DNA of 64,000 bases from Takakia lepidozioides (Eukaryota > Plantae > Bryophyta). Positions within the stretch are counted from its first letter, which is position 1; each line of letters opens with the position of its first letter. Shown piece after piece: positions 1 to 64,000 of this stretch. The stretch covers positions 13,764,001 to 13,828,000 of the forward strand of contig CM060734.1 in NCBI GenBank assembly GCA_030704615.1, read 5' to 3'. Made by a program: the position numbers and the translations under genes. The notes beneath the pieces were generated by a model. That model was not told the origin of the DNA, did no database searches, and saw nothing but the letters and a program-made list of their open reading frames with translations.

Positions 1-610
1 GCATAACGGTCCCCCTTTGTTCTCCCAAAGAACCCTCCACCGATTTGGAACCAGCGGGAATTCCCTTTGGTAGTTGGCAGTCCGGAACAGCTCCCCACTC
101 TTTGGTCGCTTTCCGGCTCGCTCGCTTACTCACTAGTTTTTGGACACCAACGGGCTTGCACCGTTCTCGGGGTTACTACTCCCTATATATACTTCTGTAG
201 CTGTCCGCGGGGGTTTCACAACCAGCCATGCCATTTTATGGCGAACCACCACGAAAACCCTCGACTCCCGGTGATGAGTCGCGGTGAGTCTTGGCCCACT
301 CACCACAGCCACTATGGACCGTGATGAGTCCCAAGACTCCCCACGACTCCCACCACGAGGTCTCCGCCCCCATGGTGAGTCCTATGCCACCCCCACTAAG
401 TCTCGCTAAGCTACCACCACCCCTTGTGGAGCCACCCCCACCGCAACCCGGTGTGCGGGGCTCCACCTAGTGAGTGCCTCCGCCTCCTTGAGTGCCTTGG
501 GCACTCAAGGGTGCTTCAGCCCCCCATACCTATCGCTGCCGCTGCCCCCACCACAGGGGCAGCCCCTCATGTGTCCCGACCCCCTGCCCTCAAGGCAAAG
601 GGCCGCGACA
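1..610. mobile_element. Probable terminal part of an unrelated LTR nested into the RT of the Gypsy copy at 611
   Basis: Ends in ...GGCCGCGACA (CA) at 610. From 611 the sequence becomes collinear with the RT of the sister element (ggtgga-gtttgctcggtgctacatagatgac). TATA-like cctatatata at ~182. The other end and TSD lie outside the window. Confidence 0.45.
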
Positions 611-3066
611 GGTGGAGTTTGCTCGGTGCTACATAGATGACATCATCATCTTTAGTGCTACGGTGGAAGAGCATGAGAGACACCTTCAGGGGGTATTTGA
701 GCGCTTGAGGACGCACGGATTGAAGTTACATCCGGGCAAGTGCAAGTGTTTCCACAACCAGATTGAGTATCTGGGCCACATGATATATCCTGGAGGATTG
801 GGGGTACAGCAGACTAAGGTAGAGTCCATTGCACAGGTTCCACGCCCCACGGATGTGAGCCGAGTTCGAGCTTTCATGGGGTTAGCAAACTATTATAGAC
901 GGTTTGTTAAGGGATTTAGTGCCATTGCAAAGACTCTAACCAAGCTGACCAAGGTGGACCAGGAGTGGCAGTGGGAAGATGAGCAAGAACAAGCTTTTCA
1001 AGAGCTCAAGGCGAGGTTGACCTCGGCGCCCATCTTGAGACGACCTATCAGGGGGCGTCCTTTTCAGCTGCACACAGATTGGAGCATGCTGGGGCTTGGA
1101 GCGGTGCTCACACAGGTGGATGATGAGGGAAGAGAGTTCGTAGTGGCTTATGCTAGCCGCTCGAACAATGCTGCAGAGTCTAAGTATAGCTCATATGAGG
1201 GAGAATGCTTAGCGGCAGTGTGGGCCGTGGCACACTTCAGGTGCTATCTATACGGCAATCTCTTCACTCTTGTCACGGATCACCAACCACTCAAGTGGTT
1301 GATGGAGTCAGACAAGCTTACGGGGAAGCTTGCACGGTGGGCACTCATCCTTCAAGAGTATGACTTTCAGGTTGTGCATCGATCGGGTTTGGTCAATCGC
1401 AATGCAGATGGGTTGAGTCGCAATCCATGCATGAGCCAACAGGATGACATTGGAGCTCGGTGGCATGGTGAGACGGACGAGGAGATGGTGCTCGGATGGC
1501 ATGCATCCGCATTTCTGTGTATCTTGGCAGCGGAAGGCCAGGTTGGACCTGCAACAGGGATGACTGTAGATCAAGTGTCTGAGGACCCTGAGGCCAGCAA
1601 TGAGCAAGGTGGCGCCAAAGATATACATGAGGATTCAGTTGTGTTGGACTACCTCCGCACTGGAGACACTGCAGCCACTGTGACTGCCAAGGAGAGGGAT
1701 CGGATCCTACAACAAGCCAAGAGGTTCAAGTGGGAGGGGACACACCTGCTCCGAGTGTGGGAGGATGGTCAAGTGAGGATTGTGCCTCACCCAACACAGC
1801 GGGCACGGTTAGTGCGGCATGCCCATGAGGAGTTGGGGCATTTTGGGGTGCGACGCACTCATAGTCTACTGCAGGGGAAGTATTGGTGGCGTGGTATGCA
1901 CACAGAGGTGCAACAATTTGTGGCTAGGTGCATGGTGTGTGACAGGGTGCATGCTTCATTCAACGCCCTTACTCCACAATTGCACCCTCTTCCGATCATG
2001 GGATTGGGCTACAGGTGGAGTCTTGACTTTGCAGGGCCGTTGCCACTGACCATGCGCCACAACAAGTACGTGTTGGTGATGGTGGAGCACTTCTCCAAGT
2101 GGATTGAATTGGTTCCATTGCCTGATAAGGCTAGTGAGGGAGCTGCGTATGCATTCTTGGATTGTGTGCTTAGCCGATTCGGTGCTCCAGCTGAGGTACT
2201 CACGGACCAAGGGAGAGAGTTCTTGGGGGAGTTTCAGGCTTTGTGTGACAAGGCCTTGATAGACCACCGCACCACTTCTCGGGATCATCCTGAGGCCGAT
2301 GGCTTGGCAGAGAGAGTTGTTCAGACAGTAAAGAGGGGTTTGCGCAAGTATGGCTTGCAGAAGGGACACCTAGGAGATTGGGACCTTCAGTTACCCTGGT
2401 TAGCCATGGGCTACAGGTTCAGCAAGCAAGCATCACTTGCCTCCTTCTCACCATACTTTCTTCTCTTTGGCCGAGAGCCGGATTTGCCTACATCCATTCG
2501 CAGAGAAGCTGCTACAGTTCTTAACCTTGACGATCCAGACGTGTGGGCACGTGCATGTGAGCAGTGTGCAGAGTTGTTCAAGAGAGTCATGCCCATGGCT
2601 TTCGAGAACCTTGCCATTGCACAACACCGTGATACGTTGAGGTATGCTACCATACGTGGTGGGGGCTATCGTCCTGGGGTTCGGAGATTCAACCCTGGTG
2701 ACTATGTCTATCTACAGCAGACTGCTCCTACGACCCTGGATGTGACTGCAGGACGTGTTATTTTGAGGGTTCGAGAGGTCTTGCCCTCAGGCGTCTTGGT
2801 CTTGGAGGGTCGGGATGGCATAACTTGGAAGGACCATGTGCGTAATTGTGCGCCATGTCACCTTCCGAATGTCGATGGCAGGATTGACCCAAACCTGGCA
2901 GTGGTATCTGCAAGTTTGAGGTGCATGTTGTGTGGGTCTGCTAAAGGGGCAGCCACCATGCTGGTGTATGATCGATGCTCTAGAGGTTGGCATATGGGAT
3001 GCTTGACTCCACCTCTTGAGATGGTTCCAGATGGGGATTGATTATGTCCACATTGCATTGGATAGT
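611..3066 (+). pseudogene. pol: pol fragment: RT C-half, RNase H, integrase, PHD finger
   Basis: YIDDIIIF; TDWSMLGLGAVL, YSSYEGECLA, TDHQPL, NADGLSR; HHCC (HEELGH...CMVC); LDFAGP/TDQG/AER (D,D,E). PHD CMLC...DRC...HMGC is broken by TGG>TGA at 3039-3041 and a C>Y change. The ORF-track N-terminus (492-610) is read-through from foreign DNA. Confidence 0.95.
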
Positions 3067-3310
3067 GGGAGTGGATACAACCATGGAAGGCTAACAAGAA
3101 ACGCAAGGCCTAGCTACTAGGAGACCTTGAACACACGAGATTCTGGCTCAAGTTCACAGATTGCAAGACGGCGACTAACGATGGGGCTACTCTTGTACCC
3201 AGCCTCTTGGTCTATAGAGTTTGAGTACAATAGGGACAGTGATAGAGGACTTAGTACGGCTGTGGCTATTACATCTTGTAGCTATCTGGAGGTAGAGGGA
3301 CCTATCCACC

Positions 3311-3321
3311 AGCTAGGGGGG
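3311..3321 (+). promoter_or_regulatory. Polypurine tract
   Basis: AGCTAGGGGGG just before repeat A; same motif at 6473-6484 on the minus strand in copy 2. Confidence 0.75.
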
Positions 3322-3324
3322 CGA

Positions 3325-3855
3325 TTGTGGCAGACTACTTTATTGTGCATATATGTGTGGTGTGGTTTGGTCAGCGATGTAGTTGTGTAACGATATGTAT
3401 GCGCACGACAGCTGTCAAGTTAAATAAGCACAGTGTGAAAACAGCTAGAATAAAACTAGTTATTTGTATTTAACACTTGGATTTAGGTCAAGTGTTAAAT
3501 CAGGTGTCAAGTTTAGTTTGACACCTGGTCCGTCTTATCTTCAGGAGAGCGGCAGTCGCGCAGCTCATCTCTCTCGAGTTGAGCCTGCGCGACCGAGCTC
3601 CTTCATCGCTTCAGATCTGAGTGTGCTTATGATGAGAGTGTAGGTTGTTGTGGGGTGGAGTCCCCATAGCTTGGGGTGCCCCTGGCTCGACTATTATCTT
3701 AAAGAGTGATGCTGTTGGATTCATGTTGTTTTCTTGTGTAAACAGTGCGTTTTCCTAGTTTTCTTATCATTATGGCAGACTACTTTATTGTGCATATATG
3801 TGTGGTGTGGTTTGGACAGCGATGTAGTTGTGTAGCGATATGTATGCGCACGACA
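3325..3855 (+). repeat. Split terminal repeat block A1 (3325-3410) - GC - B (3413-3769) - A2 (3770-3855)
   Basis: 86-bp A repeated directly around a 357-bp B; A|B junction GACAGCTGTC. Confidence 0.92.
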
Positions 3856-4194
3856 ATGGGGATATCATCAAAGTTGGAATTGTACCAAATGTCATTCTGA
3901 ACACTGCCCTGGCAGCTCTGAAAAAGGGGAAAGAGGTCCGTGGCGACATCTTCAAAGCTGGAATTGTACCGAATGTCATTCTGAACCATACCCTGGTGGA
4001 CATGTATGCAAATTGTGGGTGCATCGAGCCCTGGAGTAGGGCAAAGAGGTGCATGGGGATATCATCAAAGCTAGAATTGTACCAAATGTCATTATGAACA
4101 TTGCCCTAGCAGCTCTGGAAAAGGGCAAAGAGGTCCATGGCGACATTGTCAGAGCTGCAATAGTACCAAATGTCATTATGAACAATACCCTCAT
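3856..4194 (+). pseudogene. Tandemly duplicated PLS-class PPR motif fragments
   Basis: GKEVRGDIFKAGIVPNVILNHTLVDMYANCGCIE; four copies of the (H)GDIxKAGIVPNVI segment, with frameshifts. Confidence 0.8.
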
Positions 4195-4252
4195 AGAGAG
4201 AGATGACTCCGGCTTGCAGCCGGCGTAACTAAGTGCCACTTCACCTTGCGGC

Positions 4253-5229
4253 TGTCGAATGGCTTTTACTCACCCATCCCTTCACTATCCGAGGTCGGAA
4301 CTCCAAGATAGAAGAGTTGGATATCTCTATGCACTCAGCCCGCTCAGAACAATCAGTCATGACCTACAGCTAGTGTATCATGGTAGTGCTTCCTGTTTGT
4401 ATTCCTTCTTGCCTTCATGTCAGCAAGTTATCTTACTGTTTATATTTAAGTATCAGATTGCTTCGGCAATCCACCAGGTTCCAATCACTTTTCCATTCAT
4501 TCCACAGCTTCCCTCAGGTCTCTCTACACAATGTGAGTATGGAATATGTATCAGATTAAGTTATATCAAGTAACAGGCTGTAGCCATGGTATCTCTAATC
4601 TGCTCTACAGTTTCACCCTACAGCTTTGCATGTATCAAGCATCTACAGATCATCTCTCCTCCTTCACTGTGCTCTCCATTCTTGCTCCCGTTCGTGCACT
4701 TCGCCTGATCTCCTCTACTGATGACCAAGAAGTGCTCTCTCAGAAGTGTCCCCCATGTTGCTGCTATGCCTAATTTATCTGCAAGCTATTCTAACCGCCT
4801 AACTAACTAACTGTCACCCAAGAAGTAAGCACGTTCCCTATGCAGATGTCGTTCCCACACAGTCATTTTCTGCAAATGATAACCGTTCCCTATGTACGTT
4901 GTGATGGGCTGTGCCAAGCTGCTGTGCCGAGCTGTGACTGGTTGTGTCGGACTGTGTTGGGCTATGACTGGCTGTGTAAAGCTGTGTCGGGCTGTGTCGT
5001 GCTGTGACTGGCTGTGCGAAGCTGTGTCGAGCTGTGATAGACTGTGATAGGCTGTGATTGACTGTGACAGACTGTGTAAGGCTGTGTCGGGCTGTGGAAG
5101 ACTGTGCAACCTTGTGTACCACCCCCTAAGCCTGTGTTGGTCTAAGTCTACCATCGTAGGTCTGCGCAAAAATTAAGGGTACCCCATAGAACCCGAAAAA
5201 CTGTCTAAGTCCCAGATAGCCCTCTAACA
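4253..5229 (-). mobile_element. Solo LTR with 5-bp TSD
   Basis: TG...CA ends; GCGGC at 4248-4252 and 5230-5234; homologous to the LTR at 32342-32962; GGCTGTG-type array at ~4900-5110. Confidence 0.92.
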
Positions 5230-5357
5230 GCGGCTATTGCCCCCTTTCGAGGGTCGGCCCTATAAAGTTAGGGGGTTGCCCGGAGGGCACCCCGGGGACC
5301 TAGGGTAGGTGGTTTGGGGAGGGTACTCCAGGGGGTACCCCTGGGGTAGAGGCGGAG

Positions 5358-5807
5358 TCAAGAGGTCAAAGAGGTATGCGACTCAAGTTGTCTTTTGTTG
5401 GTGATAATAGCAGTGAGGGAACGGAGTGCCGTCCTGTAGATAGCTTTAAAACATTTGTGGATAGGGATAAGTGGGATTTTGAAGTTATTGTGAAGGGCAG
5501 AGATACTGGCATTGTGTATTCCACCCCGTGTGCCAGCTGTAATGACTATTAGGGGGCCGGTAGACCAACCATGACGGCGAATAGCTTGAATGAGTGGGAC
5601 ATATTTTTGGCGTTTTTCAAGTATGGAGGAGGGGGGGTAGCGGTCATTACAGTATGTAAACTCAATGAAGTGTGTAGTGAATTCAGGGGATGGTATGCTA
5701 GGAGGTGAGGTGCCGATAGGCAACCCGAGCACCAGGAGGATGTCGGGGCAGAGTCGGGCAGGGCATGCGCAGGGGAAGCGGGGTCTACACGAGCATGGTA
5801 GTAGCCA
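5358..5807 (-). pseudogene. Restriction-like endonuclease C-terminus of the non-LTR element
   Basis: CPDILLV...FIEFTYC...EKRQKYVPL...GW...VITAGTRGGI, the PD-(D/E) RLE pattern of R2/NeSL/Dualen-type elements. Confidence 0.8.
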
Positions 5808-6470
5808 TGTCGTGCGCATACATATCGCTACACAACTACATCGCTGTCCAAAAACCACACAACACATGTGCACACCACACACTAGTATACCACTAGTCCA
5901 CCACTAGTCCAACCACTAGGCTACAACTAGTCAGTCACTAGGCTGCCACTATGCTGCCCACTATGGCAGTCACTAGTCCACACAATGATAAAGAAGAAGA
6001 ATACAAGCACAAGCTCATGTGAGCTCACAAAGCTGAAGCATAAACTCATGCATATATAACCTCATCACTCAAATACAAGTCAAGCCAAGTGCACCCCACG
6101 CCATGGGGAATCCACACTACGGCGCCATAGCTAGGCGCGGTGAGGCTCAACTCGAGAAAGATGAGCCTTCCGCGCTTGCCGTGAAGATAACCACTCCAGG
6201 GCCTAAATCTGCCTTGACCCCTGGATTGACACTTGGGCCAATCCCAAATGTCAATATGTAAAAGCTAGCTATTTCCTAGCTAATTTCACACTAGTGGTAA
6301 AATAAGTTGACAGCTGTCGTGCGCATACATATCGCTACACAACTACATCGCTGTCCAAAAACTACACAACACATGTGCACACCACACACTAGTATACCAC
6401 TAGTCCAACCACTAGGCTACAACTAGGCTGCCACTATGCTGTCCACTATGGCAGTCACTAGTCCACACAA
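5808..6470 (-). repeat. 3' block A1 (6470-6315) - GC - B2 (6312-5986) - A2 (5985-5808)
   Basis: A1 and A2 are direct repeats (A2 is 22 bp longer through short tandem duplications); B2 (327 bp) is nearly identical to 17511-17837. Confidence 0.93.
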
Positions 6471-6728
6471 TTGGCCCCCTAGCTGGTGCTTAGGTCCCTC
6501 TAAGTCCAGGTAGCCACAAGATGTGATAGTGACCATAGCCTCACTAAGTCCTCCACCACTATCCCTACTACACTCAAACTCGATAGATCAAGAGGCCGGG
6601 TGCAAGAGTTGCCCCATCGTTAGTCGCCGTCTTGCAACTGTGAACTTGAGCTTGGGATCTCATGTATTGACTCCTATGAGCTTGGCCTCCCATGTCTTGT
6701 TAGCTGCCTCCAGTCATGTCCACTGCCA

Positions 6729-9700
6729 CTATCCCAAGCAGCGTGGACACAACCAATCTCCGTCAGGAACCTTCTCAAGAGGTGGTGTCAAGCATCCCAT
6801 ATGCCAACCCCTTGAGCATCGATCACACACCAGCATGGTGGCTGCCCCTTTGGCAGACCCACAGAGCATGCACCTCAAACCTGCAGGTACCATTGCCAAG
6901 TTTGGGTCAACTCTGCCATCGACATTGGGAAGGTGACATGGCGCACAATTACGCACATGGTCCTTCCAAATCATGCCATCCCGACCCTCCAAGATCAGGA
7001 CCCCTGAGGGCAACACCTCTCGAACCCTCAGAATAACACGCCCTGCAGTAACATCCAGAGTCGTAGGAGCAGTCTGCTGCAAATAAACATAGTCACCAGG
7101 GCTAAACCTCCGAACCCCAGGACGATATCCTCCACCACGTATAGTAGCATACCTCAACGTATCACGGTGTTGTGCAATGGCAAGGTTCTCAAAAGCCATG
7201 GGCATGACTTTCTTGAACAACTCTGCACGCTGATCACATACATGTACCCACACGTCCGGATCGTCAAGGTTAAGGACTTGAGCAGTGTCCCTACGAAATG
7301 GTTGCAGGCAAATCCGGCTCTCGGCCAAAGAGAAGGAAATATGGTGAGAAGGAGGCAAGTGATGCTTGTTTGCTGAACCTGTAGCCCATGGCTAACCAAG
7401 GAACCTGAAGATCCCAATCTCCTAGGTGTCCCTTCTGCAAGCCATACTTGCGCAACCCCTCTTCACCGTCTGAACAACTCTCTTTGCTAAGCCATCGGCC
7501 TCAGGATGATCCCGAGAAGTGGTGCGGTGGTCTATCAAGGCTTTATCACACAAAGCCTGAAACTCCCCCAAAAACTCTCTCCTTGGTCCGTGAGTACCTC
7601 AGCTGGAGCACCAAATCGGCTAAGCACACGATCCAAGAATGCATACGCAGCCCCCTCACTAGCCTTGTCAGGCAATGGAACCAACTCAATCCACTTGGAG
7701 AAGTGCTCCACCATCACCAACACATATCTGTGGTGGCGCATAGTCAGTGGCAACGGTCCTGCGAAGTCAAGACTCCACCTGTAGCCCAATCCCATGATTG
7801 GTAAAGGATGCAACTGTGGTGTAGGGGCGTTGAATGAAGCATGCACCCTGTCACACACCATGCACCTAGCCACGAACTGTTGCACCTCTGTATGCATACC
7901 ACGCCACCAATACTGCCCCTGCAATAAACTGTGAGTGCGTCGCACTCCAAAATGCCCCAACTCCTCATGGGCATGCCGCACTAACCGTGCACGCTGTGTG
8001 GGGTGAGGCACAATCCTCACCCGACCATCCTCCCACACTCGAAGTAGGTGTATCCCCTCCCACTTGAACCTCTTGGCTCGTTGCAGGATCCGATCCCTCT
8101 CCCTGGCAGTCACAATGGCTGCCGTGTCTCCCATGCGGAGGTAGTCCAACACAGCCGAATCCTCATGTATATCTCTGGCACCACCTAGCTCATCACTAGC
8201 CTCAGGGTCCTCAGACACTCCGTCTACAGTCATCCCTGTTGTAGGTCCAATCTGACCTCCTGATGCCAAGATACACAAAAATGCAGATGCGTGCCATCCC
8301 GGCACCATCTCCTCGTCCGTCTCACCATGCCACCGAGCTCCAGTGTCATCCTGCTGGCTCATGCATGGATTGCGACTCAATCCATCCGCATCCCGATTGA
8401 CCAAACCGGTCGATGCACAACCTGAAAGTCATACTCCTGGAGTATAAGTGCCCACCGTGCAAGCTTCCCCGTAAGCTTGTCTGACTCCATCAACCACTTG
8501 AGTGGCTGGTGATCCGTGACAAGGGTGAAAAGATTGCCGTATAGATAGCACCTGAAGTGTGCCACGGCCCACACTGCAGCTAAGCACTCTCCCTCATATG
8601 AGCTGTACTTAGCCTCTGCAGCGTTGTTCGAGCGGCTAGCGTAAGCCACTACGAACTCTCTTCCCTCATCATCCACCTGTGTGAGCACCGCTCCAAGCCC
8701 CAACATGCTCCAATCCGTATGCAGCTGAAAGGGACGCCCCCTGATAGGTCGTCTCAAGATAGGCGCAGAGGTCAACCTCGCCTTGAGCTCTTGAAAAGCT
8801 CGTTCCTGCTCATCTTCCCACTGCCACTCCTGGTCCACCTTGGTCAGCTTGGTTAGAGCCTTTGCAATGGTACTAAATCCCTTGACAAACCGTCTATAAT
8901 AGTTTGCCAACCCCATGAAAGCTCAAACTCGGCTCACATCCGTGGGGCGTGGAATTTGTGCAATGGCCTCTACCTTAGTTTGTTGTACTCCCAATCCTCC
9001 AGGATATATCATGTGACCCAGATACTCAATCTGGTTGTGGAAAAACTTGCACTTCCCCGGATGCAACTTCAATCCGTGCGCTCTCAAGCGCTCCAATACC
9101 ACCTGAAGGTGTCTCTCATGCTCCTCCATCGTAACACTAAAGATGATGATGTCATCTATGTAGCACCGAGCAAACGTCCACCCCTGCTAGAATCCTATCC
9201 ATGACTCTCTGAAACTCTGCAGGAGCATTCTTAAGCCCAAATGGTAAGAACCGCCACTGGTATAGGCAATCCTTGCCGTGCTCATTGATCCCCCAGAATG
9301 CCGTCTTCTGCTTGTCCGCCTCCTTGATTGGCAACTGGTGATATCCGGATTGTAAATCGAAAGTGCTAAAGGCCTTAGCATGCCCGATGGCATCAAAGAT
9401 CTCCTCTGGTGTTGGCATGGCATACTTATCGGACTTGGTCTGACGATTTACAGGCCGGTAATCACCGCACATACGTCTCTCCGTCCAATTGCCATAGACA
9501 TCCTTCTTGGTTGGCATCACTGTGGCTGAAGCATACTCTCCACCAGAGAGCTCCACCAAACCTGCCTCCCAGAGATCTTGAGTCCTCATCTGAATCAAAG
9601 ACCTCTCCATGTCACTGTATCTATAGGGTCTCCGAAAGATTGGCGTGTCAGTGGCCAACTCAATACGGATCTCTTGACCCTTCAGTGCTCCCAAGTCCTT

Positions 9701-9760
9701 CAAACTGAAGGCAAAGCAATTCCTGTAAGCCCTCAGGAACCGCCGTATACGTCGTCTCTC
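6729..9760 (-). pseudogene. pol: pol: RT, RNase H, integrase, intact PHD finger (several frameshifts)
   Basis: RRPYRYS, RMCGDYRPVN, DLQSGYHQ, LPFGLKNAPAEFQR, YIDD; RNase H and IN motifs as in copy 1; CMLC-x11-CDRC-x4-HMGC-x14-CPRC. Confidence 0.95.
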
Positions 9761-10169
9761 TCCTCCGGTGACAATGGGTCCAATGTCAGGCTCCCAATTG
9801 TCCTCCGTAACTACAACCTTAAGTATAGTGGGCTTAGAGGTAGAGGACGCGTCCCGTGGTTGCTATGCTGCAACCTCTTGAGCAGTACTCCCTGCCTGCT
9901 CAGTCAATGACAAGACCTCATCCTGCCCCATCATCTCATCATTGAGGACCTCCTCAACCCGAGAAGAATCCCCAACCTCATCTATCACAGCCGCCTTGGC
10001 TGCCAACTCCCTCTGAACCTCGAGCACCTCCCACGTGTGCCATGGATGCATGCACCCCGTGGTCCTTATATGCTCGCCCCCACTCACTGCCTGTACCGTC
10101 TCGGTAGGCAGAGAGACCATTGAGGGAAGTGTACTCCGCACTCTGCGTTGCTCAGCCAGAGCCAAGCTG

Positions 10170-11115
10170 ATAATCCAGGTCAAGCAATTGAGATCCATTG
10201 CTTGCCCCAACACTTGACGACGTGATGCCTCAGAAAGAGACGACACCGCCGTGGTACCAGTGGTAAAACCCATTGCCCGCTCACGCTCGTCAGCATTAGG
10301 CTCCACTAACTGCTGCAACTGAGCATCCCACAGGAGGCCAGGTCCACTATCCCGGAAAGCATGCGATCATGGGAAGCTGAGCAGTGTAGGTAATGTTGCC
10401 CGTGGTTGACCCACCTTGTTGACCACTGCCAAAGGCGAACGGTCATCGTGTCTCACACGCTGAGACTGCCTCCCTGTGTCCAGAATGTTATCCACTGTGA
10501 GATGTGCTGGCCGCTGCACCCCATCAAATGCACGCTTGATCAGTGCGGGTGGCATCAAGTTAGTCCACCATAGCCGTGGACGATGAGCTTGTGACCCCAC
10601 TGTAGCTGCATCTAGCAACACTACTGACCCAAGCCACGACCGGACTTGATGCACACTGGCCATCACCCTGGCCCGAGAATCGCCCATCAGTGGCACATTC
10701 TCCAAGATGTATGCTGGAGATACAGCTTGATGAAGCTGCAAGTGGCGCAAAACCCGCACCATCTCCCAAAACAGACCCGACCTCGAGTCTCGCAATCCAT
10801 TGCCATGCCTGGCTGATGAATGCCTTGGCAGGGCCAACCTGCCACTACCAGATCAATGGAGCCAACCCGCTCCAAATCCTGCGCCCCAGCAACGAAATGT
10901 CTGCTGGCAAGGCCTGCTGATATCCACGAATTGCAGACACCGACAACAACTCAGGGTACCACTGCACCAACTGAGCAACATGGCGAAGTGAAACCCGTCG
11001 TGCAGTCTCATCCCTCTCCACATACAGGTAACGCCAAACTTGTACACCTGCTTGTAACACAGCAGCCAATCCGGTGCTGATCCCGCCAAACAAGTCCAGA
11101 AGACAAATGCCTTCA
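10170..11115 (-). pseudogene. C5 cytosine DNA methyltransferase domain (DNMT3-like) between protease and RT
   Basis: In order: I LDLFGGI, II YVERD, III ADIS, IV AGWPCQG, V RSGLFWE, VI LENVP, VIII DAATVGSQAHRPRLWWTN, IX ERERAMGF, X RRQVLGQAMD. Split over four ORF-track pieces by indels. Confidence 0.92.
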
Positions 11116-11519
11116 TCCGGATACTGCCACACAATAGGTGTGGTGTCCAATGGAGACAATTGAGGTGGTCCTGGTGCAATCCCCACACTCTCCTCCTCTC
11201 CTGACGGTACAAAAGCCTCCACCCAAGCTTGTTGCACCCGTCGATTAGCATCCCGCTGCAAATCCTTGCTCGTGCCCCACAATGGAGTCTGAGCAACCAT
11301 GGTAGGCAACTCCGCCATACCATACATGTCATCCTGCTCTCCCGGAGGTGGTACATCCTCTGAATGAGCATTGCCCTCAAGCAACTCTCTAGGCCAACTC
11401 ACTGCCGTTGTGAATGCTACTAGTGTCGGCATCTTGCCTCGCTGGGCAACTGCAACTCCTCCTATGAACGTCACAGGGAGCTGCACACGCCGGACCTCCC
11501 CTGACTGCCATGTAGACCT

Positions 11520-11920
11520 ATAGGAAGCTGACTCCTCCCAAAAATCCAAGGTGAAGCCCATGGGGTACAACACTGCCCCACCAACCAGGACATCGTATGA
11601 GACTGCGTCTGTCACAATGTCCTTGGCTCGCATCACTGAGCCACCTGTAGGGTGATCCGGCCGTAGTCTGATAGCCAACTCACACCGTGTCATGCCCCGA
11701 GCCTACTCCGATCCTCCCAGAGATGTCTGTATCTGGAAAGGACAAGGCTCCAATCCGCCTCCGTGAGGCCAAGCCTGCAATAGCAGCTCTGCCCAGCATC
11801 AATGGCTGTGCTCCCGAGTCCAACAAGACCCGCAGTGGCCGGTACCTCTTGCCTGCCGGTCCACTCAAATAGAAAATGCCATCCTGGTTGTCTAACATGA
11901 CAACTCCAGGTGTCACGCGC
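11520..11920 (-). pseudogene. Retropepsin-like aspartic protease
   Basis: RVLLDSGAQ catalytic motif and downstream YDVLVG; one frameshift. Confidence 0.85.
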
Positions 11921-12559
11921 TCAATGGCTGGCCTAGCTGGCAGCTCCATCAACCTGGCAGCTGCAGATTGCCATGCCGCCGCCGTGGCAGTCTTAACCCT
12001 CAAATCCGAGGACCCCTCCGGCACTACACCTCCTACTATCTCCGCAGAAGATGAAGTAGTAACTCCCCACTCTCACAGAGTGTAGCTGCAGCCTGAACAC
12101 CTCAGCTGGTCTTACCCCCGGCGTCGTAATCATGGGTAGCGAGAGAACAATGGAGCTGGCACACACAATGTGGCCGCTCCTAGCAGCACACTAGCTGCCG
12201 TAGCCTTGGAAACACTAGGTAGTGGTGCTACCCGTTGTAGCTCTCCCCAATGGCATAGTAACCTCCGCCTCGAAATCAGTCGGGCGAGAACTAGGTGCCA
12301 TGGATGGCGTCGACACTGTCTCCGCCAATGTGAATGACTGAGGAAAGCCTAGCCTGACGGTTTGCCTCCCCACGCTGTGGATCCAACTACACCTCTGCAC
12401 CTCGTGGCTCAGGAAACGCGTGCTGCTCCTCGAGTCACGGGCATTGCAGCAGACTCCACCTGCACTAGTGGTAGTGCTGCTCCACAGCATGAATCCCATG
12501 CCTCCCATATCTCCTCCCTCAGGAGCAGGAGGTGGACCATCCGGCCTTAGAGCCAGTAC

Positions 12560-13155
12560 CACCTGAGCTGTAGCCATGGCAGCGAGCCTCTGCTCTAGCT
12601 GCTGAAGCCGGTTGGCCATGCCTTGGTCAACACCTGACCTCCGCGTCCTTGGCCACGTTGAGCTTGCCCTTGGCCTCGTGGCTGGCCACCTCGTCCTCTC
12701 TGGGCTGCTCCACCTCGCCCCGGCCATACCATTGTTCCCTTGGAACTGGCCTGGGCGCAACTCAGAATGCAAACCATAACACTGGGCCTCTCCATGTCTG
12801 TGCTTGCCACAATGCCCACACTGCAACTGTGCAGGCTGTGCATGTGCCGACCTTTGCCTCCCTCTGGGCAATCCTTCTTGACATGGGGTCCTCCACATGT
12901 CCAGCACACACATCCGCCCGTTGTTGGCCAGAAATGAAGGGGAGAGACCCCTGCATCTGAGGTCCTCTCTGCCTTCCCTGAGCTTCACATGAGCCCCCTT
13001 GTTGCCTTGAGCACGTGAGGTAGTGGGTTGGCTAGGAGCACCACTACCCCGTGGTGTCTCCTTAGCAAATCCCACCATGACCACTCGTTCCTCCAACATG
13101 TTGAGCTCTATCCACTCTGCCAGCAAAAACACATTTGCTAAGGTGGGTTGGGCCG
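12560..13155 (-). pseudogene. gag: gag C-terminal part with two zinc knuckles
   Basis: CWTCGGPHVKKDC and CGHCGKHRHGEAQC followed by an RGG-rich tract; frameshifted. Confidence 0.8.
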
Positions 13156-13159
13156 CTTG

Positions 13160-13580
13160 TGGCGAGCTGTGATAGGCTGTGGCCTGTGCCCTGTGGGGCT
13201 GTGACGGGATGTGTCAGGCTGGTGGCAAGAGGGGGAGGGGCTGTGAGGGCTTGTGAAGGCCGTGCCTGAGGCCTTTGAGGCGTGACGGGCGTGTGAGGGG
13301 CTATGACAGGCTGTGCCCAGGCCTTTGGGGCTGTGATGGGGCTGTGAGGGGCTGTGACAGGCCGTGCCTGAGGCCTTTGAGGCTGTGTGACGGGAGTGGG
13401 AGGGCTTTGTTTGTGACAGGCAGGTGCATGAGGCCTTGGGGGATTGTGCACGGGAATATTGTTCGTGAGGGGCTGGTGACAGGCCGTGCCTGAGGCCTTG
13501 GGGCTTGCTGTGTGACGGGCTGTGAGGGGCTGTGACAGGCAGTGCTGAGGCCTTTGGGGTTTGTGACGGCTATGACCAGT
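13160..13580 (+). repeat. GGCTGTGA-based tandem array (inverted part of the 5' UTR array)
   Basis: Repeated gctgtga/ggccgtgcctgaggccttt units; reverse complement of 15230-15985. Confidence 0.85.
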
Positions 13581-14539
13581 GAGCGTGTGGGGACATTTTG
13601 TGATGGTCTGCACCTGGTGGCCTACACGGCCCGTGTTGACCTGTGGATGGCATGTGCTGACTCGTGGAGGCACGGTGGACATGCCTAAGGACTGGATGTG
13701 GTATGGAAGGCCGAATTTTGAAGATCGTGGAGGGCGGTTTGAGGAGTTATTTTTAAGATATTCCCATGGTCATGCAAGTGAGGGAAAAGAGGAGAAGAGA
13801 GAGTGTTGGGGTGAGGGCCTGTGGGTTAGGCATTGCTTTAGCTTTTCTTCTCGTAGTTTCACACCTCTAATTAGGCCAAGACCTTTCCGTAGGTGGAGGC
13901 AAGGGTCAGTCCGGGTGTGGGCGGTGGGGTGTCCTTGCCAGGAGCAACACCGTGGAGTTGTTTTGGTGTCTTGGTGTGGGGGGAGTTCTTTGTCGCTCTG
14001 ATTTCTTGTGTTTGGATCCCATCCCCTACCATACCTGCATGCTTGATGATGCGCCATGCTAGTTTTGTGTGGGCGTTGTTTTATAGGTGATTGGTCCGGA
14101 TTTGATCACCGGCCAGTCCTTAGAGCATGCTGTCGATGGTGAGGCTGGGGTGATGACCAGCCAGACCATCATTGTTTTTCTCCTGTGGTGAGGTTGGAGG
14201 TGATGGACCAGCCAACCATAGGAGTGCTTGCGGTGGATGCAGGTACAGGTGTAGGCTATGTTAGGAAATTAGTATTCCAAACCATAAGCCGCAACAGGTT
14301 ATCTACCCGGTACCTTGTGGAGGAGGGGGTTTAGGGACATGTTCATGACCGGTTGAGTGTCAACACGGAGGTGCCACTAGTTGCTGGGGATAGTGCCGGT
14401 TTGAGCACTAGCGATACTAGTGGGTACACGAGACGAGGTGTGCGGTTTTAGGCCACCTCACCTCCTGTGTCTTCTACGGAAGGTTCTGATTCGGACTGTG
14501 AATCAGGAGGACTCATAAATGCAAGTTGTTTCTTTGCCC

Positions 14540-15225
14540 GTTGTGGGACACAATGGAGGAGATGTATGGAGCTACCAAGGGGCCACGAAGGTACTCTGGA
14601 GCGGTGGGCACCATCGAGTTGGATGATTTTATCCAAGATTTGATCGTTGGTGTGATTGCAGCAGCAAATGCGCAATCCACAACTATTTAGCCTTTCATGG
14701 CTGGAAAGGTTGGTGTTGTTTCAGCACCTTGAGGGGCCGCCTATGGATGATTACACATGAGTTCAGGCGGGGGCATGAGGTTGAGGTTGAGAGAGAGTGG
14801 AGGATTGTACTGGTCACCAGGACTATGTCTCCATCACTAGGGGCACTAGAGCCACAGAGGGGCAGTGGCTACACCTGCCGCTGCACCGGCAGCTTCGCAA
14901 GCAGCAGTGGACTGGTGGTACAGTAGCTACGACATCCACCCAAGCCACTACCGCACCAACACTAGCACCGTGCCTGCCTTCAACCCTGTTGTGGAGTTCT
15001 TCTTGAGAGTAGAGTTGAGAGGGAACTACCAAGGGGTTGCGGAAAGAGAAGTTGCGGAGCTTGCAAAGAGTTCCAACGGAAGCCGACCGAGAGCTGAGGG
15101 AGGCTTTCACTCGATGAGGCGCTTGATAAATGTAACCCAAGGGGTTACGGACGCTCAGGCAGCCAATTCTGGTATGGGATATTGGACAAGGAGCTGAGGA
15201 GAAGGGTGCGGGATTGCAACTTCCG
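14540..15225 (+). pseudogene. gag: gag N-terminal/capsid part, inverted relative to its element
   Basis: Stitched across indels: ELDDFIQ..DRWCD..., LFQHLEG, NPVVEFF, MRRLINVTQGVTDAQA, ELRRRVRD. This plausibly continues into QPTLANVFLLAE at ~13150 on the minus strand. Confidence 0.65.
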
Positions 15226-15229
15226 TCAC

Positions 15230-15985
15230 AGGCCCTCATAGACCCCGTCACAGCTTTTGCCACAGCCTGTCACAGCCCAAAGGCCTCAGGCACGGCCTTG
15301 TCACAGCCCCTCACAGCCCGTCACAGCCTCAAAGGCCTCAGGCACGGCCTGTCACAGCCCCCCTCACAGCCCATCACAGCCCAAAGGCCATGGGCACGGC
15401 TGTCATAGCACCCACAGCCCGTCACAGCCTCAAAGGCCTCAGGCACGGCCTGTCATAGCACCCACACCCCTCCTCACAGCCGAAACAGCCCGTCACGCCC
15501 CAAAGGGCACAGGGCACAGCTTGTCACATCTCGCCACAGCTGTTACAGCCCCTCATAGCCCGTCACAGCTTGCCACAGCCTGTCACAGCCCATCACAGCC
15601 CCAGAGGCCACAGGGCACAGCCTGTCACAGCCCCTCACAGCCCTCACAGCTCGCCACAGCCTGACACAGCCCCACAGGCCACAGGGCACAGCCTGTCACA
15701 GCCCAGCACAGCCCGTCACAGCCCCAGAGGCCACAGGGCACAACCTGTCACAGCCCCTCACAGCCCCTCACAGCTCGCCACAGCCTGACACAGCCCCACA
15801 GGCCACAGGGCACAGCCTGTCACAGCCCCGCACAGCCCGTCACAGCCCCACAGGCCACTTGGCACAGCTGTCACAGCCCCTCACAGCCCGTCACAGCTCG
15901 CCACAGCCTGACACAGCCCGTCACAGCCCCACAGGGCACAGGGCACAGCCTGTCACAGCCTGTCACAGCCCGTCACAGCCCCACC
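15230..15985 (-). repeat. (TCACAGCC)n array in the Gypsy 5' UTR
   Basis: Dozens of cacagcc units with higher-order repetition. Confidence 0.9.
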
Positions 15986-17498
15986 CATGGCCGCTCTGGC
16001 AGTTTAGCCATTTCTCCAAGGGGTTTAGCCACGCCAAGCTAGGGTTTGTGTCTCTTGGACTCTAGGCTTCTTTCCACCGAGCTATGGTGGCTGTGAGGAA
16101 ATCAGCAAGGTATCCTTGCTCTTTCGGCTCCCACACACCCCTAGTAGCCCTAAGCCATGAGGTGGTTGCCACAAACCAAGCCTTCTTTCTCACTTAGCCT
16201 CCCCAAACACGCCACTAAACTCAATGGCAAACAACCAAGCCCTGCTGGTTCCCAGCCCTTGTGAGCACTTATTCAAGCACTCTCATTGGCCATAGCATCT
16301 GTCTTAGAGCCTATTCCAGCCCTCTACACCTGTTGCTTCAAGAGTTGCGCTCCCTTCAAGCTTGAAGTTGAAACCCCAACTCACATATGCCCTACAAGTG
16401 CTTTTCTTTCACTCCAAGTGGAAACCAGCCCTAGACCTTCCGTTCTAGCTCTCTAAGGCTTGAAAACAAGAGCCTCAATGGGCTGAAGGCATGCTCCACA
16501 CATGCCCCACTCTCACCATAAGAGAATCAGCTCCTTTGCTTCATTCTTGCACCCACAAACCTGAAAATACAAGCTTCAGCAGGCTGAAAGCATGCTCTAC
16601 ATGCCCTACAGGGAAACCAGCCCCTTCCTTCCTTTCTTGCACTCCCACACCTAAAAGTGCAAGCCTTCACCAGGCTGATAGCATGCTCACACATACATTG
16701 CCCTCACATAAGGGAAGTCAGCCCTTCCCTCTTCCTTGCTTGCCCTCCAAGCTTGAAGATGGAAGCTTCAATGAGCTGAATACATGCTCCACACATGCAA
16801 CCTCTTCACACAAGAGATATCAGCCCCTATCTTGGCTCCTTGGCTCCTTGATGCTCTCTAAGACAAGACTAAGCACTCCACAGCCTTTGCCAAGCTCTTG
16901 AAACCCTAAGGCTTACATTTCCAGCCACAAGACACTTCTCTGTGGTGCCAGAGCTCTTCTTCCAAGCTCTGAAACCCAGGTGCACATTCCATGGCCTTGC
17001 CGCACCTCTTAGCTCCTGTTTCTAGCCCTGCTCTTGCCATGACAAGAGCCCTCTCAATGCTGAAGCTCGAGATTGAAACCCAATCTCACTACTCCACAAA
17101 GTGCATTGATTTGCCCCAAGCCAAATCAGCCCTTTCGCTTGGTCTTGCAATCCTTCACACAATGAAAGCTCGCATTCCCAGGTCCAGTTCTCAGCTTTGC
17201 ACCCCAAAGCCACTATAACCTGCTCTTGACTGGTCCTCTTCCCAATCGTGCTTGCTCATGCATGTACACAATCTGAGACCATCAAGGTGCTCTGGAATTA
17301 CCTGCAACATGGTGCTTTCATCTCTGAAGCTGAAGAGCGAATGCCAAGGTCTACCACCTCGTAACCCACATCGCCTCCGCTTCTAACAACCAAGAGCTCC
17401 ATGGTGCTCCTTGCATAACAACTTGGTTTCTCTCATTCTCAAGCAAAAACCACAAGTGCTACAACTAACTCGTATCTAGCACTCATAGATACGAGCTG

Positions 17499-17510
17499 AT
17501 CTTTCTCGAG
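17499..17510 (-). promoter_or_regulatory. Self-priming PBS
   Basis: CTCGAGAAAGAT directly follows B1 and is the exact complement of ATCTTTCTCGAG inside B1 (17676-17687); no TGG tRNA PBS. Confidence 0.85.
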
Positions 17511-17837
17511 TGATAAAGAAGAAGAATACAAGCACAAGCTCATGCGAGCTCACAAAGCTGAAGCATAAACTCATGCATATATAACCTCATCACTCAAATA
17601 CAAGTCAAGCCAAGTGCACCCCACGCCATGGGGAATCCACACTATGGCGCCATAGCTAGGCGCGGTGAGGCTCAACTCGAGAAAGATGAGCCTTCCGCGC
17701 TTGCCGTGAAGATAACCACTCCAGGGCCTAAATCTGCCTTGACCCCTGGATTGACACTTGGGCCAATCCCAAATGTCAATATGTAAAAGCTAGCTATTTC
17801 CTAGCTAGTTTCACACTAGTGGTAAAATAACTTGACA
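17511..17837 (-). repeat. 5' terminal repeat B1 (327 bp)
   Basis: Near-identical to 5986-6312; starts TGTCA, ends TTATCA. Confidence 0.95.
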
Positions 17838-20140
17838 GCCATGTGGCCACCGTGTGGTCGGGAGGTCTACCCTAGTAGGTGCCTGCATTGATGAGGGAGA
17901 ACCAACGTGTTTCAGGTCTATTTAGGAGGAGTTTGTGGATGTGCCAGATGGCATGGTTATGTTGGGTGACTCTGAGGCCATGAATGATAGGGTGTGTGCA
18001 GAGGCTAAGCAAATGTAGCCATGTATCCCGGGTCGGGTGTGTGTTCGCACATAGCGGGCAATTTGGGGAGGGATAGAAACGTGGCCAGAAGGTATGTTTA
18101 CGTTGGTGGCCCATGTATTGGGCATATCTGAATTTGAGAGTCTGCCTGATTTGGGCATCTGTGGCGATATTGGTGCGCCAGAAATGGTTAGAAAATTTAT
18201 GATGAAGAACCTCCGAGTGTGTCCATTTCTGGACATGTAGCTTGGTGAGGCTGGCGGAGGTCGAGGCTTGTTTATGGGCTTCGCGGGTAAGGGTGGTTGA
18301 GAGATTGCGGATAAGGCGAGGCAAATTGGGACCTGGAACTGGGTGGATGAACCAGAAGGGGTGGGTATGGGCAACGTGTATGGGTTCTGACGTAGGGTTC
18401 ACCTCGGGACAGGTAGCCCCTTTCTGGGCAAAGAAGTCGGCCATGTCGTTACCGGTGATGCCGGTGTGGGAGCGGACTTTAATGAAGTATATGGGTTGGT
18501 CTAAGGAGATGGCAATATGGGCAATGGCAGATATAAGGTTCCTGTCGGAGTGGTAATGGTAAGAGGAAGGGCGGGAGAGGTGGTTATGGATGAGAAAGAG
18601 TGAGGTGAGGCTGTCGGTAAAGATGTAGTGTGGGGGGAAAATGAGGAGAGTTGGGTAATGGCATCATGAATGGCCATGAGCTCGGCTCGGAGGATGGTGG
18701 CCGGGCCTGGAAGACGTAGGGCGATTCCTTGGTTGGTAGCGGCATGGTATATGCCGTAACCAGCCCGGGGACCAGCAATGAGGGAGCCATCCGTGTAGTG
18801 GGAGTGGGCAGGTGGGTATTTGAGAGGAAGTTTCGTGCGAGAAACTAGCGGATCCGTGGGGATAGTTGGGATAGGGGGGATGGGTGGGCGGGAAAGCATT
18901 TGACACCACGACTTAGTTGCTTTAATGTGAGGAATGGGACGCATGGGGCGAGGGGTGCCGGGGAGAGTAGGGGGGGTCGGGAAAAAAGTGGCCTTCAGGC
19001 CATGCGTCTATGTGAGAAGGTGGAGAAGGGCGATCTGGGAAGGTATTGGGTATGATGGTAGAGAAGGTGGGGCGGTGGACCAGCAGAATGAGGGTTAAGG
19101 TAGGTTCTTTGTGTTGTAGATATTTGGGGAGGGGCTGGGTGCGCGAATATTGGAGTTGCCCTGGGTCAATAGCGGCTAGGGGCGTGACTCCGGGCGGCAG
19201 TTGGTGGAGGGGGTGTGGACCATTGGGCATTTGTTGGTGAGAGAGGAGGAGGATGGTGGCATTGGAGGGGGATGACTATGCCGCGAGCCGTGCCCATTGA
19301 AGTGCGTCTTGTAGATGGGGCCCTTGGGGGGGGTGTGCAAGGCCATGGCTAGTCCAGGTATCCTGGGATGCAGAGCCGATGGCTCCAAAGAAATAGTCTC
19401 TAGGGTGAGGGCTAGAGTATGACGAAAGCGTCATAGGGCATGTAAGCGGGCTAGAATAGTAGGAGTGTGTAATGTGAAAGGATTCTATAAGGAGTATTAG
19501 GATGTCCGGAGGAAGAGTAGTATGTGACTGGGCTAGAGATAGCTTGATAAGGGAGCGGGGTTTTTTGAGGGGGGTATCGGCTAGATACCGTTCAGCTAGC
19601 CAGCAGACTTCTGTTGCAAAGTCCTGCCGTGTTGGCGAGAATTGACTAGGTGAGGGGGAAGAGGTAGAAAATCTATGCCAGAGCCAAGAGAGGCGGTCGT
19701 TTGGAATAAGGCCTATGTAGCGGCCGTTGGAGGCGTATAATTTGGACATGCGGGATCCTGTGCAAATGATGGGGGTGGTGTAGGAGATGTCTTTATTGGG
19801 GTTGCATTCAGCAATGCAAACATGCATTATGAGCAAGAAGGGGGGTATGGACGTATCGGGCGTCTATTGGTTGGGGTGGGGAGGTGTGTTGCTGATGGAT
19901 ATGGGTTAGGTAGTTGGTATTGGTGGATTTATGAAAAGCAATGAGGAGGTCAAGGTTATGGTCTGGGTTGCAATCATCGTGAGATCCGAATAGGTCATCC
20001 TCCGATTGCCAGATGTTGTCTTCCGATGGGTATCCGGCCCACTTGCAGAGATAGAAGCTATCCAGACATAGGGCGCCGAATTCGTCAGTTGTGGTTTGGG
20101 TTCTGATTCCGAGGATGTCTTTGATGGTGAAGGCTTCCGG
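17838..20140 (-). pseudogene. Non-LTR ORF: chromodomain, PCIF1-like segment, RNase H, CCHC finger
   Basis: FTIKDILGIR...YLCKWAGYPSEDNIWQSEDDL; YSSPL...YSS...RDYFFGA; YTDGS...RAELMAI...FTDS...KVRSHTGITGNDMAD; CPLC...HLLSLC...QHN. Stops and frameshifts present. Confidence 0.82.
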
Positions 20141-20269
20141 GTTGTCTGGGTTCGTATATTGAAGAATGAGTGGGGGGGTTGAGCAAGTAGGGGATATCCA
20201 AGTAGGGGGGGGGGGGGGGGGGGGGCGGGGAGGGTTAGGTTTGGGGAGGTTTGCTCAAGCAATAGATAA

Positions 20270-22495
20270 GACTATCCTTAAAGAACCTCTCAAATAACTC
20301 TCAAGAGCCCTCAAATTATTGCCATGAACTTCTGAAATTTGTCCTCAATCAGCCCCTAACATAGACCCACCGAGGTTCAAGAAGTTCGCAAACTTGGACT
20401 CTAAACAGTCCACCAAAAGGCCTAAGGCGCCCGCCAATTAGTGGCCTCCACGCTCTCTAACCAGCCCCCACAATGGCTCTACAAGCCTGCCCAATGTGGC
20501 CTCCAAGAGTCCTCCAAACAGCCCTTAAGAAGCTCCTCAAATCTGCCAAGTATTGGCCTTCAAGGACCTCCGACAGCCCTTAAGAAGCTCCTCAAATCTG
20601 CCAAGTATTTGCCCCCAAGGACCTCCAATAGTCCCCCAAAGTGCTCTTAGAAAACTCCAAAAATATCCATAGTCAGTCGATTTTTCATCCGTCACTGACC
20701 AAATTTCATCCAAAACCACGATTTCTCATCCGCAGGTCCGATACTTCATCCGCCGCGATAGTTCATCCGTCGGTGTGATATTTCATCCACTGGCGCGATT
20801 TCATCCGCTGGCGCAGTTTCATCCGTCGCCGCAATTTTTCATCCGATGGCACGATAGTTCATCCGCTGCCACGATTTCATCCGCTGACGCAGTCTCATCC
20901 GTCGCCGCGATTTTTCATCCGATAGCGCGATAGTTCATCCACTGCCACGATTTCATCCGCTGATGCAGTTTCATCCGTCGCCGCAATTTTTCATCCGATA
21001 GTGCGATAGTTCATCCACTGACGAGATTTCATCCGTCGCCGTGATTTTTCATCCAATAGTGCGATAGTTCATCCTCCGGCACAGTTTCATCCATTGCAAC
21101 CAATTCTCATCCAGGAGTGCCAATTTTCATCCACTGGCTCAATAGTTCATCCGATTGGACAATGGTGGTCTCCCAACTCTGGGGCAATGTTCCCACGCGT
21201 TCCTATGCGTTCCCATGAGTTCCCAAGCGTTCTCACGCGTTCCCTTGAGTTCCCAAAGAGTTCACACATGTTCCCAAGCGTTCCCACGCGTTCCTAAGCT
21301 AGGGCTTGCGCCGCTTTGCCTCTACGATTGCTGCAACGAGCTATGGCTTCTATGGAGCAACCAGAGGTGCTGTTCTTGGTTTCTTGAGCATCAATAGGCC
21401 ACCAAGAGTGCCTCTAATTCCCTGAGCAAGCTATTTGCCACACAACAAGCTCTCTTTCTCTATGGAACTTATTGAAACAAGCACAGAACAAGCTATTGAG
21501 CTTTCTATGGCATACCCTCTTCTAGCCATCGCATGCACTCATAATGTTTCTTTCTATGGCCATAGTGCACCTCTTAGAGCTCATAATCCAGCCCTGCACT
21601 TGCCACTTCCATAGACATGCTCTTCCCAAGCTTGGGATTGAAACCCCAACTCAAAGCATGCTCTACAAATACACTATTCTGCCCCAAAGAGAAATCAAAT
21701 GTCTACCTCCACTCATAGCTCTCATAAGCTTGAAGTTGAAGACTCCCACAAGCTGAAACCATGCTCCACACATGCACCGCTTGCTTCCTTAACACCCGAG
21801 CTCTTCTTGAACTCTTCAAACCCTCCACTTATAGCTCTCATAAGCTTGAAGTTGAAGACTCCCACAAGCTGAAACCATGCTCCACACATGCACCGCTTGC
21901 TTCTTTAACACCCGAACTCTTCTTGAACTCCTCAAACCCTGCAACACTTGCAGAACAAGAGCTTCTTCACAAGCTCTCAAACTTTTCAATGGGGCTCTCC
22001 TTGAATACATAAACACCACAAGGCTTTCTTCTTGCAAACCCTGCAATACCTTGTAACTTAAGAGCTATCTACCAAACTCTCTTCCACACACAAGTGCTAA
22101 CTATGCTAACACCTTGCACTCATAGATGTAAGCAGGTCTTCTTCTAATGATACGGAAATGGTGAAAAGAGGAGAAACCACTCTATCATGTTATATAAGTC
22201 AAGCCAATGACACCTTTGCTAAAGGACTCCACCATACAGACCTCACCCACTCTCCATCTCAAGTATTAGAGCTATGGCGGCGAGAGAGGCCTCGGGAGGC
22301 TCGACTAGAAGAAGACGAGCCTGCCTACGTCTCACGTGGAGATAACCTCCCCACGTCCCAAGTGAGGTTCGCCACCTCACTTGGCACATGGAACCAAATG
22401 AAGTCCCAATGCCAACAAAATACAAATATAAATGTATAATGTCCTAATTAGTTAGAAATAATTATTTCTAACTAATCACAAATAAAACCATGACA
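20270..22495 (-). mobile_element. 5' end (B repeat, PBS, 5' UTR) of a third, divergent member of the split-repeat Gypsy family
   Basis: B at 22148-22495 starts TGTCA and ends TATCA; self-complementary PBS at 22136-22147; UTR 21300-22135 resembles 16030-17500; abuts an unrelated integrase. Confidence 0.78.
20680..21295. repeat. TTCATCC array (~19-20 nt period) followed by a GTTCCC array
   Basis: More than 20 ttcatcc cores at 20680-21152; gttccc units at 21189-21295. Confidence 0.9.
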
Positions 22496-22880
22496 CCACC
22501 AACAAGATACTATGCACTATCCTTGTCAAGATAGTCAACACCAACAGAACTGATTGGGATATAAAGCTATTGACAGCTTTGTGGTCTTCATAGAAGGTCA
22601 CCACCAAGTATACACCATTCCAATTAGTCTATGGCATGGAAGCTTTACTTCCAGTGGAATTCTTATTACCTACCATGAGAACTGAATGGGGAAGGAGAAT
22701 GGAATTGGAGGATTCAAGTAGAGTAAGGAAACATGAACTATATCATGTGGAAGAAGTACGTGCTGATGCAGCAGATAACATGGCCAGAATTCAGATGAAA
22801 AAGAAGAATCGGTTTGATGAAGGCAAACTCAAGACTTTTAATATGGGTGATTTGTTGGGAGCTTGCACCTACATGAAGTC
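22496..22880 (+). pseudogene. Ty3/Gypsy (non-chromovirus-like) integrase C-terminal remnant
   Basis: TNKILCTILVKIVNTNRTDWDIKLLTALW...TPFQLVYGMEALLPVEF...FNMGDL. Confidence 0.8.
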
Positions 22881-23749
22881 ACGACACCAACCTTAGTTTC
22901 ATTTTCAATCTACTGCCGAGGTTATGGAGGCCCTTGAGATAATCTCTCCCTCCCCCTCTTCCGACTATCTCTCTCTGTGGGGCAGGAACAAGGAGTGCAA
23001 CAAAACCTTGGTATAAACAAATGTTCAGGCTTTCCAGATTTCTTCTATAAAGCCTTTCACACAGGCATGAATTTGCTGTATGGGCAGCCCTCAATTCGGA
23101 CCCAAGAGGGTCAGGATTTAGGCTCGGCCTTCAGATTTTCAAAGTTTGCGAGCAGAGGTGAAGAGTCCATGTTTTGATGATCCTGAAGAGGGTCTACCCA
23201 CTTCATTTTCAGATGACAGTCCTCTATGCACTTGGAAGATCTAGAACTTATTTGTCTTTCAAGCTCAATCCTTGTCTTGGAAGTTGTCCTTTGAGTTCTT
23301 GTCTTTGGAGCTTAGTTTGCACCTTGGAAATGTAGTCCTTAAGCTAAAAGGTCAGTCCATATGCTAGAGGATGAGTTCAGTTTTGCAAGTTTGATTCAAG
23401 TGTAGGAATGATCGTCCATTTTTGGTAGTCTAGTTTGTTTCTTGGAAACATAGTCCTATTATTGGAAGTCATGTCAGTTGCTGGGAAACACTATCCTTTT
23501 TTTGGAAGTCAAGTCTGTAGCATGGAAACATTGTCCATTTTTTTGGAAGTTGCGTTAGTCCAACAGTACTCTAGTCCTTTCTAAATAGGACTTCATTCCA
23601 CTTTAGGAGTGAGGTCCTATTGGAGGAAGGTCAATCCTTCATCTGGAATATGTGAACTTTCTATGGACAATTATTCCATTGGATAGAAAGTCATTCCTTT
23701 TGCTGTACGTTTGGTCCTTTGTCTCATTAATCAGCTTATGTTTGTTCAG

Positions 23750-24560
23750 GTTTGTGAACATGTATGTCTCATTCAGATGCCGTTTTACAAAAGCGTATCC
23801 CTTGATTGATGTTGGGTTGCGTACATTCGAAAAGCTCAAGCCATATTTTGTGAGAAAGCTGAAAGATGGGAATACATGTTGCTGTAAATACCATGTTGAG
23901 ATGGATGAATTGAAAAAATGGTACAACAACATGAGATCCATCGACAATGGAGTGCATGGCGCGCAATGTTCTTGTGATTGCTTTGCAATATGCTCACCTC
24001 CTCATGCCACCGTGTCTTCAGCATCCTCGTCTTCTGCTCGTTGTTGCTTTGCTGTGGAGAAGGTCCATAAGGGGGTTACAACATTATGGTAGCAGATTGT
24101 GTGTTCTAGACCTGAGGAGGAGTTATGGCATAAACAAAAGTGTTTGCTTGGGCAATGTACTCAGTGTAGGATTAAGACCTTGCCTCTTTGTCCCAAAGAA
24201 GTAGACAACTCTCAAGAGGCTCTAGTTCATTGGCGTTGTTTTCAAAAAGTGGCGGTTGGGAAAACAAAGGTGGGTGATCCTAAAAGGGTTACTAGACTTG
24301 AATTGAAGACCACAACTTCAGCTGAATTTCTGTCCTACCTGAAACCCAAGCTTCAAAAATTTGTGGCGCATAATTACATTGCGAGGTGGCAAGACAAAGA
24401 ATTCAAGTTGTGTCTGCAAAGTATTCCTGAAGGTGTTGTGGTATCTGTGATAGATTTTGTAGAGAATTATTCTTTCAAGGAGCAGAACAAGATCCAAGAA
24501 ATGGTATTCCTTTCAGATTACCATTCTCGTCCACATCACGTACAGGTTGAACTGACAATG
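23750..24560 (+). pseudogene. Cys-rich DNA-transposase-like fragment (possibly Sola2-like)
   Basis: FEKLKPYFVR...TCCCKYH; CLLGQCTQC; FVAHNYIARWQ...VIDFVENYSF..Q..IQ. I recall DFxENY as the first catalytic Asp of a DDD transposase group; family uncertain. In-frame stop, truncated. Confidence 0.55.
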
Positions 24561-27500
24561 GCCCCGTGATCTTGGCAAAATTTCTCACATACTTTCGGTA
24601 TAGGAGGCGAGTCCTAGGAAGGACGGACACCATCCGATAGTTGAAGTGTCAAGTCACGACAAACACATTACTTAAGGGATCGCTGACATCCAGCTGATAC
24701 CAGGCCCTTTTGAGTAATCATTTGACCTCCTCTTCCTCTCTAGACACGTCCAGAACATCCATGAAAAGGGGAGGGCTCTCTTCAGACTGTCGCCAAATCC
24801 CCTTGCATCCATATGGTTGTGGTGGCTGTGGTATCGAAATGACTTCCTCTTCTCTTTCCGAAGGCTGTGCTTCCAATAATAACTGTTCTCTGTGCTCTCA
24901 AATACCTCGACAAATGAATTAACATATGCAACAATCAACCACCACCCTCCCCATTCAGATCATACGTTCTAATCCCCTAGTTCCTGATTGTTCTTTTTTT
25001 TTCAGCCAAGCTCTAAGTTTTTGACGCCCTGGATTGATATTCACGGTTTTGATGGAGCTTTGCCATGTCTCATGTGTAGGTGTTCAAGCTTATACCTTGG
25101 CACTTGATCAAGAGTGGGAGAATGACAGAGAAGCATAATCAGATATTGCATACTAGACTATCAGTATAGACACAGAAAGCCAGTAGTACTGTCAGGGTGC
25201 TTCTTTGTTTGTATACCTTGAGTGTTGGCTTGAGAACTAGGTAGATGAGCATTGCATTAGAAGGAACCTGCAGGTCTATGTTGGGTTGGTTTGAAATCCT
25301 GAATTGAGATCCATCCCTGGAGTCTGTTGTGTCTACGAATGAAATTGTCTTACTGGGAACCAGAGGAGATATACTAGTTTGATTTCATGTTTTGAGAATG
25401 TAGGTACAGTAATCTAGGTACAGTAATGGCCAACTGGTGCAGTGTGAGTGTGTATGAATCTCTCATGCATACAAGAGGACAGTGAGAGGCAGTGCCCTAG
25501 GTCACTCTGGTTTCAAAATACACTTAGAATGTAATGGGCAACAAATCCAATGCTTCCATTATTGCGAAGTTTCTTCCCACGGTGGAGGTCCATCAATTGT
25601 AGTTCTTTGCGGGATGTTTGGATGATGGGGAATACTTGATTTATAGGTGGCTTCATCGCTACCATCTGGTGTGCACTTCTCTAGTTTGTACATATCAAAA
25701 TCAGTTGTGGAATCTGAAGCAACGGGTATGGTACGGGTTATCTCCACTATAAACAGCAGCATATAAGCAAATATGCTAGGAGTACTTGAGCATCAGGAAG
25801 TCTGAGTGTGAAGGGTCTGATTTGTAAAGAACCCACTGGGAAATTTGGATGTCGAGCATGGTTTGTAATGAGAACCAATTTTGTGCTTAGCAAGTAGTAC
25901 CTTCATGTCATATGTAGAAATCTGTGGGGCAGCATGAGTAAGTTGATGCCACAATTGGTATAATGTCCAAGTGTTCTGGCCACAACCTACAAGTCAACTC
26001 AAGGTGGGAGAAGGTTTCAATATGCATATGCATGGAGGCAAGGTGATCATAGAGCTGGAAGTGCAGGTACCACTTTGCCAGTCAAGGGACCAGCACTTGA
26101 TCATGTCTCATTGAGCTGAGAGCAACATCACCAAACGAATGGGAAGGATGTTGCAACACATGGACCAATGGGAACCCATGAGCAAAGGCTCCTGATTAAA
26201 GGGAATCTCAAGTTGATGCACAAAAACCAATGCCTGCCAGAAATGATGGTCCTAGCTTGACATTATTGGCATTTCAAAGATGTTCATGAAGCTATTTCAC
26301 CTTAGTCCAAGTAAATCACACAACATCAAGACTATCTCCCTGAGTTGAAACCGTGTGCCGTATGTCCACAAAAAGATCTGAGAATAAGATCTTAGCCTCA
26401 GCACCTCAGCCGACACCCCTTATCACCTGGTCCCAAGCAAAAACCAGATCCTACACCAAAATTGAAGTACCCTACTTCTTCTTTGTGGTATACTTGCGAT
26501 TCTTCGGATTTTCAGAATAAGAGGGGGTTATCCCCTTTGATTCTGCTTGGGCCCTTGCCCGAGCTAGCACAGTTAGCTTCAGTGGAGATGTCACCGCATG
26601 AAGATTAACCATTTTGTGACCATGTCGTGGAGGTGTGACGTCATCTACAAGGTCATTCTGCGACGACCTGCTTGTTTTCCCTTTCTTGGATGTCCCCCCT
26701 TCAGCCATTACGTCAACTGCGCCACTCCGCTTTGACACATTAGTTTTGCCTTGCTTAGCATTTGGTCGTTTGGTAGGTAGTACCCTCCCTTCAGGTGAAT
26801 ACTTGTTGTGATATTGACCCTTGTTTGATCTCTTTCCAGCTACCACTAAGGAGGGGTCTTCACCTGTAGCACCTAGTGCAATTTGCACACGAACAATATT
26901 TTACACCACAACATGATAAAATGTCCAAAAGTCACAAACAAAATAAAATTGTCTTGTACCTCTACATATTACAGCACTTGCCATGATGCATACTGAATTA
27001 ACTTTAGTGCTTTCTAATGAAATGTTACCTGTAATTCTCCAATGGATGCCTTCCGTATCCCCAAACAGTGGTCTTCACAAACTAATCCCTTTTCTGCCCC
27101 CACCTCCAAATTTGAAGATATTGGCAACTGCAATCCGTCAACCCCCTATATTACACAATACAATATAATGAGATAAGTCAACCAATATGGAGTAGGCAGA
27201 AATCAACCTCACCCTTCATTAAAGTTGCAGTAATAAATCTTAATCTGAATGTGAATATATCTGTACCAAGCTCACTATGCGGTCATGACCAATGCAATTA
27301 CAAACAAACCTTCAAAGCTGCAACAATAAATCTGATATGCAGTAAGCTCACCAACTGGCCATGACCAATGCAAAGTACAAACAGACCTTTTTGAGAGCAA
27401 TTAGTGGTAGAGGACAAGTTTTCCCAACATTGGGCTCATCAATTCCCACCTCGACATCATCATGACATCCCAAACTGTGTGCGGTGTCTGAATCATCCGA

Positions 27501-28995
27501 GGTGTTGTCATCAGTACCACTCAAACTGTGAATTTCCATATCCACTGGAGCTACTTCCTCACTCTCACTGGAAGAAGTCTTGTAAGATTCTTCCTCACTG
27601 TCCCGTTGCTTCTTTCTGCCACCACTTTTGGCCCTTGAAGATTTTTTCACATTTGGATGCTCGGTGGCTGGATGAGTTGCGTTTTGCAGCATGTACTAAT
27701 GTCCAAGCTGATGACAGGTTGAAGCCAATGGGTTTGGGGTCAGCGACAACAACATGTCCACCTGTGATTGCGCCTTCCGTAGTGTCTTGAGCAACAGAAG
27801 TCTTGACATTGACATCAACTATTCGTGGTTGCTGATTGCCAGGATCTGCGTGCCCCAAACCTTCCTCACGCACAAGTACATACATTGTTTCTTGGGAGGG
27901 TGCAAGCTGGTCCAATGGGCTTGTGGGCATGCCTTTGGTTTTTTCCGAGATAGGGGCAGGATTCCAGGCCAAGCTTAGAACAGGAGCAGGCTTTGCGAGA
28001 TCCCTGTCCAACGAGTCAGGAGGTTGAAATTGGCTTTTGGTTTGGTACATGGGAGTATTTGAGAGCCCCACAAAATTAGTATTGGGGGTATGGTTGGAGG
28101 CTTCAAACTGAGATGGAGGCAGACTAAGGAGTTGCAGACTTGCCTTGGGGTGAGAGCAAACTCTTGTAGAAGGTGGAGGATGCGCCTCCTCCTTGATGTG
28201 TGGCCAACATGAGACACCGCAGCATCATAAGACCTCCGCCCAAACTTACAACCAGAAGGGGAACTCTTGGGCACAAGGCCGGATGAAGCTAAGACCTCAC
28301 AATCTATGCTCTCTTGTACTCCTGTATGATAAAACAATCTATGTTAGAATATTCAATGAGTAGGTACTTGCATATAATATCATATGCATACTATACACTG
28401 GACATACATCATCCTTGGTAGCAGGAAACAAGGAAGTCAAGTCATAGCTCTAGAAAACAGGGATGGATTTTCATGTATCAGGGAAACATGGATGGAATTT
28501 CAAGTCTCAGGAAAAGTGGGAGCCACTTTCCATACACGGGAAAAATGGAGGTCAGTTTCCATCTGTAGGAAACTTCTTTCCAAGTAGAAGGACCAATGTT
28601 TCCATACCAAGGATGTGCTTTCCTAAGATTGGATCTCGAGTCTTACAAGTTCCTGGCAGGATCTGTTTTCCTAGACAACCAAGAAAGTATTCTAGAAAAG
28701 GAAACACTTTGGTGACAAGGACAAACAGTTCGAAGGCCATAACAACATTCCTGGCACATGCTCAGTTTCCTGTCTTCTGCATGAATAATCCCTATACATA
28801 GGCTTATTCCTAGAAATCCTGGAAATGTCACAGTACTCCTGTTTTTGTGCCTAACTCCTTGCAAATACAACTTACGAGTTACACTTCAAAGAATATACAC
28901 TTGTACCATTTCTATCATCCTGACACTTTGCACACCCGCACATTGCAATTACAGGGCCATGGATCAATGGAAAGAGAAGAAAATGAAAATGGGTA

Positions 28996-30580
28996 TCACA
29001 ACTCACCCGTGCTTAGAAGTGCCTGCGTCTTCTTTGCCTCTAGCCACTTGCCCTGTTGATCCTTCAAAACTTCATGTTCTGCAAATGTTGGCTCATTGCC
29101 AAGGGTAGCCTCACAAAACCCAAAAGATGCATACCAATCCAAATGGAAAGGCTCGTGACAGAACCTCTCACGACAAGTATTGCTAGTCAACAAATGAACA
29201 CCCATGCAGAAGGGGTGGTAAGTATGACCACAAGAAGCCACTACAATGTCATTGCAATGATACCAGTCAAGGCACACTGGACACTCCTTTATCAACAATA
29301 CTTTCTTAGAAGGAGGGCTAGAGGGGTGTACAATAGGCAAGGGCTGCATTAAAATCCCCTTCCCAAGCCTCATGTTGGTTAGTTGATCTGACAACAGTGC
29401 CCTCTCTACCTCCACTTTCTGCATAGTATCTTGAAGACCTGCAATCCCCTTCAAAACTCTTTCATGCTCTCCCGAGAATTGAGAAAATAAAATGGCTCCC
29501 TCCTCATACCGACTCTTGCTTCTTTGGTGAATAGTGTGCAATACACTCTTCTCATTCTCCATGGCCACCAATGTGGACTGAACTTCTTTCAATGCATCAG
29601 TGGCTTTGTCAAGCATAGATTGAAATGCTTGTGTGATCTCAACTGGTTCATTATGGAGTTCAGCATTCATTACCGCACTTGTGGCAGACCTGTGCTCATG
29701 TTGCAGCTCACCCAATCGTTGTTTTTCCACCAAGATCCTTGCGTCAAGCTCGCTCAATTCAACCAATGCCTCTGAGACAGAGATTTGCCTATCATCCATC
29801 TGAACTCTATATGTCTTGATATTGTCTTCAATGTTTGCAAGCCGTTTGTTCAACTTTGCAACCTCATCCTTCAAAGCATCCAACACATCATTCTTCGCAT
29901 CTATAAGTAGCTGAACCCTGCCAAGCTCTTCCTTGGAATACATTCCCAAAGGTCATGTTGTGTTGCTTGGGGTCACTGTTGCTTGTTTGCCTTCTCCATC
30001 AGAAGAATCTCTCACTGGAGGTTGTCAGGTCTCCTTCATTTTTCACAGGCGCTGTCACTTCTTTTTCCATGGCCCTATCCTCCTGCTTCTGAAGTTTCTT
30101 TTTCTCTCGACGCCTCCTATAGCTCTGCACCTGTTTTGCATTCTTTTCCAACGCAAAATGGGCCCAATCTACTTCTTGTCCCTTGCTCTCAGCAACCACT
30201 GCTCTTGCGAATGACAAAGTGAGTTGGTTGTTCTCTACCTCATCTTTCTGGTTGACCCGCTGTTACAAATTGGTGATTTGATCTTGCACCTCTTGGTCAG
30301 GTTTCCTGTGATACCAATATCCATTTTTGTTTGTCTTTGGTCCAAACACATTTTCTAACTCTTCAGGGGTAACATGGGAATCTGTTAGTTGCAATACTCC
30401 TACGCCAGTAGCGCGCAAGCCAAGAGTATCTCTAAAATATTCAAGGTCTCTTGGAGTAGGTGGCCCTCTCTTCCTTTTCTTCTTGGTTCCGTTTGGACAA
30501 CGTGGTCTCCGCATCTTGGTGGTTGATGCTGACTGGGAGCCTGTGCGAGTCATGGCTCAGACAGGGCCAGAGTCGCTGTA
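28996..30580 (-). pseudogene. Coiled-coil + RING-finger protein, probably TE-borne, frameshifted N-terminus
   Basis: 317-aa ORF with ~200 aa heptad-rich region, then CPVC-x12-CGHTYHPFC-x10-C-x4-C. Upstream pieces carry an NLS-like KKKRKR and ARAVVAESKGQEVDWA. Confidence 0.7.
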
Positions 30581-31149
30581 CCTGTGAAAGCCAAACACAA
30601 ATGCATAACAGCCTTAAGCTCTCACATGATGGGCGAGGACCTCATGAGGATCTGACGGCTGGTCTACCCCAGGTCACCCCTCCCCTGTTTGACCTATCTG
30701 TGGAGTTATTTGAGCATGCCTATTTAGCCACAACTTTTGAACGAAGTACTCGATTGCAAGAAGGTGAAGATGAGGAGTGCACCAATAAGAACCCCTTGTC
30801 TCGAGCTTCTCGTGAGGAAATGTCACACGCTGCTGCTGAGCCTTTCACATTTGAAGCACACCTCCCTCCACGATTTCAAGCAGCCAATGTATGGGCATGA
30901 AGTTGAGTGCATACGAGGCTGACATTAACCCTAAAACCTGTAGCTACCAGAAATCGCTCATTGGACAATTTACTCCTCGATGTTCCCTGCATATGGTCTC
31001 TTCTGTACACAGCTCAATGCCTCATAGACCCCTAGCGGGACATCGACACAACACCACTTGAGGCTCTCGCCGCGTCCGCGTCTTCGAACAACCCGGGCAG
31101 AGTTCAACATTGTCATGTGCAACGACGTGTTTGGCCACGTCAGCATAAC

Positions 31150-32341
31150 GGATGTCCAAAATTCAAATTTTTTGAGTCATTTTCTTCATTATCAGGAAAG
31201 CCTTTGTTTTACACAAGTGGGGTGACCCTCCCTTGCTTGTTACCACTTGGTCACTCGAATGACAAGTGGGAACTTGTCGAATGCTTGGGTGATGTTTGAC
31301 CATATCAACCGAATTACAAACCATCAGTGGGTGAACATGGATGTGCATGTTTATGACTATCACTCCAAAAGGCTCGTGACAATTGCAATATGCGAGATGA
31401 AAGGGGAGGACACACAATTGGAGATGCATTTGGGGGAGGGGATAAATGAGCAGATGGCAAGGGCGGGGGTGCCTAAGCCAAATTTTAGGGGATTCATAGC
31501 AGACAACACTCAGGCCAACTGGGCAGCGGTGCGGCGTGTGTATGGGGAGGACCCAAATGTTCCGATGGAGGGGAAAGAGAGATCCTGTGGATTCCATTGG
31601 ATTGCAAAGTTCTCACTACACAGACCAATTGTGTGCAAACTCCTTCCAAGCACTGAACACCGTATCCTTTGTATGGCGTGGAAGGATGCACCCACATTTG
31701 ATGACGCGAAGGTGAAGTTTGTAATCATTGAGGCTTGGTCGTGGTGGCATTACCGGTATAGATAGTTTGGTCAGTACATGCGGAAGGTATGATATCAGAC
31801 TTTTACTGCACTTGTCGTTCTATTCCACACATTTCTATTTTCCCTCACCATTGTTTCTATCTTTGTAGGACATGGGCCTGGATTCGGACACGGACATGTC
31901 GACCACGAATATGGCTGAATCAGTCCACTCCTCTTGGCGAGCATCTTGTGCTGCACATCTGGTCGACCTCCTGACGGCCACAACGGAGGACATCGACAGA
32001 TCAATCATCCATCAAGCAAGGTACTACAAATTCCTCGCGGGAGGAAACAATGGGGCTTGGGCTGGGATAGGCAAGAAATGTTGGTACGAATAGCTTTGAG
32101 GTTGAAAAATCCAGTGACATGGGCGAGGGCATTGCGAGAGAATATCAAAGGGACGCCTCTGCACCGCAGAGGTGAACACCTAGAGGGCGACGTCCATACT
32201 CGCCCTGTGAGGCGGAGAATTGAAGACGAACCCGGCTGCGAAGAGGATTCTTGGCGATCCGACAGGAACCTTCGGACTACGCCTCGAGGTCCAGTCATGT
32301 TGCCGCACAATGTCTTTTCCAACAATGGAAGCCCAAGAGTT
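31150..32341 (+). pseudogene. Mutator-like (MULE) transposase remnant
   Basis: VMFDH...FIADNTQANWAAVRRVY...CGFHW (CxxH) and, after a GT..AG intron (~31787-31868), TTNMAESVH; cut by the LTR at 32342. Confidence 0.75.
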
Positions 32342-32962
32342 TGTTGAGCGGCTTTTACTCACCCATCCCTTCGTTATCCGAGGTGGAAACTCCAAGATAG
32401 AAGAGTTGGATATCTCTAAGTACTCAGCCGCTCAGAACAATCAATCATGACCTACAGCTAGTGTATCATGGGGGTGTTCCGATATCTATTCCTTCTTGCA
32501 TTCATGTTTGGTAAATTACCTTACTGCCTAAGATTAAGTATCAGATAACTAACTAACTGCCAGCCAAGACAATGGTAAGTATTGTTGTTCCCCTTGCTGT
32601 TGACGTTCCCGCACACTCGTTCCCTGCCAGTGATAACCGTTCCCTGTGTTAAGCTGTGACCTGTGTAACACTGTGACGGGCTGTGATTGTGTCAGACTGT
32701 GATTGACTGTGTCAGACTGTGACTGGATGTGTCGGCTGTGTGCTGTGTCAGACTGTGTCGGGCTGTGTCGGGCTATGACTGACTGTGACTAAGTGTGATA
32801 GGCTGTAATAGGCTGTATAAGCCTGTGACTGCTAACTGTGTGAGCCTGTTACCACCCCTAAGGCGTGTGTGGGTCTGAGTCTACCACCCTTAAGTCTGCG
32901 CAAAATTAAGGGTACCCCACAGAACCCGTAAAACTGTCTAAGTCCTAGACAGCCCTCTAACA
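32342..32962 (-). mobile_element. 3' LTR of a truncated LTR retrotransposon
   Basis: TGTT...AACA ends, adjacent PPT, homologous to solo LTR 4253-5229. Confidence 0.9.
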
Positions 32963-32980
32963 TTATCCCTCCCCTTCTCA
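32963..32980 (-). promoter_or_regulatory. Polypurine tract
   Basis: TGAGAAGGGGAGGGATAA immediately 5' of the LTR TG on the minus strand. Confidence 0.85.
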
Positions 32981-33134
32981 AAAAGCCGTGCCCTCACGGT
33001 TTACTGCTTAGGATCAGCAAACCTTTGCGAACGAGCACCCTTTTGGGTGAGATGAGACCCTTTGGAGGGCTCTGTGTATGAGCCCGAGCCATGTCTTTGG
33101 CTGGTGGAGATGACTGTCGACTAGATGGAGCTGA

Positions 33135-36100
33135 CTAGCCTGGCTTGGGTTGATATGGTGGCAATTTCTCAGGCATAGGAGATCCCCGTCGTTTCGTCTC
33201 CTTCATTTGTGTCTCATAATCCTCAGCCATGTCAAAATTTCCCTCCAAAGAACCAGTGGTATTCGAATCATCTTCCCACCGTTGGCCGTGCTGTTTCCTG
33301 ACCTTTTGTGGCTTCTCAGGAAGCTTGACTGGCATACAATGGATGCCCACCATGTCCGGAACCTTATATTGTAAGACTTGAGCCAGCCTCTTGTGAGCAA
33401 GATTAGTATATGTCCGCAGCTCATCATTTGTAAAGCAAAGTGGTGTGTCTATCACCTTTGAAAAGTGTAGCCATTTCCTGGCCTCATGCCCCTTGGGAAA
33501 AATATGGTCAAAGTCCAGGTTCTCCTTGGCCAAGTGCTCCAGAGCAAAAGAAAACCAAGAACGGAGTTTTGGATCCCTTTGAAGCATGACCCGAGGTCAC
33601 ATCATACAGATAGGTGTGTGGTGGAACTGAAGGTAACGTCCAATGCTCCCCACTAGAATAAGTCTGAAACCTCATTTGCATCTTCTGCTGCTCAGTGTGG
33701 TAGCATAAAACAAAGCAAGCAGCATAATACATCCCACAGCCCATGACCAGACTAGGTACCTCATTGGTCTTGGTGTAGATGAATCCATGAACAATTTGAA
33801 AGGCAATTAATTCCTTCAGCATGGTTCCTGCCTCAGACCAGTACCGTGCAAAATGGTGATCTTCAATGGGTCTGTCAGTTGGAAGAACCTTAGTCCGAGT
33901 TGCCACTAGCAACTAAATGCGCATAATCTGGTAATAGTGTGCCAAAGACTCTGGAGGACTGAATATTTCCCAAGCCACATCCATAACAATGGGAATTTGG
34001 TTGAAGGGTAGAATCATAGCTCGATTGTATTCAAGTGCAGCAGGAGTAGTAGGGGGGGTAAAATAAGGATCCCCCCAAACCTCATGCACTGATTGCTACT
34101 GTACCATGGTATCAATACTGTTTACCTGGAGTGGTTGCTGTGATGTTGTTGCCACAGTCCCTCCTGATGTATGCAAGGCCTGCACTTCCTGTGCTGCAGA
34201 TTGAAAAGTCAAAGTCCTTGCCTGCAAGTAAGTAGCTATGAGTTATTCCTCAGAAACAAATACCCTCTTCTCAATGTTGAAGCTCAACTCATCCACTTGA
34301 GTCTGAAGCCCTTCCACATCCTCCTGCAACTCGCTATCCAACTATAGACATTGTCTATAGTGGTTGTGGCAATGTTCTGCACCCATAGCCTGAGATCATT
34401 CATCTCATCTTGAGTCAGTTTCCTTGGTGCTTTTCCTTCCACTGGCCCTTGTGTTAACCACTCCTGCAAAAGATGACCAAGTCATGTGTAACACACGAGG
34501 ATTGTGCTCCTTCTTGAGCCTGTATGTTTTCAACTGTTGTTGTAAACTCTCCATTTGCTTCGCTTGAGGCTCAACCAGAGCTGCATAGGCAGCTGACAGA
34601 TTATTAGCTTTTTTCCAGGCCCTTTCACTCACAGAAAGTGCATTCTCCCGCATTGTGATCGTTTGCTGCAACTCTAAAAGTTGCCTGTCCTTCTGGGCAT
34701 TGACCTGGTTCAACTACTGAATTGTATTTTCATTGCGACAGAGAGTATCCTTCATGTCTGCAATGAGTTTCCCCCGCTCCATTGCCTCTGTCTCCGCCGA
34801 TATACATCTCTCAGCTTACTTCTTGACCTCCCATCGCAAGCATCTCCAAATTAGTCGTTAGTGTGGCACACTATATGAGCACTTTCTGATTGACTACTTC
34901 CAATTCCGTGTGAAGCAACTTCACTTCTTGCAACTTGCCTTCATGCTGAACTTGCATCTGGTATAACTGCTGCTTATGCACTTCATGTAACTTCTCATGC
35001 TCAAGACCTACCCCAATTGAGTCTCATTCTCAAGCTGTAGGGCAGCTTTGGTGTCCTCCAATTCTTGCTACAACTTGAGGTTGGCCTCCACATCCACCTT
35101 GTTTGCACACTCGAAGGAGGAGGAGGAACATGACTAGTCTTGAAATAGGTGCCCAACAAGTTGAGAGTCCTGCTTATGGAACTCATACCCATGGCCTGCT
35201 ATGGGTCTTCATGGAAAACCTGCTGCTATTCTTCTTGATTCTCAACAATTTGGTGCTTCACAAACCAATCAAGCCATGATCCCACAGGATCTTGTACCTG
35301 AGCAACCTCATCTTCCACAGGTGCTGCAGTACCCTTGCCCTTTACCCCTTCAATCTCTAACATAGGTTTGGCATTAACCTGCACATCAGGGATTTTCTTG
35401 GGCTGACTCTGTATTTTTGGTACCATGGGGTCTCCGACCATACCAGAGTTTTCATAGAGAAGATCGTCCTTCTCAATTTCTGCCACTACTTGCTCTGTAG
35501 TGGGGATGTCCAATCCTTCTCTCTCCACAGTAAGAGGCTCCGGTGTAACAACAAGACCAGTAGTGATGGCGTAAAGCATACCGCTGGGGCAATTGGTCAG
35601 CTGTGGCTGGCCGTGGTACTGAAGTGACTTCTTCCTCTCTCTCTAATGGCCGTGCTTCCAGTAGTAACAGCTCGTTGTGCTGCTGCACCCCATCCTGTGC
35701 AGGAGCTATGGAAACATCATCGTGAGGGTTCATTGTGGCAAGTGGAGCTGCCATTACGGTTTCGTCCCTCTTCTGTCTCTTGGGCTGGTGTTGCCTCTCT
35801 AATCCTCCTCACCTTGTGAAGAGCCTTGCTCTTCAACTGCAGTTGTGGCTGCCTAACACCCCCATTACCTTGCGTTATTCGCATCAAGCAGGCAAGAATC
35901 AAAGATAATATGTGCAATAATTGGCCAGACACAATGATGATTGGGGACTTGGCAGCAGTAGTCTGCAGTCCTTTCATCTCCTCCACCAGACCACTGTGCA
36001 TCATCTCTGCCCAAACTACATCTTCTCCCTTCAAAGCTTTCAAAACCTCTTCCGTAAAAGATCTGCTAAGATACTGTTGGTTCTGTTTCAGGGCAAACAG

Positions 36101-36240
36101 AATGTTTAGTATCTGGCCAATTTCCCTCAAACCTGGATATTCGGCTTTGGTGCAAATGAGTCCTTGGTTCCTGAAAAAGCTCTTTTCTTGGAAAAGATCC
36201 CCTATTTGCAATCTTGCCCTGTGCTCATCTAAGCAAATGC
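33135..36240 (-). pseudogene. Long extra (non gag/pol) ORF upstream of the PPT, frameshifted
   Basis: Chain of minus-strand ORF pieces (35717-36211, 35226-35579, 34405-34713, 33508-33912, 33135-33587) with KGEDVVWA motif and central coiled coil. Confidence 0.55.
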
Positions 36241-36670
36241 ATCAATATATGAAGCAAGCCATATCCAATCATTTTTTTTCCACAGAGCCTACGACCAGAT
36301 TTGAACCGGAGACCTTTTCCCTTGATATCTCTCCAAGTGTGTATCCTATATATCCAAGTGTGTCTCCTATGTCGAGGCTCAAATGTGACCTCTAGGGTAG
36401 CTCATGCCGTTGGCCCAAATGCCCAATGTCATCTAAGCCCAAATGCAAGATCTCATATGTATCCTAGTGCGTCTCCTAAGTGAGGCCCAAGTGCGACCTC
36501 TAGGGTAGCCTCTGCCGTTGGCCCAAGTGTCCAGTATCAAAATTAGTCTCGTATGTCGAGGCCCATGTATGAAAAATTGAATTCGATATATACTAAAATG
36601 CAGTTGGATGTTTGTTTAGTTACAAAGAATGTATGGTACACAATTAACAATGTAATGTGACTCAAAGATT

Positions 36671-39600
36671 CACTACTACGTTTAGGGGGGGTTAGCGACG
36701 CCGGGACCCCGGGCGCGCCAGACGCTCCCACGAAGACCTCCTGCGACTGCAGCGCCGCGCAGGCACCCGGCCCGAAAATTGCGACGTCGGCCCGTCGCCG
36801 CCGCGCCGCTCCGGTGACGCTTCGCCTGCTTGCGATTCCGGCAAGTCGCTGTTGTTGGGGATGACCCGCCAGCGAGCGTGGGTTGCAACGCCCGGGCGTC
36901 GCACTTACCCTCTGCGACGCTCCCGCAGGCTGTGACTGCCGGACGGATGGAACTCGCAACCAACACCCCCTCACACTTAGGCGCACGGGGAGGGGCCGAG
37001 TCAGGTCGCGCTGGGTTTGCGACGTCTAGACGTTCCGAAATGCCACAATGGCGAGGTTGCGATTCCCCGCAGTCGCATGCCTGCTGGGGCGTCGCAAGTG
37101 CCCTCTTGCCTGGGGGTCTAGGATGGGATTGCTGCTACGTAATAATTGTTTTTGGTTGTGTTTGTTCTATGAATTCGACCCTTGCACGACTACATCCGTG
37201 CAAAATATTGGATTAAAAATAAATAATAAATAATAAAGTGTTTTCTTCATTCACATTGCAGAACTCTCTATGAATAGTGCATGAAGTTTGAAGACAATTC
37301 AACTTTGGAGTGCAAATGAGGGAAGAAAGAAAATACGGTTTTGGGCCAAATGTTTTTTATTCACTCTCAAATTTTTCACGCACATTGCATATGCTGTCAT
37401 TAAGCATATGGTTTAAGAACGGAATAAAAATAAATCATGTGCAAACGAAAATGCAGTTTTTTTCGTCTCTAAAACACGTATATGTGTTCAATACTTGAAT
37501 GACCCATTGAATGAACTTGGTTCAAGTTCATATTTGGTCCACACGCGCTTAAGTATGTCCAAATCACATATGCAAAGTCTCAAAATATAAGCAACATTAA
37601 GAAATATGCTCATCAACAAATGCATGAACGAACGTGAGAAGATCAACGATTGGAGTGCAAATGAGGGAAGAAAATATGGTTTTGGGTGCAGATGATGTCT
37701 GTTCACTGCAAATTTTGCATGCACATGTTGTCATTAAGCATAATGATGGTTTAAGAATGGAATAAACTTATTTCCTGTCAACAGACTCTGGAATGTAAAG
37801 ACGCTGCAAGCTTTCCCTGTGATACAACAAAGACGAAAATGGATTTGGAAAACTAGGAAGTTTTGGCACTGAGTTGTTTTCTGAATTGAGACATTGGTTG
37901 GAGATGGAATGCATGGAGAATGCTTGCATTGTTTTTTTGCACTATCTCCATAGAAGGCCAACGATCGTTGAAGCTTTTAATTGCATAATAATTGATAAAG
38001 AGGCACAATAAGTAGAAGCAGAGATTGATATTATCACCCAGATGAAAGAACTGAAGCAAATCATTCTTGTTGGAGATCACTCGTTGTATAAAGGTTTGGC
38101 CTTATTTCAAAATCAACATCAAATCAAACTTAAATCAACAAATCATCAAATCAAATCATGAATACAATACAATTGCACATCGTTGCACTCCAGTTGCATG
38201 TCGTTGCCTTTGTGGGAGTTGTTTGAAATAATCACCTAAGTCGTAGCTAGCAGACATCCACTGTCAGGAGACAACATTGACATCTAGATACATCAGATAA
38301 CTTGTAGAGAACCTCGGGTTATGTGCATGCTAAACTTCTTTGATGACATCCTCGATTCCTTGACAAATTCGAAAGATTTTGTCACAGAACGACGCAATTG
38401 CAATCGCAAATACTCTCTGTCACAGAAAAACGCGCGCACATGCTCAGGTAGGATGGTAGAGAGAAGCACAACCTCGGATGATTTCGCTTTGTATATCGGA
38501 TGAGATCCCATAAACATTTCCACCTCCATGTGATTTACATAGGTAGAGTCTTGATGCCAATTTGCATCACTTGCTCCAGTTGCACGTCGTTGCCTTTGTG
38601 GGAGTTGTTTGACTTAATCACCTAAGTCGTAGCAGGCACCCAATGTTAGGAGACAACGTTGACATGTAGATACATCAGATAACTTCTAGGGAACCTTGGA
38701 CTAGGCGCATACTAAACTTCTTTGGTGGCATCCTCGATTCCTTGACAAATTCGAAATGTGGACAATCTCATCGAAAAAATCTAAGAGCTTGAGAAAGCAC
38801 CTCGGAATCTTAAGAAGGAGAGAGATAGACAACGGGGTTCTCCCTCCCCTCGAATGCCATCACAAAAAACTCGCGCACGATGCTCAGGTAGGATGGTAGA
38901 GATAAGCACAACATCGGATGAATTTCGCTTTGTAAAAGCTTTGGCTTTATTTCAAGATCGTGGTTGCTGCGAAAGAAGAGCAATTTTGCGAACGAGTTTG
39001 TGTTGCGGCAAGGAAGACATAGGCCATAAATTACGCACATTTCAATATGTAGAGGTTGCTTGGTTACAGTGCACTAATTTAAACCAGGATCGTCAAAAAG
39101 AAAGAACAATGCTGGTTGAACAATGCTCACAACTGCAAACAGTTCCAAACTATCATTAGAGTATCCCATGTTAGAGATGCAAGAAAGATAAGAGAATGAC
39201 TTAATGAGAATGACAAGAGAAGGACAAGAGAATGACTCACATGCTTAATGACTGCGTGTGCAATGTGCGTGCAAAATTTGGCAGTGAACAAAAGTCATTT
39301 GGACCCAAAACCATATTTTCCTCCATTATTTGCTCTCCAAGGTTGAGTTTTCTTCAACTTCATGCAGGGGGGATGAATATTTCTTCTTGATGTTCGTCAT
39401 TTGCAACTTTGCATATGTAATCTGAACATACTTAAGCACATGTGGACCAAAATATGGCTTGAACCAAGTTCAGTCAATGGGTCATTCGAGATTTCAACGA
39501 AACTACGTGTCGTGGAGACTAAATATTGTGTTTCGTCTGCACACAATTTTTTTATAATTCCACTTTCAAGCCATATGTTTAATGACAACATATGTAATGT

Positions 39601-40172
39601 ACGTGCAAAAATTGGGAGTAAACAAAAGTCATCTGGACCCAAAACCGTATTTTCTTCCCTCATTTGTACTCCAAAGTGAAGTTCTCTACAACTTCATGCA
39701 CTCTTCATAGAGAGTCTAAGAAAGTGAGCAAAGATTTTTTTATTTGTTTATTTGTTTTTGTTTTTTTGTCCAATATTTTGCACAGATGTAGTGGTGCAAG
39801 GGTTGAAATCACAAAAAAAAATTGAGTAAAACAAAAATCATTACGTACCAGAAATCCCCAATCCTAGACCCCCAGGCTGAGGGTTACTGCGACGTTTCCA
39901 GCGACGTTCAGGAGTCGCAACGTCACCATTTCCCTTGGACGCCCAGCTCGACGGTGGTTTATTGCGATGTCCCGTCGTCGCTAGGACGACCCCTCTAGCG
40001 ACGCTCCAGCAGGGCCGCGACGTTGGGGAGTCGCAGGATGCCATTTCCCCCTTGGCCGCCACGTGGCGAGGGCACGCCACCTCGCGGGGGTTACGACTGC
40101 TAGAAGTCACCCGTCAGCGGTAATGCGACGGGTCTGCGACGTCCGGGAGTCACAGAGAGGCCATATTTAGTG
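36671..40172. mobile_element. CACTA-like fold-back segment with long imperfect inverted arms
   Basis: CACTACTACG at 36671; GCGACG/GTCGC subterminal repeats at 36690-37100 and 39880-40150; 37108-37740 is inverted at ~39240-39877. TAGTG at 40168-40172, but the 3-bp flanks differ (ATT vs TCT). Confidence 0.6.
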
Positions 40173-40689
40173 TCTCTTTGCAAAGGTCATGCAGAGGCCA
40201 GGGTCAATTGATCCCCTTCTTCCCATCTTTATATATATTGCTCATTCTCTCTTGATGTATAATAGGGCTAGAGTTCTTTCTACCACCATTGGTGCCGATC
40301 CCAGCAAACTTGACGGCCGCCGCCACATCCTCCTCCTCATCCCCTCACAGGTGGGATGATGATTTTTTGCACATGCACTGATTTTTTTATTCCGTTCCCA
40401 AGCCATATGCTTAATGACAGCGTTTGCAATGCGTGTGCAATTTTTGGGAGTGAACAAAAATCATTTGGACTGAAAACCATATTTGCTTCCCTCATTTGCA
40501 CTCCCAAGTTGAGTTTTTTTCAACTTCATGCACTCTCCATAGAGGCGCTTCCACAATAGGTGAGTGAAGGAAACTCTGTTTTTTTTTTGTTTTTTGTTTT
40601 TTGTTTTGGTCCAATTTTTTCCATGGATTGTAGTGGTGTCTGGGTTTGCATTCATAGAACAAAATAGAGCTAAAACAAAAATCACTTAC

Positions 40690-43100
40690 ACGTCTTTTGG
40701 TCTGTGGAAAGTGACAATGGAAATCATACAAAACATGCAATAACCACATGCATGCATAGCAATATTGATGGTGTTTTTGTGGAATATGTACCACCCAATA
40801 TGACAACTCGTAGAAGATTGAAAGCCGCTTCATGCCGAGCACCTCCACTTCACCGGACCCTCCGAAGGGCCTCCTTCCAGCGGTCTTCCAACAGTGCCGG
40901 ATGGTGTCACAGGTGGGCGGGTGGTGGGGACGTAAAGTCCAATTGCCATCAAACAAGTGGTTGTCTCTTCTTCTCCCAATGATGGCTCCTAGGAGAAAAT
41001 TGCTGTTTGGGTAGTTGGGATACACCATCTTGTGAAGATTGCTGGGCTTTGTGCATTAAGTTCATCGCCACAATGCGGCATGCGTGGTACCCTTTAGTGC
41101 TCAACCCCGAGCAAACAGTAAGTCCTGTAGACATTCCGCCACATTAGGAAAGACAAAAGTTTCCATATGCATCACCCCAACTACGGTGCAGAAGACTGTC
41201 GCCGCTACTTCAATCATCCCAATCCTCATCAATATCCCTTGACAGGTAAATGTACGCGGGTTTCCCATGGGAAACATAATTACCTGGAAACTAATATACA
41301 GGGTAATCATGATTGTCCAAAGCAATATGCCTCTCTCTGGAAAAAGATTGTCCGGCAATAGGGTCAAGTGAAGCATCCATGCAAGGACCCCCCTCCATAG
41401 CTCCTTCAGTTCATCAACTAGAGTTGCAAGTACTTGTCTCATGTCTTTCAATGGTTTTTCCCTATGAGACATTCACACCATCACGTAATGGTTGCACATG
41501 CTCCCACCATGCTAATTATACTTCATAATGAATGACATTTATTACATGATTACGTCACTCATCAATCGTTCCATCGGAATTGCGCCCAAAGAGAAGAAGA
41601 TTAATGTAAAATCCAAGAAAAGAATAAAAGCTGAAATGGGAACCCACTCACCCGGCTAACCATGGCAGGCCAACATGATATGGCTTTTTTTTTATTGAAA
41701 GACGGAGGGATGGTAAGCGGATGTGTGGAATTCACCATGCGTCACAGGCCAAGTGCCAAGTGGAAAGGACTACATGATTGGACAGAGTATGGGTGACCCC
41801 ATCCGAGGAGAAGGGGAGAAGCCGGGCGGACATGTCGTGGGTCTCCAGAGAAAAAGGCCACATTCTTTAGTATGCCTCCATGATTGTGAATATTGGTGGA
41901 CCCCGCAAACCTTTCCCGGCGGGGCTCCGAGCGAGGCGTGCCATCTCATCAGTTGTGCCAATGAGGGGCTTCGGTAGTGTGCCTGCAGTCGCGAGATGAT
42001 GGAAAGTAGTGCATTTCTGGCACCATCTCATGTCGGTCCCATATCATAATCAGTGTAATTCATATCTCTAAGAAAACCGTACGTCTTGTAGCAGTTGCAA
42101 AAAGATAGAATGCAATATACAAGTGTATTGTGGCGTGGGTTTACCTTGCGCGGGGCTTTCTTCCTTGAACATCACCCGATATCGGTCTTTGTTGCACTTT
42201 GGACACTGGTGAGTTTCGCATCTTCTCCGTAGTACAGGGTTTTATCACATGGACATGCAGAAAATCTTATAGCCCATCCCCAGAGCATCCAAGGCTGCTT
42301 TGCCTCTTTTCTTGATAGTGGCATTCTCGGCTTCAAATGTGGGGCAAGGATGTAGTCCGCAATAGTCCGCATTATGGCGGAGATACCCACATTGCTTGAT
42401 GCCAAACCGGATTTGCAAATTCAGCAACAACAAGATGGTTGAAAGTCTACTCACTTGGCCCCGTCGCTATAAGGAGTTTTGGCTTCTTTTTCCATGTCAT
42501 TCAAAGAGTCTGTATCCTCATTACCATCTGATGCATTAAGAGCGTCCCCATTGCTGCCACATCCTCATGCCATAATTCCATTGTCATTGTTGTCATCATC
42601 ATCGGAGACCGCAATTTCAGACGGGGTCGGGTCCATTTGATACGCACCCCCTCCGAAGGAACAAATCCCGGTTCATGACAAGATCATGAACTTCATGAAA
42701 TTAACGTCATGGGGTTGTGGCCGGCATCCTAAGATGCCAAAACAACCATGTCATTAGAATTTCCAACCGGCGTTGTTCATTATCATACAAGATAAAACCA
42801 AAGTACACTTTCACACGAGGGGCGATACATACATTGCTTCACCACATGAAGGAAGACACTATATAATTAAAAAATACCCAAATTCACATATAAACTCCCT
42901 TGAATATAGCATGAAAAAATATGTCATCCATAATACACATCAATGCCTATGTATATATATACACGGTGGAGGAAGCCACCTCAATGTACAAAATGTCTTC
43001 CTACGTCCATCTACACATGATGAAACGTGCTAACGCCTAAAGTCATACTCTGCAAACAAACTCCTCTCCAGCCCTAATGGTCCTCCTTGCACATGTCATC
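40690..43100 (-). pseudogene. CACTA/EnSpm transposase (Tnp2/TnpD-like), decayed, with introns
   Basis: ACPCDKTLYY; LMRWHAS; LVDELKELWRGV; RGILLWTI; GLSTKGYHAC; KRLSIFYELSYW. GCGACG subterminal repeats recur upstream at 45220-45640. Confidence 0.85.
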
Positions 43101-45652
43101 ACAAAGTGGTGATGTTAGGATCCAATCTACTATCCCGGTCATGGCGCTCATCCCAAATACACTTTGTTGGCGGTGTGGCCCGGCGGTTAAGGTAAATGAA
43201 CGGTTGATGAGCCCAGCCACGTTGCCGTACACATCGGGGTTTCCGTCAACTATAAATATGGGCTTTGCACTAAATTTCTCGCCCTTACATCTTGTCGTTC
43301 ACAACAAGGATGTAAGTAGGGATCAGGGACCCAAGGCCGGGTGTCTACAATTAATTGCCACTCCCGGTGGGGGTCCCTCGGCCCCAAATAGGGGAACAAA
43401 TCCACAGAATCCTCTCCTCCCCCCAAAATACATCCTCCATCAAAAAAAGTCCGCGACCCATTCTAGGGTCCATTGCCTCCATCACGCAATACATGCGACC
43501 CCAACAACAAGAAAGGGCTCACCCTCGGGAATCGGAATTGGACACAAGGACAAGACATTGTAGAAATGGGGTTGGACTCCCATCGTGAATAAGCTCCCTA
43601 GCACCATGATGACGTTTATGGTGCCGTCCTCAGGCCGGCGAAGGCGCGGACCAATCGTGCCGAAACACTTCGGTCCACCTCTCATAGGGGGCGGCGCCCG
43701 TCCATCACTTCGGGGGCCTCGTCTCCCGGAGTGGGAAACTAGTGATCCTCGGTCCCAGTATACACAGTCCCTAAAAGGTGGTGGGATCCATCCGGGTTCT
43801 GCCGGAGGACCCGGATATGGACTCGGTGGGGCGGTGTGGTCTCGGACAAGGAGGGAAGGGACACGTAGGTTGTATGAGGGATCTCGCGTGGAGCGGTAGT
43901 ACTGGCCGAGATGGCGGGATGGCGATGGTGATGAGAAAGAACATGGCAATAGGAGGAAAAACGGACGATGCGGATGATGAGTGATGATGGGGGTTGCCGA
44001 TGTAAGGATGTTGAACTCGGACTCGGTGGGCGGCTGTTTGTGGTCCTCGGCAAGGAGGGGAAATGAACGTAGCCGGTCGGTATGAGGAACCTCGGATGGC
44101 AATGGTGGATGAGAAAGACCATCTACAATAGGAGGAACGGCCGATGCGGGGATGAGGGATGGTGATGATGGGGTGCCGATGTCAAGGATGACGAATGTGT
44201 GTGCGTAGGTGCAAGCGCTATGCCCGGTGCCCAAAATAGAAAAAATAGCATCGTACCCCGCTACCTCATAAACTGCATATACGTCATGTTGCATGGAAAA
44301 AAATGTTCACACTGGAACGGGGACTGGCGGTGGGCTCGTTAAGAAGGGAAGAAAACCCGCATCGGTATGTCTCTTCAGCAAAAAAATTGCCGAGCTTGGA
44401 TCATTAAGACGGGGCTGCAAGATGCATGATATGAAATGCATCAATAATCAATTCACAAACGCGAGGTTTCATTGATATAGTACTTTTAATTGAGGAGTAC
44501 GTGAAGAAGATATATGGACGACTTACCTTTGCTTGCATCAACAATCTCATACTTGGTGTAATGTTTTGCACAACATGGGGTTGCCACATCAATCGGTCTG
44601 GTCCTCCCAACGGTAGTCGTGCCCAACACCACTACACCAACACTCAATCTTGGGGAGGCGGTCCGGCGGGGGTCTCCCCGGGCTCATGCCTCTGGACTCG
44701 GCGGCCTACGACCTCGGGGTTGGTGGCTCGTGGGGGCAAAGCTGCGCGGAATGGCGATGCCGCCTAACTCATAGATGAGGCGAAGTGCTGTCTCGCCCTC
44801 AGCAGGTGGTGTGGCACAGCCGGCAACGATCCCAAGCATGGACATGTCGATATAAACACGCGGCAGACCTAGCACGAGAGAGAGAGTAGAGTACCGTATT
44901 GTGACCACTGTAACCTCCGGAGGAGTTACACTCCCAACCCTTGGAAAACTTGAAAAAAAAACCCACAAAACGTAAAGCCATATGTCCACCACACACAAAA
45001 ATGAAACCTAACAACAAAACTATATTGCAGCTAATCCTAAACTAATATATTATAACTAACCCTTAAACTAAATACTGAACCTAAACCCTTAGAGCCCAAA
45101 GACCCAAAAACCCAAATGATCCTTGCCAAATACCCATATAACCAAAAAACCATAAGAAAATAAAATAAAATTAAAATGAGAGGCCAACTCACCTTTGCCG
45201 CCAGATCTGCGTCTCCATGTTGACTGCCGTGCGACGTCCCCCTGCGACTTCCGCTGCGATGTCCCCCTGAGCAGCGACGCCCGTGCGATTCCACCAACGT
45301 CGCACGAGCGATCCTCCTCCTGCCAAGGTGTCGCCCTTCTCTCCCCTTCGCGAAAGGCGCCTGATCGCCGCCGAGGTTTCGGTCTGGGGTCGACCACACT
45401 CGCGTGCGAACGCGGTGCACCGACCGCAAAAAAAGAGAAAGATCACGATCTTCTAGATGATCTCTCTTCTCCCTCACTTCCCCAAAGATAAGAGACCACG
45501 AATTCTTGGTCCCTCCAGAAATCCCTACTTTGTTTTTTTTTTGCTCTCGAGCTATCCCAGGCACAACTACCCCCGCGAGCACCGGAGTGTTCGCACCGGC
45601 CCCGGCGGTGACGCCAGCACTGACGCGCCACGACGTTCAAACCTGCACGCGG

Positions 45653-47401
45653 CCCTCTCTCTCCCTCTCTCCCTCTATAAACTCTTTGGATTTCATCTGG
45701 CCTTACATTTGAGGTTATTTAGTTTTATCCCTTCCTTTTTCATCCAATCTGGATATTTTATTTTGATTGGATGATGAAACTTAATATACAGAAAGCTAGA
45801 GTTACCATCTATTTTTTCATCTAAACTGGATGATCTACATAAATAATGGTTACCTATTATAAAATCCAAGAGAATAATAAAACTACCATATAAATGATGG
45901 CAGTAATACTAAACTTAAACCTATACATAACCCTAAAAGATACATTTCTATGGGATGTCATTCCAGCCTGACCAACATCAGCTATCTGGTAAAATGTGAT
46001 ATTCATCCATCCTGGATGAAAAATCGGAAGTTTTGCCTAAGCAGGCCGACACACACTTCAAGCACTGAACTCGTGCTTCAGTGAACCCTTGATGATGCGC
46101 CGTATAAACCTGCTCCCCTGCTGTACATGGTACTCGTGATTGCTGGCTCTTGGGTGTGCGCAGGGTGGTTAAACATATTCTTCTTGGCGAGACGACAAAG
46201 CCGTGATTGCTCTGATCAGGAACTCATGTGTTCTTTATTTTGCAGCACGGCGCTTTTACTCCTTGTTGGGAGTACTCTATCCCTAGTTATCTACAGTACT
46301 TGTTGCTCCTCCCTCTTCGTGTATGAGCCACTACTAGTGTGAACGTTTCAGACTCTGATTGCGTTCTGTTGGACCCAGACACCCTGTTGGACGCCATGGG
46401 TTCAGGGGCTTACCACACAACAACTCGAGGTTTTTTGAGTTTACCATGCTTGAATTGTGATCTGTACTCTCGCTTTAGAATTCAACACTGACCTGGATAG
46501 CAACTGTGAAGACACCTGGCCACTTACTCGCTACAGTTCCTCACTAACACACACATCGCTATGTGGTGTTTTTTGGGACGGGCACAGGGTGGGTCTTCAC
46601 TTGTCTTGATTTCTTGAAGCTTGAAGTTCCTGTTTCTTGCAAGTGTGGATACTGCTGCGACCTAAGCTGCTGATGCCATCTGCTGGTTTCAAATGCCACC
46701 ATGCGCTTAGACTGCCTGCTCCACACCGAGTGCTCCAATGAGGATCTGCTTCTCTCCTTAACCCTGTTTACTGTTTTGCTACAACCACATTGCATGTGTA
46801 GGAGTTTAGCTAGGAAGGATACACAGGATACAAATAATAGCAGTTATTACTTTGACTGCCTTGATACCTGGCTCTGAAATGAGAACTCTTGGTATGACTC
46901 TGATGGATCAAAAGGACTAGGCTTTGATAGATAACAAACATTCTTCAAGGCCCTCATATCATTTTGGGTTCTGGCCTTGATAACCAAACTGGGGTTTCTG
47001 AGCTGCTCTTCACCTTGGCAGAACACTTTATGTGGCCTTAAAATACACCATTCTAGGCCTATACCTGATTTCAGGGGCTCTACACTGTTGTTTCACTTCT
47101 TCATTTTAGAATTTGCTTCTATATCTTGGTTCTATAACACATCATTTACCAATCACAAACCTGCAATCTGGTTTTGAAATGAGTTTAAAATGGATTTTGA
47201 GATGATGATGTGTACTATGGTGCTTTCATGATATGAATGACCTGGAATCCCACCTCCGCCCTGTTTTTCAGAGACCCTGAAATGTAATTGGGTATTCAAA
47301 TGAGATTGTAAACATGAAAGAGAAGTTTAGATGGTGCCTGTAAAGGGTGTTGTCTTTCATGACAATGACCTTAGCTTGTGTCCATGTCTTGACATGACAT
47401 G
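45653..47401 (+). repeat. Solo copy of the 1.74-kb Penelope-like terminal repeat U (inverted)
   Basis: Reverse complement of 47665-49405 and 50314-52058, with many indels. Confidence 0.9.
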
Positions 47402-47602
47402 CTAGTATCTGTGTTGACTACCCTCCTTTTTCTATTTTTCTGTTGAGCTGAGCTGGGACGGAGCGGTAATTCACCCAGACGTCCTGTTGGTTGAGCACCG
47501 CGGGAGGGACCGTCAGGGGAAGGGAGCTGCCCTCCCCTTCCTTCTCTTCTCTCTCTTCTCCCTCTTAGCTCCCCTCCCCTCTGCGCCCTTCTTTCTTCTT
47601 AT

Positions 47603-47639
<37 letters not shown>

Positions 47640-47664
47640 CCGTGTGTTTGGCGACCGGGCAGTG

Positions 47665-49405
47665 ATACATGTCATGTCAAGACAGGGCAAGACCGCTAAG
47701 GTCCTTTGTCATTGAATTGTCATTGAAAGACAAAACAGTCCTTTACAGGGCACCATCTAACATTCCCTTTCATGTTTACAATCTCATTTGAATACCCCAT
47801 TACATTTCAGGGTCTCTGAAAAAACAGGGCGGGGAGGGTGGGATTTCAGGTAATTCATATCATGAAAGCACCATAGTATGCATCATCATCTCAAAAATTC
47901 ATTTCAAAACTTATTTCAAAAACCAGATTGCAGGTTTGGTTTGAAGATGATGTTTTAGAACCAAGATATAAGCAAGATTCTTAAAAAGGAAGAAGAAACA
48001 AAAGGGTAGAGCCCCCTTAAGCAGGTATAGGCCTAGCATGGTATTTTAAGGCCTCATAAAATAGTTCTGCCAAGGTGAAAGAGCAGCTCTGTTTGTTATC
48101 AAGCCATGAAACCAAAATGATATGAGGGCCTTGAAGAATGTGTGTTATCTATCAAAGCCTATCCTTTGATCCATCAGAGTCATACCAAGAAGTTTCATTT
48201 CAGAGCCAAGTATCAAGGCAGTCAGAGTAATAACTGCTATTTTGTATCCTTGTATCCTTCATAGCTTAACTCCTACACATGCAAATGTGGTTGTAAAAAA
48301 CCAGAAACAGGGGTAAGGAGAGAAGCAGATCCTAATTGGAGCCATCTTGGAGCAGGTCTGAAGCGGCATGGTGGCAGTTTGAAACAGTAGATGGCATCAG
48401 CAGCATAGGCAGCAGCATAATCCACATTTGCAAGAACAGGAGCTGCAAGCTTTCAAGAAATCAAGACAAGTGAAGACCCTCACATGTGCCCGTCCCAAAA
48501 ACCACCACATAGCGATGTGTGTTAGTGAGGATGCAGCAGGTAAATGGCAGGTCTTCACAGTTGCTATCCATGTCAGTGTTGAATTCTAAAGCAAGTACAG
48601 ATCACAATTCAAGCAAGGGTAAACTCAAAAAACCTTGAGTGTTTGTGGTATGCCCTGCGCCATGGCGTCCAACAGATCGTCTCCAACAGAAAAAAATCAT
48701 ACTAGAAGCGTTCACAGATAGAGAATGGCTCATACACAAAGAGAGAGCAACATGTAATCTATAGATAAATAGGGATAGAGTACTTCCCAACAAGGAGTAA
48801 AAGCGCCGCTGCAAAATAAAGAACCATGAGTTTCTGATCAAAGCGATCACCGCTTTGTCGTCTGCCAGAGAAGAATCTATTGAACCACCAATGCGCATTC
48901 CAAGAGCCAGCCAACACGAGTACCATGTAGCAGCAAGGGAGCAGGTTTATACGGCGCATCATCAAGGTTTATTGAAGCACGAGTTCAGTGCTGTGAAGTG
49001 TGTCGGCCTGCTTAGGGCAAAACTTCCCGATTTTTCATCCAGGGTGGATGAAAAATCACATTTTACCAAGAGAGGCACTTTGTCAATGGATGACATCCCA
49101 TAGAAATGTATCTTTTAGGGTTATGGTATAGGCTTAGGTTTAATAACTGCCATCATTTATGATGGTAGTTTTATTATTCTCTTGGATTTTATAATAGGTA
49201 ACCATTATTTATGTAGATCATCCAGTTTAGATGAAAGAAATAGATGGTAAATCCAGCTTTCTGTACATTAAGTTTCATCACCCTATAATAAAATCATCCA
49301 GATTTGGATGAAAAAGGCTGGGATGAAAAACTAAATAACCTCAAAAGGTTTAGGCCAGATGAAATCCAAAGAGTTATAGAGGGAGAGGGAGAGAGGGAGA
49401 GAGAG
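47665..49405 (-). repeat. Solo copy of repeat U
   Basis: Collinear with 50314-52058 and 56229-57974, same end points. Confidence 0.92.
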
Positions 49406-50313
49406 AAAGAGAGAAAGAGAGGGAGAGATTTACTTTTATTTTTTGGGACCTGCACAAAGGAGAAGGAGAGAGAGGGAAAACGAGGGGGAGAGAGGAGAGG
49501 GAGAGAGGGAGAGACGGGAGAGAGGGAGGGAGAGGGATAGAGGGGGCCAAGAAAATAAAAAAAGAAGTGGGGGGGGTTTGACTGAGCAGCAGCAGCTCAG
49601 CCGCTCTCTGGTTTTTTTCTTTTCTGAGCAGCAGAGGGACAGGGACAGATGGAGGAGAGAGACAGAGAATGAGGGAAAAAAAAAAAAAAAAAAAAAAAAA
49701 GGTGGGGGGGAGTGACTGAGCAACAGCTCAGTCACTCCCCCTCCCCACCTTCATTTTTATTTATTTTTCCCTCAACACTCCTTCTCTCTCCACATCGTCA
49801 TGGGACAGAGGGAGAGATGAGGGAAAAGAGAGAGAGGGAGGGAGAAATGAGGGAAAAGAGGGAGAGAGAGGGAGAGATGAGGGAAAGAAAGAAAAAAAAA
49901 ATGTGGGGGGGGGTGGGGAGTGACTGAGCAGCAGCAACTGCTGAGCTGTTGCTGCTCAGTCACTCCCCCCCTCCACCTGTTTTTTTTTGTTTTTTCCCTC
50001 ATCACTCCCTCTCTCCCTCTCTCTCCACATCCGGATTGGACAGAGGGAAAGATGCGGGAAAAGAGGGAGAGAGAGGGACAAAAGGAGAGAGGGACAGAGA
50101 GAGCAAAGGAGAGAGAGGGACTGTTGAGGGAAAAAAAGAAAAACAAAAAGTGGGGCGGTGTGGGAGTGACTGAGCAGCAGCAGCTGCTGCTCAGTCACCC
50201 CCCCCCCCCCACATTTTTTTTTTTTTTTTTTTTTTTTTTTCCCCTGAACAGTCCATCTCTCTCTCTCTCTCTCTCTCCACATCTTCATGGGACAGAGGGA
50301 GAGATGAGGGAAA
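49406..50313. repeat. GA/TC low-complexity array with repeated palindromes
   Basis: GAGTGACTGAGC...GCTCAGTCACTC hairpins flanked by A/G and C/T runs; related tract at 57975-58400. Confidence 0.85.
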
Positions 50314-52346
50314 AGAGGGAAGATATACATGTCATGTCAAGACATGGACAAGACCGCTAAGGTCATTGTCATTGAAAGACAAAACAGCCCTTTACAGGGC
50401 ACCATCTAACATTCCCTTTCATGTTTACAATCTCATTTGAATACCCAATTACATTTCAGGGTCTCTGAAAAAACAAGGCGGGAGGGTGGGATTCCAGGTC
50501 ATTCATATCATGAAAGCACCATAGTACACATCATCATCTCAAGAATCCATTTTAAACTCATTTCAAAAACCAGATTGCAGGTTTGGTTTGAAGATGATGT
50601 TTTAGAACCAAGATATAAGCAAGATTCTTAAAAAGGAAGAAGAAACAACAGTGTAGAGCCCCCTTAAGCAGGTATAGGCCTAGAATGGTATTTTAAGGCC
50701 ACATAAAGTAGTTCTGCCAAGGTGAAAGAGCAGCTCAGAAACCCCAGTTTGTTATCAAGCCATGAAACCAAAATGATATGAGGGCCTTGAAGAATGTGTG
50801 TTATCTATCAAAGCCTATCCTTTTGATCCATCAGAGTCATACCAAGAGTTCTCATTTCAGAGCCAAGTATCAAGGCAGTCAAAGTAATAACTGCTATTTT
50901 GTATCCTTGTATCCTTCATAGCTAAACTCCTACACATGCAAATGTGGTTGTAAAAAACCGTAAACAGGGGTAAGGAGAGAAGCAGATCCTCATTGGAGCA
51001 ATCTTGGAGCAGGTCTGAAGCGGCATGGTGGCAGTTTGAAACAGCAGATGGCATCAGCAGCTTAGGCAGCAGCAGTATCCACACTTGCAAGAACAGGAAC
51101 TGCAAGCTTCAAGAAATCAAGACAAGTGAAGACCCTCACCTGTGCCCGTCCCAAAAACCACCACATAGCGATGTGTGTTAGTGAGGATGCAGCAGGTAAG
51201 TGGCAGGTCTTCACAGTTGCTATCCATGTCAGTGTTGAATTCTAAAGCAAGTACAGATCACAATTCAAGCAATGGTAAACTCAAAAAACCTTGAGTGTTT
51301 GTGGTATGCCCTGCGCCATGGCGTCCAACAGATTGTCTCCAACAGAACGCAATCAGAGTAGAAGCGTTCACAGCTAGAGAGTGGCTCATACACGAAGAGA
51401 GAGCAACAAGTAATCTGTAGATAAATAGGGATAGAGTACTTCCCAACAAGGAGTAAAAGCGCCGCTGCAAAATAAAGAACCATGAGTTCCTGATCAGAGC
51501 AATCACGGCTTTGTCGTCTGCCATAGAAGAATCTGTTTAACCACCACTGCGCATCCCAAGAGCCAGCAATCACGAGTACCATGTAGCAGCAGGGGAGCAG
51601 GTTTATACGGCGCATCATCAAGGTTCACTGAAGCACGAGTTCAGTGCTTGAAGTGTGTCGGCCTGCTTAGGGCAAAACTTCCCGATTTTTCATCCAGGAT
51701 GGATGAAATATCACATTTTACCAAGAGAGGCATTTTGTCACTGGATGACATCCCATAGAAATGTATCTTTTAGGGTTATGGTATAGGTTTAGGTTTAATA
51801 ACTGCCATCATTTATGATGGTAGTTTTATTATTCTCTTGGATTTTATAATAGGTAACCATTATTTATGTAGATCATCCAGTTTAGATGAAAAAAATAGAT
51901 GGTAACTCTAGCTTTCTGTATATTAAGTTTCATCATCCAATAAAATAAAATCATCCAGATTTGGATGAAAAGGCAGGGATGAAAAACTAAATAACCTCAA
52001 AAGGTTAAGGCCAGATGAAATCCAAAGATTTATAGAGGGAGAGGGAGAGAGGGAGAGAGAGGGACCCACCAGCCAATCCCCTGGCATGGCAGAACCTTAC
52101 GGAGTAAGTGTGGTATGCACTCACCCCGTAAGGGAGTGCATACCAGACCTCTTCTCATAAGGTTTTCCCTCTTCCATGTAGTTCTATCCTCAGATAATAT
52201 TTATCCAAAGGAGTAGAATCCTACATCCTCACTTCCTCGGATCAAGAATGAAATGATGGCATAAAATGTATCATAGCAACACTAGTATAGTATCACTTAG
52301 AAAAGAACGTAGAGTTCAATGGTATAACATAGCTCTGTATAGGTTT

Positions 52347-54766
52347 TTAGAAAGTACCTTTCAGTTTCTCAATAAGCTCTTGTACAGGGAAGAGCAGGCC
52401 AGGGAATGAACCACGTTCAAGGAATTTTGTCAAGATACGAGCAAGTTTTCTGGTCTTGAAACCATTCCTCCCAAGAGTGTTAATCAGAATGCTACACTCC
52501 TTCCCAGCCAGATCAGCATTGCTGGAAATGTATAGAATAGGCACAGCTTGTGAAATCACAATGTTGTAAGATTGATTCACAGGCCTATTGGATAAGAACT
52601 GGATATATTGAGTGTAAGAGAAAGGAAGTAGTCTTCTCTTGTCATATTTCTGGAAATGGAACTCACCTGTGTCACAGTTTGAGACTGTAATCTGGATATT
52701 CATGAAACAAGCTTCCAACCCCACGTATTGGGAATCGTTTTTAGTGCGTAGTAGCTCAGGTTTGATCTCCACTACATTGAGTGGGTAGATCCACCAAGGG
52801 TTGTTGCTGCTTCTGTCTGGGTCCAGGAATAGCATTGCATCACCCACATTTAGCCAGCATATATCATCAATGTATCTGAAGGCAGATTAAACATAGGCAT
52901 AAGCTGGAATTGTCCTAAAGCTGCAAGCCTTAAGATGAATTTGATTTCATAAGAAAGGAAGTACATGTTGCACCATAATGGTGAGCATGAAAAACCCATA
53001 GGTATTCCAGAAATCTGCTGCCATACACGGTCCCCTAAGGCGACAAAACAGTGTGACATAAGCCATTTGTGGAGCATAAGTAGTTTGACTTCAGAAAGTT
53101 CAATCCAGGTACCTGATTTTGGGGAAGACGTGCCCCATCTACTTTTTCCGAAAGTACCGTTTTTGGCTGGAATCCATAGAGTATGACGTGCTCGGGGGTG
53201 AGACCGATGGTGTTGCTGGAATGCAATCTTCACCACGTATTCAATGGCGTCCCCTAAGTTATCCTGTCCTGTCAAAGGTATGTTCTCATAGCATTGTGTA
53301 ATGTCAGCAACAAAGATGTTATGGACTTTTTCAGGCAGGTTTAGTGTAAAGTCAGTGATGGAATCAATAATCCAATACATAGCAGTAGATACTTTGAAAA
53401 ATTGCTCATAAGTATCCAGCCTTGTCTTGGCCCATTCTTTTACCAATGGTAGAAGATCCATGGTAGCCCTTGTAAGAAGGCTAGCAAGTTCACTGAAAAC
53501 ACATTTATGGGCATTGGTAATCCATCTGTATTTTTTCTTATGTAGCTTGTAGATTCCCATAATGTAAGGTAATCTACAGGAGGGAGCAGGTATCTCCGGA
53601 ATCAGACTCTGTATTTCCACGGAAATGTTTCCTAGAACAAGGTCAGGTGGCAGCCATACCTCAGCTTGCTTGCATGGTGTAAAGTCTTTACCCATCAATC
53701 TGTGGAAGGCTTGAGTTCTTATGTGCTTCACACACATAAAACATACGTTGTTGTTAGCCTTGTCAAGACCAGAAAAATACAGGTGATTGAGAAGCCATGA
53801 AAGTTCATCTTTTGCCTCTTTTACAGTAAGAGGATTGCGCTCATGGTGAGTGAAGTCGTACCTTCCTTTGCCGGCTTTTTGTTTCAATCTATCCCAGCAT
53901 GTGTTTTTTACCCATTGGCTGCAGGATGCTGCCCAAGATTCACATGGGTCTATATGTAAAATTTCACAGGTTCTATGGAAAGCCAGAGACACTTGTTCAA
54001 CAACGTCTTTCAGCAAAGTACGTTTGAGAGGGATGTGATTCATACCTAGGCTGAATAGTTCTTTCAGCCTTGCGTGTCTAATAATATTTAGGTCCATGGT
54101 ACGTACGTGTTGCGTAGGTGTAGAACCAGATAGATGGAATTCTGTTTTTGTATCCGCATCCCGAAAATCATGAAACCTCTTGGCACTGTCACATAGACAA
54201 TCTGGTGAGTGAATCAGGTCTTGCATAAAGCAAAAATCACGGAAAACAGCAGCAGGCTGATAGTATTCAGAGTTGCTTTGTTTATGATATGTCCATCCAA
54301 AGACTATCTCATCGATGAGAATAGCCAAGTCATTTTGTCCAAATTCCAAAAAAACTTCTTTTATCAAGTTCCTAGGGTTTATCCACTCCATACCACGGTT
54401 TGGGTACAACATATGAATGAATCCCAAGGGAGCAGGTTTTGCTGCCTGTTTTATGAATTTCCTGCCATGGGCATGAGTTTCAATTTGTCTACAACCATCC
54501 TCAAGACCAAACAACGCATCTGCACATGCAAAGTAGAGGAACATACCAAAAATGAGATTTTTAAAGATCTGTCCATGATCCAAAATCTCGTTTGCGTATT
54601 GGGGAGAACTCGTCAGTGATACGACGAGTCTTGTATGACTCCTGGCTGGCGATGTTGATGGTGGTACTGGAATTAGCACCCGAACCCCCAAGTGATGACC
54701 GATTCGTTGCTCCTCTTTGGTAGAGACCTCTTCCACGACCAAGGGTACCTCTGCCTCGAGTGGCAT
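52347..54766 (-). CDS. Penelope-like reverse transcriptase (Naiad/Chlamys-type), one frameshift at ~52885, no GIY-YIG seen
   Basis: CLC...HVRTMDLNII; DKANNNVCFMC; LPYIMGIYKLHKKKYRWI; ADITQCYENIP; QISGIPMGFSCSPLWCN; AFRYIDDICWLN (restored by one base); YDKRR. True start uncertain. Confidence 0.9.
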
Positions 54767-56114
54767 TGTTCTTGCCTTGTTGAGGAGGCGTCTGCCCCTC
54801 CATACGCTGCCGTTTGTAGCTGTTGAATTGTGGCCTGGGAAGGCTGTCTGAAAAAGACCCAGGTTTCACAAGTTTCTCAATGTATCTGGCCCCCTTGGAT
54901 TCTCCTAACTTCCCAAGCAACTTGGCTTGGGGGTCAATTGAGAATTCACAAGCTGCTTCCATTATGAAGCCCCGGGTCATCTGGAAGGTAATTTGTGCAA
55001 GAACGGCAGATCTGGCAACCAGAAAGCTGTAATACTTGGTTTGCACCGAAGGATAGGCATCATCAGGGAAGAACACAATCAGATTGTTCAGCATATACCA
55101 TACCATATGGTCAAACCAAGCAACACTCCCAATGCAAGAAGAGGGTGCCCCTCCTTGTCCACAGTTACATCTTATGTAGGGACGATGCCAGTTGAAGAGT
55201 TGACTCTTGTGATTTTTGGATCTGGCCGAACCAGTCGGCAAGTCATTTTTGGTCCTCAGGGTAAGGTTCTCACCTTTGTCACAGAGCTTGTAGTAGAAGG
55301 TCCTTAGTGGCCATGCCACAGCAATAGGTTCCTTTTTTATTCTCTGAAAACCCTCCTTAGCATCCTGTGCACACCTACTGCGTTCAATAGGAGTTATGTT
55401 GCCCCATTTGACCCACATTTCAATAGAAATGGGTGCCAATAAATTGATATTAGCATGTGGGTGCCACATCATGTGATCGTTATTGGCAACCTCTAATTCA
55501 ACTGCACGGGGAGGCAACCAAGGGACAAATTGCAGATTTCCAGGAGTGGCACCTGCTGCCATTTCTTGTTCCACTTGTGAGATTTCTACTTGTTCACAGA
55601 ATTCTCTCACTGCCTCTTTTTCTTCATCCGGTAAAATCATGTGCCCAAGGATTGGGTGATTACTTACAGAAGGGATGAAGTCTTTTTCAGATGTGTTTGT
55701 AGATTTCTGCGTGGAGACAGTCTGGTCATCTTCTGGGTTCGCCATTCTAAGAGCTGCCTCAATGGCTGATCCCTTCTTTTCCCATTGTATCAGCTCCTCG
55801 GCATCATCTTCCAGTACCTCAATCATTTTAGTATTGAATTCCTGGAGCTTCTCCAGGTACCTGCCATTCTTATTTGCCATGATGCCAAGTGCAACCCAAT
55901 TTTCCAAAGCCAAGGTTTCAAGTAATAACACGGGGTTTTCATCACCTGAATTTTCCACGGCCTCAGTATCCATCTTTTGCAATGCAGCATGGAAGTCACT
56001 TGGTGTGACTTGTGCGAGGGTTGCCTGCACAGCAGGAATTGGAGGAGGTAGTGGGGACTGATACCCCAGGGCTATGAGGTCCTCATTCCAGCTAGGACCT
56101 CCTTTGGTGACTTT
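54561..56114 (-). CDS. ORF1 of the Penelope-like element, unknown function
   Basis: Uninterrupted frame of >500 codons; acidic helical N-half, CNC-x8-C-x8-H, RG-rich tail; overlaps the RT frame. Confidence 0.75.
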   Translation of the reverse strand, partial: KVTKGGPSWNEDLIALGYQSPLPPPIPAVQATLAQVTPSDFHAALQKMDTEAVENSGDENPVLLLETLALENWVALGIMANKNGRYLEKLQEFNTKMIEVLEDDAEELIQWEKKGSAIEAALRMANPEDDQTVSTQKSTNTSEKDFIPSVSNHPILGHMILPDEEKEAVREFCEQVEISQVEQEMAAGATPGNLQFVPWLPPRAVELEVANNDHMMWHPHANINLLAPISIEMWVKWGNITPIERSRCAQDAKEGFQRIKKEPIAVAWPLRTFYYKLCDKGENLTLRTKNDLPTGSARSKNHKSQLFNWHRPYIRCNCGQGGAPSSCIGSVAWFDHMVWYMLNNLIVFFPDDAYPSVQTKYYSFLVARSAVLAQITFQMTRGFIMEAACEFSIDPQAKLLGKLGESKGARYIEKLVKPGSFSDSLPRPQFNSYKRQRMEGQTPPQQGKNNATRGRGTLGRGRGLYQRGATNRSSLGGSGANSSTTINIASQESYKTRRITDEFSPIRKRDFGSWTDL

Positions 56115-58616
56115 CTGTCAAAGCCCCCCGAGAACATTTGTCAATATAACAAAATGAGAAGGTGAAAAGGAGAAAGGTAAGGGTAGATGGTGTGTACAAA
56201 AACCACTAAGTACACTGATCAAATAAAGAGAGGGAAGATATACATGTCATGCCAAGACATGGACAAGACCGCTAAGGTCATTGTCATTGAAAGACAAAAC
56301 AACCCTTTACAGGGCACCATCTATCATTCTCTTTCATGTTTACAATCTCATTTGAATACCCAATTACATTTCAGGGTCTCTGAAAAAACAAGGCGGGAGG
56401 GTGGGATTCCAGGTCATTCATATCATGAAAGCACCATAGTACACATCATCATCTCAAGAATCCATTTTAAACTCATTTCAAAAACCAGATTGCAGGTTTG
56501 GTTTGAAGATGATGTTTTAGAACCAAGATATAAGCAAGATTCTTAAAAAGGAAGAAGAAACAATAGTGTAGAGCCCCCTTAAGCAGGTATAGGCCTAGAA
56601 TGGTATTTTAAGGCCACATAAAGTAGTTCTGCCAAGGTGAAAGAGCAGCTCAGAAACCCCAGTTTGTTATCAAGCCATGAAACCAAAATGATATGAGGGC
56701 CTTGAAGAATGTGTGTTATCTATCAAAGCCTATCCTTTTGATCCATCAAAGTCATACCAAGAGTTCTCATTTCAGAGCCAAGTATCAAGGCAGTCAAAGT
56801 AATAACTGCTATTTTGTATCCTTGTATCCTTCATAGCTAAACTCCTACACATGCAAATGTGGTTGTAAAAAACCGTAAACAGGGGTAAGGAGAGAAGCAG
56901 ATCCTCATTGGAGCAATCTTGGAGCAGGTTTGAAGCGGCATGGTGGCAGTTTGAAACAGCAGATGGCATCAGCAGCTTAGGCAGCAGCATTATCCACACT
57001 TGCAAGAACATGAACTGCAAGCTTCAAGAAATCAAGACAAGTGAAGACCCTCACCTGTGCCCGTCCCAAAAACCACCACATAGCGATGTGTGTTAGTGAG
57101 GATGCAGCAGGTAAGTGGCAGGTTTTCACAGTTGCTATCCATGTCAGTGTTGAATTCTAAAGCAAGTACAGATCACAATTCAAGCAATGGTAAACTCAAA
57201 AAACCTCGAGTGTTTGTGGTATGCCCTGCGCCATGGCGTCCAACAGATTGTCTCCAACAGAACGCAATCAGAGTAGAAGCGTTCATAGCTAGAGAGTGGC
57301 TCATACACGAAGAGAGAGCAACAAGTAATCTGTAGATAAATAGGGATTGAGTACTTCCCAATAAGGAGTAAAAGCGCCGCTGCAAAATAAAGAACCATGA
57401 GTTCCTGATCAGAGCAATCACGGCTTTGTCGTTTGCCATAGAAGAATCTGTTTAACCACCACTGCGCATCCCAAGAGCCAGCAATCACGAGTACCATGTA
57501 GCAGCAGGGGAGCAGGTTTATACGGTGCATCATCAAGGTTCACTGAAGCACGAGTTCAGTGCTTGAAGTGTGTCGGCCTGCTTAGGGCAAAACTTCCCGA
57601 TTTTTCATCCAGGATGGATGAAATATCACATTTTACCAAGATAGGCATTTTGTCACTGGATGACATCCCATAGAAATGTATCTTTTAGGGTTATGGTATA
57701 GGTTTAGGTTTAATAACTGCCATCATTTATGATGGTAGTTTTATTATTCTCTTGGATTTTATAATAGGTAACCATTATTCATGTAGATCATCCAGTTTAG
57801 ATGAAAAAAATAGATGGTAACTATAGCTTTCTGTATATTAAGTTTCATCATCCAATAAAATAAAATCATCCAGATTTGGATGAAAAAGGCAGGGATGAAA
57901 ATCTAAATAACCTCAAAAGGTTAAGGCTATATGAAATCCAAAGATTTATAGAGGGAGAGGGAGAGAGGGAGAGAAAGGGAGAGATGAGGGGAAAAAAGAA
58001 AAAAAAAAGAAAAAAAGTGGTGAGGGGGGGGGACAGCTGTCCCCCCAGTTTTTATTTTTCTTATTTTCCCCTCATCACTCACTCTCTTTCCCTCTCTCCC
58101 TCTCTCTCCACATCGTGATGGGAGAGAGAGGGAGAGAGGGAGAGAGGAATAGAGGCAGTGAGGGAGAGAGGGGGAGAGAGGGACTGTTGAGGGGGGGGTG
58201 GGGGGCAGCTGCTCTAGTCACTTCCCCACCCTCCCACCGTTTTTTTTTTTTTTTCCCCCCCTCAACAATCCCTCTCTCTGCACATCCTGATGGGACAGAG
58301 GGACAGAGGGAGAGAGAGGGAGAGATGAGGGAAAAGAGGGACAGAGGGAGAGAGTGAGAGAGATGTGGGAAGAAAAATAAAAAAGAAGGTTTGGGGGGGC
58401 GGAGTGTGTCAACCATTAATGCACCCCATTAACAATTGCATACTTAATTTAAGGTTCGTGTTAGACAGAGCCAGCTTAGGTCCCGAAGGCGCCGCCTAGC
58501 TCCAAGGGTGCTGCTCGTGTGGATTATAATTTTATATGTTATAAGTGTTTGCGTTTGTAATTTGTAACCAACAGTTAGTACTAACTCATTGACGTATTTA
58601 CGAAAACAATAAGTCA

Positions 58617-59720
58617 CAGCAGCAGCGGCGCCACAATTGATAAAATCAGACACTGCTAATGAGGGCACCTTCTTCAACACATTTCACCCTGTTTTTTCCT
58701 CTTATTACAATCCTTCTTTGTCCATGTTGAATTCTGTAAGTTAGCTGGTTGAGTGAACCTTTGATAGTTTGGAGTGACTTTGACATGATACTGCCAAAGT
58801 GACAACAGTAAATTATCCAGAAACAGGTAACAGAGATGATGAGAAGCTGTGGAATGAGTACTTTTCTGACCCTAGTCAATGGTGGGACAACCGAGGCAAA
58901 AAGGTAAATGCCTGTATAATTACAGAGAGTAGCAGACGCAATTCAACATAGGAATGAGTGTGATATAAGCTGAGTTGGGTGTTTCCTAGAACAAATGTAG
59001 GCTGTCATTGTCAGCTGCTAGCAGCAAGGCAAGGATGTATGCATGATTTGTGCAGAGGCATATGGAAGGATAGTTACAACAAACCTGCATGGGAAGATGG
59101 TCAACTGGAAGCCGCAACAGCAGCGGGATATTTGATAAAATTGGCATTGCTAATGAAGGCACCTTCTTCAACACATTTCATCCTGTTTTTCCCTCTTATC
59201 AGAACCGGCCCTAAATTTCCATGTTGAATTCTTCAAGTTAGCTGGTTGAGTGAGTATAGTTTGGAGTGACTTTGACATGATACTGCCAATGTGACAACAG
59301 GAAAGTATCGGAAAATAGGTAACAGAGGCGAGGAGAAGCTGGGGAATGAACACGTTTTTGACCCCAGTCAACGGTGGGACAATCGAGACCAGAAGGTGAA
59401 TGCCTGTTAGATTACAGAGAGTAGCCGACACAATTCAGCATATGAACTAGAGTGATAAGCTAAGTTGGGTGTTTCCTAGAACAACTCTATGTTGTCTTTG
59501 TCATCTGCTAGCAACAAGTGCAAGGATGAATGCATGATTTGTGCAGACGCATGGATAGCTGAAGGAGCGGGGATAGAGTGTAGGTCCAGATTCATCCAAG
59601 AGGGCTGGATTTCAAGCTCCAGATTACCTATGATTCCATGTGGAAGGGAAACCTGCATGGGTACATGGTCAACTGGAAGCCACAGCAGCAGCGGTACAAT
59701 TCATAAAATCAGTCACTGCT
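58617..59720 (+). pseudogene. Tandem ~0.5-kb units with an OSB/PDF-like WWDNR exon
   Basis: EKLWNEYFSDPSQWWDNRGKK|GTAAAT and EKLGNEHVFDPSQRWDNRDQK|GTGAAT; a third unit starts at ~59680 and is cut at 59721. Confidence 0.6.
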
Positions 59721-62700
59721 AATTGAGGGTTCTTTCATTGGCCTCTTCTTCCGGTCACCAGAGCTTATATATAAACTAAAAGGTAAAACTCTACATTTTG
59801 ATGTATGTGTTGATGTACCTTCGTTTGTGTCACAACTTGCCAACTTGGAACATGCCAATGGCACAAAAATTCATTGCCTAAACCTACCCCCATTGGTTTT
59901 GTACACATGTGGTACCCAAAAATATGGGCTAGGTAAACACTAAAGGGTTGATAAAAGTTTCTTTCCTGTTTGTTGCTTCATGAATTTCGGAGTTAAGATC
60001 CCTTCATTGGCCTCATCTTTCCATTATCAGAGCTTATGTGTAGCTAAAAGGTAAAACTCTACATTCTGATGTAAGTGTTGATGTACCTTTGTTTGTCACG
60101 GCTTGTTTTGTTTGTTGACCTTGGAGAGTTGAGATTGTAGGCATGTTTATTTCTATGGTTCCTTTGTAACCAGAAGTAAAAGCTACAAAGAAGAGGGAGG
60201 TCATTTATGTGATGGGGTCTGGTATGCACTCCCTTACGGGGTGAGTGCATACCACACTCACTCCATAAGGAGCTGCCATACCAGGGGATGGTTGGTGGGT
60301 TCCATCTCTCTCCCTCCCTCCATGGATCTGGCTGGTTCTCTTAAAACTTGATAGTTTAAGACTGGTGGTATGTTACCTAACCCCTAATTAACCTTCTTGG
60401 AATTTGGTTAATTTCGGTTATTTACATTACCCGGATTTTTGGTATAAGGTCGGGATCCTAATGGAGCCATCATATTATTTAATTTTTTCATCCATAAATG
60501 GATGTCATCCTCAGAGGATGACACGGATGAAAAATCGATAGACAATTTACCTATTTTCCAAAATGGTAAGACATTGGTAGATGTGAACAGAATGATTCAG
60601 GCATTGTATTCAAGTTGCTTTAGGATAAATAATACCAAAGTAACCTGATGGGACGAGCAATTCAGATTCTTTGTGTTTCCTATGGATGATTGCATGGCAT
60701 GTAAATCTGATTACAGCCTGTTATGGTAATGATTTCCCTACCCCGGACATAGAACTTGGTCTTGGGGCATGGAATAAGAGGTGGGAATATTACTCTACCC
60801 TGTCATTGAAATTACACACCAGCCCCAGATCTAAAACAGATCATGGGGCAAAAAACATGGTGTCAATAAGTGACTTGATGTGCAAAGTAGGGCAGCTGAT
60901 TATAACCCGTTGTATAAGCTGCCAAATATCAGTCCGTAACCCTGCTTTGGTGATGTTCTTTATGTAAAGAAATGCTCTTATTTTGTTCTTAAGCCTTCTA
61001 TGATCATGAATGGCTTCTTTAAGACAAACAGACATTTCCAGCCATGAACAGTGATCAATGGATCTTTAATATGACATGGATACTTACTGCTCAGTCACTT
61101 TGGTATGTCCAATGATACAAAGAACCCAAAACTATACTAGTTTTTGGGCCAACAATAAATGAGGATGGTTGGTTATGCCTTGGTATGTAAGCTGACCAAA
61201 AAATACAGACTTAATGACATGGCATGTCATGAATGGCACTTTTTAGCATGCTGAACAATGGTTTCCTACTACGAACAGTGGTAATCGAGTCTCTAATTTT
61301 TCCCACCCCCCCCACCCAGAGACTTCATTGACTTTGAAGTCTGGGATTTGTCATAAAGCTGACTTGTGAATGAAGAATGGTTGATAATGCCTTGTTATGA
61401 GGCTGATTTGTCGTTAATTTTACAATGACCTTGTCAGGTCTTTGTCCATGTCTCGACAAGACATAAGTATCTTCCCTCTCTGATTTAGACCAGTGTACTT
61501 GGTGGTTCTTGTACACATTATCAACCAATCTCCCTTCTGTGTTTGATTTACTAACACCTTGGTCTGAGCATGACAAAAGGTTATCAAATATGTTCCTGAT
61601 TGAAGTGATGAACCCAAGGCAATGGGAAGGCCAAAGCCATGAGATATCAGCCTCCTCTACCGCCATGACCATGGTGTGGAGCAAGCAAGTCCTTCATAAG
61701 GTAAGATCTTCTCCAGCAAAAATATGTTGGCTAATTGGGCATGGAGAGTAAGGCATCCTTGAAGGTACCTGAGATAAGCATAGAACATCTATAGGGCTTC
61801 TGAATGCTGAAATTTTGAGCTAGGCCTTGGTACGACAGCCTGCTGGAGTAGACGTGTACACCTTATACATGATCCGGTTAGTGCACATTACTCTTGTTTG
61901 CCGGTCCCATGTAGCCGATGCCTTATGTCAGATTTAGATACCTTATGATACGAATGAGTTCCTTTTCTTTGGCTCAAATGTTTCTATGTTTCTCTTGGTT
62001 ATGGCTTTGCTCTTTATAGCACCATAAAAAATACCCAATTCTGATATGCTGCTGGTAGATGTTTTGTCTGAATACCAGGTGGTAAACCCCTGCCAGACTT
62101 CATTACCTAAGTCCCAATACCTGCCCCCTTTGGTTTTGTACACATGTTTTACCCAAAACAAGGGGTGGGTAAACACTAAAAGTTTGATATAAGATTCTTT
62201 CCTGATTGTTACTTTATGACCTTGGGAATTGAGGGTTCTTTCACTGGCCTCTTCTTCCGGTCACCAGAGCTTATATATAAACTAAAAGGTAAAACTCTAC
62301 ATTTTGATGTATGTGTTGATGTACCTTCGTTTGTGTCACAACTTGCCAACTTGGAACATGCCAATGGCACAAAAATTCATTGCCTAAACCTACCCCCATT
62401 GGTTTTGTACACATGTGGTACCCAAAAATATGGGCTAGGTAAACACTAAAGGGTTGATAAAAGTTTCTTTCCTGTTTGTTGCTTCATGAATTTCGGAGTT
62501 AAGGTCCCTTCATTGGCCTCATCTTTCCATTATCAGAGCTTATGTGTAGCTAAAAGGTAAAACTCTACATTCTGATGTAAGTGTTGATGTACCTTTGTTT
62601 GTCACGGCTTGTTTTGTTTGTTGACCTTGGAGAGTTGAGATTGTAGGCATGTTTATTTCTATGGTTCCTTTGTAACCAGAAGTAAAAGCTACAAAGAAGA

Positions 62701-63228
62701 GGGAGGCCATTTATGTGATGGGGTCTGGTATGCACTCCCTTACGGGGTGAGTGCATACCACACTCACTCCATAAGGAGCTGCCATACCAGGGGATGGTTG
62801 GTGGGTTCCATCTCTCTCCCTCCCTCCATGGATCTGGCTGGTTCTCTTAAAACTTGATAGTTTAAGACCGGTGGTATGTTACCTAACCCCTAATTAACCT
62901 TCTTGGAATTTGGTTAATTTCGGTTATTTACATTACCCGGATTTTTGGTATAAGGTCGGGATCCTAATGGAGCCATCATATTATTTAATTTTTTCATCCA
63001 TAAATGGATGTCATCCTCAGAGGATGACACGGATGAAAAATCGATAGACAATTTACCTATTTTCCAAAATGGTAAGACATTGGTACATGTGAATAGAATG
63101 ATTCAGGCATTGTATTCAAGTTGCTTTAGGATAAATAATACCAAAGTAACCTGGTGGGACGAGCAATTCAGATTCTTTGTGTTTCCTATGGATGATTGCA
63201 TGGCATGTAAATCTGATTACAGCCTGTT
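59721..63228 (+). mobile_element. Non-autonomous Penelope-like relative, 1.4 tandem units of a 2506-bp monomer
   Basis: 1002-bp direct repeats 59721-60722 and 62227-63228; shares the pseudoknot (60220-60270, 62726-62776) and triple hairpin (61421-61515) with the autonomous element; no RT. Confidence 0.78.
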
Positions 63229-63480
63229 GGAAGTGCCAAGGAATGATGGAGTTTTTGTGTAACTGATTGCAGTTTAGTGGATGATGACCAAGCTAAGTCT
63301 TCTATTGTGGATGCAGTGGGATCCTCACACCCTTCAGGTCTTTTTCTGTCCCTCTCTCTGCCCCCTACTCTCTCCAGTTAATGTATTCTGAGGTTGTGGG
63401 TTTTGATTCTTACATCAAGCATGTATGGAAGAAGTGTTTTGGAATAGAGGCTGTGATTATTTCTTCTGTACTAATTTGTC

Positions 63481-63657
63481 GAAAAGAAGATTATGTTTGA
63501 CTTGGGTGGCACAGTTCTCCTGCCAGAGGGCCTGCTGCGGGAATTGCCGGATGCAGATGTGACGGATGTCTCCCTGTCGGGAGATGGCTCATTTGTTCAG
63601 CCTGGAGGAGATTTGGAAGAGTTGCAAAAGCAACTTGAAGCTTTGAATGCGTTTTGA
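63481..63657 (+). other. Possible terminal coding exon of an unidentified host gene
   Basis: Branch-point-like TACTAAT at ~63469, CACAG at 63510-63514, frame ending DLEELQKQLEALNAF*. Identity unknown. Confidence 0.3.
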
Positions 63658-64000
63658 CCAACATTATTGTTGTCTGGTTTCAATGAGTTTAAGGGTGACT
63701 TGTGTAATGTTTTTCTTCTTAGCCTTCATTACGTTGGGCAGTGTCGCATAGCGTGGCTGATTCAGTCGTAGATCCGTTCTACACCAATCCCCTAACCCTA
63801 ATAAGTACAATCATCCTCCGAACAACCATATTAAGTCAACGCAAGAGCTTCAGGTTTGTCACTCTCTTGTTCAGGTCTGACAGGGCAGCACACACATACA
63901 TAATAGCAGCTGGCAGCTGCAGCTTCACCATCTCCAGGCCACTATCCACTTCCCATTTGACCGTCACTGTGCCTGCCTCTTTATCAACTGGAACCTGCAC

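What the first reader, a model, noticed from the sequence alone, without database searches (positions are those of the whole stretch)
5804..17841. DDE-integrase Gypsy with circularly permuted (split) LTRs and an internal att junction
Seen: the TSD-bounded element reads B-PBS-ORFs-PPT-A-B-A. A starts TG just after the PPT and B ends CA just before the PBS, so A+B looks like the ancestral LTR. Yet the integrated ends are the start of B (TGTC) and the end of A (GACA), which are abutted internally as the palindrome GACA-GC-TGTC (6309-6318). The B|A joint reads CA-T-TG, like a 2-LTR circle junction. The diverged copy 1 has the same A-B-A block (3325-3855) and copy 3 also begins at B, so this is not a one-off rearrangement. 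Known: split direct repeats typify tyrosine-recombinase elements (PAT/TOC1/Ngaro), while IS3-type DDE enzymes integrate from circle junctions. Inference: this family may integrate from a 2-LTR circle cut at an att site in the middle of the LTR. Standard LTR finders would mis-call its ends.
Basis: partly seen in the sequence, partly recalled or inferred. Interest (0 to 1): 0.95.

Follow-up and report, generated by a model that had tools for sequence, protein, structure and literature searches.

The report
Gypsy retrotransposon with split, permuted LTRs
A plant/green-algal family of Gypsy-type retrotransposons sits in the genome as "half-LTR – genes – whole LTR – other half-LTR", flanked by 4-bp target duplications. 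This means its ordinary DDE integrase must cut at a small palindrome inside the LTR after the two ends of the DNA copy have been joined.

Summary
Copy 2 (minus strand, 5808-17837) reads B–PBS–genes–PPT–A–GC–B–A. It ends in TGTC…GACA, has a 4-bp duplication (GCCA), and carries the palindrome GACAGCTGTC at 6309-6318. It encodes RT, RNase H, an H2C2+DDE integrase, a PHD finger and a weak DNMT domain, and no tyrosine recombinase.

The same 3' block (PPT|A|GC|B|A) is in copy 1. It is also in Calypogeia, Marchantia, Riccia, Klebsormidium and Haematococcus assemblies (9 of 9 3' ends) and in 30 distinct metagenome loci. Of 22 full-length elements, 12 have perfect 4-bp duplications.

The PBS pairs with the middle of B, which suggests Tf1-like self-priming. 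The B|A joint is U5-end|U3-start and varies by a few bases between close relatives, so it is made anew in each cycle.

A symmetric circle does not fit: the mirror form B-A-B-genes-A was never seen (0 of at least 22 5' ends).

The oddity is already in print. De Mendoza 2018 noted DIRS-like repeats on a Klebsormidium Gypsy-DNMT3 element. The ends, duplications, palindrome and mechanism have not been described in the papers I could search.

The parts
5804..5807 (.). left copy of the 4-bp target-site duplication (GCCA)
   Evidence: identical to 17838-17841
5808..5986 (-). terminal A (distal U3 part). Its outer end ...CACGACA is the right integrase end of the element.
   Evidence: 86.6% identical to internal A, with a 22-bp indel
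5987..6312 (-). 3' copy of B (proximal U3 + R + U5). It starts TGTCAAG and ends ...TTTATC.
   Evidence: 98.8% identical to 17512-17837
6309..6318 (.). palindrome GACA-GC-TGTC, where the right and left integrase ends abut with a 2-bp spacer (proposed att site)
   Evidence: the same junction or its C>T/G>A decay products occurs in every relative
6315..6471 (-). internal A, starting immediately after the polypurine tract
6472..6490 (-). polypurine tract region (sense ...AGCTAGGGGGCCA)
   Evidence: a G-run directly precedes A in all relatives
6732..9703 (-). pol region in several broken frames: RVT_1 (9155-9703), RNase H (8380-8916), H2C2 + rve integrase (7538-8404), C-terminal PHD finger (6732-7358)
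   Evidence: (90-97% amino-acid identity to copy 1 over RT, RNase H and integrase; 76-88% over the C-terminal PHD part)
10370..10837 (-). weak C5 cytosine DNA methyltransferase domain upstream of RT
   Evidence: PF00145, E = 9e-5; stronger in the Calypogeia copy
17499..17511 (-). primer-binding site (sense ACTCGAGAAAGAT), complementary to 17675-17687 and 6150-6162 inside B
17512..17837 (-). 5' copy of B. Its outer end TGTCAAG is the left integrase end. No A lies upstream.
17838..17841 (.). right copy of the 4-bp target-site duplication (GCCA)
1..3855 (+). copy 1, cut by the window start: pol ORF 495-3041, PPT about 3311-3323, A 3324-3410, GC 3411-3412, B 3413-3768, A 3769-3855
19164..22495 (-). 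copy 3, a strongly diverged 5' part. B starts TGTCATGG at about 22495 and has its own co-varying PBS / mid-B complement.

Best explanation
This is a self-primed Ty3/gypsy retrotransposon of the streptophyte/chlorophyte 'Gypsy-DNMT3/PHD' lineage. Its integrase recognition ends are not at the edges of the LTR that reverse transcription makes. They sit at a CAGCTG palindrome inside U3.

Reverse transcription is primed at a PBS that pairs with the middle of B, and at a G-rich PPT. It should yield an ordinary linear cDNA, [A-GC-B]-genes-[A-GC-B], whose termini are not integrase substrates. These two termini (U5 end and U3 start) are then joined head to tail. This creates the B|A joint and a tandem pair of LTRs, either as a two-LTR circle or as an equivalent open or linear molecule made by a late plus-strand end-to-end jump.

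The DDE integrase then opens the palindrome of the upstream LTR on both strands (CA|GC|TG). That gives two recessed CA-3'OH ends, which it inserts with a 4-bp stagger. The result is B-PBS-genes-PPT-A-GC-B-A.

Shown: the anatomy, the TSDs, the intact DDE, the RT-defined boundaries, de novo formation of the joint, and the exclusive orientation. Inferred: the joined intermediate, cleavage of the palindrome by integrase, self-priming, and the cause of the asymmetry.
For: 1. The same layout with conserved TG(T/C)C...G(A/G)CA ends and a CA-GC-TG internal junction occurs in window copies 1 and 2, Calypogeia, Marchantia, Riccia, Klebsormidium, Haematococcus and 30 distinct metagenome loci.
2. Perfect 4-bp TSDs occur in 12 of 22 full-length elements, and 5 more differ by one transition. 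Chance predicts about 0.09 perfect matches.
3. The H2C2+rve integrase has a conserved D,D35E motif, and its closest solved relatives are Ty3 and PFV integrases. There is no tyrosine recombinase.
4. A always starts right after the PPT and B always ends right before the PBS, so A-GC-B is the RT-defined LTR.
5. A1/A2 identity tracks B1/B2 identity (100/99% in L001, falling to about 83/83%), so both pairs are identical at insertion.
6. The B|A joint differs by +1, -2 or small deletions between copies whose nearest relatives carry the canonical joint. In L065/66 the terminal A starts 140 nt upstream of the PPT, inside pol. This is as expected if its 5' edge is the 5' end of plus-strand DNA.
7. The PBS / mid-B complementarity of 10-17 nt shows covariation across five divergent groups.
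8. There is precedent for integrase cutting a palindromic LTR-LTR junction: PFV (PMC1180852) and HIV-1 (PMC1905944).
Against: A closed, symmetric two-LTR circle should be opened at either palindrome, yet the B-A-GC-B-genes-A product is absent (0 of at least 22 5' ends). Some asymmetry is needed that is not visible in the sequence.

No circle, linear intermediate, transcript end or enzyme activity was observed; everything is inferred from integrated copies.

The 10-bp palindrome is short, and only about 4-5 nt of terminal inverted repeat is conserved.

B-genes-A copies with perfect TSDs occur in metagenome contigs. If they are real primary insertions, the integrase can also pair ends from two different palindromes.
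Confidence: 0.6

Rival explanations
1. The topology is the same, but the substrate is linear and made entirely by reverse transcriptase. After finishing the 3' LTR, the plus strand jumps end to end onto the already finished 3' end of the minus strand. It copies A and stops, or is cut, at the palindrome. This gives a linear B...A-GC-B-A precursor whose two termini are the integrase ends.
For: It explains why only the upstream LTR is ever split. The minus strand finishes long before the plus strand, so only the plus strand has an acceptor. The +1/-2 joint variants are typical of template switching. No B-A-B-genes-A form is seen.
Against: Jumps onto a blunt duplex end are inefficient. Nothing in the sequence marks a stop at the palindrome. 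The left end would still need an endonucleolytic cut or a second stop. The larger deletion joint in L034/35 looks more like cellular end joining.
Confidence: 0.17
2. DIRS/PAT-like templated regeneration. The RNA runs from mid-B of the 5' end into the terminal A, and the internal A-GC-B segment serves as a template that restores the missing termini. The B|A joint is therefore inherited through RNA rather than made anew.
For: The repeat layout is identical to PAT/Ngaro/TOC1-type split direct repeats (PMC5890265 legend). The orientation is strictly constant.
Against: Joint variants are not shared by nearest relatives. The two A copies are homogenised in every cycle. The terminal A edge coincides with the PPT edge and shifts in L065/66. 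No mechanism for copying the terminal A is evident. TSDs and DDE ends are present.
Confidence: 0.07
3. DNA-level movement. The integrase acts like an IS3/IS30-type transposase on the genomic copy (copy-out or excision via abutted ends), and reverse transcription is irrelevant to the end structure.
For: Abutted ends with a 2-bp spacer resemble IS circle junctions.
Against: The spacer is always GC rather than flank-derived. The repeat pairs are identical at insertion and then decay together, which needs a copying step that homogenises them. The PPT and PBS boundaries define the repeat edges exactly.
Confidence: 0.04
4. Not a real architecture: an assembly artefact, a nested or rearranged copy, or A being an independent small element that landed beside B-type LTRs.
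For: None beyond the unusual appearance. Short-read contigs can collapse such repeats, which is relevant only to the B-genes-A form.
Against: The structure is the same in five independent genome assemblies besides the window and in dozens of metagenome contigs. A is always placed exactly between PPT and the palindrome and at the 3' terminus. TSDs flank the whole unit. A is not found alone, apart from one isolated reverse-strand A hit in L061 that was not examined.
Confidence: 0.01

Closest known systems
KnitGypsy-Dnmt3 of Klebsormidium nitens (de Mendoza et al. 2018, PMC5890265)
   Same: Same lineage. Pol is 43-46% identical (P0063, P0056). It has a DNMT domain upstream of RT, a PHD finger after the integrase, and the same B-genes-A-GC-B-A layout in locus L003. 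The paper's Fig. 4c legend states that the repeats are arranged as in DIRS while the domains are Gypsy.
   Different: The paper gives no ends, TSDs, palindrome, PBS/PPT logic or mechanism. The window element comes from a different host; its closest pol relatives are liverwort genes at 70-77% identity. The trait is shown here to reach liverworts and a chlorophyte.
PAT / Ngaro / TOC1-type DIRS-order elements with split direct repeats
   Same: Identical repeat topology (A1-genes-B1-A2-B2): a tandem-repeat molecule opened in the repeat that lies upstream of the genes.
   Different: Those elements encode a tyrosine recombinase and make no TSD. This family has a DDE integrase, TG...CA ends and 4-bp TSDs. 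The RT-RNase H-IN order and domains are Ty3/gypsy.
Integrase cleavage of the palindromic 2-LTR circle junction in foamy virus and HIV-1 (PMC1180852, PMC1905944, PMC4372172)
   Same: A retroviral-type DDE integrase cutting an internal palindrome formed by two abutted ends, yielding integration-competent ends. The window integrase's best solved relatives are Ty3 and PFV integrases.
   Different: In retroviruses the palindrome is the junction of the RT-made termini and is a side or salvage route. Here the palindrome is inside each LTR, inherited through U3, and appears to be the only route. The junction of the RT-made termini (B|A) is not the site that is cut.
Tf1/sushi-group self-priming Ty3/gypsy elements
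   Same: The PBS directly after U5 is complementary to a segment of the element's own R region instead of a tRNA, with covariation.
   Different: Tf1 has ordinary LTRs. Here it is not shown that the complementary segment is the 5' end of the mRNA.
IS3/IS30-family circle junctions
   Same: Right and left ends abut with a 2-3 bp spacer and act as the active integration site for a DDE enzyme.
   Different: Those are DNA elements whose spacer derives from the flank. Here the spacer is a fixed GC that is part of the LTR, and the element replicates through RNA.

Membership tests
Ty3/gypsy (Metaviridae) LTR retrotransposon | Pol order RT - RNase H - integrase, with an H2C2 zinc domain and a DDE (rve) core | tested here: met
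   D511/D571/E606 conserved; aligns to Ty3 (7q5b) catalytic residues
Ty3/gypsy (Metaviridae) LTR retrotransposon | Two complete identical LTRs at the two ends of the integrated copy | tested here: not met
   The 5' end carries only B. The 3' end carries A-GC-B-A.
Ty3/gypsy (Metaviridae) LTR retrotransposon | TG...CA termini and a 4-6 bp target-site duplication | tested here: met
   TGTC...GACA with GCCA in the window; 12 of 22 perfect 4-bp TSDs in relatives
Ty3/gypsy (Metaviridae) LTR retrotransposon | PBS next to U5 and PPT next to U3 | tested here: met
   A G-run precedes A, and a self-complementary PBS follows B
DIRS order (PAT/Ngaro-like) | Split direct repeats A1-genes-B1-A2-B2 | tested here: met
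DIRS order (PAT/Ngaro-like) | Tyrosine recombinase instead of a DDE integrase | tested here: not met
   No PF00589 hit at E <= 1 in the window copy or in full copies L001 and L003; rve is present
DIRS order (PAT/Ngaro-like) | No target-site duplication | tested here: not met
   4-bp TSDs
Streptophyte Gypsy-DNMT3 lineage (KnitGypsy-Dnmt3) | Gypsy pol with a C5-DNMT domain, plus DIRS-like repeat layout | tested here: met
   PF00145 in the window copy (weak) and in Calypogeia; Klebsormidium proteins among the homologues; same layout in L003; paper legend
Tf1/sushi-type self-priming elements | PBS complementary to the 5' end of the element's own transcript | tested here: inconclusive
   Complementarity and covariation are shown. 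The transcript 5' end cannot be mapped with these tools.
Elements that integrate from a circle junction (IS3/IS30-like logic; retroviral 2-LTR junction cleavage) | A circular or end-joined intermediate that carries abutted ends | not testable with these tools
   Only integrated copies are available. The B|A joint and the palindrome are indirect evidence.

The most novel reading that the evidence does not exclude
An ancient Ty3/gypsy lineage spanning chlorophytes to liverworts, in which head-to-tail joining of the cDNA termini is an obligatory step. A canonical DDE integrase works as a site-specific endonuclease on a CAGCTG att palindrome inside U3, always in the upstream LTR. This would be a natural, DDE-based counterpart of the split-repeat strategy of tyrosine-recombinase retrotransposons, and of the long-abandoned 'circle junction' model of retroviral integration.
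Probability: 0.5. Interest if true: 0.85.

Novelty: new member of a known kind. Interest (0 to 1): 0.75.

Why it matters
If the inferred cycle is right, this family is an exception to a textbook rule: that LTR retroelements integrate the blunt linear product of reverse transcription by its LTR edges.

It would give a tractable system for two questions. One is whether integrases can use internal palindromic junctions productively. The other is why split direct repeats evolved twice, with tyrosine recombinases and with DDE integrases. Marchantia is transformable, and Calypogeia carries a copy whose repeats are 99-100% identical.

It also matters for annotation. The family appears in the bryophyte, charophyte and green-algal assemblies sampled here and in many metagenome contigs. 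These elements probably escape LTR-pair-based finders or have their ends mis-set, although that was not tested here. They carry chromatin modules (a DNMT and a PHD finger) of current interest.

Tried and rejected
- Simple 'A is the LTR' and 'B-A is the LTR' models: the flanks or the internal order do not fit.
- Tyrosine recombinase: searched in all long ORFs of three full copies, none found.
- Symmetric 2-LTR circle: rejected by the absence of B-A-B-genes-A.
- I worked through several reverse-transcription-only schemes on paper: read-through RNA, a second PPT at the end of A, and early cleavage of the plus-strand strong-stop duplex. They give either the ordinary two-LTR DNA or B-genes-A, never the observed form, unless the two termini are joined.
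- Requirement for U5 sequence upstream of the terminal A as part of the right end: no conserved motif was seen at B ends. The conserved subterminal repeats lie within A.
- Closterium (L085) and Tetrabaena (L086) loci were too full of tandem repeats to read.
- L053 and L081 have similar sequences on both flanks that I could not interpret.
- Literature searches for 'split LTR' or 'permuted LTR' found nothing relevant.
- I did not identify the host species of the window.
Full report
WHAT IS IN THE WINDOW

In its own 5'->3' direction it reads as follows:
- a 326-bp unit B (17837->17512, starting TGTCAAG)
- a 13-nt primer-binding site (17511->17499)
- about 11 kb of internal sequence
- a G-rich polypurine tract (about 6490->6472)
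- a 157-bp unit A (6471->6315, ending CACGACA)
- the dinucleotide GC
- a second B (6312->5987, 98.8% identical to the first)
- a second A (5986->5808)

The unit is flanked by GCCA on both sides (5804-5807 and 17838-17841). The inner A|B boundary is the palindrome GACA-GC-TGTC at 6309-6318. It consists of the element's right end, a 2-bp spacer, and its left end.

The minus-strand ORFs carry RVT_1, RT_RNaseH, Integrase_H2C2 + rve, a C-terminal PHD finger, and a weak C5-DNMT match upstream of RT. The frames are broken in several places, so this copy is defective.

Copy 1 (plus strand, cut by the window start) ends with PPT|A|GC|B|A at 3324-3855. It has the same palindrome although its B is only about 70% identical.

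A third, much more diverged copy starts with B at about 22495 on the minus strand, with unrelated DNA upstream.

THE LAYOUT IS A FAMILY TRAIT, NOT AN ACCIDENT

A protein search with the copy 1 pol found relatives in several hosts: liverworts (Calypogeia fissa, Riccia sorocarpa, Marchantia polymorpha; about 65-77% identity), Klebsormidium, Closterium, Haematococcus and others.

I fetched the genomic loci. The same 3' block, PPT|A|GC|B|A followed by flank, is present in all of these:
- Calypogeia (three loci)
- Marchantia
- Riccia
- Klebsormidium
- the chlorophyte Haematococcus

With the two window copies, that is 9 of 9 3' ends from genome assemblies.

A scan of metagenome contigs with a family alignment returned 80 loci. 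Scripts on these found the A-B-A block in 33 loci, of which 30 are distinct because three pairs are the same locus. They also found 14 full-length B...A-GC-B-A elements.

The integrated ends are always TG(T/C)C...G(A/G)CA. The inner junction is always CA-GC-TG, or a C>T/G>A decay product of it, as expected for methylated CHG sites.

Across the 22 full-length elements, 12 have perfect 4-bp duplications and five more differ by a single transition. The perfect duplications are:
- GCCA in window copy 2
- GTCA in L001
- TCTT in L003 (Klebsormidium)
- AAGG, ATGT, ATAA, CCAA and CCAT in five other B...A-GC-B-A elements
- TACA, GTAT, CACA and ACTA in four B-genes-A elements

Chance would give about 0.09 perfect matches. 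An assembly artefact, a local rearrangement, or an independent small element beside B-type LTRs can be dismissed.

WHICH ENZYME

The integrase is an ordinary retroviral-type DDE enzyme. D511, D571 and E606 (numbering of the copy 1 ORF) are invariant or nearly invariant in 24 relatives. They align with the catalytic residues of the Ty3 integrase. The best solved relatives are Ty3 (7q5b) and prototype foamy virus integrase.

No tyrosine recombinase domain appears in any long ORF of the window copy, the Calypogeia copy or the Klebsormidium copy, even at E <= 1. TG...CA ends with 4-bp duplications are the signature of DDE integration, not of tyrosine recombination.

WHAT REVERSE TRANSCRIPTION WOULD MAKE

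In every relative, A begins at the base after the G-run of the PPT and B ends at the base before the PBS. A-GC-B is therefore the LTR that reverse transcription defines (U3-R-U5).

The PBS is not tRNA-like. In young copies of five divergent groups, the 10-17 nt that follow B are perfectly complementary to a segment at about position 150-180 of B. The two sites co-vary between groups. Shuffled B sequences gave a mean best match of 6-7 nt and never exceeded 12 nt (copy 3). This is the Tf1/sushi type of self-priming. It suggests that transcription starts in mid-B, so the palindrome lies about 150 bp upstream of the start, inside U3. Self-priming and the start site are inferences.

In contrast to the integrated ends, the RT-defined ends are not conserved as TG/CA.

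THE B|A JOINT IS MADE ANEW IN EACH CYCLE

The joint is exactly U5-end|U3-start in most copies.

Within each element, the identity of the two A copies tracks that of the two B copies, from 100/99% in Calypogeia L001 down to about 83/83%. Both pairs were therefore identical at insertion, as LTRs are.

In the large moss-like group, several copies have variant joints: +G, +C, -2 at an AT microhomology, and one small deletion. The nearest relatives of these copies carry the canonical joint, so the variants are not inherited.

In L065/66 the terminal A begins 140 nt upstream of the PPT, inside pol. This is what an aberrant plus-strand start would give.

In L061 the 3' B ends precisely at the U5 end and is joined to unrelated DNA.

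Together these findings say that the terminal A is attached by joining the two termini of a full-length cDNA, not copied from an RNA that contains the joint.

HOW IT MOST LIKELY WORKS

The integrated form equals a cDNA with two LTRs whose termini were joined head to tail and which was then opened at the palindrome of the upstream LTR. Cutting CA|GC|TG on both strands leaves two recessed CA-3'OH ends with 5'-GC overhangs. That is the standard processed substrate of a retroviral integrase, and insertion with a 4-bp stagger gives the observed product.

Foamy-virus and HIV-1 integrases are known to cut the palindromic LTR-LTR junction of 2-LTR circles (PMC1180852, PMC1905944). This is a precedent for the chemistry. 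I put 0.6 on this scheme.

A closed two-LTR circle has two identical palindromes, and opening the other one would give B-A-GC-B-genes-A. That form is absent. Every 5' end seen is flank|B-PBS: 14 full-length elements with diverged repeats, 7 B-genes-A elements, window copies 2 and 3, and the second Marchantia copy. The choice of the upstream LTR is therefore deterministic.

One way to get this is a linear precursor made by a late end-to-end jump of the plus strand onto the already completed minus-strand 3' end (rival, 0.17). Other possibilities are context-dependent end recognition or protection of the downstream palindrome. I could not find a sequence feature that decides between them.

The mirror form would also lack a 3' R and be unable to replicate. 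That explains why lineages keep the observed form, but not why dead mirror copies are missing.

THE B-GENES-A FORM

About 20 metagenome loci end PPT-A|flank. The seven with a visible 5' end are B-genes-A, four of them with perfect duplications.

None of the nine 3' ends from genome assemblies is of this kind. These copies may be collapse of the A-B-A loop in short-read assembly, later A x A deletions, or genuine insertions that pair ends from two palindromes. I leave this open.

COMPARISON WITH WHAT IS KNOWN

The repeat topology is that of PAT/Ngaro/TOC1-type split direct repeats, but the enzyme and the duplications exclude membership of the DIRS order. The element is a Ty3/gypsy retrotransposon that fails one classical criterion: two complete terminal LTRs.

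It belongs to the lineage described as KnitGypsy-Dnmt3 in Klebsormidium. The legend of Fig. 4c in that paper says the repeats are arranged as in DIRS while the domains are Gypsy (PMC5890265). No other paper in the searchable library mentions the element or a split or permuted LTR. So the oddity has been noticed in print.

The following were not found in the searchable literature:
- the ends, the duplications and the CAGCTG att palindrome
- self-priming
- the de novo U5|U3 joint
- the strict asymmetry
- the spread to liverworts and a chlorophyte

I therefore file the window element as a new member of a known kind. The mechanism is open and, in my view, of high interest.

LIMITS

All inference is from integrated DNA. 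The host species of the window was not identified. Its nearest pol relatives are liverwort genes, and the flank of copy 1 has PLS-type PPR-like repeats.

Noticed in passing
window 10370-10837 (-); L001 8801-9856: There is a C5 cytosine DNA methyltransferase domain upstream of RT in the element. It is weak in the window copy and clearer in Calypogeia. The DNMT-carrying Gypsy lineage described from Klebsormidium is therefore also present in liverworts.
   Followed up: partly
window 6732-7358 (-), 2922-3041 (+): A PHD finger is fused after the integrase, where chromoviruses carry a chromodomain. It is conserved across the family (domain lists) and suggests chromatin-guided target choice.
   Followed up: no
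window 18504-19836 (-): ORFs next to copy 2 hit RNase_H (PF00075, at threshold) and PCIF1_WW (below threshold). They lie inside the diverged copy 3, or belong to another retroelement into which copy 2 inserted. It is unclear which.
   Followed up: partly
window 3856-4200 (+): Immediately after copy 1 the DNA encodes degenerate, repeated PPR-like motifs (for example VDMYANCG), typical of land-plant PLS-class PPR genes.
   Followed up: no
window 4921-5126, 15276-15994, 20717-21150, 21706-21937: There are several tandem arrays: 10-bp GCTGTG-type repeats outside and inside copy 2 in opposite orientation, 76-bp repeats, and a 116-bp duplication within the copy 3 leader.
   Followed up: no
L065 12296-13229 (= L066): The terminal A is 314 nt and begins 140 nt upstream of the PPT, inside the pol ORF. 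It looks like a single aberrant plus-strand priming event frozen in an insertion.
   Followed up: partly
L061 12299-12908: PPT-A-GC-B stops exactly at the U5 end and continues into unrelated DNA, with no terminal A and no 5' B in the locus. It may be a cDNA end captured elsewhere.
   Followed up: partly
right ends of A in all groups, e.g. L023 2400-2455, window 5808-5850: The last 30-45 nt of A contain two or three direct sub-repeats of the terminal motif (ACGTCACGACA-like in one group, GCGATGTATG-like in liverworts). These are possible multiple integrase binding sites.
   Followed up: no
L040 and L037 (whole contigs): In each of these two contigs, the first and last 123-127 bases are identical. 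This is what an assembler produces from the B...A-GC-B cycle. L040 shows PPT|A (47 nt)|GC|TGTCAGG.
   Followed up: partly
L053 4670-5265 vs 13115-13729; L081 1973-2415 vs 11676-12114: Two elements are bracketed by 440-600-bp direct repeats of about 78% identity just outside their ends. The origin is unexplained.
   Followed up: partly

What the first reader, a model, noticed from the sequence alone, without database searches (positions are those of the whole stretch)
10170..11115. Cytosine-5 DNA methyltransferase inside the Gypsy polyprotein
Seen: C5-MTase motifs I-VI and VIII-X in order, with the catalytic PC and ENV intact, between PR and RT; motifs VIII-X look DNMT3-like. Known (from memory): DNMT-carrying retrotransposons were reported in Symbiodinium and the charophyte Klebsormidium. 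The PPR context here suggests a land plant, which would extend that range. Inference: the enzyme would be packaged with RT/IN and could methylate the cDNA or circle before integration.
Basis: partly seen in the sequence, partly recalled or inferred. Interest (0 to 1): 0.88.

Follow-up and report, generated by a model that had tools for sequence, protein, structure and literature searches.

The report
Land-plant retrotransposon carrying DNMT3-like methyltransferase
This is a broken copy of an abundant Gypsy-type jumping gene, with close relatives in a liverwort and a peat moss, that carries a DNMT3-like DNA cytosine methyltransferase just ahead of a conserved, probably leaky stop codon, so the enzyme is likely made in bulk with the particle protein and likely methylates the element's own new DNA copies.

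Summary
A DNMT3-like C5-methyltransferase domain (minus strand, about 11117-10169) lies between protease and RT of a 12-kb Gypsy-type element. This copy is dead as assembled (two frameshifts and a stop in the domain); other copies mostly lack these breaks, and relatives keep the catalytic residues under purifying selection.

It is the kind described in Klebsormidium (KnitGypsy-Dnmt3, 2018): same domain order, same A-coding-B-A-B repeats. Relatives carrying the domain occur in Marchantia, Sphagnum, Closterium and chlorophytes and form one RT clade. Ten paper searches found no report from land plants.

Two additions. (1) The domain ends a Gag-protease-MTase frame at a conserved stop with a TMV-type read-through signal (12 of 12 clean loci), so it would be made at Gag level. 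(2) The ends fit self-primed cDNA joined into a 2-LTR circle and opened at a palindrome inside the LTR, with 4-bp TSDs.

This scan has already noted the family and the split ends in other genomes.

The parts
17838..17841 (-). 4-bp target-site duplication, 5' copy (TGGC)
17511..17837 (-). Repeat A1, 5' end of the element, begins TGTC; predicted to hold the promoter-proximal U3 part, R and U5
   Evidence: 98.8% identical to A2 over 329 bp; ends
17676..17687 (-). 12 nt complementary to the primer-binding site; predicted 5' end of the RNA (self-priming)
   Evidence: (0 of 1000 shuffles), fold z -6.55
17499..17510 (-). Predicted self-priming primer-binding site directly after A1
15244..15984 (.). 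Array of 10-bp units, inverted relative to the array at 13158-13569; an insertion or rearrangement of this copy
14553..15220 (+). N-terminal part of gag, inverted in this copy and frameshifted
   Evidence: tblastn of Marchantia P0005; collinear in related loci
13158..13569 (.). Second 10-bp array, interrupting gag
12089..13153 (-). C-terminal part of gag, with two Cys/His knuckle-like stretches seen by eye
   Evidence: no Pfam hit for 12734-13102
11517..11913 (-). Aspartic protease (LLDSGA at 11826-11809), frameshifted
   Evidence: own profile, motif; relative P0003 hits Asp_protease_2 at E 0.0012
10169..11117 (-). DNMT3-like C5 cytosine methyltransferase domain, motifs I-X in order; broken in this copy near 10884, near 10822 and at 10369-10367
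9857..9865 (-). Conserved in-frame stop TAG followed by CAACCA (UAG-CAR-YYA read-through signal), between MTase and RT
   Evidence: motif in PMC3159437
9010..9541 (-). Reverse transcriptase, frameshifted
   Evidence: PF00078 E 1.8e-14
8431..8820 (-). RNase H
   Evidence: PF17917 E 5.9e-37
7294..8002 (-). DDE integrase (H2C2 zinc finger and core), frameshifted
   Evidence: PF17921, PF00665
6738..6872 (-). PHD finger at the C-terminus of integrase
   Evidence: PF00628 E 3.8e-12
6472..6485 (-). Polypurine-tract-like stretch just before B1
6315..6470 (-). Repeat B1 (predicted outer U3 part), ends CGACA
6309..6318 (.). Palindrome GACAGCTGTC at the B1/A2 junction; its halves are the two ends of inserted copies
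5986..6312 (-). Repeat A2
5808..5985 (-). Repeat B2, 3' end of the element, ends GACA
5804..5807 (-). 4-bp target-site duplication, 3' copy (TGGC)
1..3855 (+). 3' part of a sister element (RT-RH-IN-PHD in an 849-codon open frame, then B-A-B with the same palindrome at 3407-3416); its MTase region would lie before the window start

Best explanation
The stretch is the DNMT3-like methyltransferase of a broken Gypsy-type element, and in working members of the family the enzyme is likely made in bulk as the tail of the Gag-protease protein, likely packed into the particle, and likely methylates the element's own new cDNA before insertion. Steps: (1) RNA likely starts inside repeat A and primes itself on the site after A1. 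(2) Most ribosomes likely stop at the conserved UAG after the MTase; a minority would read through into RT-RNase H-integrase-PHD, so MTase would be in excess over RT and integrase. (3) Reverse transcription would give a linear cDNA with B-A at both ends. (4) The ends would be joined into a 2-LTR circle, and integrase would open it at the palindrome inside the upstream LTR, which gives exactly the observed A-coding-B-A-B layout with TG..CA ends and a 4-bp duplication. (5) The MTase likely marks this DNA, probably at CG, so the new copy arrives pre-methylated; the PHD finger would help choose the chromatin site. Shown: domain identity, position, conservation, the stop and its context, the repeat anatomy. 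Inferred: read-through, packaging, activity, substrate, the circle.
For: Family profile ranks DNMT3A (E 8e-25) above DRM2 (3e-14), M.HhaI (3e-9) and DNMT2-type enzymes (1e-6). A model of natural relative P0006 (pLDDT 90) matches DNMT3A best; all 32 rows shown are DNMT3. Catalytic Cys in 138 of 139, Glu of ENV in 139 of 139, the two motif-VIII Arg in 137 and 136 of 139 domains. Window versus 20 related loci: dN 0.21-0.27, dS 1.7-3.1. One stop only between MTase and RT, followed by CAR-YY, in 12 of 12 same-frame single-stop rows, in five hexamer variants; UAG-CAR-YYA is the TMV read-through consensus (PMC3159437). Self-priming complement of 12-16 nt in 5 of 12 ends, with different sequences in three families. 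10 of 10 resolved 5' ends start at TGTC without B; 4-bp TSD in 3 of 3 two-ended copies. A Symbiodinium retrotransposon DNMT3 methylates CG in yeast (PMC5890265).
Against: No activity, expression or methylome data were obtained here. The nearest tested enzyme, KnitGypsy-Dnmt3, gave no methylation in yeast, which the authors call inconclusive. Motif IV reads EC instead of PC in 58 of 139 domains. Some relatives of the same domain order have MTase and RT in one uninterrupted frame (P0047, P0225, P0246), and 93 of 139 long relatives place the MTase between RNase H and integrase, so bulk production is not required family-wide. Among close copies dN/dS is about 0.5, as for the other domains. Self-priming complement was 9-10 nt in 4 and absent in 3 of 12 ends. 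A circle model does not explain why only the upstream palindrome is used.
Confidence: 0.5

Rival explanations
1. The enzyme is active but works in the nucleus on chromatin: the insertion site, resident copies of the family, or competing elements. It would limit or tune transposition and not mark the cDNA.
For: Bulk production from the first frame does not imply packaging. Integrase carries a PHD finger. The 2018 paper lists host-level and self-limiting roles. The window copy's private transitions fall in CG/CHG in 22 of 27 cases against 36% background, so resident copies are probably methylated, by whatever enzyme.
Against: Fusion to Gag-protease or to Pol in nearly all long relatives is the usual route into the particle (general knowledge). 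Host MET1, CMT and DNMT3 already methylate moss transposons (PMC6453930).
Confidence: 0.2
2. The domain is kept as a nucleic-acid-binding or RNA-modifying module and is not a DNA-methylating enzyme.
For: No activity for the Klebsormidium enzyme in yeast; PC to EC variation in 58 of 139; motif I matched my pattern in only 114 of 169 domains (the 55 misses were not inspected).
Against: Cys, Glu and both Arg are nearly invariant across chlorophytes and streptophytes; the DNMT3 fold is complete; DNMT2-type RNA enzymes rank far lower.
Confidence: 0.15
3. The MTase is part of the integration mechanism: it marks the CpG beside the internal palindrome so that one copy is cut and the other protected.
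For: The B side of the palindrome reads CGACA in the window, the sister, L005, L023, L031, L037 and L041 and TGACA in one L028 copy; the A side has no CpG. Two palindromes would exist in a 2-LTR circle, yet 10 of 10 resolved 5' ends show the same isomer. MTase and palindrome occur together in both domain orders (L037).
Against: Pure inference. The CG may simply be an integrase contact. Co-occurrence reflects shared ancestry, and only one locus of the second domain order was available.
Confidence: 0.12
4. The domain is a passenger: a captured host gene piece or a nested insertion in this copy.
For: The copy is heavily broken and partly inverted.
Against: Same position in 45 long relatives from liverwort, moss and algae; contig cover across the domain like that of its neighbours in three runs; purifying selection; no introns or own terminal repeats seen.
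Confidence: 0.02

Closest known systems
KnitGypsy-Dnmt3 of Klebsormidium nitens (de Mendoza et al. 2018, PMC5890265; parts 1, 3 and 4 of 7, passages and a supplement word search read; figures not seen)
   Same: Intronless, unpermuted DNMT3-like domain in a Gypsy element; DIRS-like repeat layout; purifying selection. Klebsormidium protein P0248 has the same order PR-MT-RT-RH-IN, is 44% identical to P0006 over 260 residues and falls in the same RT-RH clade.
   Different: Close relatives here are in land plants. The paper calls it an acquisition in the K. nitens lineage, whereas the relatives span chlorophytes, zygnematophytes and bryophytes. Here a conserved stop separates MTase from RT. PHD has 0 occurrences in the paper's main text; read-through, self-priming and the palindrome are not in the parts I read.
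SymbioDIRS-Dnmt3 of Symbiodinium (same paper)
   Same: DNMT3-type domain in a retrotransposon with split repeats; shown to methylate CG in yeast.
   Different: Tyrosine-recombinase element; the MTase is only distantly related (P0262, E 2e-9, long branch).
EpiLTRs and DAM-LTRs (bioRxiv 10.64898/2026.05.21.726589; passages only)
   Same: LTR elements carrying DNA methyltransferases plus a chromatin reader. The preprint refers to 'streptophytes (Gypsy-DNMT3)' as known.
   Different: Their DNMT is sister to DNMT4 and comes with an adenine MTase and a chromodomain; 'Marchantia', 'bryophyt' and 'land plant' have 0 occurrences.
Tcn1/Tf1 self-priming chromoviruses (PMC6317226; passages and section 9 read)
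   Same: No tRNA primer site; predicted self-priming; occur in moss and club-moss.
   Different: They have a chromodomain and ordinary LTR ends; no MTase is mentioned in the passages read. Not compared in a tree.
Foamy-virus integrase cleavage of 2-LTR circles (PMC1180852; abstract only)
   Same: A DDE integrase cutting a palindrome in circular cDNA.
   Different: There the palindrome is the LTR-LTR junction; here it lies inside the LTR, and the junction stays in the inserted copy.
Cellular plant DNMT3 (PMC6453930; passages and section 6 read)
   Same: Unpermuted DNMT3-type domain; present in non-flowering streptophytes; de novo CG and CHH activity in moss.
   Different: Host genes with a C-terminal DUF3444; none turned up among the relatives retrieved here.

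Membership tests
C5 cytosine DNA methyltransferases (PF00145) | Profile match above the curated cut-off | tested here: met
   Window piece 22.3 bits, cut-off 22; relatives P0006 42.7 and P0003 46.1 bits
C5 cytosine DNA methyltransferases (PF00145) | Motifs I-X with catalytic Cys, Glu, Arg | tested here: met
   Window motifs; family counts. In different frames in this copy.
C5 cytosine DNA methyltransferases (PF00145) | SAM-dependent 5mC formation on DNA | not testable with these tools
   No assay; nearest tested enzyme negative and inconclusive
DNMT3 | Closer to DNMT3 than to DRM, DNMT2 or bacterial enzymes by profile and fold | tested here: met
DNMT3 | Unpermuted motif order (unlike DRM) | tested here: met
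DNMT3 | Branches with cellular DNMT3 in a tree | not tested
   No cellular DNMT3, DRM or DNMT1 sequence was retrieved as a usable protein; one search holds element sequences only
KnitGypsy-Dnmt3 kind | DNMT3-like domain, intronless, in a Gypsy coding region | tested here: met
KnitGypsy-Dnmt3 kind | Repeat layout A-coding-B-A-B | tested here: met
KnitGypsy-Dnmt3 kind | Purifying selection on the domain | tested here: met
   (between families about 0.1, dS near saturation; among close copies about 0.5)
KnitGypsy-Dnmt3 kind | Common descent of RT-RNase H | tested here: met
   79-row clade, SH-aLRT 100, holds window, Klebsormidium and all 48 MTase-bearing rows (quick tree, no named plant lineages as outgroup)
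KnitGypsy-Dnmt3 kind | MTase in the same open frame as RT | tested here: inconclusive
Ty3/Gypsy (Metaviridae) | Order PR-RT-RH-IN with DDE integrase, TG..CA ends, 4-6 bp TSD | tested here: met
Ty3/Gypsy (Metaviridae) | Two complete LTRs flanking the coding region | tested here: not met
   5' end has A only; 3' end B-A-B
DIRS/Ngaro split-repeat elements | Tyrosine recombinase in place of a DDE integrase | tested here: not met
   rve integrase present, no recombinase hit
Troyka | CG..CG ends, 3-bp TSD, ordinary LTRs, animals only | tested here: not met
   PMC12440569 parts 1-4 of 5
Tcn1 chromovirus | Chromodomain at the integrase C-terminus | tested here: not met
   PHD finger, no Chromo hit
Named plant Gypsy lineages (Tcn1, Phygy, Selgy, Chlamyvir, Athila/Tat) | RT tree position against reference elements | not tested
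   No reference set was available

The most novel reading that the evidence does not exclude
An ancient green-plant lineage of Gypsy elements, from chlorophytes to liverworts and mosses, integrates as a rule from a 2-LTR circle opened at a palindrome inside the LTR, and makes its own DNMT3 in bulk to methylate the CpG beside that palindrome and so decide which copy integrase cuts: a restriction-modification-like logic inside a retrotransposon.
Probability: 0.12. Interest if true: 0.92.

Novelty: new variant of a known kind. Interest (0 to 1): 0.6.

Why it matters
The role of retrotransposon-borne cytosine methyltransferases has been open since 2018, partly because the known hosts are hard to manipulate and the one Gypsy enzyme tested was silent in yeast. 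The same family sits in many loci of Marchantia polymorpha, a genetic model, which makes the question directly testable on natural copies. The predicted read-through stop says when and how much enzyme is made. The shared ancestry across chlorophytes and streptophytes replaces the picture of a one-off capture in Klebsormidium. Practical point: these loci are annotated as host 'DNA methyltransferase' or hypothetical genes, and tools that expect two full LTRs would likely miss their ends.

Tried and rejected
Troyka, recalled from memory as a split-repeat Gypsy: wrong, it has ordinary LTRs, CG ends and 3-bp TSDs. DIRS/Ngaro membership: no recombinase. Nested insertion or host-gene capture in this copy: rejected. 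Viral or prokaryotic relatives: none among 16 candidate stretches in viral contigs; 1 of 31 in prokaryote genomes, L041, which is a whole element of this family on a 9.3-kb contig of a cyanobacterial bin and most likely a eukaryotic contaminant; both scans used one or two short patterns and reach close relatives only. The feature search also listed phage MTase clusters at the same score as a streptophyte cluster, which does not discriminate. No whole genome is held for the window. No RNA holder was listed, and no RNA data were obtained, so expression is open. PPR-like pieces gave no PPR Pfam hit. A motif-I count and the motif-I rows were faulty and are not used; one search replaces them. In the MTase tree the window row began at 11063 and so lacks motif I. 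Ten paper searches found no report of this family in land plants, of the Marchantia gene ids, or of circle integration at an internal palindrome; the library lacks most subscription journals, searches match words only, and figures and bioRxiv supplements were not seen.

Full report
Observation. The minus strand of 11117-10169 encodes C5-methyltransferase motifs I, II, IV, V, VI, VIII, IX and X in canonical order, between a protease motif (11826-11809) and RT (from about 9541). The longest unbroken piece hits PF00145 just above its cut-off, and all 14 PDB sequences it matches at E up to 10 are DNMT3A. The domain is spread over three frames, with frameshifts near 10884 and 10822 and a stop at 10369-10367. 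The copy is also broken in gag, protease, RT and integrase, and the first part of gag is inverted between two inverted 10-bp arrays; related loci are collinear there.

The breaks belong to this copy. Laying contigs of four public runs on 9700-13150 placed 35,043 (X2), 28,704 (X1), 598 (X5) and 1 (X9) records; X1 and X2 are one sample. Cover over the MTase was like that over the protease and the spacer before RT (the tool warns that this is no copy number). At the internal stop about 99% or more of the depth in all four runs reads otherwise. At the two frameshifts all depth in X5 and X9, and 24-43% in X1 and X2, lacks the shift. Both shifts lie in short runs of one base, so assembly error is possible. 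Of 27 transitions private to this copy among the 40 rows shown (127 not shown), 22 are in CG or CHG context against 36% of cytosines overall, as expected for a methylated, decaying copy.

Identity of the domain. A profile of 35 natural relatives ranks DNMT3A/B/C first (E 8e-25 to 2e-19), then DRM (3e-14), M.HhaI (3e-9) and DNMT2-type enzymes (1e-6) among 57 PDB sequences matched. A model of relative P0006 (65% identical to the window piece) has pLDDT 90, and all 32 Foldseek rows shown are DNMT3, best TM 0.83 on the target. Among 139 distinct domains with an assignable domain order (of 169; 30 left out), the catalytic Cys is present in 138, the Glu of ENV in 139 and the two motif-VIII Arg in 137 and 136; the residue before Cys is Pro in 76 and Glu in 58. 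A tree with cellular DNMT3 could not be made.

Selection. Codon comparisons used 30 loci for the MTase after dropping six duplicate assemblies and loci covering under 60%. Of 29 window pairs, 7 were saturated; 20 pairs with the closest group gave dN 0.21-0.27 and dS 1.7-3.1, a ratio near 0.1 that is rough because dS is near saturation. The MTase is more conserved than the protease (dN 0.36-0.49 for that group) and less than RT-RH (0.14-0.21) and integrase (0.11-0.15). Among close copies (dS 0.1-0.3) ratios were 0.52 for MTase, 0.57 protease, 0.42 RT-RH and 0.38 integrase, as expected after insertion. Pairs are not independent.

Range. Searches returned 16 proteins, 558 cluster representatives at E up to 0.001 (150 listed) and 88 long proteins. 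Named carriers of the domain are Marchantia polymorpha (over a dozen gene models), Sphagnum fallax (P0254), Klebsormidium nitens (P0248), Closterium (P0048, P0343), Haematococcus, Chromochloris, Scenedesmus sp. PABB004 and, weakly, Tetraselmis. The nearest RT-RNase H sequences are from the liverworts Calypogeia fissa (80-81%) and Marchantia (76-77%), and a partial one from Riccia; the Calypogeia and Riccia models do not include the MTase region. Of 139 relatives of 900 residues or more, 45 have the MTase before RT, 93 between RNase H and integrase, and 1 alone. In the MTase tree the window groups with Marchantia and Sphagnum (12 rows, SH-aLRT 100). In the RT-RH tree (88 rows, a random subset of the unnamed ones) it groups with Marchantia and Calypogeia (99), and all 48 MTase-bearing rows lie in one clade (100) against animal and other Gypsy rows; the second domain order is one subclade (99). 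Both are quick trees with some long branches, the searches were seeded with this family, and no named plant lineage was included. A bryophyte-grade land plant is likely from these relatives; the PPR-like pieces are weak evidence.

The MTase ends the first frame. 101 codons after the domain the window has TAG CAA CCA (9865-9857) and then RT in the same frame. Of 38 rows in that call, 12 have MTase and RT in the same frame with a single stop between them (L004, L005, L014, L015, L023, L024, L025, L028, L034, L039, L041, window; L024 and L028 are one insertion). All 12 have CAR-YY after the stop, as CAACCA, CAACCC, CAACTC, CAACTA, CAGTTA or CAATCA; 11 have UAG and 1 UAA. Six more same-frame rows have this stop plus others; the rest are truncated or out of frame. 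Many called proteins end 74-149 residues after the MTase. UAG-CAR-YYA is the TMV read-through consensus (PMC3159437, passages). I infer Gag-PR-MTase as the main product and RT-RH-IN-PHD by read-through. This is not universal: P0047, P0225 and P0246 have no such stop.

The ends. The element runs 17837-5808: A1, coding region, B1, A2, B2, with TGTC..GACA ends and TGGC duplicated. L028 (AAGG) and L021 (CACA) also have 4-bp duplications. A purine tract precedes B1, and the 12 nt after A1 pair with a stretch inside A (0 of 1000 shuffles; fold z -6.55). Of 12 ends tested, 5 have a 12-16 nt complement, 4 have 9-10 nt and 3 none; the sequence differs among three families. So the LTR that RT would make is B plus A. 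The B1/A2 junction is the palindrome GACAGCTGTC, also found in the sister copy, L005, L028, L041 and L037 (second domain order), with one or two changes in L023 and L031. Joining the cDNA ends and opening the circle at the upstream palindrome gives exactly A-coding-B-A-B. All 10 resolved 5' ends (9 distinct loci and the window) start at TGTC without B; L018/L019 were unresolved, L008/L010 have only an inverted B upstream, and L012 ends at B without A. Foamy-virus integrase cuts a palindrome in 2-LTR circles (PMC1180852, abstract). The circle itself was not observed; L041 assembles as a circle, which a collapsed repeat also explains.

What is known. De Mendoza et al. 2018 described KnitGypsy-Dnmt3 with this repeat layout, purifying selection and no activity in yeast, called it an acquisition in the Klebsormidium lineage, and proposed cDNA methylation for the DIRS elements. 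A 2026 preprint refers to 'streptophytes (Gypsy-DNMT3)' without naming land plants in the passages found. Ten searches found nothing further (listed under Tried and rejected). Earlier notes of this scan report the same family in moss genomes and the permuted LTRs; the first of them led me to test the priming sites. None of the listed notes mentions the read-through stop in the lines shown.

Verdict. Real, and of a known kind; new in print, as far as my searches reach, are the land-plant and chlorophyte range, the likely Gag-level expression and the end mechanism. The best mechanism, methylation of the element's own cDNA, is inferred (0.5). Interest 0.6, mainly because Marchantia makes an open question testable.

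Noticed in passing
window 17875-20254 (-): Broken element beside the 5' end with a chromodomain (E 2e-6), a PCIF1-like domain (E 2e-5, possibly an adenine methyltransferase) and an RNase H; it looks like the 3' part of a LINE-type element with its own methyltransferase-like and chromatin-reader domains.
   Followed up: no
window 45653-57984: Two long minus-strand frames (518 and 671 codons, no Pfam hit) between 1.75-kb direct repeats, with a third direct and one inverted copy; RT-like motifs by eye and weak RT-bearing look-alikes. Probably a Penelope-like element.
   Followed up: partly
window 4900-5110, 13158-13569, 15244-15984, 32546-32962: Arrays of a 10-bp unit; two of them, inverted to each other, flank the inverted gag segment, suggesting a DNA transposon with sub-terminal arrays caused the inversion.
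   Followed up: partly
window 3852-4207 (+): Three short direct repeats that read like PLS-type PPR motifs by eye, broken, directly after the sister element's end; no PPR Pfam hit.
   Followed up: yes
window 59721-60722 and 62227-63228: 1,002-bp direct repeat at 99.3% identity, 2.5 kb apart.
   Followed up: no
window 23613-24566 (+) and 28999-29952 (-): A Cys-rich transposase-like piece (weak DUF6597) and a coiled-coil plus RING frame, possibly parts of one decayed DNA transposon.
   Followed up: no
L041 1-9285: A complete element of this family in a cyanobacterial genome bin, on a contig with 127-bp identical ends; most likely eukaryotic contamination and a collapsed repeat.
   Followed up: partly
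P0091, P0111, P0120: Relatives with extra domains: a Tudor domain after the PHD (P0091) and a G-patch between MTase and integrase (P0111, P0120).
   Followed up: no
window 17511-17839 versus 5986-6314: A1 and A2 are 98.8% identical, yet the coding region differs from most other copies at about 110 places in 3.45 kb: either a defective template was moved in trans or the assembly has errors.
   Followed up: no
window 58032-58041: A third GACAGCTGTC inside G/C runs, unrelated to the element and probably chance.
   Followed up: yes
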